From: an uncultured Bacteriovorax sp. | GTDB lineage: Bacteria > Bdellovibrionota > UBA1018 | DNA: 64,000 nt | NCBI GenBank assembly: GCA_964432565.1 | Contig: CAYSOA010000005.1 | Location: 24,022 to 88,021, forward strand | Direction: 5' to 3' | Part shown: in pieces, positions 1 to 64,000 of the stretch | Numbering within the stretch: the first letter of the stretch is position 1 | How the letters are laid out: every line of letters begins with the position of its first letter | The notes under the pieces: generated by a model | Database searches by the model: none | Told to the model about the DNA's origin: nothing | What the model saw: the letters and a program-made list of their open reading frames with translations, nothing else | Translations under genes and position numbers: made by a program

Positions 1-276
1 GAGGGCCCCGATGCAGAAAGTCTCTCGTCAGAGGACCATTACCGTCGTGCTAGAGAGCACTTAGAGCGGGTCGAGCAGGATCATCCGGGATCTGAGACTG
101 CCCAGCGGGCAGCCATGGCTCTGGTGACATATTATGAGGAGCAGGGCTTCTGGGAAGACGCTCTTTCTAAATTGAAGACGTTATCTGGACGCTATTCGGC
201 TCCAGAAGTTCTCAGAATCCGTGAGCAGCGAATTCGGGAGCGCCTCGGGCGTCGCAACCCAACAGACCGACGTTGA
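1..276 (+). CDS. Partial CDS (5' end outside window), C-terminal fragment of a TPR-like helical protein; hypothetical
   Basis: Frame 1 is open from position 1 to TGA at 274-276; the translation has TPR-like helical composition. It is absent from the ORF track because there is no in-window start. Confidence 0.3.
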   Translation, partial: EGPDAESLSSEDHYRRAREHLERVEQDHPGSETAQRAAMALVTYYEEQGFWEDALSKLKTLSGRYSAPEVLRIREQRIRERLGRRNPTDRR

Positions 277-309
277 CGCCTTGAAAATCGGCGTGGTAGC
301 CCACCGAAT

Positions 310-549
310 ATGACGCAGGAGGGTCGGAAGCCTCCCGAGAGAGCTGAGTATTTGAAGGGGCTTGCGCTACTGGCGTGGATTTCTTCCGAAATCCTTGCGC
401 TTACGGGTTCCGGAGTGATTCTCGGATGGGCTCTACATCGGTGGCTCGATTGGCCGCTCATTCTCGCTCTCCCCTTTGGCCTTGCCGGCCTTTTTCTCGC
501 CATTTATCGAATCTATCGGGTCTGGACTCGCATGGAGGGACAGAAGTGA
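310..549 (+). CDS. Small two-TM membrane protein of the AtpZ/AtpR family (ATP synthase accessory protein upstream of atpI)
   Basis: 79 aa with two hydrophobic helices, located immediately upstream of atpI-atpB-atpE. Its stop overlaps the next start (GTGA). Confidence 0.45.
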   Translation: MTQEGRKPPERAEYLKGLALLAWISSEILALTGSGVILGWALHRWLDWPLILALPFGLAGLFLAIYRIYRVWTRMEGQK

Positions 550-968
550 AAACGAATGAGGCGAAGCAGCAGTGGAAGCCGTTCAGTCTGACCGCTCTGG
601 TCTGGCTAGTCGTTGGTAGTGGTCTAGCATTCTGGATGGGCTCTGGGGAGGTCAGCTGGATCACTCTTTTGGGATGGTTCCTCACCTTTTGGCTTCTCTC
701 GAGTCTGGATCTGCTGGCGATCGCAGCGTTGGTTTCTGCGATGGGTTCCTGGCAAGACGGGGTAGATCGAGTGAGACTGGGAGTGCGCTTGGCGGCCCTA
801 GCAGTCTTGAAGATGGGCCTTCTTGGAATTTTTGGTGCGATTTTGTTTCTAAACCGTGGAATTCCCCATTCTTCTTTGCTAGTGGGGTTAGCAACTTTAA
901 TCGTCGTTCCATTATTTGGAGGCCTGGCCTGGAGCTTTGGGTCCGAGCAGAGGCCAAAACAAGGATAA
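546..968 (+). CDS. atpI: ATP synthase protein I (AtpI)-like membrane protein
   Basis: GTG at 546 lies in the frame of ORF 375..968. The protein is a polytopic hydrophobic protein directly preceding atpB. Start is uncertain (GTG 546 or a downstream ATG). Confidence 0.4.
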   Translation: MKTNEAKQQWKPFSLTALVWLVVGSGLAFWMGSGEVSWITLLGWFLTFWLLSSLDLLAIAALVSAMGSWQDGVDRVRLGVRLAALAVLKMGLLGIFGAILFLNRGIPHSSLLVGLATLIVVPLFGGLAWSFGSEQRPKQG

Positions 969-992
969 CGATTTTGCAGGGTTTTTAGGCTT

Positions 993-1706
993 ATGCACGG
1001 TGAACACGGCTTTAATTGGCTTTCTCTGATCCCTGGTCTAGACCATGCGCCGAACCACGTGGTGATGGCGATTTTCGTCTCTTTGGTGTTGATGCTGACC
1101 ACTCTCGTTGCAGCCATGCAACTCAAGCGTGTGATGTTGACCCCAGAGGGTGGTCTGATTCCTCAGTCCAAATGGACTCTCAGAAACTTCTTCGAGATTG
1201 CGGCCGAGAACCTCTTCAAACTCACTGAGAGCGTGATTGGGCATCATGATGCCCCCCATTATTTCCCCGTGGTCGGGAGCCTGTTTCTTTTTATTTTTGT
1301 CTCGAACCTCGTCGGATTGATTCCGGGGTTTTTGCCACCGACCGATAATATGAATACGACGATGGCCTTGGGAGCCTTCGTTTTTCTTTACTATAACTAC
1401 GTGGGCTTGAAGGTGAATGGCATGGCCTACCTCAAGCACTTTCTTGGCCCAGTCCTTTGGCTTGGTCCTCTGATGCTGATCATCGAGATCGCATCCCACG
1501 TCTTTCGTCCCCTTTCTCTGGCCCTGCGTCTTCGCGGCAACATCATGGGAGACCACGTCGTGCTGAGCATCTTCAGCGATCTGGTTCCCCTGGTGATTCC
1601 TGTGATTTTTTATGGGTTGGGGATTTTCGTGGCGTTCGTTCAGGCCTTCGTTTTTTGTTTGATGACGATGGTCTATATCTCGCTGTCCACAGCGCATGAT
1701 CATTGA
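993..1706 (+). CDS. atpB: F0F1 ATP synthase subunit a
   Basis: 237 aa. Contains the conserved subunit-a C-terminal motif [17 protein letters not shown] and a multi-TM profile. Confidence 0.9.
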
Positions 1707-1731
1707 TGTGAGTAGAGGAAAGGAAAATTAC

Positions 1732-2046
1732 ATGATTCGTAAGGCTCTTTTGATGGTGGTTTCGGTTGGAGTGTTCTTTGCTGCACAGGCAGCAATGGCT
1801 GAAGAAGTGGTCAGCCATGGTGGCATGGATCCCTACGCCTCCCTCAGCGCCGCATTCGCAATTGGTATTGCGGCGTTTGGTGGTGCTCTTGGTCAGGCCA
1901 AGACCGCTACGGCAGCTCTTGAAGGGATTGCGCGCAACCCAGCTGCTCAGGGCAAGATCTTCGTTCCGATGATCATCGGTCTGGCTCTGATTGAGTCTCT
2001 GGTTCTTTACGCATTCGTTATCGCGTTCGTGAAGATCAAGATCTAA
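1732..2046 (+). CDS. atpE: F0F1 ATP synthase subunit c with N-terminal signal-like extension
   Basis: Mature region [46 protein letters not shown] is a classic c-subunit hairpin. ATG at 1732 follows SD GGAAAGGAAAA. The first roughly 30 aa are hydrophobic with an AMA-EE site. Confidence 0.85.
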
Positions 2047-2074
2047 TCGATCTCAGTCTCGTCGTATAGATACG

Positions 2075-2114
2075 CGGCCGTCGCTCTCATTAGGGGGCGA
2101 CGGCCGTTCTTATT
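2075..2114. terminator. Bidirectional rho-independent terminator between convergent atpE and the GT-C gene
   Basis: Perfect 10-bp stem CGGCCGTCGC (2075-2084) / GCGACGGCCG (2097-2106) with a 12-nt loop, followed by TTCTTATTG. Confidence 0.55.
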
Positions 2115-3453
2115 GGGGTTTGACGCGGCGTGAATGAGCGAGAATCCAGAATCCTCCGGCGAAGAGAAAGAGCCAGGCGAGGTGCGACAGGCCCTTTGGA
2201 ATGCCAAGAAGGAGGGTGGGTATCGAGAGAGGATTCAAGCTCCCCTTCAGGAATCGAGTCCATAAGACCGAGATCTGCGGGACGTCGAACTCGGGGGGAA
2301 TCATATATCCCGCCGTGCTCTTGGCGAGAAAAACTTGAATGCCACCTAAGACGGCAACCAGCACCAGCCATCTCGATGTTCTTGTGCCGGTCAATACTTG
2401 GCTCATACCGGCACCTTCGTAAATCAGCACCATGATGATGGGAATCAGGTGCCGAGGGCCAAAAGCCCAGCCCCCTTCCCACATTTCGTAGGATCCGACC
2501 AAGAATAGGAAACCGAAAACAGCAGCCACCTTAAGAACCGTAGGATGGGGGTGGTCTGAGTGAGCCGCCGCTCCAATCATGTGAACCGCCGTAAAAAGGG
2601 CTGTGGGAGCGTAAAACAGTAGTCCCCTCGACGGAGAAGCGATCAGCGCCAGAACCGAGCGAAAGTCGGGAAGTCGAAAGCCATACCACGACCTCATATG
2701 TTGAAAGCTCACACTATCCACATGCTTGTATGCGAATTCGAGCCACTTACCGGTCGTCCACAGATTATGGATGCCGATAAAGATCAGGCCGATCAGGCAG
2801 CCCAGGCTGAATAACCCCAGTGCTCGCCCTCTCTTAGGCGAGCTCAGGGCAGCCAGGGCGAGCACCGGGAGAAAGAAGAGGATTGGAAACTCGGCCAACC
2901 CTGCCAAGCCAATCCAGAGTCCCCCCTGAAAGGGCTGTCGACGGTCAAAGACGGCCCGCCATGCGAGAACCAGAAGGAGTCCGCCGAGGACGTGACCGAA
3001 AAAAGTCGAGGAATAGACACCTAGGATCGACGAGGGAATGGCGGCGATCAAAAAGAGCGTTCCGGTTTTTCTAGGAATCGAGGCAAGAGCGAGCTGGCGA
3101 GAGAGCAGCCATGAAAACACGAGAATCGGCAAAACGCCCGAAAGGAGGGATCCCAACACGAGTATTGAGCGATGGGGGTAGCGTTCGCTTCGATACCCAA
3201 GAAGGTGGTAGGCCACGGCATAGGCAGGGACAGTCAACCACGACGACAGCGGGGCCTTGTCGGAAAAATAGTGATCCCCGACTCGAGCGCGGTCCTCGGA
3301 CCAGTCCTTCAATCGGTCGATGGCGTAGCTGTGGTCATCCACGAGGGATGCAACGAGCAGAGCGCGTGAGGTGGGATTGGGAGTGTAGCTGAGATCGAGA
3401 TGCCAGATCGACAGAAGGAGTAGCCAAAGTGTGAAAAGCAATCGAAAGCGCAT
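2110..3453 (-). CDS. Polytopic membrane protein, GT-C-fold glycosyltransferase-like (ArnT/PMT-like); function uncertain
   Basis: 447 aa with at least 10 predicted TM helices and a periplasmic-loop acidic motif near the N-terminus. Its start abuts the uvrA stop with a 0-nt gap. Confidence 0.35.
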   Translation of the reverse strand: MRFRLLFTLWLLLLSIWHLDLSYTPNPTSRALLVASLVDDHSYAIDRLKDWSEDRARVGDHYFSDKAPLSSWLTVPAYAVAYHLLGYRSERYPHRSILVLGSLLSGVLPILVFSWLLSRQLALASIPRKTGTLFLIAAIPSSILGVYSSTFFGHVLGGLLLVLAWRAVFDRRQPFQGGLWIGLAGLAEFPILFFLPVLALAALSSPKRGRALGLFSLGCLIGLIFIGIHNLWTTGKWLEFAYKHVDSVSFQHMRSWYGFRLPDFRSVLALIASPSRGLLFYAPTALFTAVHMIGAAAHSDHPHPTVLKVAAVFGFLFLVGSYEMWEGGWAFGPRHLIPIIMVLIYEGAGMSQVLTGTRTSRWLVLVAVLGGIQVFLAKSTAGYMIPPEFDVPQISVLWTRFLKGSLNPLSIPTLLLGIPKGLSHLAWLFLFAGGFWILAHSRRVKPQ

Positions 3454-6060
3454 CTAGCCAAGAATCTCCAGAAGCGGCTTCAGGAATCGTCCCGTGTGAC
3501 TTTCAGAAACCTGAGCGACCTCTTCTGGAGTGCCGGCCGCGATGATGCGGCCTCCCTGCGACCCACCTTCCGGACCCATATCGATCAGGTGATCGGCAAC
3601 CTTGATGATATCCAGATTGTGCTCGATCACCACGACGGTGTTTCCCTGATCTACAAGACTCTGAAGAATCGAAATGAGCTTTCGAACATCGTCGAAGTGT
3701 AGACCGGTGCTCGGCTCATCCAGGATGTAGAGAGTTCGTCCCGTGCTGCGGCGAGAGAGCTCCTTTGCCAGCTTGATTCTCTGGGCTTCCCCTCCCGAAA
3801 GCGTAGTCGCACTCTGACCGAGTTGCAGGTAGCCCAGGCCGACTTGATCCATCAATTGGAGTTTCGCTTTGATGGAAGGAACTGATTCGAAGAATACGGC
3901 TGCCTCAGATACGGGCATTTCGAGGATGTCGGCAATATTTCGGCTCTTGTAGCGAATTTCGAGGGTTTCTCTGCTGTAGCGCCGACCCTGGCAAGTGCTG
4001 CAGGTGACAAACACATCGGGCAAAAAATGCATCTCAATGCGAGTGACCCCATCTCCCTCGCAGGCCTCACATCGTCCACCCTTGACGTTGAAAGAGTACC
4101 GCCCCGGCCCATATCCCCGAACCTGACTCTCCGGAAGCTGCGCGAAAAGCTCCCGAATCTGCGTAAATACCCCGGTATAGGTCGCAGGATTGGATCGTGG
4201 CGTCTTTCCGATGGGACTCTGATCGATGTCGATCACCTTGTCGACATGATCGAGACCTGTGATCTGAACGGACGCCAGATGGGACGCCTCCGATCCATAG
4301 AGTTGTGCCATCAAGGCACGGTAAAGCGTGTCCATGACAAGCGTGCTCTTGCCACTACCCGACACGCCAGTGACACAAGTGAAAACCCCAAGGGGAAAGT
4401 CGGCCGTAATGTCCTTGAGATTATTCAGGCTTGCCTGGGTGATCCGGATGCTGCGATCTGCGGTCCAAGGTCGTCTAAATCCAGGAACGTCGATCTTGAG
4501 TCGTCCATCGAGAAAGGCGCCGGTGATGCTGTGAGGATGGCGTCGAAGCTCTTCTGGACTTCCCTGTGCGACGATCTCCCCACCAGCGACTCCCGCTCCA
4601 GGACCGAGATCAGCAATGAAATCCGCACGTCTCATGGTGTCCATGTCGTGCTCGACAACAAGGACCGTATTTCCGAGATCGCGGAGCCGCTCGAGAGTCG
4701 AGATGAGCCGTTCATTGTCCCTCTGGTGCAGGCCGATGCTCGGCTCATCCAGGACATAGATCACCCCAACGAGCGAGCTGCCGATCTGGGTGGCCAGGCG
4801 AATTCGCTGGGCCTCACCTCCGGACAGGGTTTGCGCAGATCTCGCAAGAGTCAGATATCCCACCCCGACAGAGTTCAAGAATTCGAGCCGTTCTCGAACC
4901 TCCTTGATCACCCTGGAGGCGATCAGAGCGTCACGCTGAGATAGTTTGAGCTGATCAAAGAATCCCCCGAGATCTGAGAGCTGTAGACGACAGAGCTCGG
5001 CAATCGTCTTTCCTTCAAAAAGAAAGTGGAGACTCTCCGGCCTGAGGCGATCTCCGTGGCAGTCTGGACATGGAGGGGCCTGGTTCCGAAGCCCGCTTGG
5101 AAGCCCGTCCTCGGCTGGGCCTGACTCGGACTCGCTCTCTTCAGAAAACCCGGGGTCGACTCCGAGTCCCTCGCACGTGGGACACGCCCCTACGGGACTG
5201 TTAAAGGAAAATGACCGAGGCTCAGGCGCAGGATAGCTGACGCCACAGTCGGCACAAGCGAACTTTTCCGACATGAGCACTTGCCGGGGTTCAGCGGATC
5301 CCTGTCCCACCTCCAAAAGCAAGAGCCCCTCACCCATTCGAAGCGCCAGCTCGACCGATTCACTGACACGAGTTGCCAGAGCGCCGCGATCCCCTTTCAC
5401 GATCAAGCGATCGACGTACACCTCGATGTCATGTTTGCGATTCTTGTCGAGCGCGATGTCCTGGGAGAGATCTAGGACCTCTCCGTCAATCCTGACGCGT
5501 ACAAACCCTTTCTGCCTGAGTTGAAGCAGCTCCTTCTGGTATTCGCCCTTTCTACCCCTGACGATCGGGGAGAGTACCGCGACGCGGGATCCTTCGGGAT
5601 AACCTAGAATTTGATCGGTGATCTGCTGTGGTGACTGAGACTGGATGGGCTTTTTGCAGATGTGGCAATGAGGCCGACCGATACGGGCGAAAAGGAGGCG
5701 GAGATAATCGTAGATCTCGGTGACCGTTCCTACTGTAGATCTGGGATTGTAGCTGGTGGTTCTCTGCTCGATCGAAATCGTGGGACTGAGACCACCAATA
5801 AAGTCGACGTCGGGTTTTCCGACTTGTGCAAGAAACTGCCTCGCATAGGCCGATAGGCTCTCGACGTACCGGCGCTGCCCTTCTGCATAGATCGTATCGA
5901 AGGCAAGGGACGATTTCCCGGAGCCCGATGGTCCCGTTAGGACGGCCAGAGTGTTTCGCGGAATGCGGATCGAAACATTCTTCAGGTTGTGAACACGAGC
6001 CCCTCGAATGACGATGGCTTCATCCGGTACGGCATCCAGCGGCTCAAGGTCTCGATTCAT
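3454..6060 (-). CDS. uvrA: Excinuclease ABC subunit A (UvrA)
   Basis: Two ABC ATPase modules ([16 protein letters not shown] and [11 protein letters not shown]), LSGGEAQR signature motifs and Zn-finger CxxC pairs. Start chosen at ATG 6060 (MNRDLEP...) rather than ORF start 6135 to avoid overlap with the upstream gene. Confidence 0.9.
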
Positions 6061-6073
6061 CCGAGAAGCATCC

Positions 6074-7501
6074 TCAATGGGACTGGGAGTTGAAATCAAT
6101 CTTGGGATGTCCCACCTCGATCGCCGCTCCATCAAGCTCGTTGAGAAACAGCTCTTGAATCTCGCCGAGTCGTTTTTGAGAGATGGCTTCGAACCTGAGA
6201 ACGAGGACCGGCTGCGTATTTGATGCCCGGATCAGCCCCCAACCATCGGAGAAGTCGACACGGATCCCGTCAATGTCCGTCACCTTCCTGCCTGGCGAGA
6301 GGCGGGTCCTCGCGGCTTCAACCAGGGCGAACTTCTTTTCTTCGATGCAGTCGATCCGAATCTCAGGCGTAGAGACACTGGGCGGAAGATCGGAGAGAAG
6401 AGTTGAAAGCGGGCCGTCATGAGCAGAGACGATCTCGTAAACCCTCAGCGCCGCATAGATCGCGTCGTCATATCCAAAATAGCGGTCTGCGAAAAAGATA
6501 TGACCCGACATTTCTCCGGCCAGCAGTGCCCCCGTTTCCTTCATCTTGGATTTGATCAGGGAGTGCCCGGTTTTCCACATGATCGGGTTTCCCCCATTTC
6601 GGGCAATGTCTTCATAGAGTCGGTGGCTGGACTTGACCTCTGAAATGATCGTCGCTCCCGGATTTTCACTCAGAACAGAACGCGAAAGCAGGACCATGAG
6701 CTCATCACCGAAGATGATCCGGCCCGTCTCATCCACCAGACCAATGCGGTCAGAGTCCCCATCGAAGGCTACTCCAAAATCGGCGCGATTCGTGGCTACC
6801 GCCTGCACCAGATCGCGGAGATTGGCTGGCACCGTCGGATCGGGATGATGGTTAGGAAAGCGACCATCGAGCTCGCAGAAAAGAGGAATCACCGTTGCTC
6901 CAAGACGCTCAAAGAGCCGAGGTGCCACCGTAGCAGCAGTGCCGTTGCCCGCATCAAGGACCACTTTCAGTGGCCGAACCTGTCGTGCGTGACTCAGGAG
7001 ATGTTCGATATAGGCAGGGATCACCTCGAACGGCTCTTCGGCCCCTTCTGCCGCTGCTGGTCTCTCAAAGGACTCCATGAGCTGGCGCAATTTCTGGATA
7101 TCGGCGCCATGGAGCGTGCGTCGGCCGACACAGATCTTGAAGCCGTTGTAATCCCCAGGGTTGTGCGAACCGGTGATCATGATCCCACCGTCGAGATCGC
7201 GATTGAAAACGCTGAAGTAAGTAAGTGGTGTGGGACAGACGCCAAGATTCACCACTCTCACACCACAGCTTCTTAGTGCCCGAATCAGTGCCGTGGCGTA
7301 CTCATCACTGGAGAGGCGACAGTCCCGCCCCACCGAGACGACCGCCTGTGAGAGAGATTTACCGGACTCACTCTGCAGAAAGGAAGCATAGGCGTAGCCA
7401 AGACGACTGGCAAACTCTGCCGAGAGGTCTTTTTCGGCGATGCCACGGATGTCGTACTCTCTGAAAATAGAGCGGTTAAAAGTCATCGGAGCAAGCTTCA
7501 T
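6074..7501 (-). CDS. Phosphomannomutase/phosphoglucomutase (alpha-D-phosphohexomutase family)
   Basis: [10 protein letters not shown]-terminal motif, active-site [13 protein letters not shown], and Mg-binding DGDSDR. Start ATG overlaps the pdxA stop (ATGA). Confidence 0.85.
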
Positions 7502-8511
7502 GAACGGTTCTCCCTACGGTTTTTGACCATATCGCATGCCAACCGGAATGCAGACTTGAAACTGGACGGATCGGCAAGGCCCCTGCCCGCAATATCGAAT
7601 GCCACACCATGGTCCACCGATGTTCGGATCAGAGGCAGGCCGAGGGTGATATTGACGGTGTTCGGGAAGTCGATCATCTTCACAGGAATCAGGCCTTGAT
7701 CATGGTACATGCAGACGACGGCATCAAAACGCTCTGATGCCGGGGCGGATAGGTGTCTTGCAAAGAGGGTGTCTGCTGGCAGGGGCCCTTCGAGGGTTGC
7801 CGTATCCCTATACCTGCGCTGAAGGCGCTTAACGGCGGGGCCGATCAGCCGATCCTCCTCGTGGCCGAAGAGCCCCCCTTCTCCTGCATGAGGATTGAGA
7901 GCTGCAACGGCAACGCGTGGATGGTCGATTCCCCACCAGGCTCTCAGGCTGTCTACCGTATGACGAATCGTTGTGGAGATCGCCGCTCCCGTCAGCGAGG
8001 ACGAGACCGCTTTTAACGCTAGATGGGTCGTGACCAGAGTCACCCTCAACTGAGAGTTTGCGAGCATCATGGTGACGCGCTGGCGCCTACAGGCCCGGGC
8101 CAGCATCTCGGTGTGCCCGGGGAAGTCAAAGCCCCCTGCCTGTAGTCGGGCCTTGCTGATGGGTCCCGTGACGATCGCGTCCACCTTTCTGGCAAGCGCC
8201 AGACGAGCAGCGGCTTCAATCGACCAGCCGCTCTGGTAGCCCGGAAGCGAGAAACCCGAGGAGGCCGGGTGTCGGGGAGTGGGTGGGTTGAGGATGAGTA
8301 GCTCGCCCGATCTGGGTCGTGGGAGTGGCTTGCCGTCGAGGAATCCGCCTGCGTCGAGCGTCTTCACACCGAGCCGCATGAACGGCTCCTTTGCTCCAAT
8401 GATCAGGGGGGTGGTTCCAGAGGGAGCTAGTGAACGACCTGAAACCAAGGCCTTGAAAACGACCTCGGGACCGATACCTTCTGGGTCGCCTGGCGTGATG
8501 GCGATGAGCAT
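7498..8511 (-). CDS. pdxA: 4-hydroxythreonine-4-phosphate dehydrogenase
   Basis: 337 aa with the PdxA-family motifs MLIAITPGDPEGIGPE, GPISKARLQAGGFDFPGHTEMLA and HGVAFDIAG. Confidence 0.85.
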   Translation of the reverse strand: MLIAITPGDPEGIGPEVVFKALVSGRSLAPSGTTPLIIGAKEPFMRLGVKTLDAGGFLDGKPLPRPRSGELLILNPPTPRHPASSGFSLPGYQSGWSIEAAARLALARKVDAIVTGPISKARLQAGGFDFPGHTEMLARACRRQRVTMMLANSQLRVTLVTTHLALKAVSSSLTGAAISTTIRHTVDSLRAWWGIDHPRVAVAALNPHAGEGGLFGHEEDRLIGPAVKRLQRRYRDTATLEGPLPADTLFARHLSAPASERFDAVVCMYHDQGLIPVKMIDFPNTVNITLGLPLIRTSVDHGVAFDIAGRGLADPSSFKSAFRLACDMVKNRRENRS

Positions 8512-8514
8512 GAC

Positions 8515-9501
8515 TCAGCGGTCGCCAGCCCGATGGACGAAAGCGGCCTGCTCCTGCCTTGCAAGCCAGAGCTGAATCTGTCGCTGGTACTCTCCGGCAT
8601 GCAGCTGGTTCCGGATCTCTTCCTTCATCCGGGCAAACTTGGCATCTTCACCGGTCGAGATGTCGACGAGTTTCAGAATCATGAGTGCCTGTTTGGTGCT
8701 ACCGATCACCGGACTGATGCCGCCCACCTTCAGCTTGCGGACTTCCGCCCGAATCAGTGGAGCCATCTGGTCTTCCGTGAGGTAGCCCAGATCGCCAGGT
8801 GCCGCCGAACCATCAGATTCAGCGTACCGCATCAGAACCTCCTCAAACGGATCCCCCGACTTGATTGCGGTCATCGCGCTCTCGGCGGCTTCGCGAAGGG
8901 CCCTTTCCGACTTGTAGGAGGATCGCGAGAGCGACAGGACTCTCACACGGTAGGAGAGTGGCGGACCATCGTTCCCGGAAAAGCGGCTATAATAGAAATT
9001 CTTGATGTCATCGTCCGACACACTGACTTTGGAGCGAATGTCACGATCGATCAGATTTCGCTTCGCGATGCTGAGCCGAAGCAGTTCAAAGTAATCCTCG
9101 AATTCAAATCCGTTACGAGCCAGTTCTCCGCGCAGGCGCTCCCGCGATATTTGCTGGCCCGCCTGAATCGAGCTGATCTCCTGATCCACCTCGGCGTCCG
9201 AGGCAGGAAAGGCGGAAAGGATGAGCCGGTCGTGAATCAGGATCTCCAGAATCTCGGAATCGGTCGCCCCGCTGTCCTTCAAGGCCAGCCGGGACGAGGC
9301 AAAAAGGGGATCGAGCTGACGCCGGAGTCCAAGCGAACGCCGAAGCCGGCTAATGTCCGAGGTCAGGATCGGAGCGGCATTGACTGAAGCTTCCAGACGA
9401 TCGATCAGCCGATCTGCTGCGGACCCTGGAGTGGCCGTAGCAAAGAGAAGAAGTGCGGCGATGATGGGCATAAACGGGGTCGAAAAACGCAGCTCAAGCA
9501 T
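8515..9501 (-). CDS. SurA-like periplasmic chaperone / parvulin-type peptidyl-prolyl isomerase
   Basis: Signal peptide (MLELRFSTPFMPIIAALLLFATATPGSAA), a SurA N-domain-like region and a C-terminal parvulin PPIase domain. Conserved surA-pdxA linkage. Start uncertain (ORF begins 9537). Confidence 0.6.
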   Translation of the reverse strand: MLELRFSTPFMPIIAALLLFATATPGSAADRLIDRLEASVNAAPILTSDISRLRRSLGLRRQLDPLFASSRLALKDSGATDSEILEILIHDRLILSAFPASDAEVDQEISSIQAGQQISRERLRGELARNGFEFEDYFELLRLSIAKRNLIDRDIRSKVSVSDDDIKNFYYSRFSGNDGPPLSYRVRVLSLSRSSYKSERALREAAESAMTAIKSGDPFEEVLMRYAESDGSAAPGDLGYLTEDQMAPLIRAEVRKLKVGGISPVIGSTKQALMILKLVDISTGEDAKFARMKEEIRNQLHAGEYQRQIQLWLARQEQAAFVHRAGDR

Positions 9502-9548
9502 GCGTCCCGTTTTCTCATATGCCAAACCCGATATCAAAGGGCGAAATC

Positions 9549-10400
9549 CTACTCCTTCAGGAGTGACGCATTCACCGAGACATTCGCCTTCTTGCGGAGG
9601 CCTGCGACATAAGACTCGAAAATCTTGGCGCGCTTCTGTTCGAAGATCTGTCGCTTGACCTGGCCATGATCGGTCTCGTCCCAGGGACGAATGGCGGTCA
9701 ACTTGATGATGTGCAGCCCAAAGGGTGTCCGCACGATGTCGGTGATACGCCCCGGCTTTTGCAGTTTGAGAGCCGCGGCATAATAGGTGGGGTCAAGGGC
9801 GTCACGGGTCTTGTAGTCGACGTCTCCGCCCATCGGGGCGGTTGGACCCTCGCTCCTCTGCTGGGCGATCTCGGAGAAGCTGCCACCCTTTTTGAGCTCC
9901 TTCAGCGCGTCTTCTAGGCGACTGCGAGCGGCCTTTTCTGTCTCGGGTGACGCGCCTGGCGGAAGTGCCGCGAAAATATGCGAGGTCCGGATTTCAGGAT
10001 TCCCCGAGTAGTGGGATTTCGCCTCTGCGTCGGTGACCGTGATCTTCTCGACGTCCTTTCCTAGCTGCCGGTCCAGGGCGGCCTGGTAAAGGACCGTGTT
10101 GATTCGTTCTGCTACGGCCGGATCCTTCTCAAGCCCCAGACGCCGAGCCTCCTGCACCACCAGCTCTCTTCTGATGATGTCTTCGAGAACCGATTTGCGG
10201 TCGGGAGCGCTGAATTGAAAGAAACGCGAGTTTTCGGCGTATCGCGCATTGAAGTCTTCGAGTGTCAGCATTGTCCCGTTGATCTTTGCCAGAACCGACT
10301 TGCCGGAATCAGGCGTGTTTGCCGACGCTACGAACGGCGTGAAAATCGTGGATGAAGCCAGGGCGAACGCCAGCGAGAGAGAAAAGATTTTCAGCATCAT
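9549..10400 (-). CDS. PpiC-type (parvulin) peptidyl-prolyl cis-trans isomerase, secreted
   Basis: Signal peptide MMLKIFSLSLAFALA. Contains the PPIase region SFSEIAQQRSEGPTAPMGGDVDY...FGLHIIK. Start taken at the tandem ATGs 10400/10397. Confidence 0.6.
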   Translation of the reverse strand: MMLKIFSLSLAFALASSTIFTPFVASANTPDSGKSVLAKINGTMLTLEDFNARYAENSRFFQFSAPDRKSVLEDIIRRELVVQEARRLGLEKDPAVAERINTVLYQAALDRQLGKDVEKITVTDAEAKSHYSGNPEIRTSHIFAALPPGASPETEKAARSRLEDALKELKKGGSFSEIAQQRSEGPTAPMGGDVDYKTRDALDPTYYAAALKLQKPGRITDIVRTPFGLHIIKLTAIRPWDETDHGQVKRQIFEQKRAKIFESYVAGLRKKANVSVNASLLKE

Positions 10401-10447
10401 AAGAAAAAGGTACAGGCCTTGTTCGGGGTTGGCAACGTCTCTGAAGC

Positions 10448-13400
10448 TCAAGGTCGTCCATCCGGACGACCTCCGCCAAGATCCCGCGATAGCTCTTGGA
10501 TACGGAAGTAGAGATCCTTCATCGAGCCGATCTGGTAGGTCGCAACGAACTTCGAGTCAGGAGTAAGCTGGTACCGACTGGGATGGGCAGAGACCAGAGC
10601 GATGGCGCGGATCGGGTCGAGAGAGCTTCCTGACCCTGGAATCAGGACGATCCTTTCACGCCCTGCCGTGACGGCGTCAATTTTCAGGCGCTTGAGGTGT
10701 ACCTTGCAGCGAATCAGCCAGAGCAGATTGGTCGCCTCTTCGGGCAGGCGACCAAACCGATCCCGAAGCTCTTCCTCGAGAGAGTCCACTTCCTGATCAG
10801 ATGCGCAGGACGATAGCTTGCGATACAGGGAGAGCCGATGGTGAAGATCCGGAACATAATTTTCGGCTAGAAATGCAGGAAAGGGAGCCTTGATCTCAGG
10901 GTCATGATTCGAGCGGCGCTCCTCTTCGATCACGCCATCCCGAATCTCCCGGACGGCTTCTTCGAGAAGTTCGAGGTAGAGATCAAAGCCGACGGCCTGG
11001 ATGTTGCCCGACTGTTGGGGCCCGAGCAGCTCCCCTCCCCCCCGAATCTCGAGATCATGAGATGCGATCTGAAAGCCACTGCCCAGCTCGACGAATCGCT
11101 GGATCACATCCAGCCTCTTTTTGGCGTCGTCGGAAAGGATGCTGTTCGGCGGAACGAGCAGATAGGCGTACGCACGCTGGTCTCCGCGGCCCACCCTTCC
11201 GCGGATCTGGTAGAGCTGTGCGAGGCCGAAGGTGTCGGCCCTGTCGACGATGATGGTGTTTGCGGAGGGAAGATCGATCCCGGATTCGATGATCGTCGTG
11301 CAAACAAGGACGTTGCTTCGCTTTTCATAGAACTCGGCAATCGCCGATTCGAGCTCTGCTTCGCTCATCTGGCCATGTGCCACGGTGATTCGAGCGGCCG
11401 GCACCAGTTCGTGAAGACGGCGTGCCGTCTCCTGGATGGTTTGAACCCGGTTGTGAAGAAAGAACGCCTGTCCTCCTCTTGTGATTTCGTAGTCGAGCGC
11501 CTTACGGATCACCTCGTCATCTCGCTGAGAAACGAAGGTACGAATGGGAAGTCGATTCACGGGAGGAGTCTGGATGAGACTGATGTCACGCAGTCCAGAA
11601 AGGGACATGTGCAGGGTACGGGGAATGGGCGTGGCCGACAGCGTCAGTACCGGAATGCTGGCCTTCAATGCCTTGAGCTTCTCCTTGTGATCGACTCCGA
11701 AGCGATGCTCCTCGTCGATGACCAGCAGACCAAGATCCTTGAACCGGATGTCCTTAGACAAAAGGCGATGCGTTCCGATGATGATGTCGACGCCACCGTC
11801 TGAAAGGCGCCCGAGCACGGCTTTTTGTTCGGCCTTCGACTTGAACCTCGAGATGGATTCGACCTGGACGGCTGTGCCGAGGAGACGGCGCTTGAAGCTC
11901 ACTTCGTGCTGGTGAGCGAGGATGGTCGTGGGTACTAGAACGGCCACCTGTTTGCCGTCGCAAGCGGCACGAAATGCCGCCCGAATGGCAACTTCCGTCT
12001 TGCCGTATCCGACGTCGCCACAGATCAGTCGATCCATGATCCGTCCCTGCTGCATGTCATCGATCGTCGAGTCGATGGCTCGGGCCTGATCAGGCGTTTC
12101 TTCATAGGGAAACTTGGCCTCGAACTCTTCGAAAAGGGCGTCGCGACCCGAAAAGCGGAAGCCTTGTCGGATCTTTCGCTCGGCGTAAAGGCGCACAAGA
12201 TCGACGGCAAGCTTTCGAACCGACTCCTTGACCCGATCCCTGGTCTTTTGAAACTGCTGGGAGCCCAGACGGTCGAGTGCAGCGCTGTCGCCTGCCGCAC
12301 CATGCTTTTGGATCAGATTGAGTCGATAAACGGGCAGGTAGAGCCTGTCGCGGTTGGCGTATTCGAGCAGGAGAAAGTCGGCTGCAGCACCGGAGAGTTC
12401 GAGTCGAACCATGCCCTGGAAGCGCCCGATTCCGTGGTCAACGTGAACGATGGTATCACCGGGAGAAAGGTCAGCTAGAGCCTGAAGGCCCGCCCAACTT
12501 TCTGAGGCATCAGAGTCGGCATCCCCGGAGCGCGAACGGCTCTTCGAGCCGGAGGTTCTTTTCTCGCCAAGAATCTCGGTCTCGGTCACTACAGCCAGCC
12601 TCTCGGCGGGCCATCTGAATCCGCTTGTGAGGGATGATCGGAAGCAGACCACGTCTTCAAGCCGACTCGACAGCAGGTGCTGGAGTCTTTCAGCCTGCCC
12701 ATCGGTCGGCGCGCAGACAACCACTTGAAAGCGCTGCTCCCTCCACCGAAGCACCTTTTGACGAAAAACCTCGAGTGACTTTTGGTTGGTGTCGGTGAGG
12801 TCTTGATTCAGTCGAACGGCTACGCGATGTCGTCCTCGTGGCCGAGCATCGGGGGTTTCGTCGATGCCATGATCGGGGAGCTCTGCTGGAGCAGTGACCT
12901 CCATCACTGTGATCAGCAGCCGAGCACGCTGAAAGAGCCGACCGATATTTCTGGCCACATCGCCGAACAACACATCGGGGGCGCAAACCAGCCGACGGAG
13001 CGTGGACGGGGTCTCGATGAGTCTTGCATGAGAGTCCCTGCACTCAGACAGGAGCAGGTCAAAAGACTGCTGGCATTCGAGGTCGTCATCCACAAGTAGG
13101 TGGAAGTCATCCTGGAGGTGGTCCAGCAGGGTGGCTTGCTGATCATAGGCCAGGAAGGCCCATGTTTCTGAGAACTCGGGCGGGATACCCGAAGAAATCT
13201 GTTCGAGGAGAGGGTCCCGAAAGGTTCTTGAAATCCCCAAGTCATCGGCGATCCGTTTCAGATTCGAGCGAAGTCGGGAGGACGTTTCGGAGTTGATCAA
13301 AACCTCCCTGCAGGGGCCGACGATGATCGTTTCAAGGCTCTCTCCGACCGAGCGCTGACTCCGGGGATCAAACGCCCGAATTCGCTCAATGACGTCATCA

Positions 13401-14023
13401 AAGAGTTCAATTCGTACAGGGTGTCCGTCACCGCGGGCGGCTGGGAGATAGATGTCGATAATCTCTCCCCGTACTGAGAAGTTGCCCGGGTCTTCGACGG
13501 AATCGGCGCGAGTATAGCCCGCGGCGACAAGACGAGAGACGAGCTCTTCTCGAGATCCGATGGACATCCCAGCGCGAAGCGGCACGGACGTCCGCTCGAG
13601 AACTTCCGGAGGAATTGTTCTCAAGAGCGCGGACTGGAGGGTGGTCAGCACAATCGATGGAGACGGGCTGCTCGACCTCCGGCGCTGCAGGAGTTGAGAA
13701 AGTGCTCCTGCTCGTTGGAGTCGGGAGCGAATGGAAGGAGAAATGGAGGTAAAAAGACTGCGGTCAAACCCTGGAAACAGGAGAATGGCGGGATCGTCCT
13801 CTCCCTTCGAGGGTGGGATGAGACGGGATAGCTCCTCAAGATCGTTTGCCAGCTCGGAGGCAACCTCTTCGTCCGGGCAAAATACCAGCATCTGGCCGCC
13901 AAAGCGGCGGGAATACCGCAGAAGGAGCCATGCGCGGGAGGACCCTTCCAGCCCCGTGACCCGAACGGGGTCGCCGAGGCCTGAGCAATCCTCAAGGATT
14001 TCTTCGAGAGAACTGGTGATCAT
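10448..14023 (-). CDS. mfd: Transcription-repair coupling factor
   Basis: 1191 aa. Superfamily-2 helicase motifs ([27 protein letters not shown]), a UvrB-homology N-terminal region and a TRG/C-terminal domain. Confidence 0.9.
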
Positions 14024-14047
14024 AAAATCCTCAAGAATTTACAGACC

Positions 14048-14076
14048 TTGACACACTTTTTCAACTTCAGTAGCGT
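14048..14076 (+). promoter_or_regulatory. Candidate sigma70-type promoter for the nuo-like set-1 cluster (divergent from mfd)
   Basis: Perfect TTGACA at 14048-14053, a 17-nt spacer, a weak -10 TAGCGT at 14071-14076, then SD AAGGAGAG and ATG 14104. Confidence 0.25.
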
Positions 14077-14103
14077 TTCTGCGCATCGGGATAAGGAGAG
14101 TCT

Positions 14104-14550
14104 ATGGCCGGGATGGCCGCAGGAAACCATGGGTGGTTAGATTACTCGATCTTGCTTTTTCTTGCTGCTTTTGCGGTGGCGTTGCCGTTGCTGCTTCAGT
14201 TCGGGGCCCGGCTGCTTCGCTCAAAAGAACTTCAGCGAGATAGTTCGAAAGAAGGCGACTGCTTTCATGTCGAGCGAGATATCCCGACGAACCAATCCAT
14301 TCATACTCGCTATTTTTCGGCGGTCCAGGTCGGATCAGCCTGGGCCCTTCCGCTCGGTCTCTTGATCCCCATCGCGCACCCCGAAGTAAAAGAGTCGATC
14401 TATGCCACGATTTCCCTGCTGACGATTTGTCTGACCATGGGGGTTGCTCTCATCTATTTGAATCGCAAGGGTGACCTGAAGTGGATGGACTCAACCGGTA
14501 ACCCCGCAGACGACCGGGACACTGACTCTGAAGAAGAGGGCGCCGTTTGA
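14104..14550 (+). CDS. NuoA-like small membrane subunit of a paralogous complex-I-like set (set 1)
   Basis: 148 aa, 3 TM, heads a cluster of nuo homologs. Similar to canonical NuoA at 23559 but without a recognisable FD(V/I)E motif. Has an acidic C-terminal tail. Confidence 0.5.
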   Translation: MAGMAAGNHGWLDYSILLFLAAFAVALPLLLQFGARLLRSKELQRDSSKEGDCFHVERDIPTNQSIHTRYFSAVQVGSAWALPLGLLIPIAHPEVKESIYATISLLTICLTMGVALIYLNRKGDLKWMDSTGNPADDRDTDSEEEGAV

Positions 14551-15071
14551 TGAAGTCCTGGATAAGTCGGAGGATCGAGACATTGACCCGCTGGGCGGAC
14601 GCGAGCGCCCTACGTTATTTTCACGTCAAGGGTCTGTGTTGTTCGGATGAGTTTACCCAGACCGTAGCGGCCCGCTATGATCTAGAGAGATTCGGAGCGA
14701 TGCAGGAGGCCGACCATCGATCTGCGGACGTTCTCGTGGTCAGTGGGGCGATCAGCAGTGCTGCTGCCGAGCATCTGAGAACCATTTACGCAGAGATGAC
14801 TTCACCCCGATGGGTGATTGCCATCGGCAGCTGCGCCTGTTCGGGAGGTCTCTTCTCCCCTTCCAATGGCGGTGAGGCTCTTGCTGGGGTTTCTTCGGTT
14901 ATTCCGGTCGACGTCTTTGTGGTGGGCTGCCCCCCTCGTCCCGAAGCGATCATCGATGGCTGGATCCTTCTTCAGAAGAAGATTCAGGGACAAGTCACCG
15001 ACAGGACGGTTCGGAAAAAGAAGCGTCTTCCCGACAACCTGCTTCTGCAGGAAGACGGAGGCCCCGGATGA
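14547..15071 (+). CDS. NuoB-like subunit (set 1) retaining N2-cluster cysteines
   Basis: Motifs GLCCSDEF, GSCACSGG and VGCPP align with canonical [17 protein letters not shown] and PGCPP. ATGA overlap with the upstream gene. Confidence 0.7.
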   Translation: MMKSWISRRIETLTRWADASALRYFHVKGLCCSDEFTQTVAARYDLERFGAMQEADHRSADVLVVSGAISSAAAEHLRTIYAEMTSPRWVIAIGSCACSGGLFSPSNGGEALAGVSSVIPVDVFVVGCPPRPEAIIDGWILLQKKIQGQVTDRTVRKKKRLPDNLLLQEDGGPG

Positions 15072-16186
15072 ACGAGGCAGTGCTGGCGCGCAGAATTTCC
15101 TGGAGGATCGGACCGTTTCACTCGGCCTTGCCAGGGCCATTCGTGCTGGATTTGGAACTGGACGGAGAAGTCATCGCGGAGGCCCGGGCGACGGCAGGGT
15201 ATGGCGCCCGCGGCATCGAGTCCGTGATGCGACGGCTGGGCTGGGAGCAGGGGATTCCCGTAATGGACAGGCTCGACCCTGATTCAGGGATCTTCGGGGA
15301 GTGGGCTTATTGCCTAGCCATCGAACGTGCAATGGACATTGAAGTACCCGCCCGGGCAGTGGCGACTCGAGTCCTTCTTGGCGAACTTGTTCGGGTTTCC
15401 GCCCATCTGGCCCAGCTTGCCAGGGTTGCCCGTGAGGCGGGCTCAGAGATTGTTTTTCACTTCATGCTTCGAGAGCGGGAGCTCCTGCTGGATCTGATCG
15501 AGCTGGTGACGGGGGCTCGTCACTCCCCGGCCTTCCTGAGGATCGGGGGAGTTCGCGCCGATGTCAGTGAGGGATTCCTTGAGCGGCTACAGGAGACGAG
15601 TCAGGTGATTCTTGGACGAGTCGCAGAATACAATGATCTCCTTACCTATAATCAGGCATTCGTTCGCCGTGTGTCGGGAAGGGCCGTTCTCTCGGAGCAG
15701 CTGATTCGCGAGCACGGAATCAGTGGGATACCGCTTCGTATCGTCGACGATTCATCCGACCTGAGGTGGAGGGGGGAGATCGGAGGATACGATATGGTGC
15801 CTCATCAGCCTGTTTCTGCAGGAAGCCCGCTAGGAATAGCGGGGGACCTTCATCATCGTTTCGTCTTCCGGCTTCAAGAGGTGATTCAGAGCATCCAGAT
15901 CTGCCGCGAACTTTGTCAGAACCTTCCGGGCGGAGATCTTCGGGCCGATGTGGATCTGGCAAGAGTTCCGGCCGGGCGCCATTCGGCCCGAGTGGAGGCA
16001 CCACGGGGGCTTTTTCAGGTCACCGTCGAGTCTGATGGGTCGGCGAGACCGAAGGCGATCGAGTTCAGCACGCCGTCCGACGCCCTATTCTCTGCCATTC
16101 CGAAGATCCTTCAAGGGGCCCCTCTCGAGGACTTGGGGCTCTGGCTTGCAAGTATCGACCTGCAGATAGGCGAGGTGGACCGATGA
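15068..16186 (+). CDS. NuoD-like subunit (set 1), divergent
   Basis: 372 aa. GPFH, GYGARGIE, RIGGVRADV, VEAPRG and C-terminal IGEVDR align with NuoD (49-kDa subunit / NiFe-hydrogenase large-subunit fold). Lacks the roughly 30-aa N-terminal extension of canonical NuoD. Confidence 0.65.
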   Translation: MNEAVLARRISWRIGPFHSALPGPFVLDLELDGEVIAEARATAGYGARGIESVMRRLGWEQGIPVMDRLDPDSGIFGEWAYCLAIERAMDIEVPARAVATRVLLGELVRVSAHLAQLARVAREAGSEIVFHFMLRERELLLDLIELVTGARHSPAFLRIGGVRADVSEGFLERLQETSQVILGRVAEYNDLLTYNQAFVRRVSGRAVLSEQLIREHGISGIPLRIVDDSSDLRWRGEIGGYDMVPHQPVSAGSPLGIAGDLHHRFVFRLQEVIQSIQICRELCQNLPGGDLRADVDLARVPAGRHSARVEAPRGLFQVTVESDGSARPKAIEFSTPSDALFSAIPKILQGAPLEDLGLWLASIDLQIGEVDR

Positions 16187-17193
16187 ATGATTGGTTCAAG
16201 CTCTGGGTGGATCGCTGTGCTAGCAGCGGAGTATCCGTTGCTCTCTGTCTATTGATTTGCGTCTATCTTGCTGTCTGGATGGATCTGAAGGTCGGTGCCG
16301 ACGTCCAGGCCCGCGTCGGGCCGAATCGAGCCGGTGCCGCCGGGATTCTGCAGCCACTTGCCTCCTGGATACGAGAGCTTCTCAAGTTCTCTCCACATAT
16401 TGGCGGTGCCGGCTTTCAGCGGAGCTGGTGGGCACCCATGATTCCTTTGGTGTTGATGATTGGATTGGTGCCGACTACCGGGGCCGGACCACTCCTTCGA
16501 GCGCCGATGTCCGTGTTTCTGGCCCTTTTTCTGGGTCTCTGCTTTTCGTGCCTGGGTCTGATCATGGGATGGCGCTCAGGGCGCCTGGAGGTGAGGTTTG
16601 CCTCCATTCGAGCGGCATCACTCGCGCTGGCCGCAACGCCGCCAGCCTTGATGGCCATCACAGTGGCCGGCCGTGCTGCGGGAGGATTTTCGTGGGAGGC
16701 CATCGACCAGGCTCAGGGAGCGCTGCCGATGCAGTGGATTGGTTTTTCGGGCGCCTCGGGGCTGCTTGCGTCGGTGATCTTTCTTCTCGCAGGGATGCTG
16801 CTCTTTCTAATGCCCCCCTTTTCAAGTACCGGTCGAAACCTCAAACTCCTGATGAGTGCGATGGTTGGACCTGTTGGAGCACGGCAGCTCTGGGTGGAGC
16901 TGTCTGTTCGTGGTGCGGCGACCTGCTGGATGCTGCTTGCCGCGCATCTTTTTTGGGGCGGATCAAGAATTCCGCTGTGGCTGGAGCAGTTTCTAGGACC
17001 TGCTTCGCTCGCCACCAGGACCGTCGAGCTAGGTGTCATCTCCGCTAAGGTTCTTCTAATCCACCTGTTGATGTCACTGATGTCGAGGATGATGCCGACG
17101 GTGCGATCGGATCAGGCGCATGACTTCGCCTGGCGAGTGTTGACTCCGGCGGCACTGCTTTCTCTTGTCATGATGAAGCTGGGGGGCGCGTGA
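16183..17193 (+). CDS. NuoH-like membrane subunit (set 1)
   Basis: RVGPNRAGAAGILQPLASWIRELLKF matches the NuoH motif (RxGPNxxGxxGLLQPxAD). Polytopic. Confidence 0.6.
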   Translation: MNDWFKLWVDRCASSGVSVALCLLICVYLAVWMDLKVGADVQARVGPNRAGAAGILQPLASWIRELLKFSPHIGGAGFQRSWWAPMIPLVLMIGLVPTTGAGPLLRAPMSVFLALFLGLCFSCLGLIMGWRSGRLEVRFASIRAASLALAATPPALMAITVAGRAAGGFSWEAIDQAQGALPMQWIGFSGASGLLASVIFLLAGMLLFLMPPFSSTGRNLKLLMSAMVGPVGARQLWVELSVRGAATCWMLLAAHLFWGGSRIPLWLEQFLGPASLATRTVELGVISAKVLLIHLLMSLMSRMMPTVRSDQAHDFAWRVLTPAALLSLVMMKLGGA

Positions 17194-17720
17194 AATACGG
17201 ATTCGCTGGCGCCTTTATCGACTATTGGGGTTCGGTCTATCGATCCATTGCCTCCCTTTATCGGGCAGGAAAGGCCGGCGTCGCTTACCTTCGAGTTCGA
17301 AGCGAGACCAAAAAGGAAGTGACGGAGCAGTATCCGGATCCAGTCTCGTCTCGATCCTCCGAGGAGCTTCCGCCGAGAACTCGTGGCAAACTAAGGAACG
17401 ACATCCTCCGATGCACCGGGTGCGGCGACTGTGTGCGGATCTGTCCAACCAAGAGCATTTCCATGGAGACCATGGAGGGTGCAAAGCCAGGCAAGCTCTG
17501 GATTTCGATCTTCAACATCGATCACGCGAGTTGCATCGCTTGTGGACTTTGCGTTGACGTCTGTGAGCCGAGATCTCTGGTCCATGAGCGGGTTCATCAA
17601 GGTGCCGCCGTCAGTATCGAGGAGCATCTCCTGAGTTTTGGCCGGGGGGCGGTGTCCGAGAGCATGAGGGAGCTCTGGAGAAAACAACGCGTATTGGAGA
17701 GTGAAGGAGACCACCTATGA
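17190..17720 (+). CDS. NuoI-like 2x[4Fe-4S] ferredoxin subunit (set 1)
   Basis: Two CxxCxxCxxxCP motifs (CTGCGDCVRICP and CIACGLCVDVCEP). TEQYPDP aligns to canonical TIQYPEE. Confidence 0.65.
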   Translation: MKYGFAGAFIDYWGSVYRSIASLYRAGKAGVAYLRVRSETKKEVTEQYPDPVSSRSSEELPPRTRGKLRNDILRCTGCGDCVRICPTKSISMETMEGAKPGKLWISIFNIDHASCIACGLCVDVCEPRSLVHERVHQGAAVSIEEHLLSFGRGAVSESMRELWRKQRVLESEGDHL

Positions 17721-18220
17721 ATTCCTGGGTGATTGGGGTCTCACTGGGGTTGCTCGCAGTTTCTGCAGCCATCGTGTCTCTTTGGCGGGAGCCCCGCGCC
17801 GGCGCGATCGCAGCCTGGGTCAATGGGTGTGCCGCCGCCTCGGTGATGCTTTTGTTTCAGTCCGAGGTTTTGGCTTTGTTTCTGGCAATCAACTCGACCA
17901 TCGTTGCGCTAGCCGCCTTCTTGAACTCGGACACGATGGCCCTCAAGCCGCCGGAGTCGCACCGGTCGCCTTCCGTGTTCCACGTGAAGAATTGGCTTTC
18001 GCTTCTGGCGAGCGCGGCGCTTGGGGTGACCGTGGTCGGAGTGTTTCGCAGCACGATTCCGGTGCCTTTTGACGAACTTGCCGAGACCACCGCAAATGCC
18101 CTTGTGGGAGCTTCAACCGAGGAGAACCATGTGAGTTACCAGCTGGTTGCCCTGTTGGGACTGGTTGCAACCGTTGGCGCGGCCGTCATTGCCAGGCCGG
18201 AGAGGCCCGAGAATGATTGA
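17717..18220 (+). CDS. NuoJ-like membrane subunit (set 1)
   Basis: 167 aa, hydrophobic with about 5 TM. Its position between the NuoI-like and NuoK-like genes matches canonical order. Confidence 0.45.
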   Translation: MNSWVIGVSLGLLAVSAAIVSLWREPRAGAIAAWVNGCAAASVMLLFQSEVLALFLAINSTIVALAAFLNSDTMALKPPESHRSPSVFHVKNWLSLLASAALGVTVVGVFRSTIPVPFDELAETTANALVGASTEENHVSYQLVALLGLVATVGAAVIARPERPEND

Positions 18221-18506
18221 AGTGTTTGGCGCGTTGTTCGGAATCGGGTTTTTCGGTTTGTTGACCCAGAGATCGCTGGTTTCGGTTTTGTTGAATCTTC
18301 AGGTCATGGTGACGTCGCTGGTCCTAGTGCTGGTGGTCTCATCTCAGACTTTTTCTCCAGTGAGTCGAGAGAGAGCGGGCCACGCAGCACTGGCGATTCT
18401 GCTGGTGTTTGGAATCCAGGTTGCCGCCGCGCTGGCTTACGCGACGCGGCTTCACTATCTGAGGCGACGATCAGGCATGGATGATCTGAAGTCGATGAGG
18501 CACTGA
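18213..18506 (+). CDS. NuoK-like membrane subunit (set 1) with both conserved glutamates replaced by glutamine
   Basis: ATG 18213 overlaps the upstream stop. MIEVFGALFGIGFFGLLTQRSLVSVLLNLQVMV aligns to canonical Nuo[11 protein letters not shown] appears at both positions that are E in canonical NuoK (31597). Confidence 0.55.
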   Translation: MIEVFGALFGIGFFGLLTQRSLVSVLLNLQVMVTSLVLVLVVSSQTFSPVSRERAGHAALAILLVFGIQVAAALAYATRLHYLRRRSGMDDLKSMRH

Positions 18507-18508
18507 GC

Positions 18509-20431
18509 ATGGCGCGACAGTTCTTTCCCTGGATTCTTGTGCTCGCAATCAGTCTCTCCACGGTTTTCGCAATGCTCGGCGGTGGAATTCTGAATCGCTG
18601 GAGGACGCTTTTGAGCGGGCTGTGCTGGGCCGCCTTTCTGGGTTTAATCGCGGCGGCGATGATCATCATGACGGATGGAGGTGGACCGGCGCAATGGGCT
18701 GTGGATTTCATGGCCATTCCGATCAGCGCCGATGCTGCGAGGCTTGGGGTTGAGAACTCGCTGGTAGGCGTTCTGGTCTGCTGGCTGATCGCCCTGGTCT
18801 ACGGTTACGTTTTTTTTCTGGATCCCGCGTTTGGGGACAGATCGTCGGATTTCCGGCCCCAGGGGGGCAGCCACATTCAGGGCTCTGCGTGCCTCGGGAT
18901 GGTTGCCGTCGCGTTGGCCTGGTTTTCCTCGAGTTACTGGACCCTGCTCATGGCACAGGCTCTTTCAGTTTTGGCAGGGTGGACGGTGCTCTCAAGCCTC
19001 GCAAACTCCCGACTTTCTTCGGCGCCGGCATTTGCCCAGATCTCGGTGACCTTTCTTCGAGAGAAGGCTGGCTCCATGGCGCTTTTGATCCTGGGAGGGG
19101 GAATTTGCGCTTCGTCCGGCGCTTCGTTGGACTGGACCCGCACATCGCTTCATCTTCTTCCCGTCTCCGGTGTCGCGCTGATTCTCTTTGGGTGTCTTCT
19201 TCAGATGGGGATGTTTCCCGCAATCAGCTGGAATACTCGCCTGACAGGAGGGTGCAGCCTCCCGTCGAGCGTTCGGCTCCTATTGGTCAACCCGGCACAA
19301 TGGGTCTCTTTTGTCGTTGTTCTTCGTCTGTTCGGGACAGGTACCGTCCAGTTTCAATCGCTAGCCATGCCGATTCTTGTGGCAGTTCTCTTGACTACCC
19401 TTGTGGCGTTAGTCGCCAAACCTGCTCAGGCGGCGCTCACCCATGTCAGTGCCTCCCTCTCGGGACTGGCAGTGGCGGTACTGCTTCTTGCGGGAGTCCG
19501 GCAAGGAGCAGCGTTTTTCCTGACAAGCCAGCTGCTCCTCTGGGGGGCAGCCCTATTCCTGCGTCGCCCGTCCACAGGAACCCGTCTGGGACGGATCGAT
19601 CACTGGGTGGCAGGGCTATTGCCTCTCGCAATCTGCGCGGGGCCCGGAACGGTTTCTGCCGCGGCGTTGCTCGCATTATTGGAGGGATCGAGATCCTCTA
19701 TCATCCTCTCCCTTTCTGTGGCGGCCTGGATATTCTTCTCGCTTGCGATGGTTCGAGCGATGGCTCTGGGTGCTGCACCGACCGAGGGCACAGTCGAACA
19801 GGAGCTCGGCATGACGGATCGAACCTCGGCAGGATGGCGGGCGACGCCGGCCGTTGTTTTGGCCCTGATTTCGACGTCGATTCTCTGGACGGGAGACCTT
19901 GTGGGACGATTTTCGGGCCACGAGTTCGCCCCCGTCGGGCCAAACTGGTCGGGGGCGCTCTTTGGCACCGAGACCCTCGCTTTCCGATCAGCGCCGATGG
20001 ACTCGATCGTCTGGGGCTGGATGCTCACTCTCGTGGTTTTGGTGTCAGTCGATTCGGGCAAGCGCCTCGCACGAGCTGAATTGGGATTTCTTCGACTGGC
20101 GTCGGACGGCTATCGCGTTTCGATGCTCGTCGACCGCACCCTTCAACTGATGGTGCGAGCGCTGCTTCGCGCGGACCGTGGTCTGGCCATGATTGAGGCG
20201 CACGCGACAGACCTGGCACTGGCGCGAGGGTTCGGCTGGGTCTGTAGCGCGACTGCCGCTGCAGATCGCTGGTTGAGAGATCGGTTCGATCGGTTGGTCC
20301 GTGGAGCCATTGAAATACCGGCAAAGGGTGTTCAGTTACTGCAGGCGGGAAGTGTGCAGTTCTACATTCTGTTTGCGGTTGGATTCGTTTTGGCCATGTT
20401 GCTACATTTCTGGAGCCATCTGAACAGCTGA
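18509..20431 (+). CDS. NuoL-like antiporter-family subunit (set 1), highly divergent
   Basis: 640 aa, about 14+ TM, with a long C-terminal region. Motif LAGWTVLS aligns to canonical FLGWEGVG (TM5 Glu absent). Confidence 0.5.
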   Translation: MARQFFPWILVLAISLSTVFAMLGGGILNRWRTLLSGLCWAAFLGLIAAAMIIMTDGGGPAQWAVDFMAIPISADAARLGVENSLVGVLVCWLIALVYGYVFFLDPAFGDRSSDFRPQGGSHIQGSACLGMVAVALAWFSSSYWTLLMAQALSVLAGWTVLSSLANSRLSSAPAFAQISVTFLREKAGSMALLILGGGICASSGASLDWTRTSLHLLPVSGVALILFGCLLQMGMFPAISWNTRLTGGCSLPSSVRLLLVNPAQWVSFVVVLRLFGTGTVQFQSLAMPILVAVLLTTLVALVAKPAQAALTHVSASLSGLAVAVLLLAGVRQGAAFFLTSQLLLWGAALFLRRPSTGTRLGRIDHWVAGLLPLAICAGPGTVSAAALLALLEGSRSSIILSLSVAAWIFFSLAMVRAMALGAAPTEGTVEQELGMTDRTSAGWRATPAVVLALISTSILWTGDLVGRFSGHEFAPVGPNWSGALFGTETLAFRSAPMDSIVWGWMLTLVVLVSVDSGKRLARAELGFLRLASDGYRVSMLVDRTLQLMVRALLRADRGLAMIEAHATDLALARGFGWVCSATAAADRWLRDRFDRLVRGAIEIPAKGVQLLQAGSVQFYILFAVGFVLAMLLHFWSHLNS

Positions 20432-20442
20432 GGACGCAGACA

Positions 20443-22035
20443 GTGACCCTACCCCTACTGACAGCGATGATTCTAACGCCCCTTGCAGGTGCCGCGGTGC
20501 AGGCGATGACGCCGAGGCAACCGTTGTCGCGGCTGCTAGCCCTCTCCAGCAGCTTGATTTCAGCCATCATCGGTTTCGCGGTGCTGGCTGGGGCTTTTTC
20601 GGCCGATGACCCCGAATCCTTTCCGGAAAGATTCTCCTGGGTGGGATCCTATGCGATCTCCTACGATCTCGCCGTCGATGGCATGGCTCGGATTGCCGTA
20701 CTCATCGTCAGTGTCCTGTTTCCGGTCCTGATTGCCGCCGAATGGCGCCGATCGTCAGGGTTCCGGGGGTTTTACGCCCTTTTGCTCGTTCTTCAGGGTG
20801 CACTTCTGGGAACGGTCTGCGCTCAGGATCTTTTTCTTCTGTTCTTCTTCTGGGGCCTTTCCTCAGTGCCTGTGTTTTTTCTGGTCGGCGTGTGGGGGGC
20901 GGACGGACGTGAGGCGGCCGCCTTTCGAACGCTGGTCACCTCAGCGGCAGGTAATGCGCTGTTCTTCGGAGCGTTGATGCTGGTCTACCACGCGAGAGAC
21001 CCTCACACCTTTTCGATCGCCGAGCTCACTGGAGGATTGCTTCCAGAGCGGTCGATTTCGGTGGCTGGAGTCTCATTTTCTCTCGCGCATGTTTCTTTCC
21101 TGTTGGTCTGCCTTGGCGTGGCCCTCCGAGTCCCGGTCTGGCCGTTCCACGGCTGGTTCACTCGGCTTGCCGATGCCGCTCCTCCTACCGCGGCTGTTGC
21201 CGTTGCCGCCGCGATTGTTCCCTGCGGCGTGCAGATTCTTACCAGGCTGGGTCACCAGCTCTTTCCCAACAGCTTTTCAAATTATTCTGACGTGATCGTG
21301 CTGGTAGGGCTCGTCAATTTGATCATTGGTGCGCTCGCTGCGTTCGGGCAGCGAAAGCCGACGTCGCTTTTCTCGAGCCTCGTGCTTGCGGAGGTCGGTA
21401 TCTACCTGGTGGGCCTGGGGAGCAGCCATCCCAGTGCATTGCTAGGAACAGTTTATCATCAGCTTTGTAGTGCCCTGGCTCTGGCAGTGCTCGGGCTGCT
21501 ATTCGGCTCGATTTACCAGAAGAGTCCTCAGATCGACCTTCTGAGTCAGCGCTCGGGATCGGCTGCGCTCATGAGCGATGCACCTGTTGCGGGTGTCGTG
21601 ATGGCCTTGTCGCTGGCGACGCTGGCAGGGGTTCCCGGGCTGGGGGGGTTCATCGGACAGAGTCTGGTGCTCATGGGCGGGTTCGTGCGCTCGCCGATGA
21701 TACTGGCGCTGGTCGGCATGTCGGTTCTTCTGATCGGCATATGCCTTTTTGGAACGTACCGGGTGCTGTTTCTTGGTGGGGGGACCCAGGGGCGTTCCGG
21801 GGAGTCTCACGAGCTTTCATTCCGAGAGAAAACTTACCTCATCCCTCTGGTGGTTCTGATGGTTGCTCTGGGTGTTTATCCCAAGCCCCTCCTCGACGTC
21901 ATTCACCCGGCGACGGATCGTCTGGTAGTTTCGGGCACCGATGTTCCTCGTGATGTCGGTGGAGCACCAGACTCCGGGATCTTGCCGAACGGTGAGCAGC
22001 CCCCCATCGTCGAGTCGTCGGAAGCCCGGGAATGA
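20443..22035 (+). CDS. NuoM-like antiporter-family subunit (set 1), divergent
   Basis: 530 aa polytopic. FFWGLSSVPVFFLVGVWG aligns to canonical FWEFMLIPMYFLIGIWG. ALRVPVWPFHGWF aligns to AIKVPLFPLHTWL. Confidence 0.5.
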   Translation: MTLPLLTAMILTPLAGAAVQAMTPRQPLSRLLALSSSLISAIIGFAVLAGAFSADDPESFPERFSWVGSYAISYDLAVDGMARIAVLIVSVLFPVLIAAEWRRSSGFRGFYALLLVLQGALLGTVCAQDLFLLFFFWGLSSVPVFFLVGVWGADGREAAAFRTLVTSAAGNALFFGALMLVYHARDPHTFSIAELTGGLLPERSISVAGVSFSLAHVSFLLVCLGVALRVPVWPFHGWFTRLADAAPPTAAVAVAAAIVPCGVQILTRLGHQLFPNSFSNYSDVIVLVGLVNLIIGALAAFGQRKPTSLFSSLVLAEVGIYLVGLGSSHPSALLGTVYHQLCSALALAVLGLLFGSIYQKSPQIDLLSQRSGSAALMSDAPVAGVVMALSLATLAGVPGLGGFIGQSLVLMGGFVRSPMILALVGMSVLLIGICLFGTYRVLFLGGGTQGRSGESHELSFREKTYLIPLVVLMVALGVYPKPLLDVIHPATDRLVVSGTDVPRDVGGAPDSGILPNGEQPPIVESSEARE

Positions 22036-23522
22036 ATGCACTGATTTTTCTGCTGCCGGAAATCTACCTCGTTGCGACGGCCCTTGGACTGGTCGTCGCA
22101 GAGAGTTCGCATCATGGTGAGCGAGTGAGGCTGGCGCTGCCCACCAGTCTCCTAGGAATTTCGGGAGCATTGATTCAGGTGCTTTTGTCCTACCGCGGTG
22201 GCCCCACCCAGATCTTTGCCGGCACCTTGACCGTCGATGGTTTCACCCTATTCTTCAAGATGCTCTTTCTGGCGCTAGCGGCAATTGTCGTGACCTCCGC
22301 CTGTATCGGGCACGAAATTCCACGAAGGCTGCGTTCGGAGTTCTGCTCGTTGGCGCTTCTTGGAACCGTGGCATTGATGCTGGCGGCAAGTTCCTCCAAT
22401 CTTTTCGTCACCGTTCTGGCACTTCAACTGGCCGGGTGTGTGGGCTATTTTCTGGCCGGATTTCAGAAAGAGAGTGCCCGGTCGGCCGAAGCTTCGGTGA
22501 AGTGGATGATGTCTTCCCTGGTTTCGGGGGTGTTTCTGCTTCTTGGGGCGATGGTTCTGTTCCTGATGACCGGAACCGTGAACCTCTATGAGCTCAGCCA
22601 GCTTCTGTCGGCCGGGGGATATTCAGCCCGCGAGGCGGTTCTGGTTTTTTCGATCATTTTTCTGGGTCTCAGCATGCCGATGATGATCTTCCCAGGACAT
22701 CTTTGGGCGGCTGATGTCCTGCAGGGGGCCAATACTGCGGCAGGGACCTACCTTGCTGCCGGCCTCAGAGCGGCCACCTTCGCCGTTGCCTCCAGGGTTT
22801 GGGTCATTGTTTTTTCCAGCGCCAACGGCGACTCGGGCCGCTGGCTGCCGATGGGAGGATGGGACTGGACCCGCTGGTTGGGGTTTAGTGCGGCAATGAC
22901 TTTGGTGCTTCCCGCCCTGATGAGTGTGCGCCAGCAGAGTGCAAAACGGCTGCTGGCCTGCGTCGCCACAGTTCAGGGTGGCTTTCTGCTGCTTGGCCTG
23001 CTGGTCCTCGAAGAGATCGGGCTTGCAGCCGTGCTCTTCGGACTGCTGGTGGAACTTTTGTCCTTTGGTGGTCTGATGTTCGTGCTGTCATTGGCGGTGT
23101 CACGGAGCGGCTCAGATGAGCTCGACCGGCTTCGGGGCTGCCTTCGTGGTCGTCCATGGGAATCCGTGGCACTTCTGCTTTGCTCGATCGCATGGGTGGG
23201 CCTGCCACCCTTTGCAGGGCAGATCGGAAGGTTCGCCTTGATGGGGGCTGCAGTCCGGCGGGAGTGGTTCATTCTTGCCTTCGTGGGGCTTCTGGCGACC
23301 GTTTTAACGGTTGGGGCAATGGGGCGCCTCATGCTGACGGTGCTGGACCTGGGCGGTGAGTCGCGATCCCGGGTGGTTCAGGGGAGCGCTGGCCTCGAGC
23401 GCACTCCTTTCGATGTGCGGAGCTTTCTTGTCGGAGTTCTGGTGCCGTTGGCTACGGTCACCATTTTGGCGGACTGGCTCTTGCGGTGGACCAGCCATTC
23501 CCTGAAGTTTATTTTCTGGTAG
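22032..23522 (+). CDS. NuoN-like antiporter-family subunit (set 1), divergent
   Basis: 496 aa polytopic. N-terminal LPEIYLVATALGL is like NuoN. VLALQLAGCVGYFLAGF aligns to canonical IALELMSISVYVLVGF. Confidence 0.5.
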   Translation: MNALIFLLPEIYLVATALGLVVAESSHHGERVRLALPTSLLGISGALIQVLLSYRGGPTQIFAGTLTVDGFTLFFKMLFLALAAIVVTSACIGHEIPRRLRSEFCSLALLGTVALMLAASSSNLFVTVLALQLAGCVGYFLAGFQKESARSAEASVKWMMSSLVSGVFLLLGAMVLFLMTGTVNLYELSQLLSAGGYSAREAVLVFSIIFLGLSMPMMIFPGHLWAADVLQGANTAAGTYLAAGLRAATFAVASRVWVIVFSSANGDSGRWLPMGGWDWTRWLGFSAAMTLVLPALMSVRQQSAKRLLACVATVQGGFLLLGLLVLEEIGLAAVLFGLLVELLSFGGLMFVLSLAVSRSGSDELDRLRGCLRGRPWESVALLLCSIAWVGLPPFAGQIGRFALMGAAVRREWFILAFVGLLATVLTVGAMGRLMLTVLDLGGESRSRVVQGSAGLERTPFDVRSFLVGVLVPLATVTILADWLLRWTSHSLKFIFW

Positions 23523-23558
23523 CTCGCTCTTCTTCCGCTGCGCTATAACCCAGAAGCA

Positions 23559-23918
23559 ATGGAATACATTCCGGTTCTGATCCTGATGGCCGTCGGTACG
23601 GCGGTCGGGGTGGGCGCGATGACGTTGTCGGCCCTCCTTGGACCCAAAGCCCCTAATCGACGCAAGAATATGCCGTTCGAGTGTGGTGTCGAGCCGCATG
23701 GCGATGCACGACACCGATTCTCGGTGCGTTTCTATCTTGTTGCGATTTTGTTTCTACTTTTTGATGTCGAGGCACTGTTCTTCTATCCATGGGCGGTTGT
23801 TTATAAGAAATATCTGAGCATCAACGCCTTCATTCTTTTTGAGATGGCGGCGTTCGTGCTCATCCTTCTGGTGGGTTATCTCTACGTCCTGGGCAAAGGT
23901 GCCCTCGAGTGGGATTAG
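23559..23918 (+). CDS. nuoA: NADH-quinone oxidoreductase subunit A
   Basis: Canonical NuoA motifs PFECGVEP and [15 protein letters not shown]. Confidence 0.9.
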
Positions 23919-23955
23919 ACCCCGTCTTCGAATTTCATCGAGAGGCGCAACAAGT

Positions 23956-24468
23956 ATGTCTAAAGACGGATCATCCAGCTTCCTGACAACCAAACTCGAG
24001 GCGATTGTGGACTGGGGTCGCAAGAATGCCCTGTGGCCGCTGCCCTTCGGTACCAGCTGCTGCGGCATCGAGATGATGGCCACTTTTGCTGCGGACTACG
24101 ATATCGGCCGCTTTGGTGCCGAGGCCCTGCGCTTCTCCCCGAGGCAGGCGGACCTTCTGATCGTTGCAGGGATCGTGAACGCCAAGATGGCCCCGGTTCT
24201 CAAGAATATCTACGACCAGATGGCCGATCCCAAGTGGGTTATCTCAATGGGGGCCTGCGCGTCATCGGGAGGCATTTTCAACGTGTATAGTGTCACCCAG
24301 GGTATCGACACCATCATCCCAGTGGACGTCTACGTTCCGGGTTGTCCTCCGGCGCCCGAAGGGGTCCTTCATGGGCTGATGCGCCTTCAGGAGCTGATCC
24401 AGAAGGGCGAGACCCATCACCACCGATGCGAGCGGGCCCGACGTGCAGGAAAGGAGGCCCAGTCATGA
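23956..24468 (+). CDS. nuoB: NADH-quinone oxidoreductase subunit B
   Basis: [22 protein letters not shown] and [10 protein letters not shown] 23956 follows SD GAGG, whereas the ORF-track start 23839 adds a non-homologous extension. Confidence 0.9.
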
Positions 24469-25043
24469 GGGGTGCAGACATTCGGACTCCCGTGTCGACA
24501 GTTTACGGCGATTTCTCGAAGAAGTTCGCAGAGACTTGGAAGTCTCAGGTTCAGGAGCTGCAACAGAGATTCGGGGCCGTCATTGAAGAGGTTCGATGGC
24601 CCGGTGTTTACCCCACCGATGTTCCCATTGTCTTTGTGGCTCGCGAGTCGATCGTCGATGTGCTTCGGGTCCTTAAGGAAGAGTCCGCGTTCCGGTATGA
24701 CTTTCTGGCAGACATCACGGCGACGGATGAGGAAGTAGAGCCGCGCTTCGAGGTGGTCTACAACCTGGCGTCGATTGCATCGGGGTCGCGGATTCGCGTC
24801 AAGGTTCGAGCGCGTGAAGACGAGCAAGTCCCGTCTGTGACCGTTGTTTGGGCCGGAGCAGACTGGGCTGAGCGCGAGGTATGGGACATGTTTGGGATCC
24901 GCTTTCGCGGCCACCCGGATCTGCGCCGGATTCTGATGGATGAGCGCTGGGAGGGACATCCCCTGCGCAAGGATTACCCTCTTCGTGGCTATCAGCTTTT
25001 TCCAGATACCCAGCCCATCAACGTCGAACTGCTCAAGGATTGA
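24465..25043 (+). CDS. nuoC: NADH-quinone oxidoreductase subunit C
   Basis: 30-kDa-subunit family ([22 protein letters not shown]). ATG 24465 follows SD AAGGAGG and overlaps the nuoB stop. Confidence 0.85.
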
Positions 25044-25046
25044 TCG

Positions 25047-26318
25047 ATGGAACAGCAAAGACCGCATGGAGAGTTCGGGCTTCCCGCATCTGACAACTAT
25101 ACGATCAGCGTGGATGTTCCAGCGCATGAGCACGATCCGGATGACCTTTGGAAGGATTCGAGGGTTTTCGTCAATATCGGCCCCACCCACCCAGCCATGC
25201 ACGGCGCATTGCGGATGTGCGCCCGGTTGAATGGCGAAACGATCGAAAAGTCCTATTGCGAGTTTGGCTACACACACCGGGCAAAAGAGAAGCTCGGAGA
25301 GAATCGCACCTACCACAACTTTATCGTTTATACGGACCGGCTGAACTATTGCTCGGCACTGATCAACAATGTGACCTATGCCATGGCGGTGGAGCGCCTC
25401 ATGGGCATTGAGGTTCCCGATCGCGCCGTGTGGATTCGCATGATCTGCACCGAGATGGCTCGCGTCATCGATCACTTGATTTGTGTTGGCGTCAACGCGC
25501 TCGATCTCGGCGCTTTTTCTTTCTTCCTGTATGGCTTTCATCAGCGAGAAGAGGCCTACACCCTGATCGAGAAGATTTGTGGAGCGCGCCTGACGACCTC
25601 CTACACCCGAATCGGCGGTTTGATGGCGGATGCTCCCGCAGGCTGGGAGAAGGAAGTCAAGGACTGGGTCATTCGTACCCGGAAGACAGTTCAAGAGATG
25701 GACTCTCTTCTGACCAATAATCGCATCTGGTGCGACCGCACCCAGGGTGTCGGGGTATTCACGAAAGATCAGTGCATGAAGTACAGCTATTCGGGGCCGA
25801 ATGCCCGGGCGGCCGGTATCAATCGCGACCTCCGTCGCGATCAGCCTTCCATGTTCTACGACAAGGTCGAGTTTGATGTCCCTGTCGGAAAGAATGGCGA
25901 CGTCTTTGATCGTTACATGGTCCGAATGGCCGAGATCTTTCAGTCTCTCAACATCATCGCCCAGTGCGCGGAAAAGATGCACCCCGGGCCGATCTGGTCC
26001 GAGGACAAGCGAATCCGCATTCCGGACAAGGACGTCGTTCACAACACGATGGAAGGCCTGATCCACCACTTCAAGTTCTTCATGACGGGCTTCGACGTTC
26101 CTGCTGGTGAGGCGTACACGAGCTTCGAGGCGACCAATGGCGAGCTCGCTTTCTATATTGTCAGCAAGGGTGGACCGAGAGCCCATCGTATGCGAATCCG
26201 CGGACCATCGGTTTGGCACTACCAGGGCCTGAGCGAGATGTCTGAAGGGGCGAAGATCGCCGACATGGTTGCGGCGCTCGGTTCGATCAATATCATCGCA
26301 GGCGAGCTGGATCGCTGA
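25047..26318 (+). CDS. nuoD: NADH-quinone oxidoreductase subunit D
   Basis: 423 aa with GPTHPAMHG, RLNYC, RIGGLMAD and a C-terminal IIAGELDR. Confidence 0.9.
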   Translation: MEQQRPHGEFGLPASDNYTISVDVPAHEHDPDDLWKDSRVFVNIGPTHPAMHGALRMCARLNGETIEKSYCEFGYTHRAKEKLGENRTYHNFIVYTDRLNYCSALINNVTYAMAVERLMGIEVPDRAVWIRMICTEMARVIDHLICVGVNALDLGAFSFFLYGFHQREEAYTLIEKICGARLTTSYTRIGGLMADAPAGWEKEVKDWVIRTRKTVQEMDSLLTNNRIWCDRTQGVGVFTKDQCMKYSYSGPNARAAGINRDLRRDQPSMFYDKVEFDVPVGKNGDVFDRYMVRMAEIFQSLNIIAQCAEKMHPGPIWSEDKRIRIPDKDVVHNTMEGLIHHFKFFMTGFDVPAGEAYTSFEATNGELAFYIVSKGGPRAHRMRIRGPSVWHYQGLSEMSEGAKIADMVAALGSINIIAGELDR

Positions 26319-26329
26319 GGAGGAAGACG

Positions 26330-26803
26330 ATGTCCAAGCTTCTGTCCCAAAAGTTTTATGACGAGATGAATAAGCTCGAGCCACGCTATCCAACCAAGGT
26401 GGCGCTGCTCTTGCCGGCACTTCATGCGGCGCAGTCGGAGTTCGGCTGGTTGCCGGGTGAAGTCATGGACGAGATCGGTGAGTACATCGGAATTCACCCG
26501 GCGCAGGTGCGCGAGGTGGCCAGCTTTTACACGATGTACAATCTCAAGCCCGTCGGAAAATACCACCTGAAGATCTGCACGAATGTAGCGTGCTGCCTGC
26601 GTGGGGCTGATGAGCTGGTGGAGCACTGCGAGAAGAAGTTCGGCATCCAGTGCGGCGAAACCACCCCGGACAAGCGCTTTACCCTGATGGAAGAAGAGTG
26701 TCTCGGTGCCTGTGGGACGGCCCCCGCCATGATGTTGAACGATGACTACCACGAGAATCTGACCGCCGAGAAGCTGGACCAGCTCTTGGCAGGCCTGAAA
26801 TGA
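26330..26803 (+). CDS. nuoE: NADH-quinone oxidoreductase subunit E (24 kDa, [2Fe-2S])
   Basis: Cys pattern CTNVACCLRG...CLGACGTAP typical of NuoE. Confidence 0.85.
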   Translation: MSKLLSQKFYDEMNKLEPRYPTKVALLLPALHAAQSEFGWLPGEVMDEIGEYIGIHPAQVREVASFYTMYNLKPVGKYHLKICTNVACCLRGADELVEHCEKKFGIQCGETTPDKRFTLMEEECLGACGTAPAMMLNDDYHENLTAEKLDQLLAGLK

Positions 26804-28092
26804 GCGAGGAACGGGCGATGTCTGAATCCACTCCAATGTTCAAGCCGCACTTCCATGAGGAGGCGCGTCCACTCGCCTATTATCTGGCGAAAATGAATGG
26901 CTATACGGCGTTGAAGAAGGCACTTGGGATGGCGCCTGACGCCATCATCGACGAGATGAAGAAGTCCAACATGCGAGGCCGCGGTGGCGCAGGTTTTCCC
27001 ACCGGCATCAAGTGGGGATTTATCCCGAAGCAGAGCTCCAAGCCGAAGTATCTGGTCTGCAATGCCGATGAGTCGGAGCCCGGAACCTTCAAGGATCGGG
27101 ACATCATGCGCTACACGCCACACCTGCTCATCGAGGGCATGGTGATCGGGGCGCATGCCATTGGAGCAAACAGTGGTTATATCTATATTCGGGGGGAATA
27201 TACCCGAGAGGCGCGCCTCCTGAATGAGGCCATCGATGAGGCCTATGACAAGGGTTATCTCGGCAAGAACATCCTGGGCTCGGGATTTCACTTCGACCTG
27301 ACGGTACATCGTGGGGCCGGCGCCTACATCTGCGGAGAGGAGACCGCACTGCTGAACTCCCTTGAGGGCAAGCGCGGCGAGCCTCGGGTGAAGCCGCCGT
27401 TTCCGGCACAATCCGGAGCCTTTGCCGGTCCGACCATTGTGAACAATGTCGAAACCCTTGCAGCAGTTCCCATGATCATCAACGAGGGTGGCGAGTGGTT
27501 TGCCAAGCTTGGCAGGCTTGAGAAGTCGGGTGGTACCCGTCTCCTGTCGGTTTCAGGCCATGTCAAGAAGCCCGGCGTGTACGAGATTGGCGCGGGCAGC
27601 ATGACCATTCGGCAGATCATTTTTGATCTGTGCGGAGGAGTCCTGGGCGACAAGAAGTTGAAGGCCGTCATTCCCGGCGGATCTTCGGCTCCGGTGCTCA
27701 CCGCTGACGAAATCGACGTGATTTACGACATTGAGCCCCTGATGAAGATCGGCTCAATGATGGGGTCGGCCGCACTGATGGTGGTCAGCGAGGATTACTG
27801 CGTGGTGAAGCTGATCAAGCGCATCACGAAGTTCTATGAACATGAGTCCTGCGGGCAGTGCACGCCGTGCCGAGAGGGTTGCAAGTGGATGGAGGATATC
27901 CTTCATCGCATCGAGCACGGCCACGGCCGCGAGCAGGATCTGGATCTGCTTTTAGACATCGCAGAAAACATCAACGGAAAGACGCTTTGCGCGCTGGGCG
28001 ATGCCGCCGCAGGCCCGGTCTCCAGTTTCGTGAAGAAGTTTCGCGCCGACTTTGAAGCGCACATTCGAGGTGGAAAATGCCCAAATGCATAA
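26800..28092 (+). CDS. nuoF: NADH-quinone oxidoreductase subunit F (51 kDa; NADH/FMN/[4Fe-4S])
   Basis: GRGGAGFPTGIKW, GEETALLNSLEG and C-terminal CGQCTPCREG. Confidence 0.9.
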   Translation: MSEERAMSESTPMFKPHFHEEARPLAYYLAKMNGYTALKKALGMAPDAIIDEMKKSNMRGRGGAGFPTGIKWGFIPKQSSKPKYLVCNADESEPGTFKDRDIMRYTPHLLIEGMVIGAHAIGANSGYIYIRGEYTREARLLNEAIDEAYDKGYLGKNILGSGFHFDLTVHRGAGAYICGEETALLNSLEGKRGEPRVKPPFPAQSGAFAGPTIVNNVETLAAVPMIINEGGEWFAKLGRLEKSGGTRLLSVSGHVKKPGVYEIGAGSMTIRQIIFDLCGGVLGDKKLKAVIPGGSSAPVLTADEIDVIYDIEPLMKIGSMMGSAALMVVSEDYCVVKLIKRITKFYEHESCGQCTPCREGCKWMEDILHRIEHGHGREQDLDLLLDIAENINGKTLCALGDAAAGPVSSFVKKFRADFEAHIRGGKCPNA

Positions 28093-29477
28093 TTGACGGA
28101 CGCGAGGTGGAGTTTTCGCCCGGCCAAAATCTCATTGAGGTGGCCAAGAGCGCCGGAATCGAGATTCCCCTGTTCTGTTATCATCCCGGGCTCTCGGTCG
28201 TGGCCCAGTGCCGAATGTGCGCTGTCGAGATCGAGAAGTTTCCGAAGCTCCAGACGGCCTGTTCGACCCCGGCGCAGGAGGGGATGGTCGTTCATACCCA
28301 GTCGGAGCGAGTGAAAAAGAACCAGAAGTCGGTGATGGAGTTTTTGCTCATCAATCATCCGCTGGACTGCCCCATCTGCGACAAGTCGGGCGAGTGCGAT
28401 CTCCAGGACCAGTCGTACAGTTATGGTGATGCCTACATGCGCACCTCCGAAGAGAGGCGAACCTATGTCGATCTCGATATGGGGCCTGTCATCAAAAAGA
28501 ACATGAATCGCTGCATTCATTGCACCCGCTGCATTCGCTTCGGCGATGAGATTGCCGGAATTCGCGAGATGGTGGCGATTCAGCGCGGAAACAACACCGA
28601 AATTACCACCATCGACGGACGCGCGCTTGAGACCGAGTACGCTGGCAATTACGCTGACATTTGTCCGACCGGCTCGCTGACGCTCAAGGATTTCCGCTTC
28701 AAGAAGCGGGCCTGGTTTCTCAAAAAGACCGCGACCGTCTGCGAAGGCTGTTCGCGCGGTTGCGCCATTGAGCTTCAGCATGAGGCCAACGTCATTTACC
28801 GCTGCATCGCCCGTGAAAACCTCGAGGTGAATCGCTACTGGATCTGTGACGAGGGCCGGTTCAACCATCAGTATATTCAGGCGCCTGATCGCATGGTGGA
28901 GCCATCCCTTCTGGCGAAGGGCGCACTCGAGATGACGACCTGGAAGGACGCCGTTCTCGGGGCTCGAAAGGCGCTCGAAGGCAGGAAGTTAGCCATTCTG
29001 GTGGGCTCAGACCTGACCCAGGAGGAAGTGGCCCTGATCCAGAAGTTTGCTCCGGAAAAGTTTCCTGGGGCATCGCTTCACCACTTTGGCACCGCCGGTA
29101 TTTCGTCCGCGAAGGATGACGATGCTGCCGATGCGCTCCTTAAGCGGAAGAGCCGCACCTCGAATCTTCACGGCGTGGAGAAGCTTGGGATTTCAGGGCT
29201 CACCACGATTCCGCAGGGGGCCGATGCCGTTCTGGTATTTCGAGGCGGAAGGGCGGAGCTTCCCAACCTGTCCGGCCTGAAAGTGGTCGGTGTTGGGGTC
29301 TTCCGGAAGGGAGAGGCCGAAGGCTTTGAGGCGGTCCTGCCGGGGGCTGCCTTTGCGGAAAAGGACGGTACCATTGTGAACTTCATGGGAATGGAACAGC
29401 GGCTCCGTCGGTCCGTCGTCCCCCCACGAGAGTGCAAGTCGGTTTCTGAAATTCTCATGATGTGGGCGAACCTCTAA
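28077..29477 (+). CDS. nuoG: NADH-quinone oxidoreductase subunit G, short form (466 aa)
   Basis: N-terminal 2Fe-2S and 4Fe-4S Cys motifs (CRMCAV, HPLDCPICDKSGEC, CIHCTRCIRF). The C-terminal domain is much shorter than the 780-900 aa forms. Confidence 0.8.
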   Translation: MPKCIIDGREVEFSPGQNLIEVAKSAGIEIPLFCYHPGLSVVAQCRMCAVEIEKFPKLQTACSTPAQEGMVVHTQSERVKKNQKSVMEFLLINHPLDCPICDKSGECDLQDQSYSYGDAYMRTSEERRTYVDLDMGPVIKKNMNRCIHCTRCIRFGDEIAGIREMVAIQRGNNTEITTIDGRALETEYAGNYADICPTGSLTLKDFRFKKRAWFLKKTATVCEGCSRGCAIELQHEANVIYRCIARENLEVNRYWICDEGRFNHQYIQAPDRMVEPSLLAKGALEMTTWKDAVLGARKALEGRKLAILVGSDLTQEEVALIQKFAPEKFPGASLHHFGTAGISSAKDDDAADALLKRKSRTSNLHGVEKLGISGLTTIPQGADAVLVFRGGRAELPNLSGLKVVGVGVFRKGEAEGFEAVLPGAAFAEKDGTIVNFMGMEQRLRRSVVPPRECKSVSEILMMWANL

Positions 29478-30598
29478 TGGAAACGATTCTTTCGATTTGG
29501 ACACAAAATGCCGAGTTCATCATCACTGCCGTCAAGGCGGTGGTGGTGGCCCTGACCTTGCTGCAGGTAGTGCCTTTGATGGTCTGGCTGGAGCGGCGCG
29601 GCTCAGCAGTCATGCAGAAGCGACTCGGACCGAATCGTCTCGGACCACTCGGTCTGTTTCAGGGGATCGCCGACGGAATCAAGGCTGTGTTCAAGGAGGA
29701 CAATCCTCCGGCGCATGTGCATAAGTTCTTTTACCGGCTGGCCCCGGTCGTCTGCCTGATTCCAGCCTACATGACTTTTGCCGTGATTCCTTTTGCGAGC
29801 TCCATCACGATCGGCGGCTACGTCATCAACTTCCAGATAGCCGACCTAAACGTGGGCTTTCTCTACATCTTTTCGATCGCATCGCTCGGCGTCTACGGGA
29901 TCATCATGGCGGGGTGGTCCTCGAACAACAAGTACTCGCTACTCGGAAGCCTGCGCTCGTCGGCACAGATGATCAGCTATGAACTTTCGCTCGGGCTGTC
30001 GGTGATCGGCATCCTGATGATTTTCTCCAGCGTGCGCCTCGGAGACATCGTGCTTCAGCAGGGAGAGTTGCTGCTCCAGCTCGGACCATTGTCGATTCCG
30101 AAGTGGGGTTTCTTCGTTCAGCCAGTGGGTTTTCTGATCTTTCTGGTTTCGGCTTATGCCGAGACCAATCGCCTCCCCTTTGACCTTCCTGAGGGTGAGT
30201 CGGAGATCGTAGCCGGCTATCACCTCGAATATGGTTCGATGCACTTCGCGCTGTTCATGATGGCCGAGTACATCAACATGACGGTGGCGGCGGCCTTGAC
30301 GGTGACCCTGTTCTTTGGCGGCTGGCAGATGCTGCCGGGGATGCCGGCACTTCACAGTCTTCTGGTGGAGAATCTCGGCCTCGTCGGTCTTGCTTCGGAT
30401 GCCGTCCGAGTGCTGTTCGAGCTGGGCTCCTTTGTAATGAAGACCGCGTTCTTCCTGTGGCTCTTCGTCTGGGTTCGCTGGACGCTTCCGCGATTTCGTT
30501 ATGACCAGCTGATGGATCTCGGATGGCGGGTGATGCTGCCGTTGTCGTTGCTCAATATCTTCGTTACCGGCGTTTTGATTTACTACAAGGTGGTTTGA
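29477..30598 (+). CDS. nuoH: NADH-quinone oxidoreductase subunit H
   Basis: LERRGSAVMQKRLGPNRLGPLGLFQGIADGIK. ATG 29477 overlaps the nuoG stop. Confidence 0.9.
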   Translation: METILSIWTQNAEFIITAVKAVVVALTLLQVVPLMVWLERRGSAVMQKRLGPNRLGPLGLFQGIADGIKAVFKEDNPPAHVHKFFYRLAPVVCLIPAYMTFAVIPFASSITIGGYVINFQIADLNVGFLYIFSIASLGVYGIIMAGWSSNNKYSLLGSLRSSAQMISYELSLGLSVIGILMIFSSVRLGDIVLQQGELLLQLGPLSIPKWGFFVQPVGFLIFLVSAYAETNRLPFDLPEGESEIVAGYHLEYGSMHFALFMMAEYINMTVAAALTVTLFFGGWQMLPGMPALHSLLVENLGLVGLASDAVRVLFELGSFVMKTAFFLWLFVWVRWTLPRFRYDQLMDLGWRVMLPLSLLNIFVTGVLIYYKVV

Positions 30599-30600
30599 AG

Positions 30601-31041
30601 ATGATCGTTAAGAACAAGCCAGGTTTTTTCCAGCGATTCTACCTTCTCGAGGCCGTCAAGGGCCTGAAGATCACGATCTCGAAGATCTTCCAGAAGAAAG
30701 TGACGATTCAATATCCCGAAGAACGTCGCGAGTACTCGGAGCGGTACCGAGGAATGCACTACATCAAGTCCGTCAATGGCGTCGAGAACTGCACGGCATG
30801 CATGCTGTGCCCGACGGTTTGTCCGGCGGAATGCATCCACATCGAGGCCGGTGAACGGGATGACAAGGAGAAGTACCCCATCAAGTTCGAGATCGACTCC
30901 TTGCGCTGCTGCTTTTGCGGCATGTGTGAAGAGGCCTGCCCAAAAGACGCGATCAAGCTCAGCAATATCTACGAAATGAGCCAGACCACCCGTGAGGCGT
31001 GGGACAAGGAATACCTCATGGAACAGCGAGGCCATAAATGA
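30601..31041 (+). CDS. nuoI: NADH-quinone oxidoreductase subunit I
   Basis: Two 4Fe-4S motifs (CTACMLCPTVCP and CCFCGMCEEACP). ATG at 30601. Confidence 0.85.
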   Translation: MIVKNKPGFFQRFYLLEAVKGLKITISKIFQKKVTIQYPEERREYSERYRGMHYIKSVNGVENCTACMLCPTVCPAECIHIEAGERDDKEKYPIKFEIDSLRCCFCGMCEEACPKDAIKLSNIYEMSQTTREAWDKEYLMEQRGHK

Positions 31042-31616
31042 GTTCGGTTTCTCCTCTCGCCTTTTATATGTTTGCTGGCGCGGCACTGGCGTTTTCGCTG
31101 ATGACGGTATTGAAAAAGAATCCCGTCGCCAGCGCGTTCAGTCTGGTCATGGTTTTCTTCTCGCTGGCGGGGATCTATGCCTCTCTTGGAGCCCACCTGC
31201 TGGCCGCGCTTCAGATCCTCGTTTACGCGGGGGCGATCATGGTGCTGTTCGTCTTCGTGGTGATGTTGCTGAATTCCGACAGTCCGTCGTTTGACCTTCG
31301 TCGTACGCCGGCGTCTTTCCGTGTAGCGGCGGGAATCGTCTGCATCGGTCTGCTTGGCCTGTTTGTAAAGGTCTTCAAGTCGGCGCCTCAAACTGCGCCG
31401 ATCGGAGCGTTCGACCGTAGTGCCGTGGATGTTGCCGGTGGGAACACCCAAGTGATCGCCGAGCTGATGTTCTCAGAGTACATCCTGCCGTTCGAGCTCA
31501 CCTCGGTGCTGCTGCTTGCGGCAATCGTGGGAGCCGTTGCGCTCGCAAAGAGGCATTCGGTCAGCGTGACGAAGCCAGCAAGAAAGGGATCCGCAGATGT
31601 CGTTGCCAGTCGTTGA
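31038..31616 (+). CDS. nuoJ: NADH-quinone oxidoreductase subunit J
   Basis: 192 aa hydrophobic, in canonical operon position. Confidence 0.8.
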
Positions 31617-31911
31617 ACCCTGGGTCGTGCTTTCGCTTTCGGCTGCAATCTTTTTTATTGGGCTTTTTGGCCTGGTGGTGCGCCGAAACCTGCTCATCAT
31701 CATGATGTCGATCGAGCTCATGCTGAACGCCGTAAATCTCTCTTATGTGAGTTTTTCGGCCCAGTTGTCCTCGATGATCGGCCAGATGTCGGTGTTTTTC
31801 ATCATTGTCGTGGCTGCAGCCGAGGCCGCCGTCGGCCTTGGACTGGTCATCGCGCTTTACCGCACCCTCAAGACCGTCGACACCGACGACATCACTCTCC
31901 TAAAGGACTGA
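31597..31911 (+). CDS. nuoK: NADH-quinone oxidoreductase subunit K
   Basis: 104 aa with the conserved glutamates in MSIELMLNA and AAAEAAVG. Confidence 0.85.
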
Positions 31912-31915
31912 TGCC

Positions 31916-33883
31916 ATGCTGAAGCTGATTCCGCTCTTTCCTCTGCTTGGATTTCTGGTCAATGGGCTCTGGTACGCGCTTTTCCAGACTCGTCCCGGTG
32001 CAAAGAAGGCTTCTTCAGCCGTTGCCGGTGGAATTGCCAGTGCCGCGATTCTTGGATCATTCATCGTCAGCCTGAAGGTCTTTCTTCAGCTCAAGGGGAT
32101 GCCCTCGGAGAGTCGGGTTCTTGAGGAGACGCTGTTCTCCTGGATTCAGGTCGGGGACCTGAATGTTCCCATGACCCTCAGGGTGGATGCGCTGTCGACG
32201 CTATTCACGCTCGTCATCAGCGGTGTGGGATTCCTGATCCACGTCTATTCCATTGGCTACATGAGTCATGACGAGAGTCCGGGAAAGTTCTTTACGTATC
32301 TGAATCTGTTTTGCTTCGCGATGCTCATGCTGGTGATGGGCGCCAACCTTCCGATTCTGTTTCTGGGTTGGGAGGGCGTCGGACTGTGTAGCTATCTGCT
32401 GATCGGGTACTGGTACACGGACGACGAGAAGGCCTCAGCCGGGAAGAAGGCGTTCGTGGTCAACCGGATTGGTGACCTCGGCTTCTTGCTCGGAATGTTT
32501 TTGATTTTCACCACCTTTCAGACGCTCGACTTCACCGAGATCCGTCAGGCGTTTGCCAACAGCCCGACCGGAGTTCTGCCAGCCGGGGTGACGTTCGCCA
32601 CCTTGTCTGCGATCGGACTGTTCCTGTTCGTCGGGTGCATGGGCAAGTCTGCACAGGTCCCCCTTTATGTCTGGCTGCCCGACGCGATGGCCGGACCTAC
32701 TCCCGTTTCTGCGCTGATTCACGCGGCGACGATGGTGACCTCCGGCATCTATCTGGTCGCGAGGCTTAACTTTCTCTACAATCTGGCTCCCGCCGCCAGC
32801 GTGGTGATGGCCGGCATCGGCGCCTTTACCGCATTTCTTGCCGCGACCATTGCCATCACACAGACGGACATTAAGAAGGTGCTGGCCTACTCGACCGTGT
32901 CCCAGCTGGGGTACATGTTTCTGGCCTGCGGTGTTGGGGGCTACGTGGCAGGCGTCTTTCACGTCATTACTCATGCCTTCTTCAAGGCGCTCCTGTTTCT
33001 GGGGGCGGGTAGCGTGATTCACGGCATGCACGAGGAGCAGGACATCCTGAAAATGGGTGGCCTTCGATCGAAGATGCCCCAGACCTTTCTGGTCTTTCTG
33101 ATCGCTTGGCTAGCCATCTGCGGCCTTCCGCCGTTTTCAGGATTCTTTTCGAAGGATGAAATTCTGTGGCTTTCGTTCGCGTCGATGAAGGGCACCAAGG
33201 TGCTCTGGGCGCTAGGGGCAGGAACAGCCGTAATGACGGCATTCTACATGAGCCGACTTTTCTTCCTGACCTTCATGGGCAAGCCGCGAACCGAGGCAGC
33301 CGGGCATGCTCATGAGTCGCCATTCGTCATGACGGGACCTCTTTGGGTACTGGCGATCTTGAGTGCTCTTGGTGGCTTCATGGGCGTGCCTGCGGTCATT
33401 TCCGAGGTATTCGGGGCCCATGACGCCAATTGGCTCGCGCACTGGCTGGATCCCGTGGTTCCACACGCGGTACAGCTTCAGCCGGGAATGGGGCATGGAA
33501 CGGAGTGGGCATTGATGGGCCTGAGTGTTGCGGGCGCCGTCCTCGGGATCTTCCTCGCTCGAAACCTGTATTCTGATCTGGCGAAGGCATCGGCCCTTCA
33601 GCAGAAGTTCCGCACCCTTCACCGGATCCTCAGCCACAAGTGGTATGTCGACGAGCTCTACTCGCTGCTTTTTGTCCGACCTTTGGTCAACTTTTCGAAG
33701 GCTCTCTGGAAGAGCGTTGATGTGCTGATCATCGACGGCCTCGTGAACGGCCTGGGGCGCGTGAGCGCGTGGACAGGACAGACCGTTCGAGTCATCCAGA
33801 CAGGCTCGATGCAAACTTATGCGATCATGGCCCTGCTGGGGCTGCTTATTACCGTGGGGTACCTTGTTTATGGCCTGGCTTGA
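31916..33883 (+). CDS. nuoL: NADH-quinone oxidoreductase subunit L
   Basis: 655 aa with FLGWEGVGLCSYLLIGYWY. Confidence 0.9.
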   Translation: MLKLIPLFPLLGFLVNGLWYALFQTRPGAKKASSAVAGGIASAAILGSFIVSLKVFLQLKGMPSESRVLEETLFSWIQVGDLNVPMTLRVDALSTLFTLVISGVGFLIHVYSIGYMSHDESPGKFFTYLNLFCFAMLMLVMGANLPILFLGWEGVGLCSYLLIGYWYTDDEKASAGKKAFVVNRIGDLGFLLGMFLIFTTFQTLDFTEIRQAFANSPTGVLPAGVTFATLSAIGLFLFVGCMGKSAQVPLYVWLPDAMAGPTPVSALIHAATMVTSGIYLVARLNFLYNLAPAASVVMAGIGAFTAFLAATIAITQTDIKKVLAYSTVSQLGYMFLACGVGGYVAGVFHVITHAFFKALLFLGAGSVIHGMHEEQDILKMGGLRSKMPQTFLVFLIAWLAICGLPPFSGFFSKDEILWLSFASMKGTKVLWALGAGTAVMTAFYMSRLFFLTFMGKPRTEAAGHAHESPFVMTGPLWVLAILSALGGFMGVPAVISEVFGAHDANWLAHWLDPVVPHAVQLQPGMGHGTEWALMGLSVAGAVLGIFLARNLYSDLAKASALQQKFRTLHRILSHKWYVDELYSLLFVRPLVNFSKALWKSVDVLIIDGLVNGLGRVSAWTGQTVRVIQTGSMQTYAIMALLGLLITVGYLVYGLA

Positions 33884-35423
33884 TTCTCACCTGCTGACGA
33901 TCCTCACGTTCTTTCCGCTGGTTTGGGCGCTTGCGGGCCTGGTGCTGCCGGAGGGCTCCAAGGGGGGGACGGCGAAGGTTTGGGCGTTCGTTGGAAGTCT
34001 CCTGACCTTTTGGCTTTCCTGGCTGATGTACACTCGTTTTCAGGTCGGAACCGCGGAGTTCCAGTTCGGGGAGCTTTTCCCCTGGATTCCCGGGCTCGGT
34101 GTTCATTACCGCCTCGGGGTGGACGGCATCAGTCTGTGGCTGATCATGCTGACGACTTTTCTGATGCCGATTGTGGTGCTGGGTTCGTTCTCGGCGGTTG
34201 AGAACCGGATCAAGGAGTTCTTTTTCCTGCTACTGATGCTGGAAACGGGAATGCTGGGTGCCTTCGTGGCACTCGATGGCTTCCTCTTCTACGTATTCTG
34301 GGAGTTTATGCTGATCCCGATGTACTTTCTGATCGGAATCTGGGGTGGCAAGGATCGGATTTACGCAGCGACGAAGTTCTTCATCTATACGATGGTAGGA
34401 TCCTTGCTGATGCTGGTGGCCTTGTTCTATCTGGTGAGCCAGCACCAGCTTCAGTTCGGCACCTATTCGGCGGCGATTCAGGACCTCTATCGCCTGAAAC
34501 TGGATGGTGCCGGTTGGCTCTCCACCCAGGGGCTCCTATTTTTGGCGTTCGCCCTGGCGTTTGCCATCAAAGTCCCTCTTTTTCCGCTTCATACCTGGCT
34601 TCCTGATGCACACGTTCAGGCCCCTACGGCGGGCTCGGTGGTGCTGGCCGGGGTGCTGCTCAAAATGGGAGGCTACGGTTTTCTCCGGCTCGCCTTCCCA
34701 CTTTTTCCCGAGGCGGTGGCTCAGTACCAGATGGTGTTCATGGGTCTCGGCGCAATCGCCATCGTTTATGGTGCATGGGTGGCCATGGTCCAGCCCGACA
34801 TCAAAAAGCTCGTGGCCTACTCCTCGGTATCGCACATGGGTTATGTCGTCATTGGGCTTTTCTCGCTCAATGGGGTTGGCGTGAGTGGGTCGATTTACCA
34901 GATGCTCAACCACGGGATTTCCACGGGAGCGTTGTTCCTCCTTGTGGGAATGATCTACGAGCGCCGGCATACGCGGGAGATCAGTGAGTTCGGCGGCCTC
35001 ACCAAGGTCATGCCGCTCTTCGCCGTTTCTTTTCTGATCATCACGCTGTCCTCGATTGCCCTGCCGGGAACCAATGGGTTTGTTGGCGAATTCCTGATTC
35101 TCCTCGGCACCTGGAAGGCAAGCCCCTGGACGGCGGCGATTGCCGGAACAGGGGTGATTTTCGGTGCGGTCTATATGCTCTGGATGTTCCAGCGAGTGAT
35201 GTTCGGTCCGCTCAAGAATCCAGAAAATGAGAAACTTCGGGACTTGAGCTTGCGCGAGGTCGTGGTGCTCCTGCCCCTGCTTTTCATGGCAATCTGGATG
35301 GGCGTGAAACCGAATCTGTTTTTCGCCAAGATGGACGCCTCCGTGGCAGCATTCCTCGAGCGGACCTCCGTCAACCGCACCGAGCTTCAGTCGCCTGATG
35401 AGGCGCGAACGAGCAAGATTTGA
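33870..35423 (+). CDS. nuoM: NADH-quinone oxidoreductase subunit M
   Basis: FWEFMLIPMYFLIGIWGG and AFAIKVPLFPLHTWLPDAH. ATG 33870 overlaps the nuoL stop. Confidence 0.9.
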   Translation: MAWLDSHLLTILTFFPLVWALAGLVLPEGSKGGTAKVWAFVGSLLTFWLSWLMYTRFQVGTAEFQFGELFPWIPGLGVHYRLGVDGISLWLIMLTTFLMPIVVLGSFSAVENRIKEFFFLLLMLETGMLGAFVALDGFLFYVFWEFMLIPMYFLIGIWGGKDRIYAATKFFIYTMVGSLLMLVALFYLVSQHQLQFGTYSAAIQDLYRLKLDGAGWLSTQGLLFLAFALAFAIKVPLFPLHTWLPDAHVQAPTAGSVVLAGVLLKMGGYGFLRLAFPLFPEAVAQYQMVFMGLGAIAIVYGAWVAMVQPDIKKLVAYSSVSHMGYVVIGLFSLNGVGVSGSIYQMLNHGISTGALFLLVGMIYERRHTREISEFGGLTKVMPLFAVSFLIITLSSIALPGTNGFVGEFLILLGTWKASPWTAAIAGTGVIFGAVYMLWMFQRVMFGPLKNPENEKLRDLSLREVVVLLPLLFMAIWMGVKPNLFFAKMDASVAAFLERTSVNRTELQSPDEARTSKI

Positions 35424-35434
35424 AGGGATTTGAA

Positions 35435-36970
35435 ATGGAACAAGCTCTCACCACGATTCGTCCTGAACTTCTTTCCATGACCCATGCACAGATGGCGGCC
35501 CTAGGGCCCTGGATCTGGGCCGTCGGCGGAAGTCTGGTCATGATGCTGGCCTCGGTGCTCTTCAAGTCCCAGAAGGGCATCGTTCCCACGTTTCTGATTC
35601 TCTTTGCCGCGGGAGCTGCATGGAGCTCGGGGTTGCTGATGGACTCGAGTGAGCAGCTTCTCTTCAACCGAATGATGGCGGTGGATCGGCTGACGCTGGT
35701 TTCGATCATCCTTTTTTCTGTGGCCGCGATCGTGACCACTCTGGTTTCAATGAAGTACCTCGATCGCGAGGGGCTTCAGCACCCGGAATACTACATTCTG
35801 ATGCTCTTCTCGATGGTGGGGATGATGAACATGGTTTCCGCCCTCGACCTGGTGGTGATCTTCATCGCCCTCGAGCTGATGTCCATTTCTGTCTACGTGC
35901 TGGTCGGGTTTCGCAGGGCGGATCGCCGGAGCAACGAAGCGGCAGTGAAGTACTTTGTTCTCGGCGGCGCGGCTTCTGCCATCTTCCTTTATGGGACGGC
36001 CCTGCTCTACGGGGCAACCGGTTCGATCCAGCTGCAGGAGATTTTGTCCGCTGCGCGGCAGGGTGCGGTCGGTGGCTCGATGCTCTTCGTGCTCGGGGCT
36101 GCGCTAGTTCTCTTTGGGTTCCTGTTCAAGGTGGCCGCGTTTCCCTTTCACATGTGGATGCCGGACGTCTATGAGGGAGCTCCGGCGCCCATTACCGGAT
36201 TTATGACCACCGGGATCAAAGCGGCCTCGTTTGTTACCTTCGTTCGCGTCCTCGATGGTTTGGGTTACGCAAATGGCCTGGGTGAGGCGCTTCAGCGTCA
36301 CCTGCATGACATTCTCTGGCTTGCTGCGGCCCTGACGATGCTCATTGGAAATCTGGTGGCTCTGGCCCAGGTGAATCTCAAGCGGATGCTGGCCTACTCG
36401 TCAATCGCTCACACCGGGTATTTGCTGGTTGGCCTGGTGGCCGGTGCCGGACAGGGCCCGGTGTTCCTGTATCTTTTGGCCTATACGCTCATGAACCTCG
36501 GTGCCTTTGCAGTTCTCTCGGTTATGGCTCGCCGCGGGGATGCAGGCGTCAATCTGCACGACATGGCGGGACTGGCGCAGCGACGCCCCTTTCTTGCGCT
36601 GGCCATGTCGATCTTCCTTTTTTCGATGGCCGGAGTGCCGCCGACGGCCGGCTTTGCCGCCAAATATCTGTTACTCTCGTCGGCAGTTCAGTCCGGCGAG
36701 ATCTGGCTTACGGTCATTGCCGTGCTGTGTAGTGCCATTTCCGTGTACTATTACCTGAGAGTGCTCGTGTTCATGTACATGCGCGAGCCTGCAGCAGAGG
36801 CCGGAACCATTCCGCGGTCGTGGATGACGGCGGGAGCGATTCTGGCGATGGTGCTGCTGACCCTGCAGATCGGAGTCTTCCCCTCATCGGTGGTGGAGAC
36901 CGCACGATCCCTGCAGGGAAGCGCGGCACTGGTCCATACGGCTCCTGCAGGCACCACCGCCGCTCGTTGA
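35435..36970 (+). CDS. nuoN: NADH-quinone oxidoreductase subunit N
   Basis: IALELMSISVYVLVGF. ATG 35435 follows SD AAGGGA (the ORF track uses TTG 35420). Confidence 0.85.
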   Translation: MEQALTTIRPELLSMTHAQMAALGPWIWAVGGSLVMMLASVLFKSQKGIVPTFLILFAAGAAWSSGLLMDSSEQLLFNRMMAVDRLTLVSIILFSVAAIVTTLVSMKYLDREGLQHPEYYILMLFSMVGMMNMVSALDLVVIFIALELMSISVYVLVGFRRADRRSNEAAVKYFVLGGAASAIFLYGTALLYGATGSIQLQEILSAARQGAVGGSMLFVLGAALVLFGFLFKVAAFPFHMWMPDVYEGAPAPITGFMTTGIKAASFVTFVRVLDGLGYANGLGEALQRHLHDILWLAAALTMLIGNLVALAQVNLKRMLAYSSIAHTGYLLVGLVAGAGQGPVFLYLLAYTLMNLGAFAVLSVMARRGDAGVNLHDMAGLAQRRPFLALAMSIFLFSMAGVPPTAGFAAKYLLLSSAVQSGEIWLTVIAVLCSAISVYYYLRVLVFMYMREPAAEAGTIPRSWMTAGAILAMVLLTLQIGVFPSSVVETARSLQGSAALVHTAPAGTTAAR

Positions 36971-37004
36971 TCGAGCCGGGCCTCTCGACGGGAATTGAGA
37001 GGGC

Positions 37005-40000
37005 ATGGCGGCAAGAACGAGCTCGCAGAAATACAAGATTCGTCTTCGGTCGGGCCGCGTGCTCGGCCCTCTCGACGTGCAGCGTGTTCGCAAGTTGATT
37101 CGTGCGGGACATGTTCGTGGCGACGAACTGGCGAGGGACGCCTCTGGCGGTGACTGGGAGTCGCTGGCCCGTTTTCCCGAGCTGGCGCAGTTACTGCTCG
37201 AGGTGGCCGCCGGTGATCGCCCCATCGCCGGGGTTGATGAGGAGCGATCCACTCCCTCTCTGGCAAGAACACTTCCTCTTGGGTCGGCAAAAACGCAGAT
37301 TCTCGAGCCGACGGCGATTCTGCCCTCCGAGGCTCCCAATGAGCCCGCGCCAGCAACCCTGAGCCTTGAGCTTTCACTTCCCCCGGACGAGCCCGCATCC
37401 TCTACCGCCGGTACGAGCGATGGTGCAACTGCGGCAGTTGGCGAAGTGAAGCCGCAGGGGGTTCAACTGGATCGCTCGGACTCCCCGGATGACCGCACCG
37501 TGGTGGCCTCCGTGTTTGAGGATGATGAAGCGGATGAGACCAATGTGGCGATTGGGCTCGAGGGTGAAGAGCTTCCCCAGCAGGTTAGGATCTCCGAGGA
37601 AAAGACTGTTGTCTTTCAGCGTTCATCGATGTCGAAGCGCCTGCCCGGGAAGGTTTCCGGTAAGGGATCAGAGCGCACCCGCAGAGTCGTTGTGCTGCTC
37701 GGTCTGGTTTTCGTCGCTGTCGAGCTGCTGTCGGACATGGGGTCGACGCGCCGAAAAGCGGTGGAGCGTGCGGATGGGCTTCGTCCCCGTCTCCCCTCGG
37801 CTTCCGAAAAGAATGGGGATCCTGCCACAAGCCAGAAGCTTTATCTGCAGGGGCTTGAGGCCTACCGCATGGACGGCATTCCGGAATATCGGCGCGCGGT
37901 TCAGTATTTCACCCGGGCAGTTGAGGTCGATTCGGAGAATGTGCGAGCGCTGGCCATGCTCGCGTCAAGCTATCTGAACCTCATCGATGTTTCGAACAAG
38001 GATGAAACGTATTTCTCGGTCATCTCCAAGCTGATCGAGCTTTCACGGGCGAAGAACGTTGACCTTACGGAGACACTGATTGCCGAGGTTGAGTTTCTGC
38101 TGTTTTCTCAGCGACCCAGTGCCGCACAAAACAAGCTCATCGAGTACACGCGAACTCACAAAAACTACGATAATATCCTTTTTGTCTATCTTGCGACGAT
38201 TTTGGTGGCTCGCGGTGATTATGCGACCGCGGCGCGGTATCTCGCGCCTCTTGGTGATGACCTGCCGTTCAGCATCAAGGTCTACTACACGCGCGGACAG
38301 GTGGCCGAGGGACTTGGCGACAAGGAAGAGGCGCTTCGACAGTATCAAAAAGCCGTGGAGCTCAATCCCCGGCACGGGCTTGCACGCTACCGGATCTTGA
38401 AGATCCTTGAGGACCGCGCCCAACTCAAGGAGGGTCGGAAGCACTTGAGCTTCCTGACGCGCCAGCTTGGCCTCCTTCCCCACACCCAGCAGGCGCGTGT
38501 TTATTCGTGGCGTGCCACACTCGAAGAGTCGGACGGCCGCATCGACGTGGCGCTGGGACTGGTGGAGCGGGCGCTGCGACTCGACTCGGACGTCGCCGCG
38601 TATCATCTGCAATACTACCTGCTGAGGTCGCGCGCCGGAGATCAGGCGTCATCGACACTCAAGGAGGCGAGACTCTTTTACTATCTGGCCGAGGGTGAGC
38701 GGCTGGCACAGGAAGGCAAAGTCGAAGCAGCTCTTTCGCAGTATCTTGCGGCTCGAAACGAGAATCCCTCCAGTCCGCTTCCGCTGGTCAAGCGGGGCGA
38801 GCTATTCCATCGCGTGAAGCGAGACGTTGTGAATGCCCGCTTGGCCTACAAGAAGGCCGCGGAGCTGGCCCCTCGTGATGTGCAGATCTGGTCGAAGTAT
38901 ATCGAGCTGCTCATTCAGAGCTACGAGTGGGAGGAAGCCTCCAAGGCGATGGCCCGATTTCGAAACCTTCCGGTTCCTCAGGGGATCATCGACAAGGTCT
39001 CGGCAGACTGGCACGCCCGGCAGGGACTGCATGTTCAGGCGCAGGGCCACTACCGGAAGGCGATGTCGCGGACCTATATCGAGCCCGGCGTCTATCTGGC
39101 CTATGGGCAGAGTCTGCTCGCAACGGGAAAGTTCGAGGAGGCGCCCTTCATCTTTTCGCTGGCGCTGCGACAGGATCCCGAGAATCACGAGGCTATTCTC
39201 GGAACGGCCGCCGCTCTCGCAGGCAGTGACGGGATCGATCGAGCCGTGGCTTACCTTCAGGACGAACTTCAAAAGGGCCGTGGAACGCGGGTTGAGCTCC
39301 TTTGCGGAATTGCCTCGCTGTTGATTCAAAAGGGCCGATTGGATCCCGCCGCAGAGTTGATCGAGCAGGCCAAGCGCCTGCGCCCGGATGCGTCCCGTCC
39401 CTGGAGGGTCGAGGCGGAACTGAATCTTGCCAGAGGGGCCGATCGCAAGTTCAAGACTGTGGCAGCGGAGGCTTACCGCGCTTATCTGGATCGCAATCCC
39501 AGCGACGCGACCATGATGTACGAGCGTTACCGGGTACTGGTTGACCTCGAGCGATATGAAGAAGCGGATCACGAGTTGGGGCGTATTTATGAGTCGTATC
39601 CCAAGTTTCCGAGTCTGCACTTCAGCAAGGGGCTGATTTACATGAGGCTTGCCAACTACAAGGCGGCCATTCGCGAGTTTGAGCAGGAGTTGAAGAACGG
39701 AAACACGTCGACCCAGAACCTCGTGGAGCTGGGCAAGGCACATTTGGAGCTTCGGGATGCCGAAAAGGCCCTGGGATATTTCATTCAGGCCATTCGTCGC
39801 AGTCCGGCCGACCCCGAGCCGAAGTTTCAGGCGGGTCGCGCAAATTTTGCGCTCAGCCGCTATGACGCATCCATTGCGATGTATCAGGAGGCACTGAAGA
39901 CGGACGCGGGCAACCCGTTGATCTATCGACACCTCGGTTATGCATTCCGAGCCACGGGAGATCGTGCCAACATGCAGTGGGCGTTTGGAAAGTATCTCGA

Positions 40001-40049
40001 AATGGAGCCCGATGCTGCCGACAAGGCGCAGATCGAGCGAAACCTGTGA
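37005..40049 (+). CDS. Large TPR-repeat protein (1014 aa) with N-terminal globular domain, acidic low-complexity linker and one TM helix
   Basis: N-terminus KIRLRSGRVLGPLDVQRVRKLIRAGHVRGDELARDASGGDWESL. TM helix VVVLLGLVFVAVELL near aa 230. More than 15 TPR-like helical repeats follow. Confidence 0.55.
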   Translation: MAARTSSQKYKIRLRSGRVLGPLDVQRVRKLIRAGHVRGDELARDASGGDWESLARFPELAQLLLEVAAGDRPIAGVDEERSTPSLARTLPLGSAKTQILEPTAILPSEAPNEPAPATLSLELSLPPDEPASSTAGTSDGATAAVGEVKPQGVQLDRSDSPDDRTVVASVFEDDEADETNVAIGLEGEELPQQVRISEEKTVVFQRSSMSKRLPGKVSGKGSERTRRVVVLLGLVFVAVELLSDMGSTRRKAVERADGLRPRLPSASEKNGDPATSQKLYLQGLEAYRMDGIPEYRRAVQYFTRAVEVDSENVRALAMLASSYLNLIDVSNKDETYFSVISKLIELSRAKNVDLTETLIAEVEFLLFSQRPSAAQNKLIEYTRTHKNYDNILFVYLATILVARGDYATAARYLAPLGDDLPFSIKVYYTRGQVAEGLGDKEEALRQYQKAVELNPRHGLARYRILKILEDRAQLKEGRKHLSFLTRQLGLLPHTQQARVYSWRATLEESDGRIDVALGLVERALRLDSDVAAYHLQYYLLRSRAGDQASSTLKEARLFYYLAEGERLAQEGKVEAALSQYLAARNENPSSPLPLVKRGELFHRVKRDVVNARLAYKKAAELAPRDVQIWSKYIELLIQSYEWEEASKAMARFRNLPVPQGIIDKVSADWHARQGLHVQAQGHYRKAMSRTYIEPGVYLAYGQSLLATGKFEEAPFIFSLALRQDPENHEAILGTAAALAGSDGIDRAVAYLQDELQKGRGTRVELLCGIASLLIQKGRLDPAAELIEQAKRLRPDASRPWRVEAELNLARGADRKFKTVAAEAYRAYLDRNPSDATMMYERYRVLVDLERYEEADHELGRIYESYPKFPSLHFSKGLIYMRLANYKAAIREFEQELKNGNTSTQNLVELGKAHLELRDAEKALGYFIQAIRRSPADPEPKFQAGRANFALSRYDASIAMYQEALKTDAGNPLIYRHLGYAFRATGDRANMQWAFGKYLEMEPDAADKAQIERNL

Positions 40050-40057
40050 TAGGGTGA

Positions 40058-41395
<1,338 letters not shown>

Positions 41396-41469
41396 GCGCG
41401 TCTTGACAGCACGCCCGTTGGGCTGAGACACCCTTGGAATCGATCGACCCCGATTCCTGTCCTGATTGC

Positions 41470-41560
<91 letters not shown>

Positions 41561-41640
41561 TAATCCCTTAGGTTTCAAAGGGTTATGTGCCACCTTTTTT
41601 GCTGCACCGAATCATTGTAAGGGTAAAGACCGAGGAGTTC

Positions 41641-42372
41641 ATGGTGCAGTTTTTTGCGGTTCGCTCACGGCGGTTGGCCTTGGTACTCGCCATCATCTCT
41701 TTTCCCTTGGTTTCGCGCGCTGAGTCCTTTGCCCGGCCGGCCTCTGTAGGCTTTTATCCGCTTTGGGAAAACACCGGATATGTCGAGCCGCACCGCCACT
41801 TTTATCTCGGCACGAATGGGAGTGTTCTCGGCCTGCAGGATTGGGGACAGGTCGTCGTTCAGCCGCTCAACTTTCTGTATCGAACGCCGAACTTCGGCTT
41901 CAAGTTTCGCCTGCCGTGGCAGTCGTCATGGAGTACCGCGCTTCAGGTCAGTACCTTTTACCTGCTCGAAATGGCCAGTCGGGCGACGCTTTCCCCACAA
42001 TACAGTTCTCGAATCGATAACCCGGACTATCGCGTCTTGCTCGTTCCGGTGTCCCTCTCTGCGAGTCGTCGGTTTTCAGATGCCATCACGGTCCATCAGA
42101 CCCTGACCTTCCTCGCGCTTTTCAGTTCAGGATCCCTGCAGGATGCCGTGACGCCCGCGTATTCGATCGTGGGTGAATTCGAGGCGCTATCCCGCCATTC
42201 CCTTCTGTTTCATCTGGCTGAGCTTGGGTTTTGGAATCATGACCATTTGATGGTGGGAGCATCGTATCGCTGGGCCGGAGAGCGCATGGAGTTTCGTGCC
42301 GGTTATTTTTATCGGGTCAGTGCCGGTGCGGCACAGTCGGCTCCGCTGGTATCGCTGGGGGTGTACTTGTGA
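41641..42372 (+). CDS. Hypothetical secreted protein, possibly an outer-membrane beta-barrel
   Basis: Signal peptide MVQFFAVRSRRLALVLAIISFPLVSRA. Alternating hydrophobic beta-strand-like segments. Stop overlaps the next gene's start. Confidence 0.35.
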   Translation: MVQFFAVRSRRLALVLAIISFPLVSRAESFARPASVGFYPLWENTGYVEPHRHFYLGTNGSVLGLQDWGQVVVQPLNFLYRTPNFGFKFRLPWQSSWSTALQVSTFYLLEMASRATLSPQYSSRIDNPDYRVLLVPVSLSASRRFSDAITVHQTLTFLALFSSGSLQDAVTPAYSIVGEFEALSRHSLLFHLAELGFWNHDHLMVGASYRWAGERMEFRAGYFYRVSAGAAQSAPLVSLGVYL

Positions 42373-43868
42373 GTCGTCGCCCGTGGATCTTCGCCCCTTT
42401 GGTGCTGGCCATCCTCTCGGCGTGTGACTGGACGCAGTTTGCCTTCATGAACAGCATTCCCTTCAAGGGTGATCCCTCGAAGAACCCAGAGGTTCGAGTC
42501 TATCTCGGTATCGACGGTCTTTCTTATTATTCGGTGCTGGATGCGCAGGCTAGGGGAGCCTTTCGAGGCGGAGAGTGGTCGCTGGCAAAGTCGATCGCCC
42601 CCTTTCCTGTCACTTCCGACGCCAACTGGACCCGAATCTTGAGAACGCAGCCCATCGAGGGCTACGAGCTCGAGTATTACGATCCGATCTCGGATCGAAT
42701 CGAGAACCCCGGGCTTTTAGGGCTCGTGCGCCACATCATGCCGGTTTTTAATGAGTCACTGAACCTCTCGGCTCCTTGGTGGAACGGCTTCGATCACACT
42801 GGCAGCGGTTATTTTTCTTCGATTTCGGCGTACTCCGATGTTTACGCCAGCCTGGGAGAGTCGCTGGACAGCCTATTTTTTCTTTTGGAGGGACGTGCAG
42901 AAACCGCGTCGACCTTTTCCGCGTACCTGTTGGAGTTCGATGTGCTCGGCCACATGGAGCACCGCATGGACTCGGCGGATGCCCTGATGCTGCTTTCGCG
43001 AAAGATCGATCAATTCGTGCGACGCCACCCCGAGCGTCGATTCTATTTCACGATCTTCTCGGATCACGGAATGGATTTCATGCCTTCGGCGCCCGACAAG
43101 CTGGTGATGATGGATGAGGAACTTCCAAAGGTAGGCGTCCAGGCGGTGCGTACTCTTTCTGGGCGTGACCCCACCCCAGGTCCCTATGCGGTTCCGGTGA
43201 TTCACACCCGTGTTTCGTACTCGTCGCTTCATACGCACCCTTCGTTGGTCGAAGAGGTGGCCGGACGCGTGAGTCGGCTTCCGTCGGTCGATGTTGCAGT
43301 CGGAGGGCTTCCTGCGCCGGTGACCGACCCGGGGGCTCCTCGTCCTTTGGAGTGGTTTGGCATCTGGGCGGACGGAAGTCTTGCCGCTTACTTCGGCTTC
43401 GATGCGACCACCGACGAGTATTATCTGCCGCCCGGACAAGACTACGCGCGGCTGGGGCTGGATTCGTCGATCTCCTCCGGCCCCGGATTTCGAGTCATTG
43501 GTGATGACGCGCTCTTTGCCCTGGTGAGTGACAAGAAGTATCCCGATCTATTTTACCGAATTCGCACCGGGCTTTCCGCAGTCGGGGTTCGGTATCCCGG
43601 ACAGGTGCTGGTGTCGTTTCGCGAGCTTTATGCTTCGCGAGGATTTACGGCGCTTCCGGGCGCCGATCAGGTCGCCAACGAAGGGTTTCATGGGGCCCTC
43701 AGCGAAGGTGGCAGCCTCGGAACGCTCCTGACCAACGAGACATCGGTTCCTGCAGTAGTCCGAGCCGAATCCGTGGTGGATCTGTTTCCGGCGCTCGAGC
43801 GGCACCTGCACCAGAGCCGTGGGCTGAAGGTCCATTCCGTCGATGCTCACCACGGCCTGCGCTACTGA
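42369..43868 (+). CDS. Lipoprotein of the alkaline-phosphatase superfamily (type I phosphodiesterase / nucleotide pyrophosphatase-like)
   Basis: Lipobox LAILSAC. FTIFSDHGMDF resembles the metal-ligand DHG motif of the Phosphodiest family. Confidence 0.4.
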   Translation: MSRRPWIFAPLVLAILSACDWTQFAFMNSIPFKGDPSKNPEVRVYLGIDGLSYYSVLDAQARGAFRGGEWSLAKSIAPFPVTSDANWTRILRTQPIEGYELEYYDPISDRIENPGLLGLVRHIMPVFNESLNLSAPWWNGFDHTGSGYFSSISAYSDVYASLGESLDSLFFLLEGRAETASTFSAYLLEFDVLGHMEHRMDSADALMLLSRKIDQFVRRHPERRFYFTIFSDHGMDFMPSAPDKLVMMDEELPKVGVQAVRTLSGRDPTPGPYAVPVIHTRVSYSSLHTHPSLVEEVAGRVSRLPSVDVAVGGLPAPVTDPGAPRPLEWFGIWADGSLAAYFGFDATTDEYYLPPGQDYARLGLDSSISSGPGFRVIGDDALFALVSDKKYPDLFYRIRTGLSAVGVRYPGQVLVSFRELYASRGFTALPGADQVANEGFHGALSEGGSLGTLLTNETSVPAVVRAESVVDLFPALERHLHQSRGLKVHSVDAHHGLRY

Positions 43869-43874
43869 GAGGCG

Positions 43875-44507
43875 TCAACGTTCCTGTCGGGAGATCTTTC
43901 CGGCTGCTCGCAGAAGGGTTTCCAGCATTCCCCGTGACACTTCCTCCGGCTTTCGGTGGGGCGTATCGGCCTCCTCGTAGGCGGTCGCCTCAACCAGGTT
44001 CTGAGCGGTCTGCTTCAGTTCGATCCAGCCGCAAAAGTGCTTGAAGCGCTCATCGCCGGACACTTTTTGATAGTCGATTCGGTAATGCTTGTCTGGACTC
44101 AGCTCGCGAAGACGCCACTGTTCGAGCCAGTTGAGGGTGATAAAGAATACCGGCTTGAGCCGGACCTGAACCATGGCCTCTCGTAGCAGCCCCTCGCCAG
44201 CGGGGACGTCACGGGTTGTGAAGGTCGTATTCTTCGGATTCTTGATGGTGGCCGGGTTCCAGAGCTGCTCCCTGAGTGTCGTCAGTTGGCCACTGAGAGT
44301 GATCTTCGCCGCGCCCCAGGCCCCGTGCGGCTTTTCGAAAGTGCCGAGTTGCCCGTGTTGAATCAGGGCTTCGGGGTACTTCAAGGAGCCGCTCCAGGTT
44401 TCGCCGACGGAGGCTCGACAGGGCTTGGGTTCGGCACCCGCCTCACTCGAAGAGACGACGGCAAGCACGACCAAAAGGGCAGCTCGAGAAATCGCCATAG
44501 TCCCCAT
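43875..44507 (-). CDS. Hypothetical secreted protein (210 aa)
   Basis: N-terminal signal peptide MAISRAALLVVLAVVSSSEAGA. No recognisable domain. Confidence 0.35.
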   Translation of the reverse strand: MGTMAISRAALLVVLAVVSSSEAGAEPKPCRASVGETWSGSLKYPEALIQHGQLGTFEKPHGAWGAAKITLSGQLTTLREQLWNPATIKNPKNTTFTTRDVPAGEGLLREAMVQVRLKPVFFITLNWLEQWRLRELSPDKHYRIDYQKVSGDERFKHFCGWIELKQTAQNLVEATAYEEADTPHRKPEEVSRGMLETLLRAAGKISRQER

Positions 44508-44564
44508 TCTACACGATGAGGTGCCTTCGGGTCATCCCGCCCCCTGCCATGCTAGAGTGGCAGC

Positions 44565-45323
44565 ATGGACACTGCTCTCCCTCTGGCGCTCGCCGGCATG
44601 GTTGCGGGCCTGGTTGATGCCGTAGTCGGAGGCGGCGGGCTGATCACGCTGCCCTCGCTGATGCTGGTGCTCGGTTCAGGGCCGCTTGCCGTGGGATCGA
44701 ACAAGATTCCCGGAACCCTCGCGGCACTGTCGGCGCTGCTCGTCTACTGGCGCGGCGGACATCTCTGGGCTCGCACGGGAGCGGTCTTCTCGGCCGCGTT
44801 ATTTGTCGGTGCCTGGTGCGGGAGTGTCGCGTCGCCCCGGCTCCCTGCCGAGGCGTTCAAGGGGCTGCTGCTGGTGAGCGTTCCCCTCGTACTGGGAGTC
44901 GTCGTTTCGCGCCCCATCTGGATGCGGCGCGTAGAGGCACACGAGCAAAAGTCGGATGTTTTGACTCGTCGAAGCGTGTTGCGCCTGAGCGTGCTTGGTG
45001 GACTGGTCGGGTTCTATGATGGTGCCTGGGGCCCTGGCGGAGGGACCTTCATGTTTCTGGCTCTGCTCTTTGGAGCTGAAATCCCCCTTCTTCCGGCGAT
45101 GGCCACGGCCAAGCTCGCAAACGTCACTTCTGCCGGAGCGTCATTGATCAGCTACAGCCTGCAGGATCTGGTTTCGCCCGTCGAAGGATTGGCGGTGGCC
45201 TCGGGGGCCGTCGTCGGAGCGCTGATGGGTGCAAGGCTTGCCCGGCGAGCCGCCACTCAACTGGTTCGCCCCGCCCTGGTTGCGATTTCCGTTCTTCTGC
45301 TTCTCAGGGTCTTTCAGTCTTGA
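44565..45323 (+). CDS. TSUP-family (TauE/SafE, DUF81) sulfite/anion exporter
   Basis: 252 aa, 7-8 TM. Glycine-rich VDAVVGGGGLITLPSLMLVLG N-terminal motif typical of TauE/SafE, with an internal repeat GFYDGAWGPGGGTF. Confidence 0.75.
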   Translation: MDTALPLALAGMVAGLVDAVVGGGGLITLPSLMLVLGSGPLAVGSNKIPGTLAALSALLVYWRGGHLWARTGAVFSAALFVGAWCGSVASPRLPAEAFKGLLLVSVPLVLGVVVSRPIWMRRVEAHEQKSDVLTRRSVLRLSVLGGLVGFYDGAWGPGGGTFMFLALLFGAEIPLLPAMATAKLANVTSAGASLISYSLQDLVSPVEGLAVASGAVVGALMGARLARRAATQLVRPALVAISVLLLLRVFQS

Positions 45324-45396
45324 GCCCAACGCCCTACAATCAAGAGCGTTCCTTCAATTTAAAATTGAACAACCCGTCTTAGAGGAGAACTCCCTA

Positions 45397-45978
45397 ATGA
45401 AGAAGCTTCTGTTTTTCGCTGCCCTGCTGGGTGCCTCGGTTCCTTCGGTGCGTGCTGCTGACTATGTCATCGATGGGGCGCACTCGAGCGCCAACTTCAA
45501 GATTCGTCACCTGATCGCCAAGGTCTCTGGAGGGTTCAACGACTTCTCGGGCGAGTTCTCGTTCGACGAGAAGAATCCGAAGGCTTTTACGGGAGGCTTT
45601 ACGATTCAGGCTTCGAGCATCAATACGAATAACGCCGATCGTGACAAGCACCTGCGAAGCCCCGATTTTTTCGACGCCGAAAAACATGCGACACTCACCT
45701 TCAAAGCCAAGTCGCTGAAGGCGGCGGGAAAGAACAAGTTCAAGTTGCTGGGCGACTTCACGATGCGAGGTGTGACGCGTCCTGTGACTTTTGACGTCGA
45801 GTACACCGGGTCCGGAAAGGATCCCTGGGGTAACGAGAAGGTGGGCTTTAGCGCGACCACCAAAATCAGCCGCAAAGATTTTGGAATGAGCTGGAACAAG
45901 ACGCTCGATACCGGCGGCATCCTGCTTGGCGACGATGTGGAGATCGATGTCCAGGTAGAAGGCAATGCCAAGAAGTAG
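45397..45978 (+). CDS. YceI-family periplasmic (polyisoprenoid-binding-like) protein
   Basis: Signal peptide MKKLLFFAALLGASVPSVRA, then ADYVIDGAHSSANFKIRHLIAKVSGGFNDFSGEF, a typical YceI N-terminal motif. ATG 45397. Confidence 0.75.
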   Translation: MKKLLFFAALLGASVPSVRAADYVIDGAHSSANFKIRHLIAKVSGGFNDFSGEFSFDEKNPKAFTGGFTIQASSINTNNADRDKHLRSPDFFDAEKHATLTFKAKSLKAAGKNKFKLLGDFTMRGVTRPVTFDVEYTGSGKDPWGNEKVGFSATTKISRKDFGMSWNKTLDTGGILLGDDVEIDVQVEGNAKK

Positions 45979-46858
45979 GTCGTTGCAGAGTGTCGGAGTC
46001 GTGGGCGCAGCGCTGCTGGTTTTCGGCTGCGCCCAGATCCCACTTCGCCAGCCCGCCCAACAGGGGGCAACCTGCCCTCTTGCGGGCAGCGGTGAGACCA
46101 AGGGGGATTGTCCCTGGGCAGGCTGGGTTCGGGATTACGAGGCCGGCTTGGTGTCCGCCTCAGACCTTCCCGAAGAGATATCCAGCTCACTTGTGCGTGA
46201 CCGTTCGGATTCGGCCCTGCATGACGCCTGGGGTATGAGCCTGAACTTTGACTCGGGCGCGCGGGCAGAAATCGTCACCCGACGTGTGCTCGAGGAACTT
46301 GCCGCAAGATTCGGAGTGGCCCTTTCCTCGAGCGCAGGCCGAACCATCCAGCACGCGGGACTCATTCACACCTACGGGTATCTGCTCAGTAATCTTCAGA
46401 CCCCGTTTGGTTACAAGCGCGCTCGCTGGGTGGGTGGGGTGGTAGATCGGGGCCTGGGCCTCCCGGCCGGCACCCTGGGACCCGACCGCCGGGGCGAGAC
46501 CACACTCCTGTCGCGCGCAACGGCCTTGTTCATGCGCGTCGCAGCCCATCAGGATGCGGATCTGTGGCGGACCTGGGAGCGCCGGCTCGCAGCCCGCGCG
46601 GGCGACGATATTCGCCGGCTTCGGTTGCCGCCCATCTCACGAAAAACGGAGACCTATCGGCTGAAGTCAGGCGAGCGAGTCGAACTGGTGACGGATCTGG
46701 TCGAATTACCCCACGATTCAGCGGGGTCGCGCCTGTTGGTTTACTCTGTTCGACGCGGCCGGGAGATCCGGCTGATTACCGGGTTTCCAGTGGATTCCGG
46801 CTTTCGCGAGCGTCCAGGCAACCCGGCGCGTCCCCGCTACAATGCGTGGCTCGAGTAG
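45965..46858 (+). CDS. Hypothetical lipoprotein
   Basis: Lipobox LLVFGCAQ. No recognisable domain. Confidence 0.35.
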   Translation: MPRSRSLQSVGVVGAALLVFGCAQIPLRQPAQQGATCPLAGSGETKGDCPWAGWVRDYEAGLVSASDLPEEISSSLVRDRSDSALHDAWGMSLNFDSGARAEIVTRRVLEELAARFGVALSSSAGRTIQHAGLIHTYGYLLSNLQTPFGYKRARWVGGVVDRGLGLPAGTLGPDRRGETTLLSRATALFMRVAAHQDADLWRTWERRLAARAGDDIRRLRLPPISRKTETYRLKSGERVELVTDLVELPHDSAGSRLLVYSVRRGREIRLITGFPVDSGFRERPGNPARPRYNAWLE

Positions 46859-46924
46859 GGCTTTTGGCAAAAAACGGGATGAAAAACAGAAACCCCGCTG
46901 CTAGAGTGGGTTCGACCCTGTCGC

Positions 46925-47014
46925 GGAGAGATGGCCGAGTGGTCGAAGGCACACCCTTGCTAAGGGTGCAGGGGAGAAATCCCCTCGAGAGTTCGAATCT
47001 CTCTCTCTCCGCCA
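46925..47014 (+). tRNA. tRNA-Ser (anticodon GCT)
   Basis: Same acceptor stem as the upstream tRNA-Ser, anticodon loop TTGCTAA, long variable arm, TTCGAAT T-loop and an encoded CCA. Confidence 0.85.
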
Positions 47015-47032
47015 CTTTTCATTCCTGTCCCA

Positions 47033-47881
47033 GTGAAGCTTTTTGACCGGAAGTTTGGAAACGCCTTCCTCGACTCCGTGCCCCTCGATCCGGGGGTGTA
47101 TCGCTATCTGGACGCCTCTGGAGAAATCCTCTACGTCGGCAAGGCGATTCGGCTCAGGCGCAGGCTACAGCAGTACCGCAACGCCACGCGCCTGAAGCGC
47201 CATCGTAAGATGCGCGAGATCCTCCGTGCCGCGGCCTCGCTCGAATTTGAAACCTGTGTTGACCATCGGACGGCCTGCCTTCTGGAGCTGAAGCAGATTC
47301 AGGAATGGCGCCCCCGGTTCAATGTGGCCTCCGCCTACTCTTTTCTTTACCCCTTTGTTGGGGTTCGGCAGGGCGAAGGAGGTCGGCTGGAGCTTTTCCT
47401 GACTTCGGACATCGGCAGGCTGCAGGATCAGTCGGAAGTCTCGTGGCATGGGGCGTTTCGTTCGCGCTACTGGGCCAGACAGCTCTTCGAGGGGCTGGAC
47501 GAGCTTCTCGGGTATGTCGCTCACCGCGTTTCATCAGCAAAGCGCGTGGTGCCTCGAACGCGCGGGGTCTGGGTGCTCGAGTTCAGGGCGGTTCCCCGAG
47601 CGGTCGGACGTGAGCTCGAAGGGTTTCTTTCGGGCCGACCGGAGAATACGTTTCTGGCTGAGTTGTCCCTGTTACTTCTTGAAAACGCGGGGGCACGCAT
47701 TCGGCGTTCGGAAATTCAAGAGCTGCTTCGCAATCAAGAGCGGTTTTGGAAAAATGAATGCGCTCGCCTTCATCGTGCCCGGCTTGCAGTCGGATGTAGC
47801 GAGTATCCCGTGGCCCAGCATCGGCGGGATGAGATCTTTCTGGTCGAAAGACTAGGCTGCGCGCCGGGCCTTGGCCGGTAG
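47033..47881 (+). CDS. GIY-YIG nuclease-domain protein, UvrC N-terminal-like (Cho-like)
   Basis: GVYRYLDASGEILYVGKAIRLRRRLQQY and EFETCVDHRTACLLELKQIQEWRPRFNV match the UvrC/Cho GIY-YIG core. Length 282 aa is similar to Cho. GTG start lies 19 nt after the tRNA. Confidence 0.55.
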   Translation: MKLFDRKFGNAFLDSVPLDPGVYRYLDASGEILYVGKAIRLRRRLQQYRNATRLKRHRKMREILRAAASLEFETCVDHRTACLLELKQIQEWRPRFNVASAYSFLYPFVGVRQGEGGRLELFLTSDIGRLQDQSEVSWHGAFRSRYWARQLFEGLDELLGYVAHRVSSAKRVVPRTRGVWVLEFRAVPRAVGRELEGFLSGRPENTFLAELSLLLLENAGARIRRSEIQELLRNQERFWKNECARLHRARLAVGCSEYPVAQHRRDEIFLVERLGCAPGLGR

Positions 47882-49837
47882 AGATGGCTTTCGAGAATGT
47901 GGCAGAACCTCGCTGACCTGCTGTTCGCGGGCCGGGGGCTTTCGCGTCCGGTTGCGTGCCAGGGAGGGGCCAGGGGGCGGCAGTTCCGGAGCCTTGGGCA
48001 CCGCAGTTGCTGTGGGGTCGTGGTCGACTGAGAGTTCCCGAATCTGGGTCAGGGTTGCGTCGATTCCTTCTGTACCAGTCGGAGAGCGAGTGAACTCTGC
48101 GAGAGTTTGTCGCGAACGCTGATCGAGCTCATCCAAATGGGAGTGCAACTGCGAGAGGAGCTGCCCCTGGTCCTCTCGACGCAGATGAAGCTCGTGGGAG
48201 GCTTCGCCGGCAATGGCGGAATTTTCGAGAATCACGCGAATGGACTCCTGAAGCCTTCGAATCGAGTTCCGCTGGGTCTCGATCAACTGACTCAGGCGGG
48301 TTTGCACGATTTGAGGGGCAGCGTGTGCGACCTCTGGCCGATGCTTCGAGCCCTCGCTTGGGCTGGAAAGGGTGTCGAGATTCGTGGGGGCCTCTTCGAG
48401 GGCCCTGGCCAACTGCTTGGCGGAGTCGGCGGAAATTCGAGCGAGGTTAGCCAGTTCTTCTGCCACCAGGGCGATTCCCCGCCCACCCTCGCCGACGCGA
48501 TCAGCCTCTACAGCGGCATTGAACGACAGCAGCTTGGTCTGAAAGGCGAACTCTCCGAACGAACCGGCCTGCTCGCGGACCCGATCGATCCAGTCATGCA
48601 AGGGCTTGAGTGCCTCGCCATTCCAGGTGATCGCTGCGGTGGCCGGTTCTGCTGCAGGAGATGGCGCGGCGACCGAACCTGCCAGTGTCTCGACTGCGGG
48701 AATGTCTTCGAGAGAGGCGGAAAGCCCCTCGAGAACGACTCGAGCCTGCTCGGCCGAGATCTGCAGCCCACTGGCGGATTTCTCGATCAGCCCGAGGACC
48801 GGAGATATCTCGAGGTGTGCCTGATGCAACGCCTGAAAGGGCGTACCCATCTGCTGGACCTTTTTCGTACAGCCGGTGATGTTCTCCGCATGTCGAACAC
48901 CTAGTTCGCGTCCCTTCTGGATTCCGTGCTCGATGGTGGAAATCTCATCCAGAATTCGGTCAAAGCGGGTGCGATAGCCAGAGGAGATCGTTCCGAACGA
49001 GAAGAGAAAGAAGCCCAGAGTCACCAGGCAGGTTCCGGCGATCACCGCCCAGTTCCACACCGGGAGGGTCGAGCTCATGGGAGCTGAAGAGACCAGAATC
49101 ATCCACTCGAGTCCCGCCGTGGTCCCAATCGGGGAATAGCCCCACAGTCCGGTGGCGTCCTGGTGCGCGCCAGCGGCGCGTCTGGAGAGCGCTCCAAACA
49201 ACTCCACCGAAAGACCCGGAACAGAGGCCTGTGAGGTCACCGGATGAGTGAAGATCTGAATCTTTTCGTTTCGTCGCGACTCGGTCTGAAGCAGGGATTC
49301 GAGCTTTCGTATGCTGACCTGTCCGGCGATCACGCCCGGCCCATTGCCTCGCACTGATGAAGCAGGAACTGCAAGAGACAGAACGCCATCTCGCACGTCT
49401 GCGCCAAAGGCACCCGAACGCGTCACCGAGCTCTGCCGAAGGACTTCGCGAAACCAGCCTTCACCCGAGAAGTCTTCGAACTCGGACTGGTCGATCGCAG
49501 ACGAGGCGACGAGGCGGCCCTGGTTGTCGGCGATGAGAATCCGCTCGAAGAAATCATCGACGCCGGCGTAGAGTGCGAGCGCGTCTGAGGCTTCCTTGCG
49601 TATCCCTGCTGCAAGCCGGCTTTTCGCGAGCCCCTGAAGGGCCCGAAGCTCTGCGCCGAGCTTCTGGTTGATTCGCTCTGAGAGTTCGGCCGTATGGATG
49701 GCAAGTTGCGACTGGGTGAAGCGAAGTCGCTGATCGTGGCTGGCATGAAAGCCCAGCCAGACCCCTGTGCCGATGGACAGGATGACCAGTGCGGTCGCCG
49801 TGTAGCGCAGCCATTTGGGGTGTCGAGGAGTGATCAT
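47852..49837 (-). CDS. Methyl-accepting chemotaxis protein (two TM, periplasmic sensor domain)
   Basis: Signalling-domain core LLSFNAAVEADRVGEGGRGIALVAEELANLA. Topology is an N-terminal TM, a roughly 270-aa periplasmic region, then a second TM. Confidence 0.8.
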   Translation of the reverse strand: MITPRHPKWLRYTATALVILSIGTGVWLGFHASHDQRLRFTQSQLAIHTAELSERINQKLGAELRALQGLAKSRLAAGIRKEASDALALYAGVDDFFERILIADNQGRLVASSAIDQSEFEDFSGEGWFREVLRQSSVTRSGAFGADVRDGVLSLAVPASSVRGNGPGVIAGQVSIRKLESLLQTESRRNEKIQIFTHPVTSQASVPGLSVELFGALSRRAAGAHQDATGLWGYSPIGTTAGLEWMILVSSAPMSSTLPVWNWAVIAGTCLVTLGFFLFSFGTISSGYRTRFDRILDEISTIEHGIQKGRELGVRHAENITGCTKKVQQMGTPFQALHQAHLEISPVLGLIEKSASGLQISAEQARVVLEGLSASLEDIPAVETLAGSVAAPSPAAEPATAAITWNGEALKPLHDWIDRVREQAGSFGEFAFQTKLLSFNAAVEADRVGEGGRGIALVAEELANLARISADSAKQLARALEEAPTNLDTLSSPSEGSKHRPEVAHAAPQIVQTRLSQLIETQRNSIRRLQESIRVILENSAIAGEASHELHLRREDQGQLLSQLHSHLDELDQRSRQTLAEFTRSPTGTEGIDATLTQIRELSVDHDPTATAVPKAPELPPPGPSLARNRTRKPPAREQQVSEVLPHSRKPSLPAKARRAA

Positions 49838-50322
49838 GCGGCAGTTTTCTGCACGGCCGTAGCCGTCGCTTTTTCCTCCGCATTGAGAACCCGCTCGGGG
49901 TTGATGACTAAGACCATGGTCTCTCGAAGATGAAACAGCCCTTCAATGAACTGCGGGGTGGCGACTCTGCCGTTTCGAGGCACTTCGACGAACTGTTCGG
50001 GGGCGGGTGCGAAGACGGCCTGAATCCCGTCAACCAGCAGGCCGAGCGTCATGTCATCAAGTGTGCAGATCACGACCGCCTGTTCGGGCAACTGATCCTG
50101 ACTCGAGAGATCGAGTTTGATTCGAAGGTCTACGACGGGAATGGCACGGCCTCGAACATGGGCCAGTCCCTTGAAGTAGTCGGGCATCATCGGGATTCGG
50201 GTCACCCGAGGAAGAGGAATGACTTCGCGCACGAGGGTCAGCGGAATGGCATAGTCCTCGGATCCCAGACGAAACTGTAGGAACCGCGACTTCAGTGCTC
50301 TTTCCAGAAACGGCGCACTCAT
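49834..50322 (-). CDS. cheW: Chemotaxis coupling protein CheW
   Basis: 162 aa. FLQFRLGSEDYAIPLTLVREV and GLAHVRGRAIPVVDL are typical CheW. Confidence 0.8.
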   Translation of the reverse strand: MSAPFLERALKSRFLQFRLGSEDYAIPLTLVREVIPLPRVTRIPMMPDYFKGLAHVRGRAIPVVDLRIKLDLSSQDQLPEQAVVICTLDDMTLGLLVDGIQAVFAPAPEQFVEVPRNGRVATPQFIEGLFHLRETMVLVINPERVLNAEEKATATAVQKTAA

Positions 50323-50587
50323 TTTGACATTCCCCTTCTCACTGGCTTATCGGAACGACGGGCGCCGGCTTTAAGGTCTTTTTTGTCAAAAATTTGACGG
50401 GCCGTGGAGTCTGTCTGGTGCCGGCTGGCACCCGGGGCGGTCGCGGCGGCGACCGAATTCACGTGCCTGCTCGGGCAGTTCTGTGTCTTACAGGACTTCA
50501 AACGGCGATCAGTAGCGCCAAGGTGTTGACGTTACCTCAAAAGTGACTTGAAGGATTTGGAATAACTCGACGAAATCTGGCCTGTTT

Positions 50588-51190
50588 TCAGCCGCCCTCA
50601 AAAACCCGGTCCTGCAGGCGCCGCAGCTCGAGAGCGAAGTCCTGAACGAGAAGCCGTGCCGGAGACGGGCTCGTAAGGCGCGAGGAAAGGAGTTTGAGGA
50701 TCTCCTTGCCATACCAGGCGTGGTTCATGGCGTGGCTGGGGCGTCGGCGCCACACCTCGGCGGGCGGGGCGGTACGAAGTTCGGCGGCCAGCTCGGTCAG
50801 CTCGTGAAGCTCCTCGCATCCGACCACCAGCAGCGCCTCAGGGGGCACCTGTTGAAGCTTTGACAGGTAGGCCTTTTTCGTCAGCTCCCACCGGTGCTTC
50901 TCCATCAGTTCCGGAGGGAGTTCTGGGGAAAGCTCAGGATCGGTGAAGGCGCCGACAAGCGCGGCGACAGCAGGACCGAACTCTCCTTCGATATCCTGAA
51001 GCGAGATTTCGCCCAGCCCGGGGGTGTCGTGCAGTAGAGCTGCGGCGATCTGTTCCTCAGTTCCCCCAAAGCGAACAACCAGCGAGGCCGTGGCCATGGG
51101 GTGGCTGAGAAACGGAGTGATCCCATCGAGCCGGAACTGCCCGGCATGGGCGCGCTCGGCCCACGCAATGGCACGTGAAAGCAGGCTCAT
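50588..51190 (-). CDS. HD-domain protein resembling the RelA/SpoT (p)ppGpp hydrolase domain (small alarmone hydrolase-like)
   Basis: AHAGQFRLDGITPFLSHPMATASLV...AALLHDTPG...FGPAVAALVGAFTD parallels the SpoT HD motif (HP, AALLHD, FG..VA.LV). Start chosen at ATG 51190 (ATGA overlap with the upstream gene); the ORF track extends to 51430. Confidence 0.55.
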   Translation of the reverse strand: MSLLSRAIAWAERAHAGQFRLDGITPFLSHPMATASLVVRFGGTEEQIAAALLHDTPGLGEISLQDIEGEFGPAVAALVGAFTDPELSPELPPELMEKHRWELTKKAYLSKLQQVPPEALLVVGCEELHELTELAAELRTAPPAEVWRRRPSHAMNHAWYGKEILKLLSSRLTSPSPARLLVQDFALELRRLQDRVFEGG

Positions 51191-51516
51191 GGCATCACCC
51201 AGCGGTGGATGAAGTAGGCCGCCGTCAGCAGCGCCACCCCCGAAGCGTAGAGTGCCCCAAACCCCAGCCGAAGCCTGTCGGCCAGCAAAAAGGGAATGAA
51301 GAAGGTGAGCGAAAGGGGAACGCTCACGAGAATGCTTCGAGCGAACTCCACCGACTTTGCCGAGTCGCGATGTTCGGCCTGGGTGAATAGCAGGGCAATC
51401 ATCGAAGAAATCGGCAGCGCAATGATCCATCCCGCGAGTCGAGGATTCCTTCCTGCAAGCCAGGACGAACCGGTGATGACCGAGACCGAGATGGCGATTT
51501 TCAGTAGCGGCAGCAT
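51187..51516 (-). CDS. Small integral membrane protein (about 109 aa, 3-4 TM), hypothetical
   Basis: Hydrophobic ORF between the CxxCH protein gene and the HD gene. Stop overlaps the HD-gene start. Confidence 0.3.
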   Translation of the reverse strand: MLPLLKIAISVSVITGSSWLAGRNPRLAGWIIALPISSMIALLFTQAEHRDSAKSVEFARSILVSVPLSLTFFIPFLLADRLRLGFGALYASGVALLTAAYFIHRWVMP

Positions 51517-51529
51517 GAGAGACCTCCCC

Positions 51530-52708
51530 TTACTGAACCTTTTTTCCCGGCCGGGGGGTCGTCGTGGCAAGCACTCTCAGGCCGTCGAGCTTCCTGGTGG
51601 CAGATTCCGGCAGCTGAGTGCCACCCGAGCCACTGTAGCCCGCGATGATGCTTTGCTCCAACTGCCTGAAGCACGACTCTGCCGTCTTGGTATGCGGAGC
51701 GCGGTTGATGCACGCTTCGAAGTACACTTCGCCGAGGTTCCAGAGTTCGAAATCACGAAGCACCTCGTAGGATTGACCGAGGCGAAACAGGGCATCGGCA
51801 CTGAGAGGGCCATCTGGGGCCACTTGAAGCTGCTGATGCAGCATGGATGTGGCGCGCAGGTAAAGAATGTCGCCGCTACGATCCATCGGGTAGCGTTGTG
51901 CGGCGCGTGCCAGCTCGAGCAGTCGGTGTGCCTCGGCGTTGAGCTGACTCTCGGTCGAGGGCCGAGTCTTCTTGGCGACCTTTTCCGCCTTCCAGGCTTC
52001 CAGCGAGCGCTTCCAGTCGCGAATGTCCAGTCGAGTGAACTGCGGAACCCCCGGTGCCGCCGTGGCCCGTTCGAGTAGCGACAGTGCCTTGCTCGGATCG
52101 CGTTCGATGCGAACGGTAATGGCCAGCGCGAACCTCAGGGCCCGGTTCCAGTCCAGGGGGCGTTTCTTGGCGAACTCGTCATCGCCGAGGATCTTGTCGA
52201 GTGTGGCAAGGGCCGCCTCAAACGAGCGTCCGGCTGCAAGCAGTTCGACCTGCTGAAAGAGCGGCAGACCCTCCGCAAAACCCGTCGAGAAGTCCCAGCT
52301 CAGCTTCGAGCCGGCGGCCGACCGTGAGTGGCACGCAATGCAGGTGCTGGCCATGTTGCGAAACAGGCTGCGTGCGTAGTCGCGATGGCCGGAGCGATAG
52401 GCCTCCTGGGCTCGGCGTGCTTCGTCCTGCAGGAGGGCGCCAAAGATGCCCACGCTCGGATCGGGATCGGGAGCTTTTCCGCGCATCTTGGCTGCATCGT
52501 GCGCACTTTTCGCCAGGTTCTCAGCGGCAGTTTCAATGCGGGCGGTGTTCTTGGGGTCGTTGAAACGAGCCTCGTCGACGGTCAGAACTAAAAGTTCCTG
52601 AAGCGACAAGAACAGTGACTGCATGTTCTTGGTCCATGGCGTGGCCGAAGCAAGGGAAGAAGTGAGCAGAAGCGTGCCGATCACGGAGAGCAGGATCTTT
52701 CGGTTCAT
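51530..52708 (-). CDS. Secreted helical protein with a single CxxCH heme-binding motif (putative c-type cytochrome)
   Basis: Signal peptide MNRKILLSVIGTLLLTSSLASA. Motif MASTCIACHS. Otherwise alpha-helical with TPR-like composition. Confidence 0.35.
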   Translation of the reverse strand: MNRKILLSVIGTLLLTSSLASATPWTKNMQSLFLSLQELLVLTVDEARFNDPKNTARIETAAENLAKSAHDAAKMRGKAPDPDPSVGIFGALLQDEARRAQEAYRSGHRDYARSLFRNMASTCIACHSRSAAGSKLSWDFSTGFAEGLPLFQQVELLAAGRSFEAALATLDKILGDDEFAKKRPLDWNRALRFALAITVRIERDPSKALSLLERATAAPGVPQFTRLDIRDWKRSLEAWKAEKVAKKTRPSTESQLNAEAHRLLELARAAQRYPMDRSGDILYLRATSMLHQQLQVAPDGPLSADALFRLGQSYEVLRDFELWNLGEVYFEACINRAPHTKTAESCFRQLEQSIIAGYSGSGGTQLPESATRKLDGLRVLATTTPRPGKKVQ

Positions 52709-52784
52709 GACTCTAATCCATCAAACCCCGCGCGCTACCGCAAGAAGCGAGTGGCGTCATGGACAGGATCTCGGAGGACATGTT

Positions 52785-52994
52785 ATGTCTCGACGCATGT
52801 TCGGACTCAGCCTGGGACACCTGATCATTCTCGCCTTCGTGGTTTTGCTTTTCGGCTATCGCCGTCTGCCGGAACTGGGATCAGCCCTGGGCAAGGGGAT
52901 GGCTGCCTTCAAAAAGGGTCTTGAGGGCAAGGATGAGCAGGATCGTCTTGCCGACGGCTCGCGTTCGGACCGTGACGATCGGCATCAGTCCTGA
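52785..52994 (+). CDS. tatA: Twin-arginine translocase subunit TatA/E
   Basis: MFGLSLGHLIILAFVVLLFGYRRLPELGSALGKGMAAFKKGL. SD GGAGGA is 6 nt before ATG 52785. Confidence 0.75.
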   Translation: MSRRMFGLSLGHLIILAFVVLLFGYRRLPELGSALGKGMAAFKKGLEGKDEQDRLADGSRSDRDDRHQS

Positions 52995-53049
52995 GCTTGG
53001 TGGCATCCGGCCTTGACCGGTTGCCCGCACGCCCCCTACTCTCTCGCCC

Positions 53050-53601
53050 ATGGCGCTTCACCTCTGGCATGACCTCTCGTCCGGGCACGATCTCCCTTCC
53101 GAGGTGCAGGCGGTTGTCGAGATTCCGCAAGGGTCGCGCTCCAAGTTCGAGGTCGATAAAGAGTCGGGCCTGATCAAGCTTGATCGGCTGCTCTACGGGT
53201 CCATGCACTACCCGGTCAACTACGGCATCATCCCTCGCACTCTTGCCGAAGACGACGACCCCCTCGATATTCTGGTTCTGACCCAGGCCACGCTTTTTCC
53301 GGGCTGCCTGATTGATGCGCGAATCATCGGCGTGATGCACATGCTGGATCAGGGTGTTCCAGACGACAAGATCATCGCAGTGGCCACCAAGGATGTGACC
53401 GTGTCGCACATTCGCAAGATTCAGGATCTCCCGCTCAGTTATCGCCTCGAGATCGATCACTTCTTCGAGCGCTATTCGGAGCTCGAGGGCAAGGCCGTAG
53501 AGATCTCGGGCTTTGCCGGCGCAGAGAGCGCGCAGCAGATTTTGCTAGAATCCGTTCGCTCGTATCGCCGCAAGTTTGCCGCGAAGAAAGGAAAGAGATG
53601 A
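53050..53601 (+). CDS. ppa: Inorganic pyrophosphatase (family I)
   Basis: VVEIPQGSRSKFEVDKESG, NYGIIPRT and DDDPLDILVL. Confidence 0.9.
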   Translation: MALHLWHDLSSGHDLPSEVQAVVEIPQGSRSKFEVDKESGLIKLDRLLYGSMHYPVNYGIIPRTLAEDDDPLDILVLTQATLFPGCLIDARIIGVMHMLDQGVPDDKIIAVATKDVTVSHIRKIQDLPLSYRLEIDHFFERYSELEGKAVEISGFAGAESAQQILLESVRSYRRKFAAKKGKR

Positions 53602-54023
53602 GTAAGAAGAAGTTCTACGCTGGAGGAATTCGCTTCGAATGCCAGGGAACCGGTCGGTGCTGCGTCTCTCGCGGCGGCTATGGGTTTGTCTATCTGACGC
53701 TCGAGGATCGTCGCCGGATGGCAAAGCAGCTCAAGCTGAGCACCCTGGCTTTCACTCGACGCCACTGCTCGAAAACCGACGGATATTTTCACCTCAAGGA
53801 CGTCGACGGGCCCTGCCGATTTCTCGAAGGCAAGGGCTGCTCGATCTATGAAGCCCGTCCGGCGCAGTGTCGAACCTGGCCGTTCTGGCCGGAGAACATG
53901 AACGCGCGCACCTGGAGTCGCGAAGTTCAGGCCTATTGCCCCGGCGTGGGCAAGGGGCGCCGCTACAGCGAGCAGGAGATCGAGCAGCTTCTCGCTCAGG
54001 ACCCGATTGCCAGCTCTTCTTGA
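53598..54023 (+). CDS. YkgJ-family (UPF0153) cysteine-cluster protein
   Basis: CQGTGRCCVS...CRFLEGKGCSIYEARPAQCRTWPFWPEN Cys pattern. ATGA coupling to ppa. Confidence 0.7.
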   Translation: MSKKKFYAGGIRFECQGTGRCCVSRGGYGFVYLTLEDRRRMAKQLKLSTLAFTRRHCSKTDGYFHLKDVDGPCRFLEGKGCSIYEARPAQCRTWPFWPENMNARTWSREVQAYCPGVGKGRRYSEQEIEQLLAQDPIASSS

Positions 54024-54292
54024 AACGAGACGTCCGGCTCCTGATAGGCACTCATTTCCATTTCGGCCAGGCTCAGCCACTCGTCGCCCTGCTCTTCCAG
54101 AGCTCGACGCCGCCTGAAATAGGCCAGGCTGCCGAGAATTCCGAGAGCGAGTGCTGCACCAGTCAGCAAGTAAGGTCGCGGATTACTTCGAACCTCGTCT
54201 GCAAAGCCAGCAAGCGTCTTTTGAATTGCCTTCGAACGGGATTTTTGAAAAATGGCCATGGTTCCCGCTGATGCACCGAAAGTGCCGCTCAA
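53996..54292 (-). CDS. Small membrane-anchored protein, possibly DUF883 (ElaB/YqjD)-like
   Basis: NPRPYLLTGAALALGILGSLAYFRRRR resembles the DUF883 C-terminal anchor motif. Start uncertain; convergent overlap with the YkgJ gene. Confidence 0.25.
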   Translation of the reverse strand: MSGTFGASAGTMAIFQKSRSKAIQKTLAGFADEVRSNPRPYLLTGAALALGILGSLAYFRRRRALEEQGDEWLSLAEMEMSAYQEPDVSFQEELAIGS

Positions 54293-54319
54293 AGCGGGGG
54301 GCTATCGATCTCTCACCCC

Positions 54320-54706
54320 ATGAACGACACAACGAGCATTTATGAGCAAATGGGCGGCGAGCCCGGCATTCGAGCCCTCGTCACCGAGTTTTATTCGGTG
54401 ATGGATGGGGATGCGTCCGTGCACGTGATTCGACAGCTGCATCCTGAAGACCTTTCAGAGAGCCGAGAGAAGCTGATCGACTTCCTGTCGGGCTGGAGCG
54501 GAGGGCCGCCCCTTTACCACATGAAGCGTGGCAACCCGATGCTTCGGGCTCGCCACCTTCCGTTTGCGATCGGCACTCCCGAGGCAGCGCAGTGGATGTT
54601 TTGCATGGAGACGGCGCTTTCGAGAATGAACTGGAACTACGAGCTCTGCGAGGTACTCATGGGAGCCTTTCGGCGCATTGCCGCCCACATGAGAAACCAG
54701 CCCTGA
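54320..54706 (+). CDS. Group 2 truncated hemoglobin (trHbO-like)
   Basis: IYEQMGGEPGIRALVTEFYSVM, LSGWSGGPPLY and proximal-His region RHLPFAIG. Confidence 0.75.
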   Translation: MNDTTSIYEQMGGEPGIRALVTEFYSVMDGDASVHVIRQLHPEDLSESREKLIDFLSGWSGGPPLYHMKRGNPMLRARHLPFAIGTPEAAQWMFCMETALSRMNWNYELCEVLMGAFRRIAAHMRNQP

Positions 54707-54719
54707 CGAAAACTCGCGC

Positions 54720-55397
54720 TCAGCGGGCGGAGCCGGCTTTGCCGCTAAGTCGTGCCTGCCGGACCTCGGACGAAGAACTGGAGGCCGACTCGCGCTTGTT
54801 GTTCGATCCCGCGATCCGACTGTCATTTGAAGATGCAACAGCCAGTCTCACGGGGCGGTCCAGGCCAACCCCGTTGGCGGGACGGGTGATCGTGAAGTGG
54901 TGGGCCAGAATGCCAGAGGCCTCGCTCACGCTCAGGTTGCCGCAGTCGATGGCAACACTGTGTGAGGCATCATCAGAATAACTGAAGAGGGTTTGATCCA
55001 TCCTGCTACCCGTGATTCCACCCGAACGGACCACGGTGCCGGGAAGCAACGTCGTGCCCGAGAGAATCTTCGAACGACTGCGTTCGGGCAGTACCTGCTG
55101 GACGCGTCCGTTTGAGTTGAGGGCGGACCGCGCATTGACTCCTCGGGCGAGGCGGTCATAACCGGTTTCCGCTTTGAGCTCACGAAGCGAGATCTTGCAG
55201 GACTTTGATTTTCTCGACTCATGCACCTTTCCGTCGGCCGTGAGGTAGGCTTCGCCTGAAGCGAGGTGCAGAGGCCTCTTGAGCGTCGCCGCGAACCACG
55301 AGGATTCGGCAAGGGCCTGACTCAGCGGGGCTGCCGAGGCAGCAAGGGCAAGAACAAGAGAAAGGCTCGTGCGATTCAGGCTGTTGAGGTTCTTCAT
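54720..55397 (-). CDS. Hypothetical secreted Ser-rich protein
   Basis: Signal peptide MKNLNSLNRTSLSLVLALAASAAPLSQA. No recognisable domain. Confidence 0.3.
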   Translation of the reverse strand: MKNLNSLNRTSLSLVLALAASAAPLSQALAESSWFAATLKRPLHLASGEAYLTADGKVHESRKSKSCKISLRELKAETGYDRLARGVNARSALNSNGRVQQVLPERSRSKILSGTTLLPGTVVRSGGITGSRMDQTLFSYSDDASHSVAIDCGNLSVSEASGILAHHFTITRPANGVGLDRPVRLAVASSNDSRIAGSNNKRESASSSSSEVRQARLSGKAGSAR

Positions 55398-55574
55398 GAA
55401 TGTTTCGAACTGCAGGGCCTATGCCCACTGCCAAAAGGCGTCGAATACCCATCGGCAAGGCTGCGGAAAGGACCTGGGATAACCGCCTCTGTCCAAAGTT
55501 TCGACACCTGATCAGAAGATCAGCAACTTTAGCTCGTGCCCGTCGGGCCAGCCTCGGGGTAGACTTCAGCTCAT

Positions 55575-56072
55575 ATGGCTGAGGAACTTTGTACTTCTTG
55601 TCGCCGTCCGCGGGCCACCCAGCAGTGTGAGGCCTGCAGTGACTGGTGCTGCCGATCGTGCCTGCACCATCTCGACTCTGGGACCTTTTCGTTTCGCTCG
55701 GATCTTCCTTCCGAGCTTCGCCATACGCGCTACTGTCAGGCCTGCCACCAGCAGCATGTCGAGCCGGCACTTGAGGAGTACGAGCAGTGGATGGAGCAGG
55801 CTCGCGAGGCCTACATCTTCTTCACGACACAGAAGAATCCTCCCCCAGTCGTTTCGAAGTCAAAGGAGCGACTGCAGGTCTCCGAGTGTATTGATCGCGA
55901 TGAGACGATTCTCAGGCTGGCGTTTCAGGCCGTGCGACTGGGGTTCAACGCCGTGCTCGAAACCCATGTCGTCGCTGAAAAGGTTCGCAACGCCGGCTAT
56001 CAAAAGAGCGCCTGGCGCGGCACCGGAGTGCCGGCGATGGTGGATGCCGACAAGCTCGAGCGCCGGCGGTGA
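55575..56072 (+). CDS. Cys-rich zinc-ribbon-like N-terminal protein with possible YbjQ-like C-terminal half; hypothetical
   Basis: Four CxxC pairs in the first 60 aa (CTSC, CEAC, CCRSC, CQAC). Stop overlaps the next ORF's start. Confidence 0.35.
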   Translation: MAEELCTSCRRPRATQQCEACSDWCCRSCLHHLDSGTFSFRSDLPSELRHTRYCQACHQQHVEPALEEYEQWMEQAREAYIFFTTQKNPPPVVSKSKERLQVSECIDRDETILRLAFQAVRLGFNAVLETHVVAEKVRNAGYQKSAWRGTGVPAMVDADKLERRR

Positions 56073-56077
56073 TGCCG

Positions 56078-56395
56078 ATGCTGATTTACGAAGTGAATCT
56101 TGCGGTGGATGACGAAGTGGCCGGGGACTACGCCGAGTTTCTTCGCCGGCACATTCCCGAAGTGATTGGTGCTGGCGGCTTCGAGAGGGCCCACTGGTGG
56201 AAGCGCGACCTTCGTGACGAGGGAATCGCCGTCAGCACGGGCCAGACCCACTGGACCATTCACTACGAGGTTCGCAATCGCGAGATTCTTGAAAAGTACT
56301 TGTCGGGCCCGGCCGCGGCGATGCGCGCCGACGCGATCGTGCGCTTCGGGGGGCGATTTTCGGCGACGAGAAGGGTGTTGGAGCCCGTTCGATGA
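56078..56395 (+). CDS. DUF4286-family protein
   Basis: MLIYEVNLAVDDEVAGDYAEFLRRHIPEV is typical of the DUF4286 N-terminus. Start is ambiguous among GTG 56069, ATG 56072 and ATG 56078. Confidence 0.5.
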   Translation: MLIYEVNLAVDDEVAGDYAEFLRRHIPEVIGAGGFERAHWWKRDLRDEGIAVSTGQTHWTIHYEVRNREILEKYLSGPAAAMRADAIVRFGGRFSATRRVLEPVR

Positions 56396-57396
56396 GGAAC
56401 GTCCAGGTTTCGCGAATCTATAAAATTCTGACCCTGCTCGAGAGTACGCGCGTCGGCATGACGGTGAAGGAGCTTCATCAGCGCATTCAGGAGCATGACG
56501 AGGTGACCGAACGCACGGTTCGTCGCGATATTGAGGCGCTCGAGGCTGCCGGCTTTCCGGTCGAGCGGGTGCCCGACCGGGAGGACAGCCAGGCGGGAGA
56601 TCGTTTTCGCATCGAGGCCTCGGTGAAGGTGGCCAAGCATCTCACCCTTTCGGCACGCGAGCTTTTTGCGCTCTACATGGCCCGAGGCATGCTGACGCCG
56701 CTCAAGGAGAGTGCTCTGTTCGTTGACCTCGAGCGCGTCTTTCAGCAGATCGACGCCCTGATTCCCAAGAGCGGCCGCGAGCACATCGACGAGCTTTCCG
56801 CTGAGCTGGGCTTCGAGCCGGGCCCGCGCTGGGGCCTGGGCGTCACGCCGGATATTCTTGATACGATTCTTGCCGCCTGCGCGAATGCGCAGGTGCTGAG
56901 GCTCGAGTACCAGTCCCCCAACAAGTCCGAAAGGCGCTGGCGCAGGCTGGGGCCGCACTTTCTTTATTTTTCGAAGGGGGCCATCTACCTCGTGGCCGAG
57001 GACCTCGAAGAGAACAAGCTCAAAACGTTCAGTGTGGCTCGCGCCTCGGGGGCCGAGATGAGCGACGAGGCCTATGATCGGCCGCAGACGAATCCGGATG
57101 AGTACTTTCGCGGCAGCTTCGGCGTCTACAAGGCCGACCGGGCCGTGCCGATCGAACTCAAACTCAAGAAAGAAGTGGTAGCCTACGCCACCGAGCGCCG
57201 CTGGCACGAGTCGCAGCGCGTGGTTCGTCATGCCGATGGCTCGGCGACGCTTCACCTCGAGGTGGGCATCACGCCCGATCTCGTGCAGTTTGTCCTGGGG
57301 TTTGGCGATGCTGTCGAGGTGAGAACCCCTGACGAGCTTCGCCAGAAGGTACTCGAGGCCGCCCTTCGGGTCGCGAGCCTGTACTCGGCGGAGTGA
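56392..57396 (+). CDS. WYL-domain transcriptional regulator (HTH + WYL + C-terminal domain; YafY/PafBC-like)
   Basis: N-terminal HTH (YKILTLLESTRVGMTVKELHQRI...ERTVRRDIEALEAAGFPV), central WYL-like core (FLYFSKGAIYLVAED). ATGA coupling to the DUF4286 gene. Confidence 0.7.
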   Translation: MRNVQVSRIYKILTLLESTRVGMTVKELHQRIQEHDEVTERTVRRDIEALEAAGFPVERVPDREDSQAGDRFRIEASVKVAKHLTLSARELFALYMARGMLTPLKESALFVDLERVFQQIDALIPKSGREHIDELSAELGFEPGPRWGLGVTPDILDTILAACANAQVLRLEYQSPNKSERRWRRLGPHFLYFSKGAIYLVAEDLEENKLKTFSVARASGAEMSDEAYDRPQTNPDEYFRGSFGVYKADRAVPIELKLKKEVVAYATERRWHESQRVVRHADGSATLHLEVGITPDLVQFVLGFGDAVEVRTPDELRQKVLEAALRVASLYSAE

Positions 57397-57414
57397 CTCC
57401 GGTCGTCAAGGGCT

Positions 57415-57939
57415 TCAGCCTGAGAGTTTCTCTAGCGTGGTAGCAACATGGCCGTGCCCATGGCTTCGGGCCAAATCAGCCGGCGTAACTCCGGTGGAGA
57501 GGCGCGCTCGCGGGTCGCCCCCTTTTTTCAAGAGCCAGATCACAGCCTCGAGAGCTCCCGCTTGAGCAGCGTGGTGAAGGGGGGTTCCTCTGAGTTCGTC
57601 CTGTGCGGGCTCGTGGATTGCTAGCCCCAGTCCTTCCAAGGCGTTCATCATCGAGACGCGGTTCCAGAAGGCTGCAGCGTGAACGGCCGTTCGTCCCAGG
57701 CGGTCCCGAGCAAACGGGTTGGCACCCCCCTCGATCAGCGAGTTCATGATGGGCTGATGCCCTGCCTCAATTGCGAAAAACAGCGCTTCGGTAGCCTCGC
57801 GAGTCTGGAGTTCGGGCGTAACACCCTCTTTGAGGGCTTGCCGTACCTTACTGACGTCACCTAGAAAAATAGCCCAGAAGAATTCGTTTTGAGTCATCAC
57901 TGCTACTCCTGAAGCAACAATGACCGGCATCTCGGACAC
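57415..57939 (-). CDS. Ankyrin-repeat protein
   Basis: At least four ANK repeats (TALFFAIEAGH, GRTAVHAAAFWNRVSMMNAL, GTPLHHAAQAGALEAVIWLLKKGGD). Confidence 0.7.
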   Translation of the reverse strand: MSEMPVIVASGVAVMTQNEFFWAIFLGDVSKVRQALKEGVTPELQTREATEALFFAIEAGHQPIMNSLIEGGANPFARDRLGRTAVHAAAFWNRVSMMNALEGLGLAIHEPAQDELRGTPLHHAAQAGALEAVIWLLKKGGDPRARLSTGVTPADLARSHGHGHVATTLEKLSG

Positions 57940-58002
57940 GTGAGGACGGCAGAAAGTAGTGCTGTGACCTCACGTGTCAGCCCCCAGGAGGACGCTGTGA
58001 GT

Positions 58003-58185
58003 ATGAAGCTTACTTTGGCTCGAATGACCGTCCTGGTACTCGTCGCCCTGGCTGGAGTTCCGGCGTGCGGCCCGGCCCGCTCCTCCACGGGAGTGCAGGT
58101 GGAGATCGTCACCGCACCAGATGGCACCCGTTGCTACGCCTTCGTTCAGGAGGGCGAGGTTCGGGGTGGGAGCTGTGAACGGTAG
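58003..58185 (+). CDS. Small lipoprotein (about 60 aa), hypothetical
   Basis: MKLTLARMTVLVLVALAGVPAC lipobox. Start chosen at an internal ATG of ORF 57940..58185. Confidence 0.3.
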   Translation: MKLTLARMTVLVLVALAGVPACGPARSSTGVQVEIVTAPDGTRCYAFVQEGEVRGGSCER

Positions 58186-58261
58186 GGCTGCGATTTCAGC
58201 GGGCTGCTCTTGATCCGTTTTTCCAAGACGAAGCGCACCGGTTTCGATACTTTCTGAAGTC

Positions 58262-59542
58262 ATGCTCGTCTACGGAATCGACTTCGGCACCTCCAATTCG
58301 ATCGTCGGCGCGGCTGATGAAAACGGGCTTCGTGGTTTTGTTCCGCTCGATCCGGGAGCCCCGGACCCGTCAATTCTGAGGTCGCTGCTCTATTTTCCGA
58401 ACTCCAAGCAGGTCTTCTTCGGAACCGAAGCGATAGCCGAATTCACCAACCATGACCTGACGGGTCGTTTCATTCGGTCGATCAAGAAACAGCTGCCCAG
58501 CCGCAGTTTCGTGGGCACGTATATCGAAAACCGTCCGATGAATCTTGAAGTGTTGATTGGAACCTTTCTTGGCGAACTACGAAGGCGCGCCAATGCGCAT
58601 TTCAAACAGGACGTGAAGCACGTTGTTCTTGGTCGCCCGGCCCGCTTCGCCGAGGACGACGCCGATGATCTTTACGCACAGGGACGCCTCGAGCAGGCCG
58701 CGCGCCTTGCGGGCTTCACCCACATTGAGTTTCTGGCCGAGCCCGTGGCTGCTTCGATGGGGTACGAGTCTGAGCCAGGCACACGCGCCAAGAGCCCGGT
58801 CATCCTGACCGTCGACTATGGCGGTGGAACTTCAGACTTCACTGTTTACCAGCTTCGCGGAGAGACGTTCGAGCCCTCGGACGTCTTGGCCATGGGGGGC
58901 GTCTCGATCGCTGGCGATGCCCTCGATGCCGCACTCATGCGCAAGCGCATCTCGCTGCATTTCGGAACGGGTGTGAAGTACCAGGTGCCGTTTGGGGACA
59001 ACACGCTGACCATGCCCAAGAACCTCATGGAGCGAATCTGTCATCCGGGAGAGATCTCGCTGCTGCGCAAGCAGGACACGATGGAGTTCTTGCGCAATGT
59101 TCAGCAGTGGTCTCTTGGGGCGGAGGACCGCGCGAAGATGGATCGGCTCTTTACACTGCTCGAGGATCAGTTGGGATTCTCCGTTTTTGAGCAAATCGAA
59201 AGAACCAAGCGCGCGCTGTCGATCTCAACTCATGCGCCGTTTCGGTTCTCTTATCCTGGGGTGGAGATACACGAAGACCTCACGCGGCAGGAGTTTGAGG
59301 ATTACGCTGGCGACGCTCTCCAAAAGCTTGACCGCGAGCTCGAGGAGACCCTCAAGCGCTCGGGGCTCGAAGCAGCTGCCATCGACCAGGTTCTCTGCAC
59401 CGGTGGTACTGCCAAGGTTCCCTGGATTCGAAACTCGCTCATCCGGCGTTTTGGTGCGGCGAAGCTGATGGATCTCGACCCCTTTCGGGGCGTCGCCCTC
59501 GGCTTGAGCCAGCGCGCGCATCAAGTGGCGCAGGGACTATAA
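58262..59542 (+). CDS. Hsp70-family ATPase, YegD-like (nucleotide-binding domain only)
   Basis: [13 protein letters not shown] phosphate-1 motif, [14 protein letters not shown] phosphate-2 motif and [11 protein letters not shown] adenosine motif. 426 aa with no substrate-binding domain. Confidence 0.75.
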
Positions 59543-60472
59543 TCCGCTTCTGAAGCGTCGGGCACACCAGGCCTTCTGGTGCTGAAGATCGCAGAAGCTC
59601 CAGGCCACAAAACGACTCGTTTTCTGGCCTTGTTCCATTTTGATGGTCCGTTGTTCGACAACACGCGCGCGCTTCAGGGCCTGGTAGACGAGGGGCAGGT
59701 TCGCCTCCTTCGAGATCAAGATCGAGAACCAGAACACCTCACGTGCGAGCGGGATGCTCTCCTGAATCATGCGTTCGGCGAAGGCCACCTCGCCGCCGGG
59801 ACACCAGAGTTCAAAGGCGCTACCGCCGAAGTTTGGTGCCGTCCTGGGGTCATGCCCGAGGTTGCGCCACTTCTTGCGGCTGGCCTCTTCCGCCTCTTCA
59901 GCGGACGAGTGAAAGGGAGGGTTGCACACGACCACGTCGATCTGTTCTCCCGGGCGAAGGAGTCCTTTGAGGATGGCGCGGCGTGAGGGCTGCTGGCGGA
60001 GCTCGATTCCCGTACGGAAGCTCGGGTTCTTGAGCAGGATCTGTTCAGAGGACTGGAGCGCCTCTGGGTCGATGTCCGAGGCCAGAAAGCTCCAGCCGTA
60101 CTCGGCACGGCCGATCAGCGGATAAATGCAGCTGGCGCCGACGCCAATATCGAGCGCCCGAACGTGGTCGCCGCGAGGAATGACCCCGCCATGGAGTGAG
60201 GCGAGAAGATCGGCAAGATGGTGGATGGTGTCGGCGCGCCCGGGGATGGGAGGGCAGAGAAAGCCCTGCGGAATGTCCCACCCGCGAATGCCGTAATACG
60301 AGGCCAGCAGCGCTCGGTTCAGCGCCTTCACGGCTTCGGGCCGTGAGAAGTCGATCGACTGATCGCCTCTCGGGGTGGTGGTCAGCCACTGAGTGAGTGC
60401 GGGATCAGCTTCGACCAGCTTGGCGATATCATAACGACCCTGATGGCGATTTCTCGGATGGAAGGGGGGCAT
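59537..60472 (-). CDS. rlmF: 23S rRNA (adenine1618-N6)-methyltransferase RlmF-like
   Basis: [17 protein letters not shown]-binding motif and [10 protein letters not shown] catalytic motif. Confidence 0.75.
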
Positions 60473-60563
60473 ATGGAGATCATACCGTGCTCGGTGAGGG
60501 TTGGTGGAAAAGTTAGGAATCCACCATCAACGCAGTGACGAGAATTCCACCGTCGAGGATCTG

Positions 60564-61292
60564 TCATTTCACCTCGATATCCTGAATCCGAAGGCCGAAA
60601 GCGAGTCGCTCGCTCTCGGGCTTGCCGATCGGCATCGCACGCCGCTGCGAGGTCGGTCGCGGATCCCACTCGAGGGTCTGTGTGATGAGCCGTTGCCAGT
60701 CCGCAGCAGATCGAAACTCGTCGACAGTGTCGCCTTGCCGGGCAGGGCGATGCTGCTCCAGCTCTGCCAGGAAGGCTCGCGCTGCGTCTGAAAAGGTGAC
60801 GACGTACTTCGGAATCTCTCCCTCCGCCCAGCCGGCAGTCGCATCCGAAATGATGTCGGCGTACGGAAGATAGGGTTTGATGTCCAGGATGGGAGTGCCA
60901 TCGAGAAGGTCCACGCCACTCAAACGGATTTCAATGCCTCCCTCGGCATCCAGATCGATGCGATCGAGCTTCACGGCGGAAATACCGATCGGATTGGGTC
61001 GATGAGGCGACCTCGAGGCGAAGACCCCCACCCGGCGCGGAGCATCCACGCGAGGGGGGCGAATGGTCGGACGCCAGTCGTTTTCGGCCACTCGATCAAA
61101 CACGAAGATCAGCCAGACGTGCGAGAACTCATCGAGGTGATTCAAGGCCACTCGAAACGAAGGGTCCGGGCGGAGCTTCAACACCCCGCGAGCCTCGCTC
61201 ATCATCATTGACTGCCGCGGAACCCCGAACTTTTCACGAAAGGGGGTATGAAGGATTCCGATGGCGCGATGATGAAACTCCATGGGTTGCAA
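60564..61292 (-). CDS. trmO: tRNA (t6A37-N6)-methyltransferase TrmO (TsaA/YaeB family)
   Basis: FSHVWLIFVFD, VGVFASRSPHRPNPIGIS and DGTPILDIKPYLPY. Confidence 0.8.
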   Translation of the reverse strand: MQPMEFHHRAIGILHTPFREKFGVPRQSMMMSEARGVLKLRPDPSFRVALNHLDEFSHVWLIFVFDRVAENDWRPTIRPPRVDAPRRVGVFASRSPHRPNPIGISAVKLDRIDLDAEGGIEIRLSGVDLLDGTPILDIKPYLPYADIISDATAGWAEGEIPKYVVTFSDAARAFLAELEQHRPARQGDTVDEFRSAADWQRLITQTLEWDPRPTSQRRAMPIGKPESERLAFGLRIQDIEVK

Positions 61293-61644
61293 CGTAGGTC
61301 AGCCGGCGCGGTCTTTCAATTTCCTCGCGCATGGTCGGGGTAACTGGATTTACTCGGGCCATCTGGCCCTCGCCCTTCGGGCACGCTTCGCGTGTTGTAT
61401 TGAACCAGCGACCTCTTCGTCCCGAAAACGAATTTCCAGAATAACCTAAGCACCGAGAACAATTCGCGAAAAGCTGATTTTGACCCCTCTTATCCGCGGA
61501 ATCTGAGGCAGTTTCAGGAGGAAGTCATGAGCCAGATCGTACAAAGTGGGTGCCAATTATAACGTGGGTCTGCCCATGTTTTATTGCGAATCATAAATCA
61601 TGATTTGTAATAACTGGGTCGCCAACCACCTCATGAGTTGAGCC

Positions 61645-62415
61645 TTAGAGGAGTCCATCAAGCCAGCGATTCACGTCAGCAAAGAGCGCTGCTAGATTTG
61701 ATGGAAGGTCTTTGTACCGCGCAGAGTGTGAACGCCAAGACCGTTCCATACTCTCCTCGATCCATGCAGGATCTAGAGCGGCTTCGACTTTTCGGGAACG
61801 CAGAAGGCTCCTTAAAGTGGCGGTCCTCACTTGAACTGAGCTTTTCGAGAGTCGCCAAAGATCGTCATAGTCCTTCATTCGCGTGTTGCCAGCGCCAAAT
61901 CTGCGGCACGCAGCAAGCTTGTCGGTGATGATGTTTTCGATCGTGGCCGCCTGAATGGTCTTTTCCGCCCCCAATGGTGAAGCAATGGATTGCGCGTCAG
62001 TTTCGATAGCGTAGACGATGTCGGCCTCAAATTGGTTCGCTGCGCCTTCGCCGGTGGAGTACGAAAAAGTAACGGATGCGCCGACCTTTTCGTCTTGTTC
62101 CACCTCGCGAAAAGCGATCATGTTGAATTGAATCTCGTTGTCCACCTTGCACGCCCGCTCCAGAAGGGATCGGACCTTGGCGTGCGAGGTGGCATGGAGT
62201 GTTGCGAGATCGAGGTCAGTAGTTGACCGTGGGGTGTTAATGTAGACCCACAGGAGGTTTCCCCCCTTGAATACGAATTCGTCGCTGGTCCGGTTCAGAT
62301 TCTCGGTGAATCTCAGAATCACATAGCGAAGGAAGGTCTGTGCTCCAAAGAGGCCTCTTTTCGTCGCCCAGGATCGTGCTTCAGCCAGGATGGATCGCTT
62401 CTTAGTCATCGGCAA
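61645..62415 (-). CDS. AbiEii/AbiGii-family nucleotidyltransferase toxin (type IV TA / abortive infection)
   Basis: 256 aa DUF1814-like protein (FKGGNLLWVYINTPRSTTDLDLA). Overlaps the upstream AbiEi-like gene by 14 nt. Lies in a lower-GC region. Confidence 0.7.
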   Translation of the reverse strand: MPMTKKRSILAEARSWATKRGLFGAQTFLRYVILRFTENLNRTSDEFVFKGGNLLWVYINTPRSTTDLDLATLHATSHAKVRSLLERACKVDNEIQFNMIAFREVEQDEKVGASVTFSYSTGEGAANQFEADIVYAIETDAQSIASPLGAEKTIQAATIENIITDKLAACRRFGAGNTRMKDYDDLWRLSKSSVQVRTATLRSLLRSRKVEAALDPAWIEESMERSWRSHSARYKDLPSNLAALFADVNRWLDGLL

Positions 62416-62980
62416 GTTCCTGTCTCAAGTGTGCGAGCACATCCGTCTTAACGGCGCGGTCGTACTCGAGGATTCGATCGGCGTTGGGTTTTCCCGATTT
62501 GATATAGCGTTTGAGGGCCCTAAAAAAAATCGGGCCTGACGGATCAATTCGAAACGCCTCACAGAGCGAGCGCTCACGGTCGTAGATTTGAATGACACCA
62601 CCATGGTGCTTGAGTTTGGTGATCCCCACGAGCCTGCCCTTGGGAACACGGTGCACCTTGAGAAGGCGATTTCGGAGGCTTGTTTCGCGAGGGACATCGA
62701 CATCCACCTTGTCGACATACTCCTGGGCTAGTCCATGAATCTGAAGTGCAGTGAGTCCGGAGATCACGGCCCTCGGGTAGTACTTTGCTGTGGCCAGTGC
62801 GGCTGCGACGAATGGATCGAGCGATGGCGTGGCGTAGATGCCGCTGCCTACTGAGAGCACCAACCCCGCATCTGTCATCCGGCGAAGCTTGACGGCGCTC
62901 GCACCCAAGCGCTTGAGCTCGGAGAGTTTGAGTACTCGGTGCTTCTTGAGCTCCATTAAGATTGGGTCGGTGCGGGGCAT
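62402..62980 (-). CDS. AbiEi-family antitoxin / transcriptional regulator
   Basis: 192 aa with an N-terminal winged-HTH-like region (LKLSELKRLGASAVKLRRMTDAGLVLSVGSGIY) plus a C-terminal domain. Lies immediately upstream of and overlapping the AbiEii gene. Confidence 0.65.
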   Translation of the reverse strand: MPRTDPILMELKKHRVLKLSELKRLGASAVKLRRMTDAGLVLSVGSGIYATPSLDPFVAAALATAKYYPRAVISGLTALQIHGLAQEYVDKVDVDVPRETSLRNRLLKVHRVPKGRLVGITKLKHHGGVIQIYDRERSLCEAFRIDPSGPIFFRALKRYIKSGKPNADRILEYDRAVKTDVLAHLRQELADD

Positions 62981-63026
62981 GTAACTAGTTTACCGCACAG
63001 ACGATATTTAGTGGTAAATTAGTTAC
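62981..63026. promoter_or_regulatory. Imperfect inverted repeat (candidate AbiEi autoregulatory operator) directly upstream of the abiEi start
   Basis: GTAACTAGTTTACC (62981-62994) and GGTAAATTAGTTAC (63013-63026) are reverse complements with one mismatch, separated by 18 nt. Confidence 0.4.
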
Positions 63027-63112
63027 ATCATCTTTGGGGCAGGTGTGCGCCATGAGGCCCCATTACCGGGGTGCCTCGCGGTCCGCTTTGCGCCAAAGAG
63101 AAGCGAGCCCGC

Positions 63113-63406
63113 TCACTTTCCAGTAAGGGTGTCGCGTACAAGCAGAACGAGCTCATCTTCGAAGCGCTTTCTTTCCGCGGCCGAGAGCTTCAATCGACCG
63201 GACTCTTCCAACTGGTCGAGACGCGTCAAAAGAAGTTCCTCGGCGGCTTCGGGCGTCATGAGCCCCCTTTTCTGGTTGTCGAGGATCTTGGCCATCATTT
63301 TGTCCTGAAACGAGGACTTCATCAGGTCCGCAGCCCAGGCACCAACCGAAGAAAGGCTGGCCAGAACACCGAAGATCATTGCCTTGAAACCGAGAGAAGC
63401 CTTCAT
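63113..63406 (-). CDS. Small secreted protein, hypothetical
   Basis: Signal peptide MKASLGFKAMIFGVLASLSSVGAWA from an internal ATG of ORF 63113..63448. Confidence 0.35.
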   Translation of the reverse strand: MKASLGFKAMIFGVLASLSSVGAWAADLMKSSFQDKMMAKILDNQKRGLMTPEAAEELLLTRLDQLEESGRLKLSAAERKRFEDELVLLVRDTLTGK

Positions 63407-63484
63407 GTCATGATACCTCTTGACGACTCCGGCACCCAACCATACCATTGTTATTCAGTCAAGAATTGTGGGCGCACGAATACT

Positions 63485-64000
63485 TTGAAAAAAACCGCAA
63501 GGCTTTCAGTTGCTTATGTTGCTCCTCTCCTGTTGGCGCTGGGCTTGGGCGCGGTGTTGGGGGTTGTCCGATTGAAAAAGCAGAACTCGACCTGGCAGCG
63601 CTCTGGGGCTTGTCTCCGAATGGCGATCACCAAGATCTACGAAAGCTACGACCCAACGCAGCTGGTGACGACGGACCATGTCTTTGCAATTCAGAACCTG
63701 ACGGGCAAGTTGATCGAAATCGGTGAAGATAACTCCCTATACTCAGCGATCGCCCAAAGCTGGCAGGTGAGCCCTGACCGTCGCACCTACAAGTTCACAC
63801 TGTCTCCGGGAGCTAAGTTTTCCGACGGAACCCCGATCGAGGTGGAGGACGTACTCCTCAGCCTGAAGAGACAGATGCTGTTCTCGGGTACTCATATGGA
63901 CATGAGGGAGAAGGTGCTCGGTGCCAAGACCCTCAAGCGAGTCACTGACGATGTGCCCGGGCTTCGCCGCCTCTCGAGTTCTGAGTTTGAGATCGAGATC
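63485..64000 (+). CDS. Partial CDS (3' end outside window): ABC-transporter substrate-binding protein, family 5 (oligopeptide/dipeptide-type)
   Basis: ESYDPTQLVTTDHVFAIQNLTGKLIE...YKFTLSPGAKFSDGTPIEVEDVLLSLKR is characteristic of the SBP_bac_5 N-terminal region. Frame is open to the window end. Start is uncertain (TTG 63485, giving a hydrophobic N-terminus, or ATG 63620). Confidence 0.55.
   Translation, partial: MKKTARLSVAYVAPLLLALGLGAVLGVVRLKKQNSTWQRSGACLRMAITKIYESYDPTQLVTTDHVFAIQNLTGKLIEIGEDNSLYSAIAQSWQVSPDRRTYKFTLSPGAKFSDGTPIEVEDVLLSLKRQMLFSGTHMDMREKVLGAKTLKRVTDDVPGLRRLSSSEFEIEI

What the first reader, a model, noticed from the sequence alone, without database searches (positions are those of the whole stretch)
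23523..23558. Only 36 bp and no terminator separate the degenerate set from canonical nuoA: a possible 24-gene transcription unit
The nuoN-like gene ends at 23522 and canonical nuoA starts at 23559, with no hairpin or T-run between them. A candidate promoter (TTGACA at 14048) lies upstream of the nuoA-like gene. If the two sets are co-transcribed, the paralogous subunits would be made stoichiometrically with complex I. This would favour models in which they mix with or compete for the canonical NuoEFG/NuoC modules, for example to form an uncoupled NADH:quinone oxidoreductase.
Basis: seen in the sequence. Interest (0 to 1): 0.55.

Follow-up and report, generated by a model that had tools for sequence, protein, structure and literature searches.

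The report
Promoter-like seam between two nuo sets
The 36-base gap between a rewired complex-I-like gene set and the normal complex I operon is real and has no terminator, but it holds a conserved promoter-like motif. The normal operon can therefore probably be switched on by itself, so the 24 genes are probably not always made as one unit.

Summary
The nuoN-like gene stops at TAG 23520-23522, canonical nuoA starts at ATG 23559, and the gap is 36 nt. There is no intrinsic terminator or significant fold, and TTGACA sits at 14048.

The tandem layout is conserved in all 28 distinct junctions recovered from Bdellovibrionota (Bacteriovoracaceae/Oligoflexia MAGs): mfd on the minus strand, then the 10/11-gene divergent nuo-like set, then canonical nuoA-N. 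Read-through from the conserved upstream promoter P1 (TTGACA-17-TAGCGT) is therefore plausible.

The gap is not featureless. In 24 of 28 junctions a TAG stop is followed by an 18-21 nt non-conserved spacer and then G-n-TATA[A/T] (window GCTATAAC, 23542-23549).
- Where this motif lies 6-10 nt from the nuoA ATG, as in the window, nuoA has no Shine-Dalgarno (SD) sequence. At -0.2 kcal/mol it is the weakest of 18 genes tested.
- Where the motif is far from the ATG or absent, an SD is present (p=0.002).
- One relative has TTGAGA-17-TATAAC at the equivalent position.

Best reading: nested units. P1 transcribes set 1 and may read through. An internal promoter P2 gives a leaderless or short-leader canonical nuo mRNA. 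Stoichiometric co-production is not supported.

Caveats: the -35 position is weak, T at -7 is missing, and no transcript data exist.

The parts
14048..14076 (+). P1, candidate sigma70-type promoter of the divergent set: TTGACA (14048-14053), 17-nt spacer, TAGCGT (14071-14076)
   Evidence: Sequence. TTGAC[A/T]-17-TAnnnT is present in 13 of 14 distinct upstream regions across both clades. The tool's scan missed it because the -10 hexamer matches only 3 of 6.
14036..14064 (-). Candidate divergent promoter of mfd: TTGAAA (14064-14059), 17-nt spacer, TAAATT (14041-14036). It overlaps the P1 spacer.
   Evidence: Promoter scan. Its -35 hexamer is the reverse complement of the conserved TTTCAA in the P1 spacer.
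14093..14099 (+). Shine-Dalgarno AAGGAGA of the nuoA-like gene
   Evidence: anti-SD duplex -9.3 kcal/mol.
14104..23522 (+). Divergent nuo-like set of 10 genes: A-like, B, D, H, I, J-like, K, L-like, M, N. It has no C, E, F or G. Most gene junctions overlap by 4 nt.
   Evidence: ORFs, Pfam and NCBIfam, residue analysis.
23508..23523 (+). Conserved 3' end of the nuoN-like gene: TTTATTTTCTGG, the TAG stop (23520-23522), then C. TAGCTC (23520-23525) sits where a -35 hexamer would be, 18 nt upstream of TATAAC.
   Evidence: Junction alignments. TAG is a rare stop here (2 of 24 nuo genes). It co-occurs with the downstream motif (Fisher p=0.0012).
23523..23558 (+). The 36-nt gap in the finding
   Evidence: Gap length is 32-37 nt in 20 of 28 junctions.
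23542..23549 (+). Conserved motif GCTATAAC (G at -14, C at -13, TATAAC as a -10-like hexamer at 23544-23549). This is candidate internal promoter P2.
   Evidence: Present 18-21 nt after the stop in 24 of 28 distinct junctions, while the spacer between is not conserved. The two-part pattern occurs only once in the window, against 0 expected.
23555..23559 (+). Inferred transcription start zone, 6-10 nt after the hexamer. It would give a 0-4 nt leader.
   Evidence: Inference from spacing. No SD: anti-SD duplex -0.2 kcal/mol, the weakest of 18 genes. No transcript data.
23559..23918 (+). Canonical nuoA (119 aa), ATG start
   Evidence: NCBIfam NuoA. The N-terminus [13 protein letters not shown] is conserved in all relatives.
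23956..36970 (+). Canonical nuoB to nuoN (13 genes, including a short 466-aa NuoG)
   Evidence: NCBIfam. Start codons set by homology.
36971..37004 (+). 34-nt gap after canonical nuoN. It has an SD (GAGAGGG), no terminator and no TATAA. It is followed by a TPR protein gene and serS.

Best explanation
The junction is a seam between two nested transcription units. It is neither a silent intercistronic spacer nor a terminator.

P1 (TTGACA-17-TAGCGT, 14048-14076) drives the divergent 10-gene set. No terminator follows the nuoN-like gene, so P1 transcripts probably continue into canonical nuoA-N.

The 36-nt gap, together with the last bases of the nuoN-like gene, forms a second promoter-like element, P2. 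The stop codon TAG(C) lies at the -35 position. A 17-18 nt spacer of free sequence follows, then G-C-TATAAC at 23542-23549. Transcription would start about 6-10 nt later, at or just before the nuoA ATG. This would give a leaderless or very short-leader mRNA, which would explain why nuoA has no Shine-Dalgarno sequence.

Canonical complex I could then be expressed without set 1, while expression of set 1 may add extra canonical transcripts.

Shown: the coordinates, the conserved synteny, the conserved motif and spacing, and the link between SD strength and motif position.
Inferred: that the motif is a promoter, where transcription starts, and that read-through occurs.
For: 1. Synteny. The N-like gene lies directly upstream of nuoA on the same strand in 28 of 28 distinct junctions.
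2. Motif and spacing. In 24 of 28 junctions a TAG stop is followed by an 18-21 nt spacer of near-zero information content, then G-n-TATA[A/T]. This holds even where the gap is 62-154 nt, so the motif is positioned relative to the end of the upstream gene, not relative to the ATG.
3. Stop codon. TAG is rare here (2 of 24 nuo genes). The three non-TAG junctions are exactly those without the motif at that offset (Fisher p=0.0012).
4. L028. Its stop codon has moved, and it carries TTGAGA-17-TATAAC (5 of 6 at -35) at the equivalent position.
5. SD strength. In 18 junctions where the motif ends 6-10 nt before the ATG, SD pairing is weak (median -3.15 kcal/mol). In 9 junctions where the motif is far or absent it is strong (median -6.5; Mann-Whitney p=0.0018). 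Window nuoA is the weakest of 18 genes (-0.2).
6. Outgroup control. Among 75 nuoA genes from other phyla, the median is -6.9 kcal/mol and none has TATAW 5-11 nt before the start.
7. Uniqueness. Scanning the window for TATAWN, 5-11 nt, then ATG/GTG opening an ORF of at least 100 aa returns nuoA plus one antisense hit inside nuoD.
8. No terminator or stable fold at the junction.
9. Different constraint on the two sets. Set 2 is far more conserved and has higher GC3 in 9 of 9 genomes.
Against: - The -10-like hexamer has T at its sixth position (-7) in only 1 of the 21 motifs tabulated. In contrast, P1 and the mfd promoter in the same clade follow TAnnnT.
- The -35 position in the window (TAGCTC) matches TTGACA at only 2 of 6, so the consensus scan does not call a promoter.
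- The two conserved ends, GTAGC and GCTAT, form a 5-bp inverted repeat. A protein-binding site or a small stem therefore cannot be excluded.
- In the window clade, 8-10 nt separate the hexamer from the ATG. That is at the long end for a truly leaderless start.
- L015 (6-nt gap) shows the canonical set can do without a promoter in the gap.
- No transcript 5'-end or read-through data exist for any of these uncultured genomes.
Confidence: 0.58

Rival explanations
1. One obligatory 24-gene (or longer) polycistronic unit driven only by P1. The conserved TATAA motif acts on the RNA rather than as a promoter. It could be an A/U-rich single-stranded site for an endonuclease that splits the transcript, or a standby or S1 site that lets ribosomes start at an SD-less internal AUG.
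For: Same strand, short gap, no terminator and fully conserved adjacency. L015 has a 6-nt gap with an SD. The motif departs from the clade's TAnnnT -10 rule and has a poor -35.
Against: The motif stays 18-21 nt from the upstream stop even when the ATG is 35-128 nt further on, and those loci then have their own SD. A translation enhancer should follow the ATG instead. L028 has a good TTGAGA-17-TATAAC promoter at the same place. No known RNA family matches and there is no covariation.
Confidence: 0.2
2. Two separate operons. Transcription from P1 ends at or near the end of the nuoN-like gene by a mechanism not visible in the sequence (Rho-dependent, or a short stem without a U-tract). P2 is the only promoter of canonical nuo.
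For: The P2 evidence above. The two sets differ in evolutionary rate and codon bias. In several relatives the spacer can form a GC-rich hairpin closed by GUAGC/GCUAU (for example L002 at -14 kcal/mol). One such case is scored terminator-like in L026.
Against: No U-tract follows the stem in most loci. With the conserved ends held fixed, the spacers fold no better than shuffled versions (mean z -0.20, p=0.2). The window's own fold is weak (-5.3 kcal/mol). Ribosomes translate right up to the stop codon, which leaves Rho little free RNA to load on.
Confidence: 0.14
3. The conserved ends GTAGC ... GCTAT are the two half-sites of an inverted-repeat operator, about two helical turns apart. A regulator binding there would gate read-through or nuo expression.
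For: The 5-bp inverted repeat is nearly invariant and its spacing is fixed at 18-21 nt.
Against: The half-sites are only 5 bp. Three loci have a G-A mismatch and L028 lacks the left half entirely. The pattern occurs only once in the window, so there is no sign of a regulon. This reading does not explain the link between SD strength and distance to the motif.
Confidence: 0.06

Closest known systems
Long operons with internal (suboperonic) promoters, giving nested transcription units
   Same: A strong upstream promoter, no terminator between blocks, and a second promoter embedded at the end of an upstream gene so that the distal block can be expressed alone. This rests on general knowledge of bacterial operon architecture, not on a tool result.
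   Different: The two blocks here are paralogous sets of the same enzyme. The putative -35 position coincides with the stop codon of the upstream gene. The -10-like element lacks the usual T at -7.
Leaderless or short-leader mRNAs, as mapped genome-wide in Deinococcus deserti (PMC4007540) and mycobacteria (PMC4633059)
   Same: A -10-like element a few bases upstream of an ATG and no Shine-Dalgarno sequence. In D. deserti the transcription start was at or very close to the initiation codon for 60% of mRNAs (abstract of PMC4007540, listed).
   Different: Nothing suggests leaderless genes are common in this genome. nuoA is the only genuine case in the 64-kb window. In the window clade the spacing of 8-10 nt suggests a 1-4 nt leader rather than none. 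No start sites have been mapped.
Canonical 14-gene nuo operon of bacterial complex I (nuoA-N)
   Same: Set 2 has all 14 subunits in the standard order with tight gene junctions.
   Different: It is always preceded by a divergent 10/11-gene paralogous set. nuoA lacks an SD, unlike 75 nuoA genes from other phyla. NuoG is short at 466 aa.
Complex-I-like enzymes without the NuoEFG module (11-subunit type: cyanobacterial NDH-1, archaeal Fpo)
   Same: Set 1 lacks E, F and G. It keeps the N2 cysteines in NuoB-like and both 4Fe-4S motifs in NuoI-like. The more distant clade still has a NuoC-like gene, giving 11 genes.
   Different: In set 1 the quinone-ligating His and Tyr of NuoD are replaced family-wide by Pro/Ser and Pro. 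The TM5 Glu, TM7 Lys, TM8 Lys and TM12 Lys/Glu of all three antiporter-like subunits are replaced. NuoC is lost in the window clade. The comparison with NDH-1 and Fpo rests on my own knowledge.
Two nuo clusters reported in Bdellovibrionota (Peredibacter starrii genome paper, PMC13147790)
   Same: That paper notes that members of the phylum carry more than one nuo cluster with low identity between them.
   Different: It describes a nuoAHJKLMN cluster and a separate 14-gene cluster. It does not describe a tandem divergent set fused upstream of nuoA, nor the junction.

Membership tests
Sigma70-type promoter (P2 at the junction) | -10 hexamer of the form TAnnnT (A at -11, T at -7) | tested here: not met
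   TATAAC has T at -12 and A at -11 but C at -7. Only 1 of the 21 motifs tabulated has T there, whereas P1 and the mfd promoter in the clade obey TAnnnT.
Sigma70-type promoter (P2 at the junction) | -35 hexamer resembling TTGACA, 16-18 nt upstream of the -10 | tested here: inconclusive
   The window has TAGCTC (2 of 6) at an 18-nt spacing, and the scan does not call it. L028 has TTGAGA (5 of 6) at 17 nt. The TAG at this position co-occurs with the motif.
Sigma70-type promoter (P2 at the junction) | Two conserved blocks at a fixed distance, separated by a spacer of free sequence | tested here: met
   An 18-21 nt spacer with near-zero information content lies between conserved ends in 24 of 28 junctions.
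Sigma70-type promoter (P2 at the junction) | A mapped primary transcript 5' end downstream of the -10 | not testable with these tools
   No transcript data are available for these uncultured genomes.
Leaderless or short-leader mRNA | -10 element ending about 6-10 nt before the start codon | tested here: met
   9 nt in the window and 6-10 nt in 18 junctions.
Leaderless or short-leader mRNA | No Shine-Dalgarno sequence, and an AUG start | tested here: met
   Anti-SD duplex of -0.2 kcal/mol, the weakest of 18 genes. ATG is the start in every junction. The outgroup median is -6.9.
Intrinsic (Rho-independent) terminator between the sets | GC-rich hairpin followed by a U-tract | tested here: not met
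   No hit at the junction. Fold z = -0.53. Spacers fold no better than shuffles. No U-tract.
Single operon (co-transcription of all 24 genes) | Same strand, short gap, adjacency conserved across genomes | tested here: met
   36 nt in the window, and adjacent in 28 of 28 junctions at 33-64% N-like identity.
Single operon (co-transcription of all 24 genes) | No internal promoter, and one transcript that spans the junction | tested here: inconclusive
   A conserved promoter-like element is present. Spanning transcripts cannot be tested with these tools.
Energy-converting complex I (for set 1) | Quinone-site His and Tyr in NuoD, and Lys/Glu relay residues in NuoL, M and N | tested here: not met
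   NuoD-like: His to Pro/Ser and Tyr to Pro in all 16 set-1 sequences. The TM5, TM7, TM8 and TM12 charged residues are replaced in the L-, M- and N-like subunits.
Energy-converting complex I (for set 1) | Fe-S ligands of cluster N2 (NuoB) and N6a/N6b (NuoI) | tested here: met
   CC...C...CP motifs are kept in NuoB-like. CxxCxxCxxxC occurs twice in NuoI-like (Fer4 hits).
Canonical complex I operon (for set 2) | All 14 subunits nuoA-N in order | tested here: met
   NCBIfam names A to J. K to N come from ORFs and homology.

The most novel reading that the evidence does not exclude
A family-wide conserved complex-I-like module is chained to canonical complex I in order to work with it. The module keeps its Fe-S clusters but has lost the quinone ligands and proton-relay residues, and in the window clade NuoC as well. 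It would borrow NuoC and NuoEFG to build a second, non-pumping or differently specific isoform. The junction architecture, with P1 read-through plus a stop-codon-overlapping promoter P2 and a leaderless nuoA, would be the device that sets the ratio of the two isoforms.
Probability: 0.12. Interest if true: 0.8.

Novelty: new variant of a known kind. Interest (0 to 1): 0.45.

Why it matters
If P2 is real, the canonical complex I of these predatory-lineage bacteria is controlled independently of the rewired paralogous set. Models that rely on fixed 1:1 co-production of the two sets then lose their main support.

The strictly conserved tandem linkage across a family-level clade still points to some functional tie between the two sets. 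That tie is worth testing.

The junction also gives a compact, testable case of a promoter whose upstream half overlaps a stop codon, and of a respiratory operon that begins with an SD-less, probably leaderless, gene in a genome that otherwise uses SD sites. The element is small enough (about 50 bp) for direct reporter and mutational tests in a cultured Bacteriovorax.

Tried and rejected
- RNA hairpin enclosing the stop codon (GUAGC/GCUAU). RNAalifold gives only five nearly invariant pairs, -1.7 kcal/mol and no covariation. With the conserved ends fixed, the spacers fold no better than shuffles (mean z -0.20, p=0.2). The apparent z of -0.89 came from shuffling the conserved ends as well.
- Intrinsic terminator. 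None at the junction. The only hit among relatives (L026) uses the TATA motif as its 'tail'.
- Stop-codon read-through fusing N-like to NuoA. In the window, TAG, 12 codons and ATG are in frame. Gaps of 32, 34, 35 and 37 nt in relatives break the frame, so this is rejected.
- Internal promoter hit at 22227-22254 (TTGACC-16-TATTCT). It is not conserved in six relatives, so it is a chance match.
- Sigma54, sigma28, Rex-box and ECF-type readings of the motif, compared by eye with consensus sequences recalled from memory. None fitted both halves, and none was tested formally.
- Known RNA families. None at the junction.
- Regulon search. The two-part pattern occurs only once in the window.
- Search for a close relative that has canonical nuoA without set 1, to see whether TATAA is an ancestral nuoA promoter. 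Every NuoA homologue of 70% identity or more that I could place also had set 1 upstream. The roughly 50%-identity metagenome hits belong to other phyla and lack the motif. The ancestral state therefore remains open.
- Literature. No paper in the held library describes this tandem arrangement.

Full report
**1. Observation**

The sequence shows ...ATT TTC TGG TAG with the stop at 23520-23522, then 36 nt (23523-23558), then ATG at 23559.

The upstream ORF (22032-23522, 496 aa) is a divergent NuoN/Proton_antipo_M protein. It is the last of ten same-strand ORFs, mostly overlapping by 4 nt, from 14104 onward: A-like, B, D, H, I, J-like, K, L-like, M and N. No C, E, F or G is present.

The ORF at 23559 is NuoA. 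It is followed by B, C, D, E, F, G, H, I, J, K, L, M and N up to 36970.

No intrinsic terminator lies in or beside the gap. Terminator-like hits across 13500-25000 are at chance level, 18 found against 16.1 expected. The 151 nt around the gap fold no better than shuffles (z = -0.53). Rfam finds nothing.

TTGACA is at 14048-14053. It is followed after 17 nt by TAGCGT and then by an AAGGAGA ribosome-binding site 4 nt before the A-like ATG.

Two qualifications apply:
- A 36-nt gap can hardly hold a terminator. Similar terminator-free gaps occur between nuoA and nuoB (37 nt) and after canonical nuoN (34 nt, before a TPR protein gene and serS).
- The genome does have a strong terminator elsewhere, with a 15-bp stem at 2074-2107.

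**2. Relatives**

The N-like protein has only about 14 close relatives (55-64% identity) in 5.8 billion clustered proteins, before identity drops to 31%. The L-like subunit, which matches no Pfam family, has only 43 clusters at E of 1e-3 or better among 1.84 billion representatives.

I recovered junctions from several sources:
- contexts of the close N-like relatives;
- 23 related loci from a scan of GTDB species genomes, all Bdellovibrionota MAGs labelled Bacteriovoracaceae, Bacteriovorax, Oligoflexia or Bdellovibrionia;
- two metagenome loci;
- three further lineages reached through NuoA homologues.

Together these give 28 distinct junctions. In every one the N-like gene lies directly upstream of canonical nuoA on the same strand. 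Wherever the contig reaches that far, mfd lies divergently upstream of the A-like gene.

The canonical subunits are 63-96% identical to the window's within its own clade. The set-1 subunits from the same genomes are 29-64% identical. The more distant clade (33-43% N-like identity) mostly keeps a NuoC-like gene in set 1, making 11 genes; L028 is an exception and lacks it. The window clade has lost it.

**3. The gap is not featureless**

I aligned the junctions on the stop codon. In 24 of 28, a TAG stop is followed by an 18-21 nt spacer and then G-n-TATA[A/T]. In the window this is GCTATAAC at 23542-23549.

The spacer has almost no sequence conservation, while its length and both flanks are conserved. 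The motif keeps this distance from the stop even where the gap is 62-154 nt (L016, L026, L027, L029, L030). It is therefore anchored to the end of the upstream gene, not to the nuoA start.

TAG is an unusual stop here, used by 2 of 24 nuo genes against 20 that use TGA. The only three junctions with another stop codon are the ones without the motif at that offset (Fisher p = 0.0012):
- L015: TGA stop, 6-nt gap, SD present.
- L023: TGA stop, SD present.
- L028: TAA stop. Here the position corresponding to TAGCnn is occupied by TTGAGA, exactly 17 nt upstream of TATAAC. That is a good sigma70-type promoter.

Two conserved blocks, fixed spacing, a free spacer and replacement by a consensus -35 in one lineage together make up the anatomy of a promoter. 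I call it P2.

**4. Link to translation signals**

Where the hexamer ends 6-10 nt before the nuoA ATG (18 junctions, including the window at 9 nt), pairing to the anti-Shine-Dalgarno sequence is weak. The median is -3.15 kcal/mol.

Where the motif is far away or missing (9 junctions), a GGAG-type site precedes the ATG. The median there is -6.5 kcal/mol (Mann-Whitney p = 0.0018).

The window's nuoA, at -0.2 kcal/mol, is the weakest of 18 genes tested in the cluster.

Among 75 nuoA genes from other phyla, the median is -6.9 kcal/mol, and none has TATAW 5-11 nt before the start.

A scan of the 64-kb window for this configuration in front of an ORF of at least 100 aa returns nuoA and one antisense hit inside nuoD.

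This pattern is what a transcription start at or just before the ATG would produce, that is, a leaderless or very short-leader mRNA. Genome-wide mapping in Deinococcus deserti and mycobacteria shows that such mRNAs are a normal class in some bacteria (PMC4007540 and PMC4633059, listed).

**5. The upstream promoter**

The mfd/A-like intergenic region is strongly conserved in both clades. TTGAC[A/T]-17-TAnnnT is present in 13 of 14 distinct regions. Its spacer contains a conserved TTTCAA, which on the other strand is the TTGAAA -35 of a TTGAAA-17-TAAATT promoter facing mfd.

It also shows that ordinary promoters in this clade follow the TTGACA / TAnnnT rule.

**6. Weak points of the P2 reading**

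- The -10-like hexamer has T at its last position in only 1 of the 21 motifs tabulated. This is unlike P1 and the mfd promoter.
- The -35 position in the window matches the consensus at only 2 of 6, so the consensus scan does not report a promoter.
- The conserved ends GTAGC and GCTAT are a 5-bp inverted repeat. I tested an RNA stem. RNAalifold finds only those five nearly invariant pairs, at -1.7 kcal/mol and without covariation. Some relatives can form stable hairpins, but with the ends held fixed the spacers fold no better than shuffled spacers (mean z -0.20, p = 0.2). I therefore reject a selected hairpin.
- A small operator remains possible but does not explain the SD pattern.
- The sigma factor is unknown.

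**7. Most likely mechanism**

The two sets form nested units. P1 transcribes set 1 and, with no terminator, probably runs on into the canonical genes. In L015 this seems unavoidable.

P2 allows canonical nuo to be made alone. On read-through RNA the SD-less internal nuoA AUG would probably be translated poorly. This is an inference.

The faster evolution of set 1 and its lower GC3 in 9 of 9 genomes fit lower or different expression of set 1. I put confidence in the nested-unit model at about 0.58.

**8. What set 1 is (briefly)**

Set 1 is not decaying. Its ORFs are intact across the whole clade, and it has conserved motifs of its own. It is, however, rewired:
- NuoB-like keeps the four N2 cysteines, and NuoI-like keeps both 4Fe-4S motifs.
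- The quinone-ligating His and Tyr of NuoD are replaced in all 16 family members examined, giving GP[FY]H..LPGP and LDPE.
- The TM5 Glu, TM7 Lys, TM8 Lys and TM12 Lys/Glu of the L-, M- and N-like subunits are all replaced.

Set 1 lacks NuoC and NuoEFG and is always linked to a full canonical set. This leaves the module-sharing idea open, but the junction does not test it.

**9. Comparison with what is known**

The mechanism (an internal promoter, read-through and a leaderless first gene) is of a known kind. The arrangement is not described in the papers I could search. That arrangement is a rewired paralogous complex-I-like set fused upstream of canonical nuoA across a bacterial family, with a promoter-like element that overlaps the upstream stop codon.

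The closest mention is a Peredibacter genome paper. It notes two nuo clusters in Bdellovibrionota but not this tandem arrangement or its junction.

**10. Verdict**

The finding is moderately interesting, and transcript 5'-end mapping and reporter assays in a cultured Bacteriovorax would settle it.

Noticed in passing
window 14024-14103: Back-to-back overlapping promoters. P1 (TTGACA-17-TAGCGT, plus strand) and a candidate mfd promoter (TTGAAA-17-TAAATT, minus strand) share the same 45 bp. The -35 of each lies in or next to the spacer of the other. The whole block is conserved in both clades.
   Followed up: partly
window 15068-16186 (NuoD-like) and its homologues in L002-L030: The quinone-binding His and Tyr of NuoD are replaced in all 16 set-1 sequences examined. 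A new conserved motif, [RH]-L/I-D-P-E (window: RLDPD), stands in place of the canonical RLNY.
   Followed up: partly
window 18509-23522 (L-, M- and N-like): All canonical charged relay residues of the three antiporter-like subunits are substituted (TM5 Glu, TM7 Lys, TM8 Lys/His, TM12 Lys/Glu). The L-like protein matches no Pfam family and has only 43 relatives (50%-identity clusters) among 1.84 billion representatives.
   Followed up: partly
loci L015, L018-L020, L024-L027, L029, L030, and the locus of P0013: The more distant clade keeps a NuoC-like gene between B-like and D-like in set 1, giving 11 genes. The window clade and L028 have lost it.
   Followed up: partly
L015 12358-14094, L028 12310-14064, L112 4905-6692, L113 5048-6706: In several relatives the canonical nuoC and nuoD are fused into one gene. 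In the window they are separate.
   Followed up: no
window 28077-29477: Canonical NuoG is only 466 aa, and 456-471 aa in all relatives. It covers only the N-terminal Fe-S part of the NuoG model and little of the molybdopterin-like domain.
   Followed up: no
window 23520-23561: TAG, 12 sense codons and the nuoA ATG are in one frame, so stop-codon read-through would fuse N-like to NuoA. Relatives with gaps of 32, 34, 35 and 37 nt break the frame, so this is probably accidental.
   Followed up: yes
window 36971-41556: Canonical nuoN is followed after 34 nt (SD present, no terminator) by a 1014-aa TPR-repeat protein gene, then serS after 14 nt, then a tRNA at 41470-41556. By the 'short gap, no terminator' criterion alone, the unit would run beyond 24 genes.
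   Followed up: partly
window 2074-2107: A strong bidirectional terminator-like hairpin (15-bp stem, 11 GC pairs) lies between convergent genes. The genome does use such structures where there is room.
   Followed up: no
set 1 versus set 2 in the window and eight relatives: GC3 of the canonical set is 4-9 points higher than that of the divergent set in 9 of 9 genomes, whatever the genomic GC content. This hints at different translational selection or expression.
   Followed up: partly
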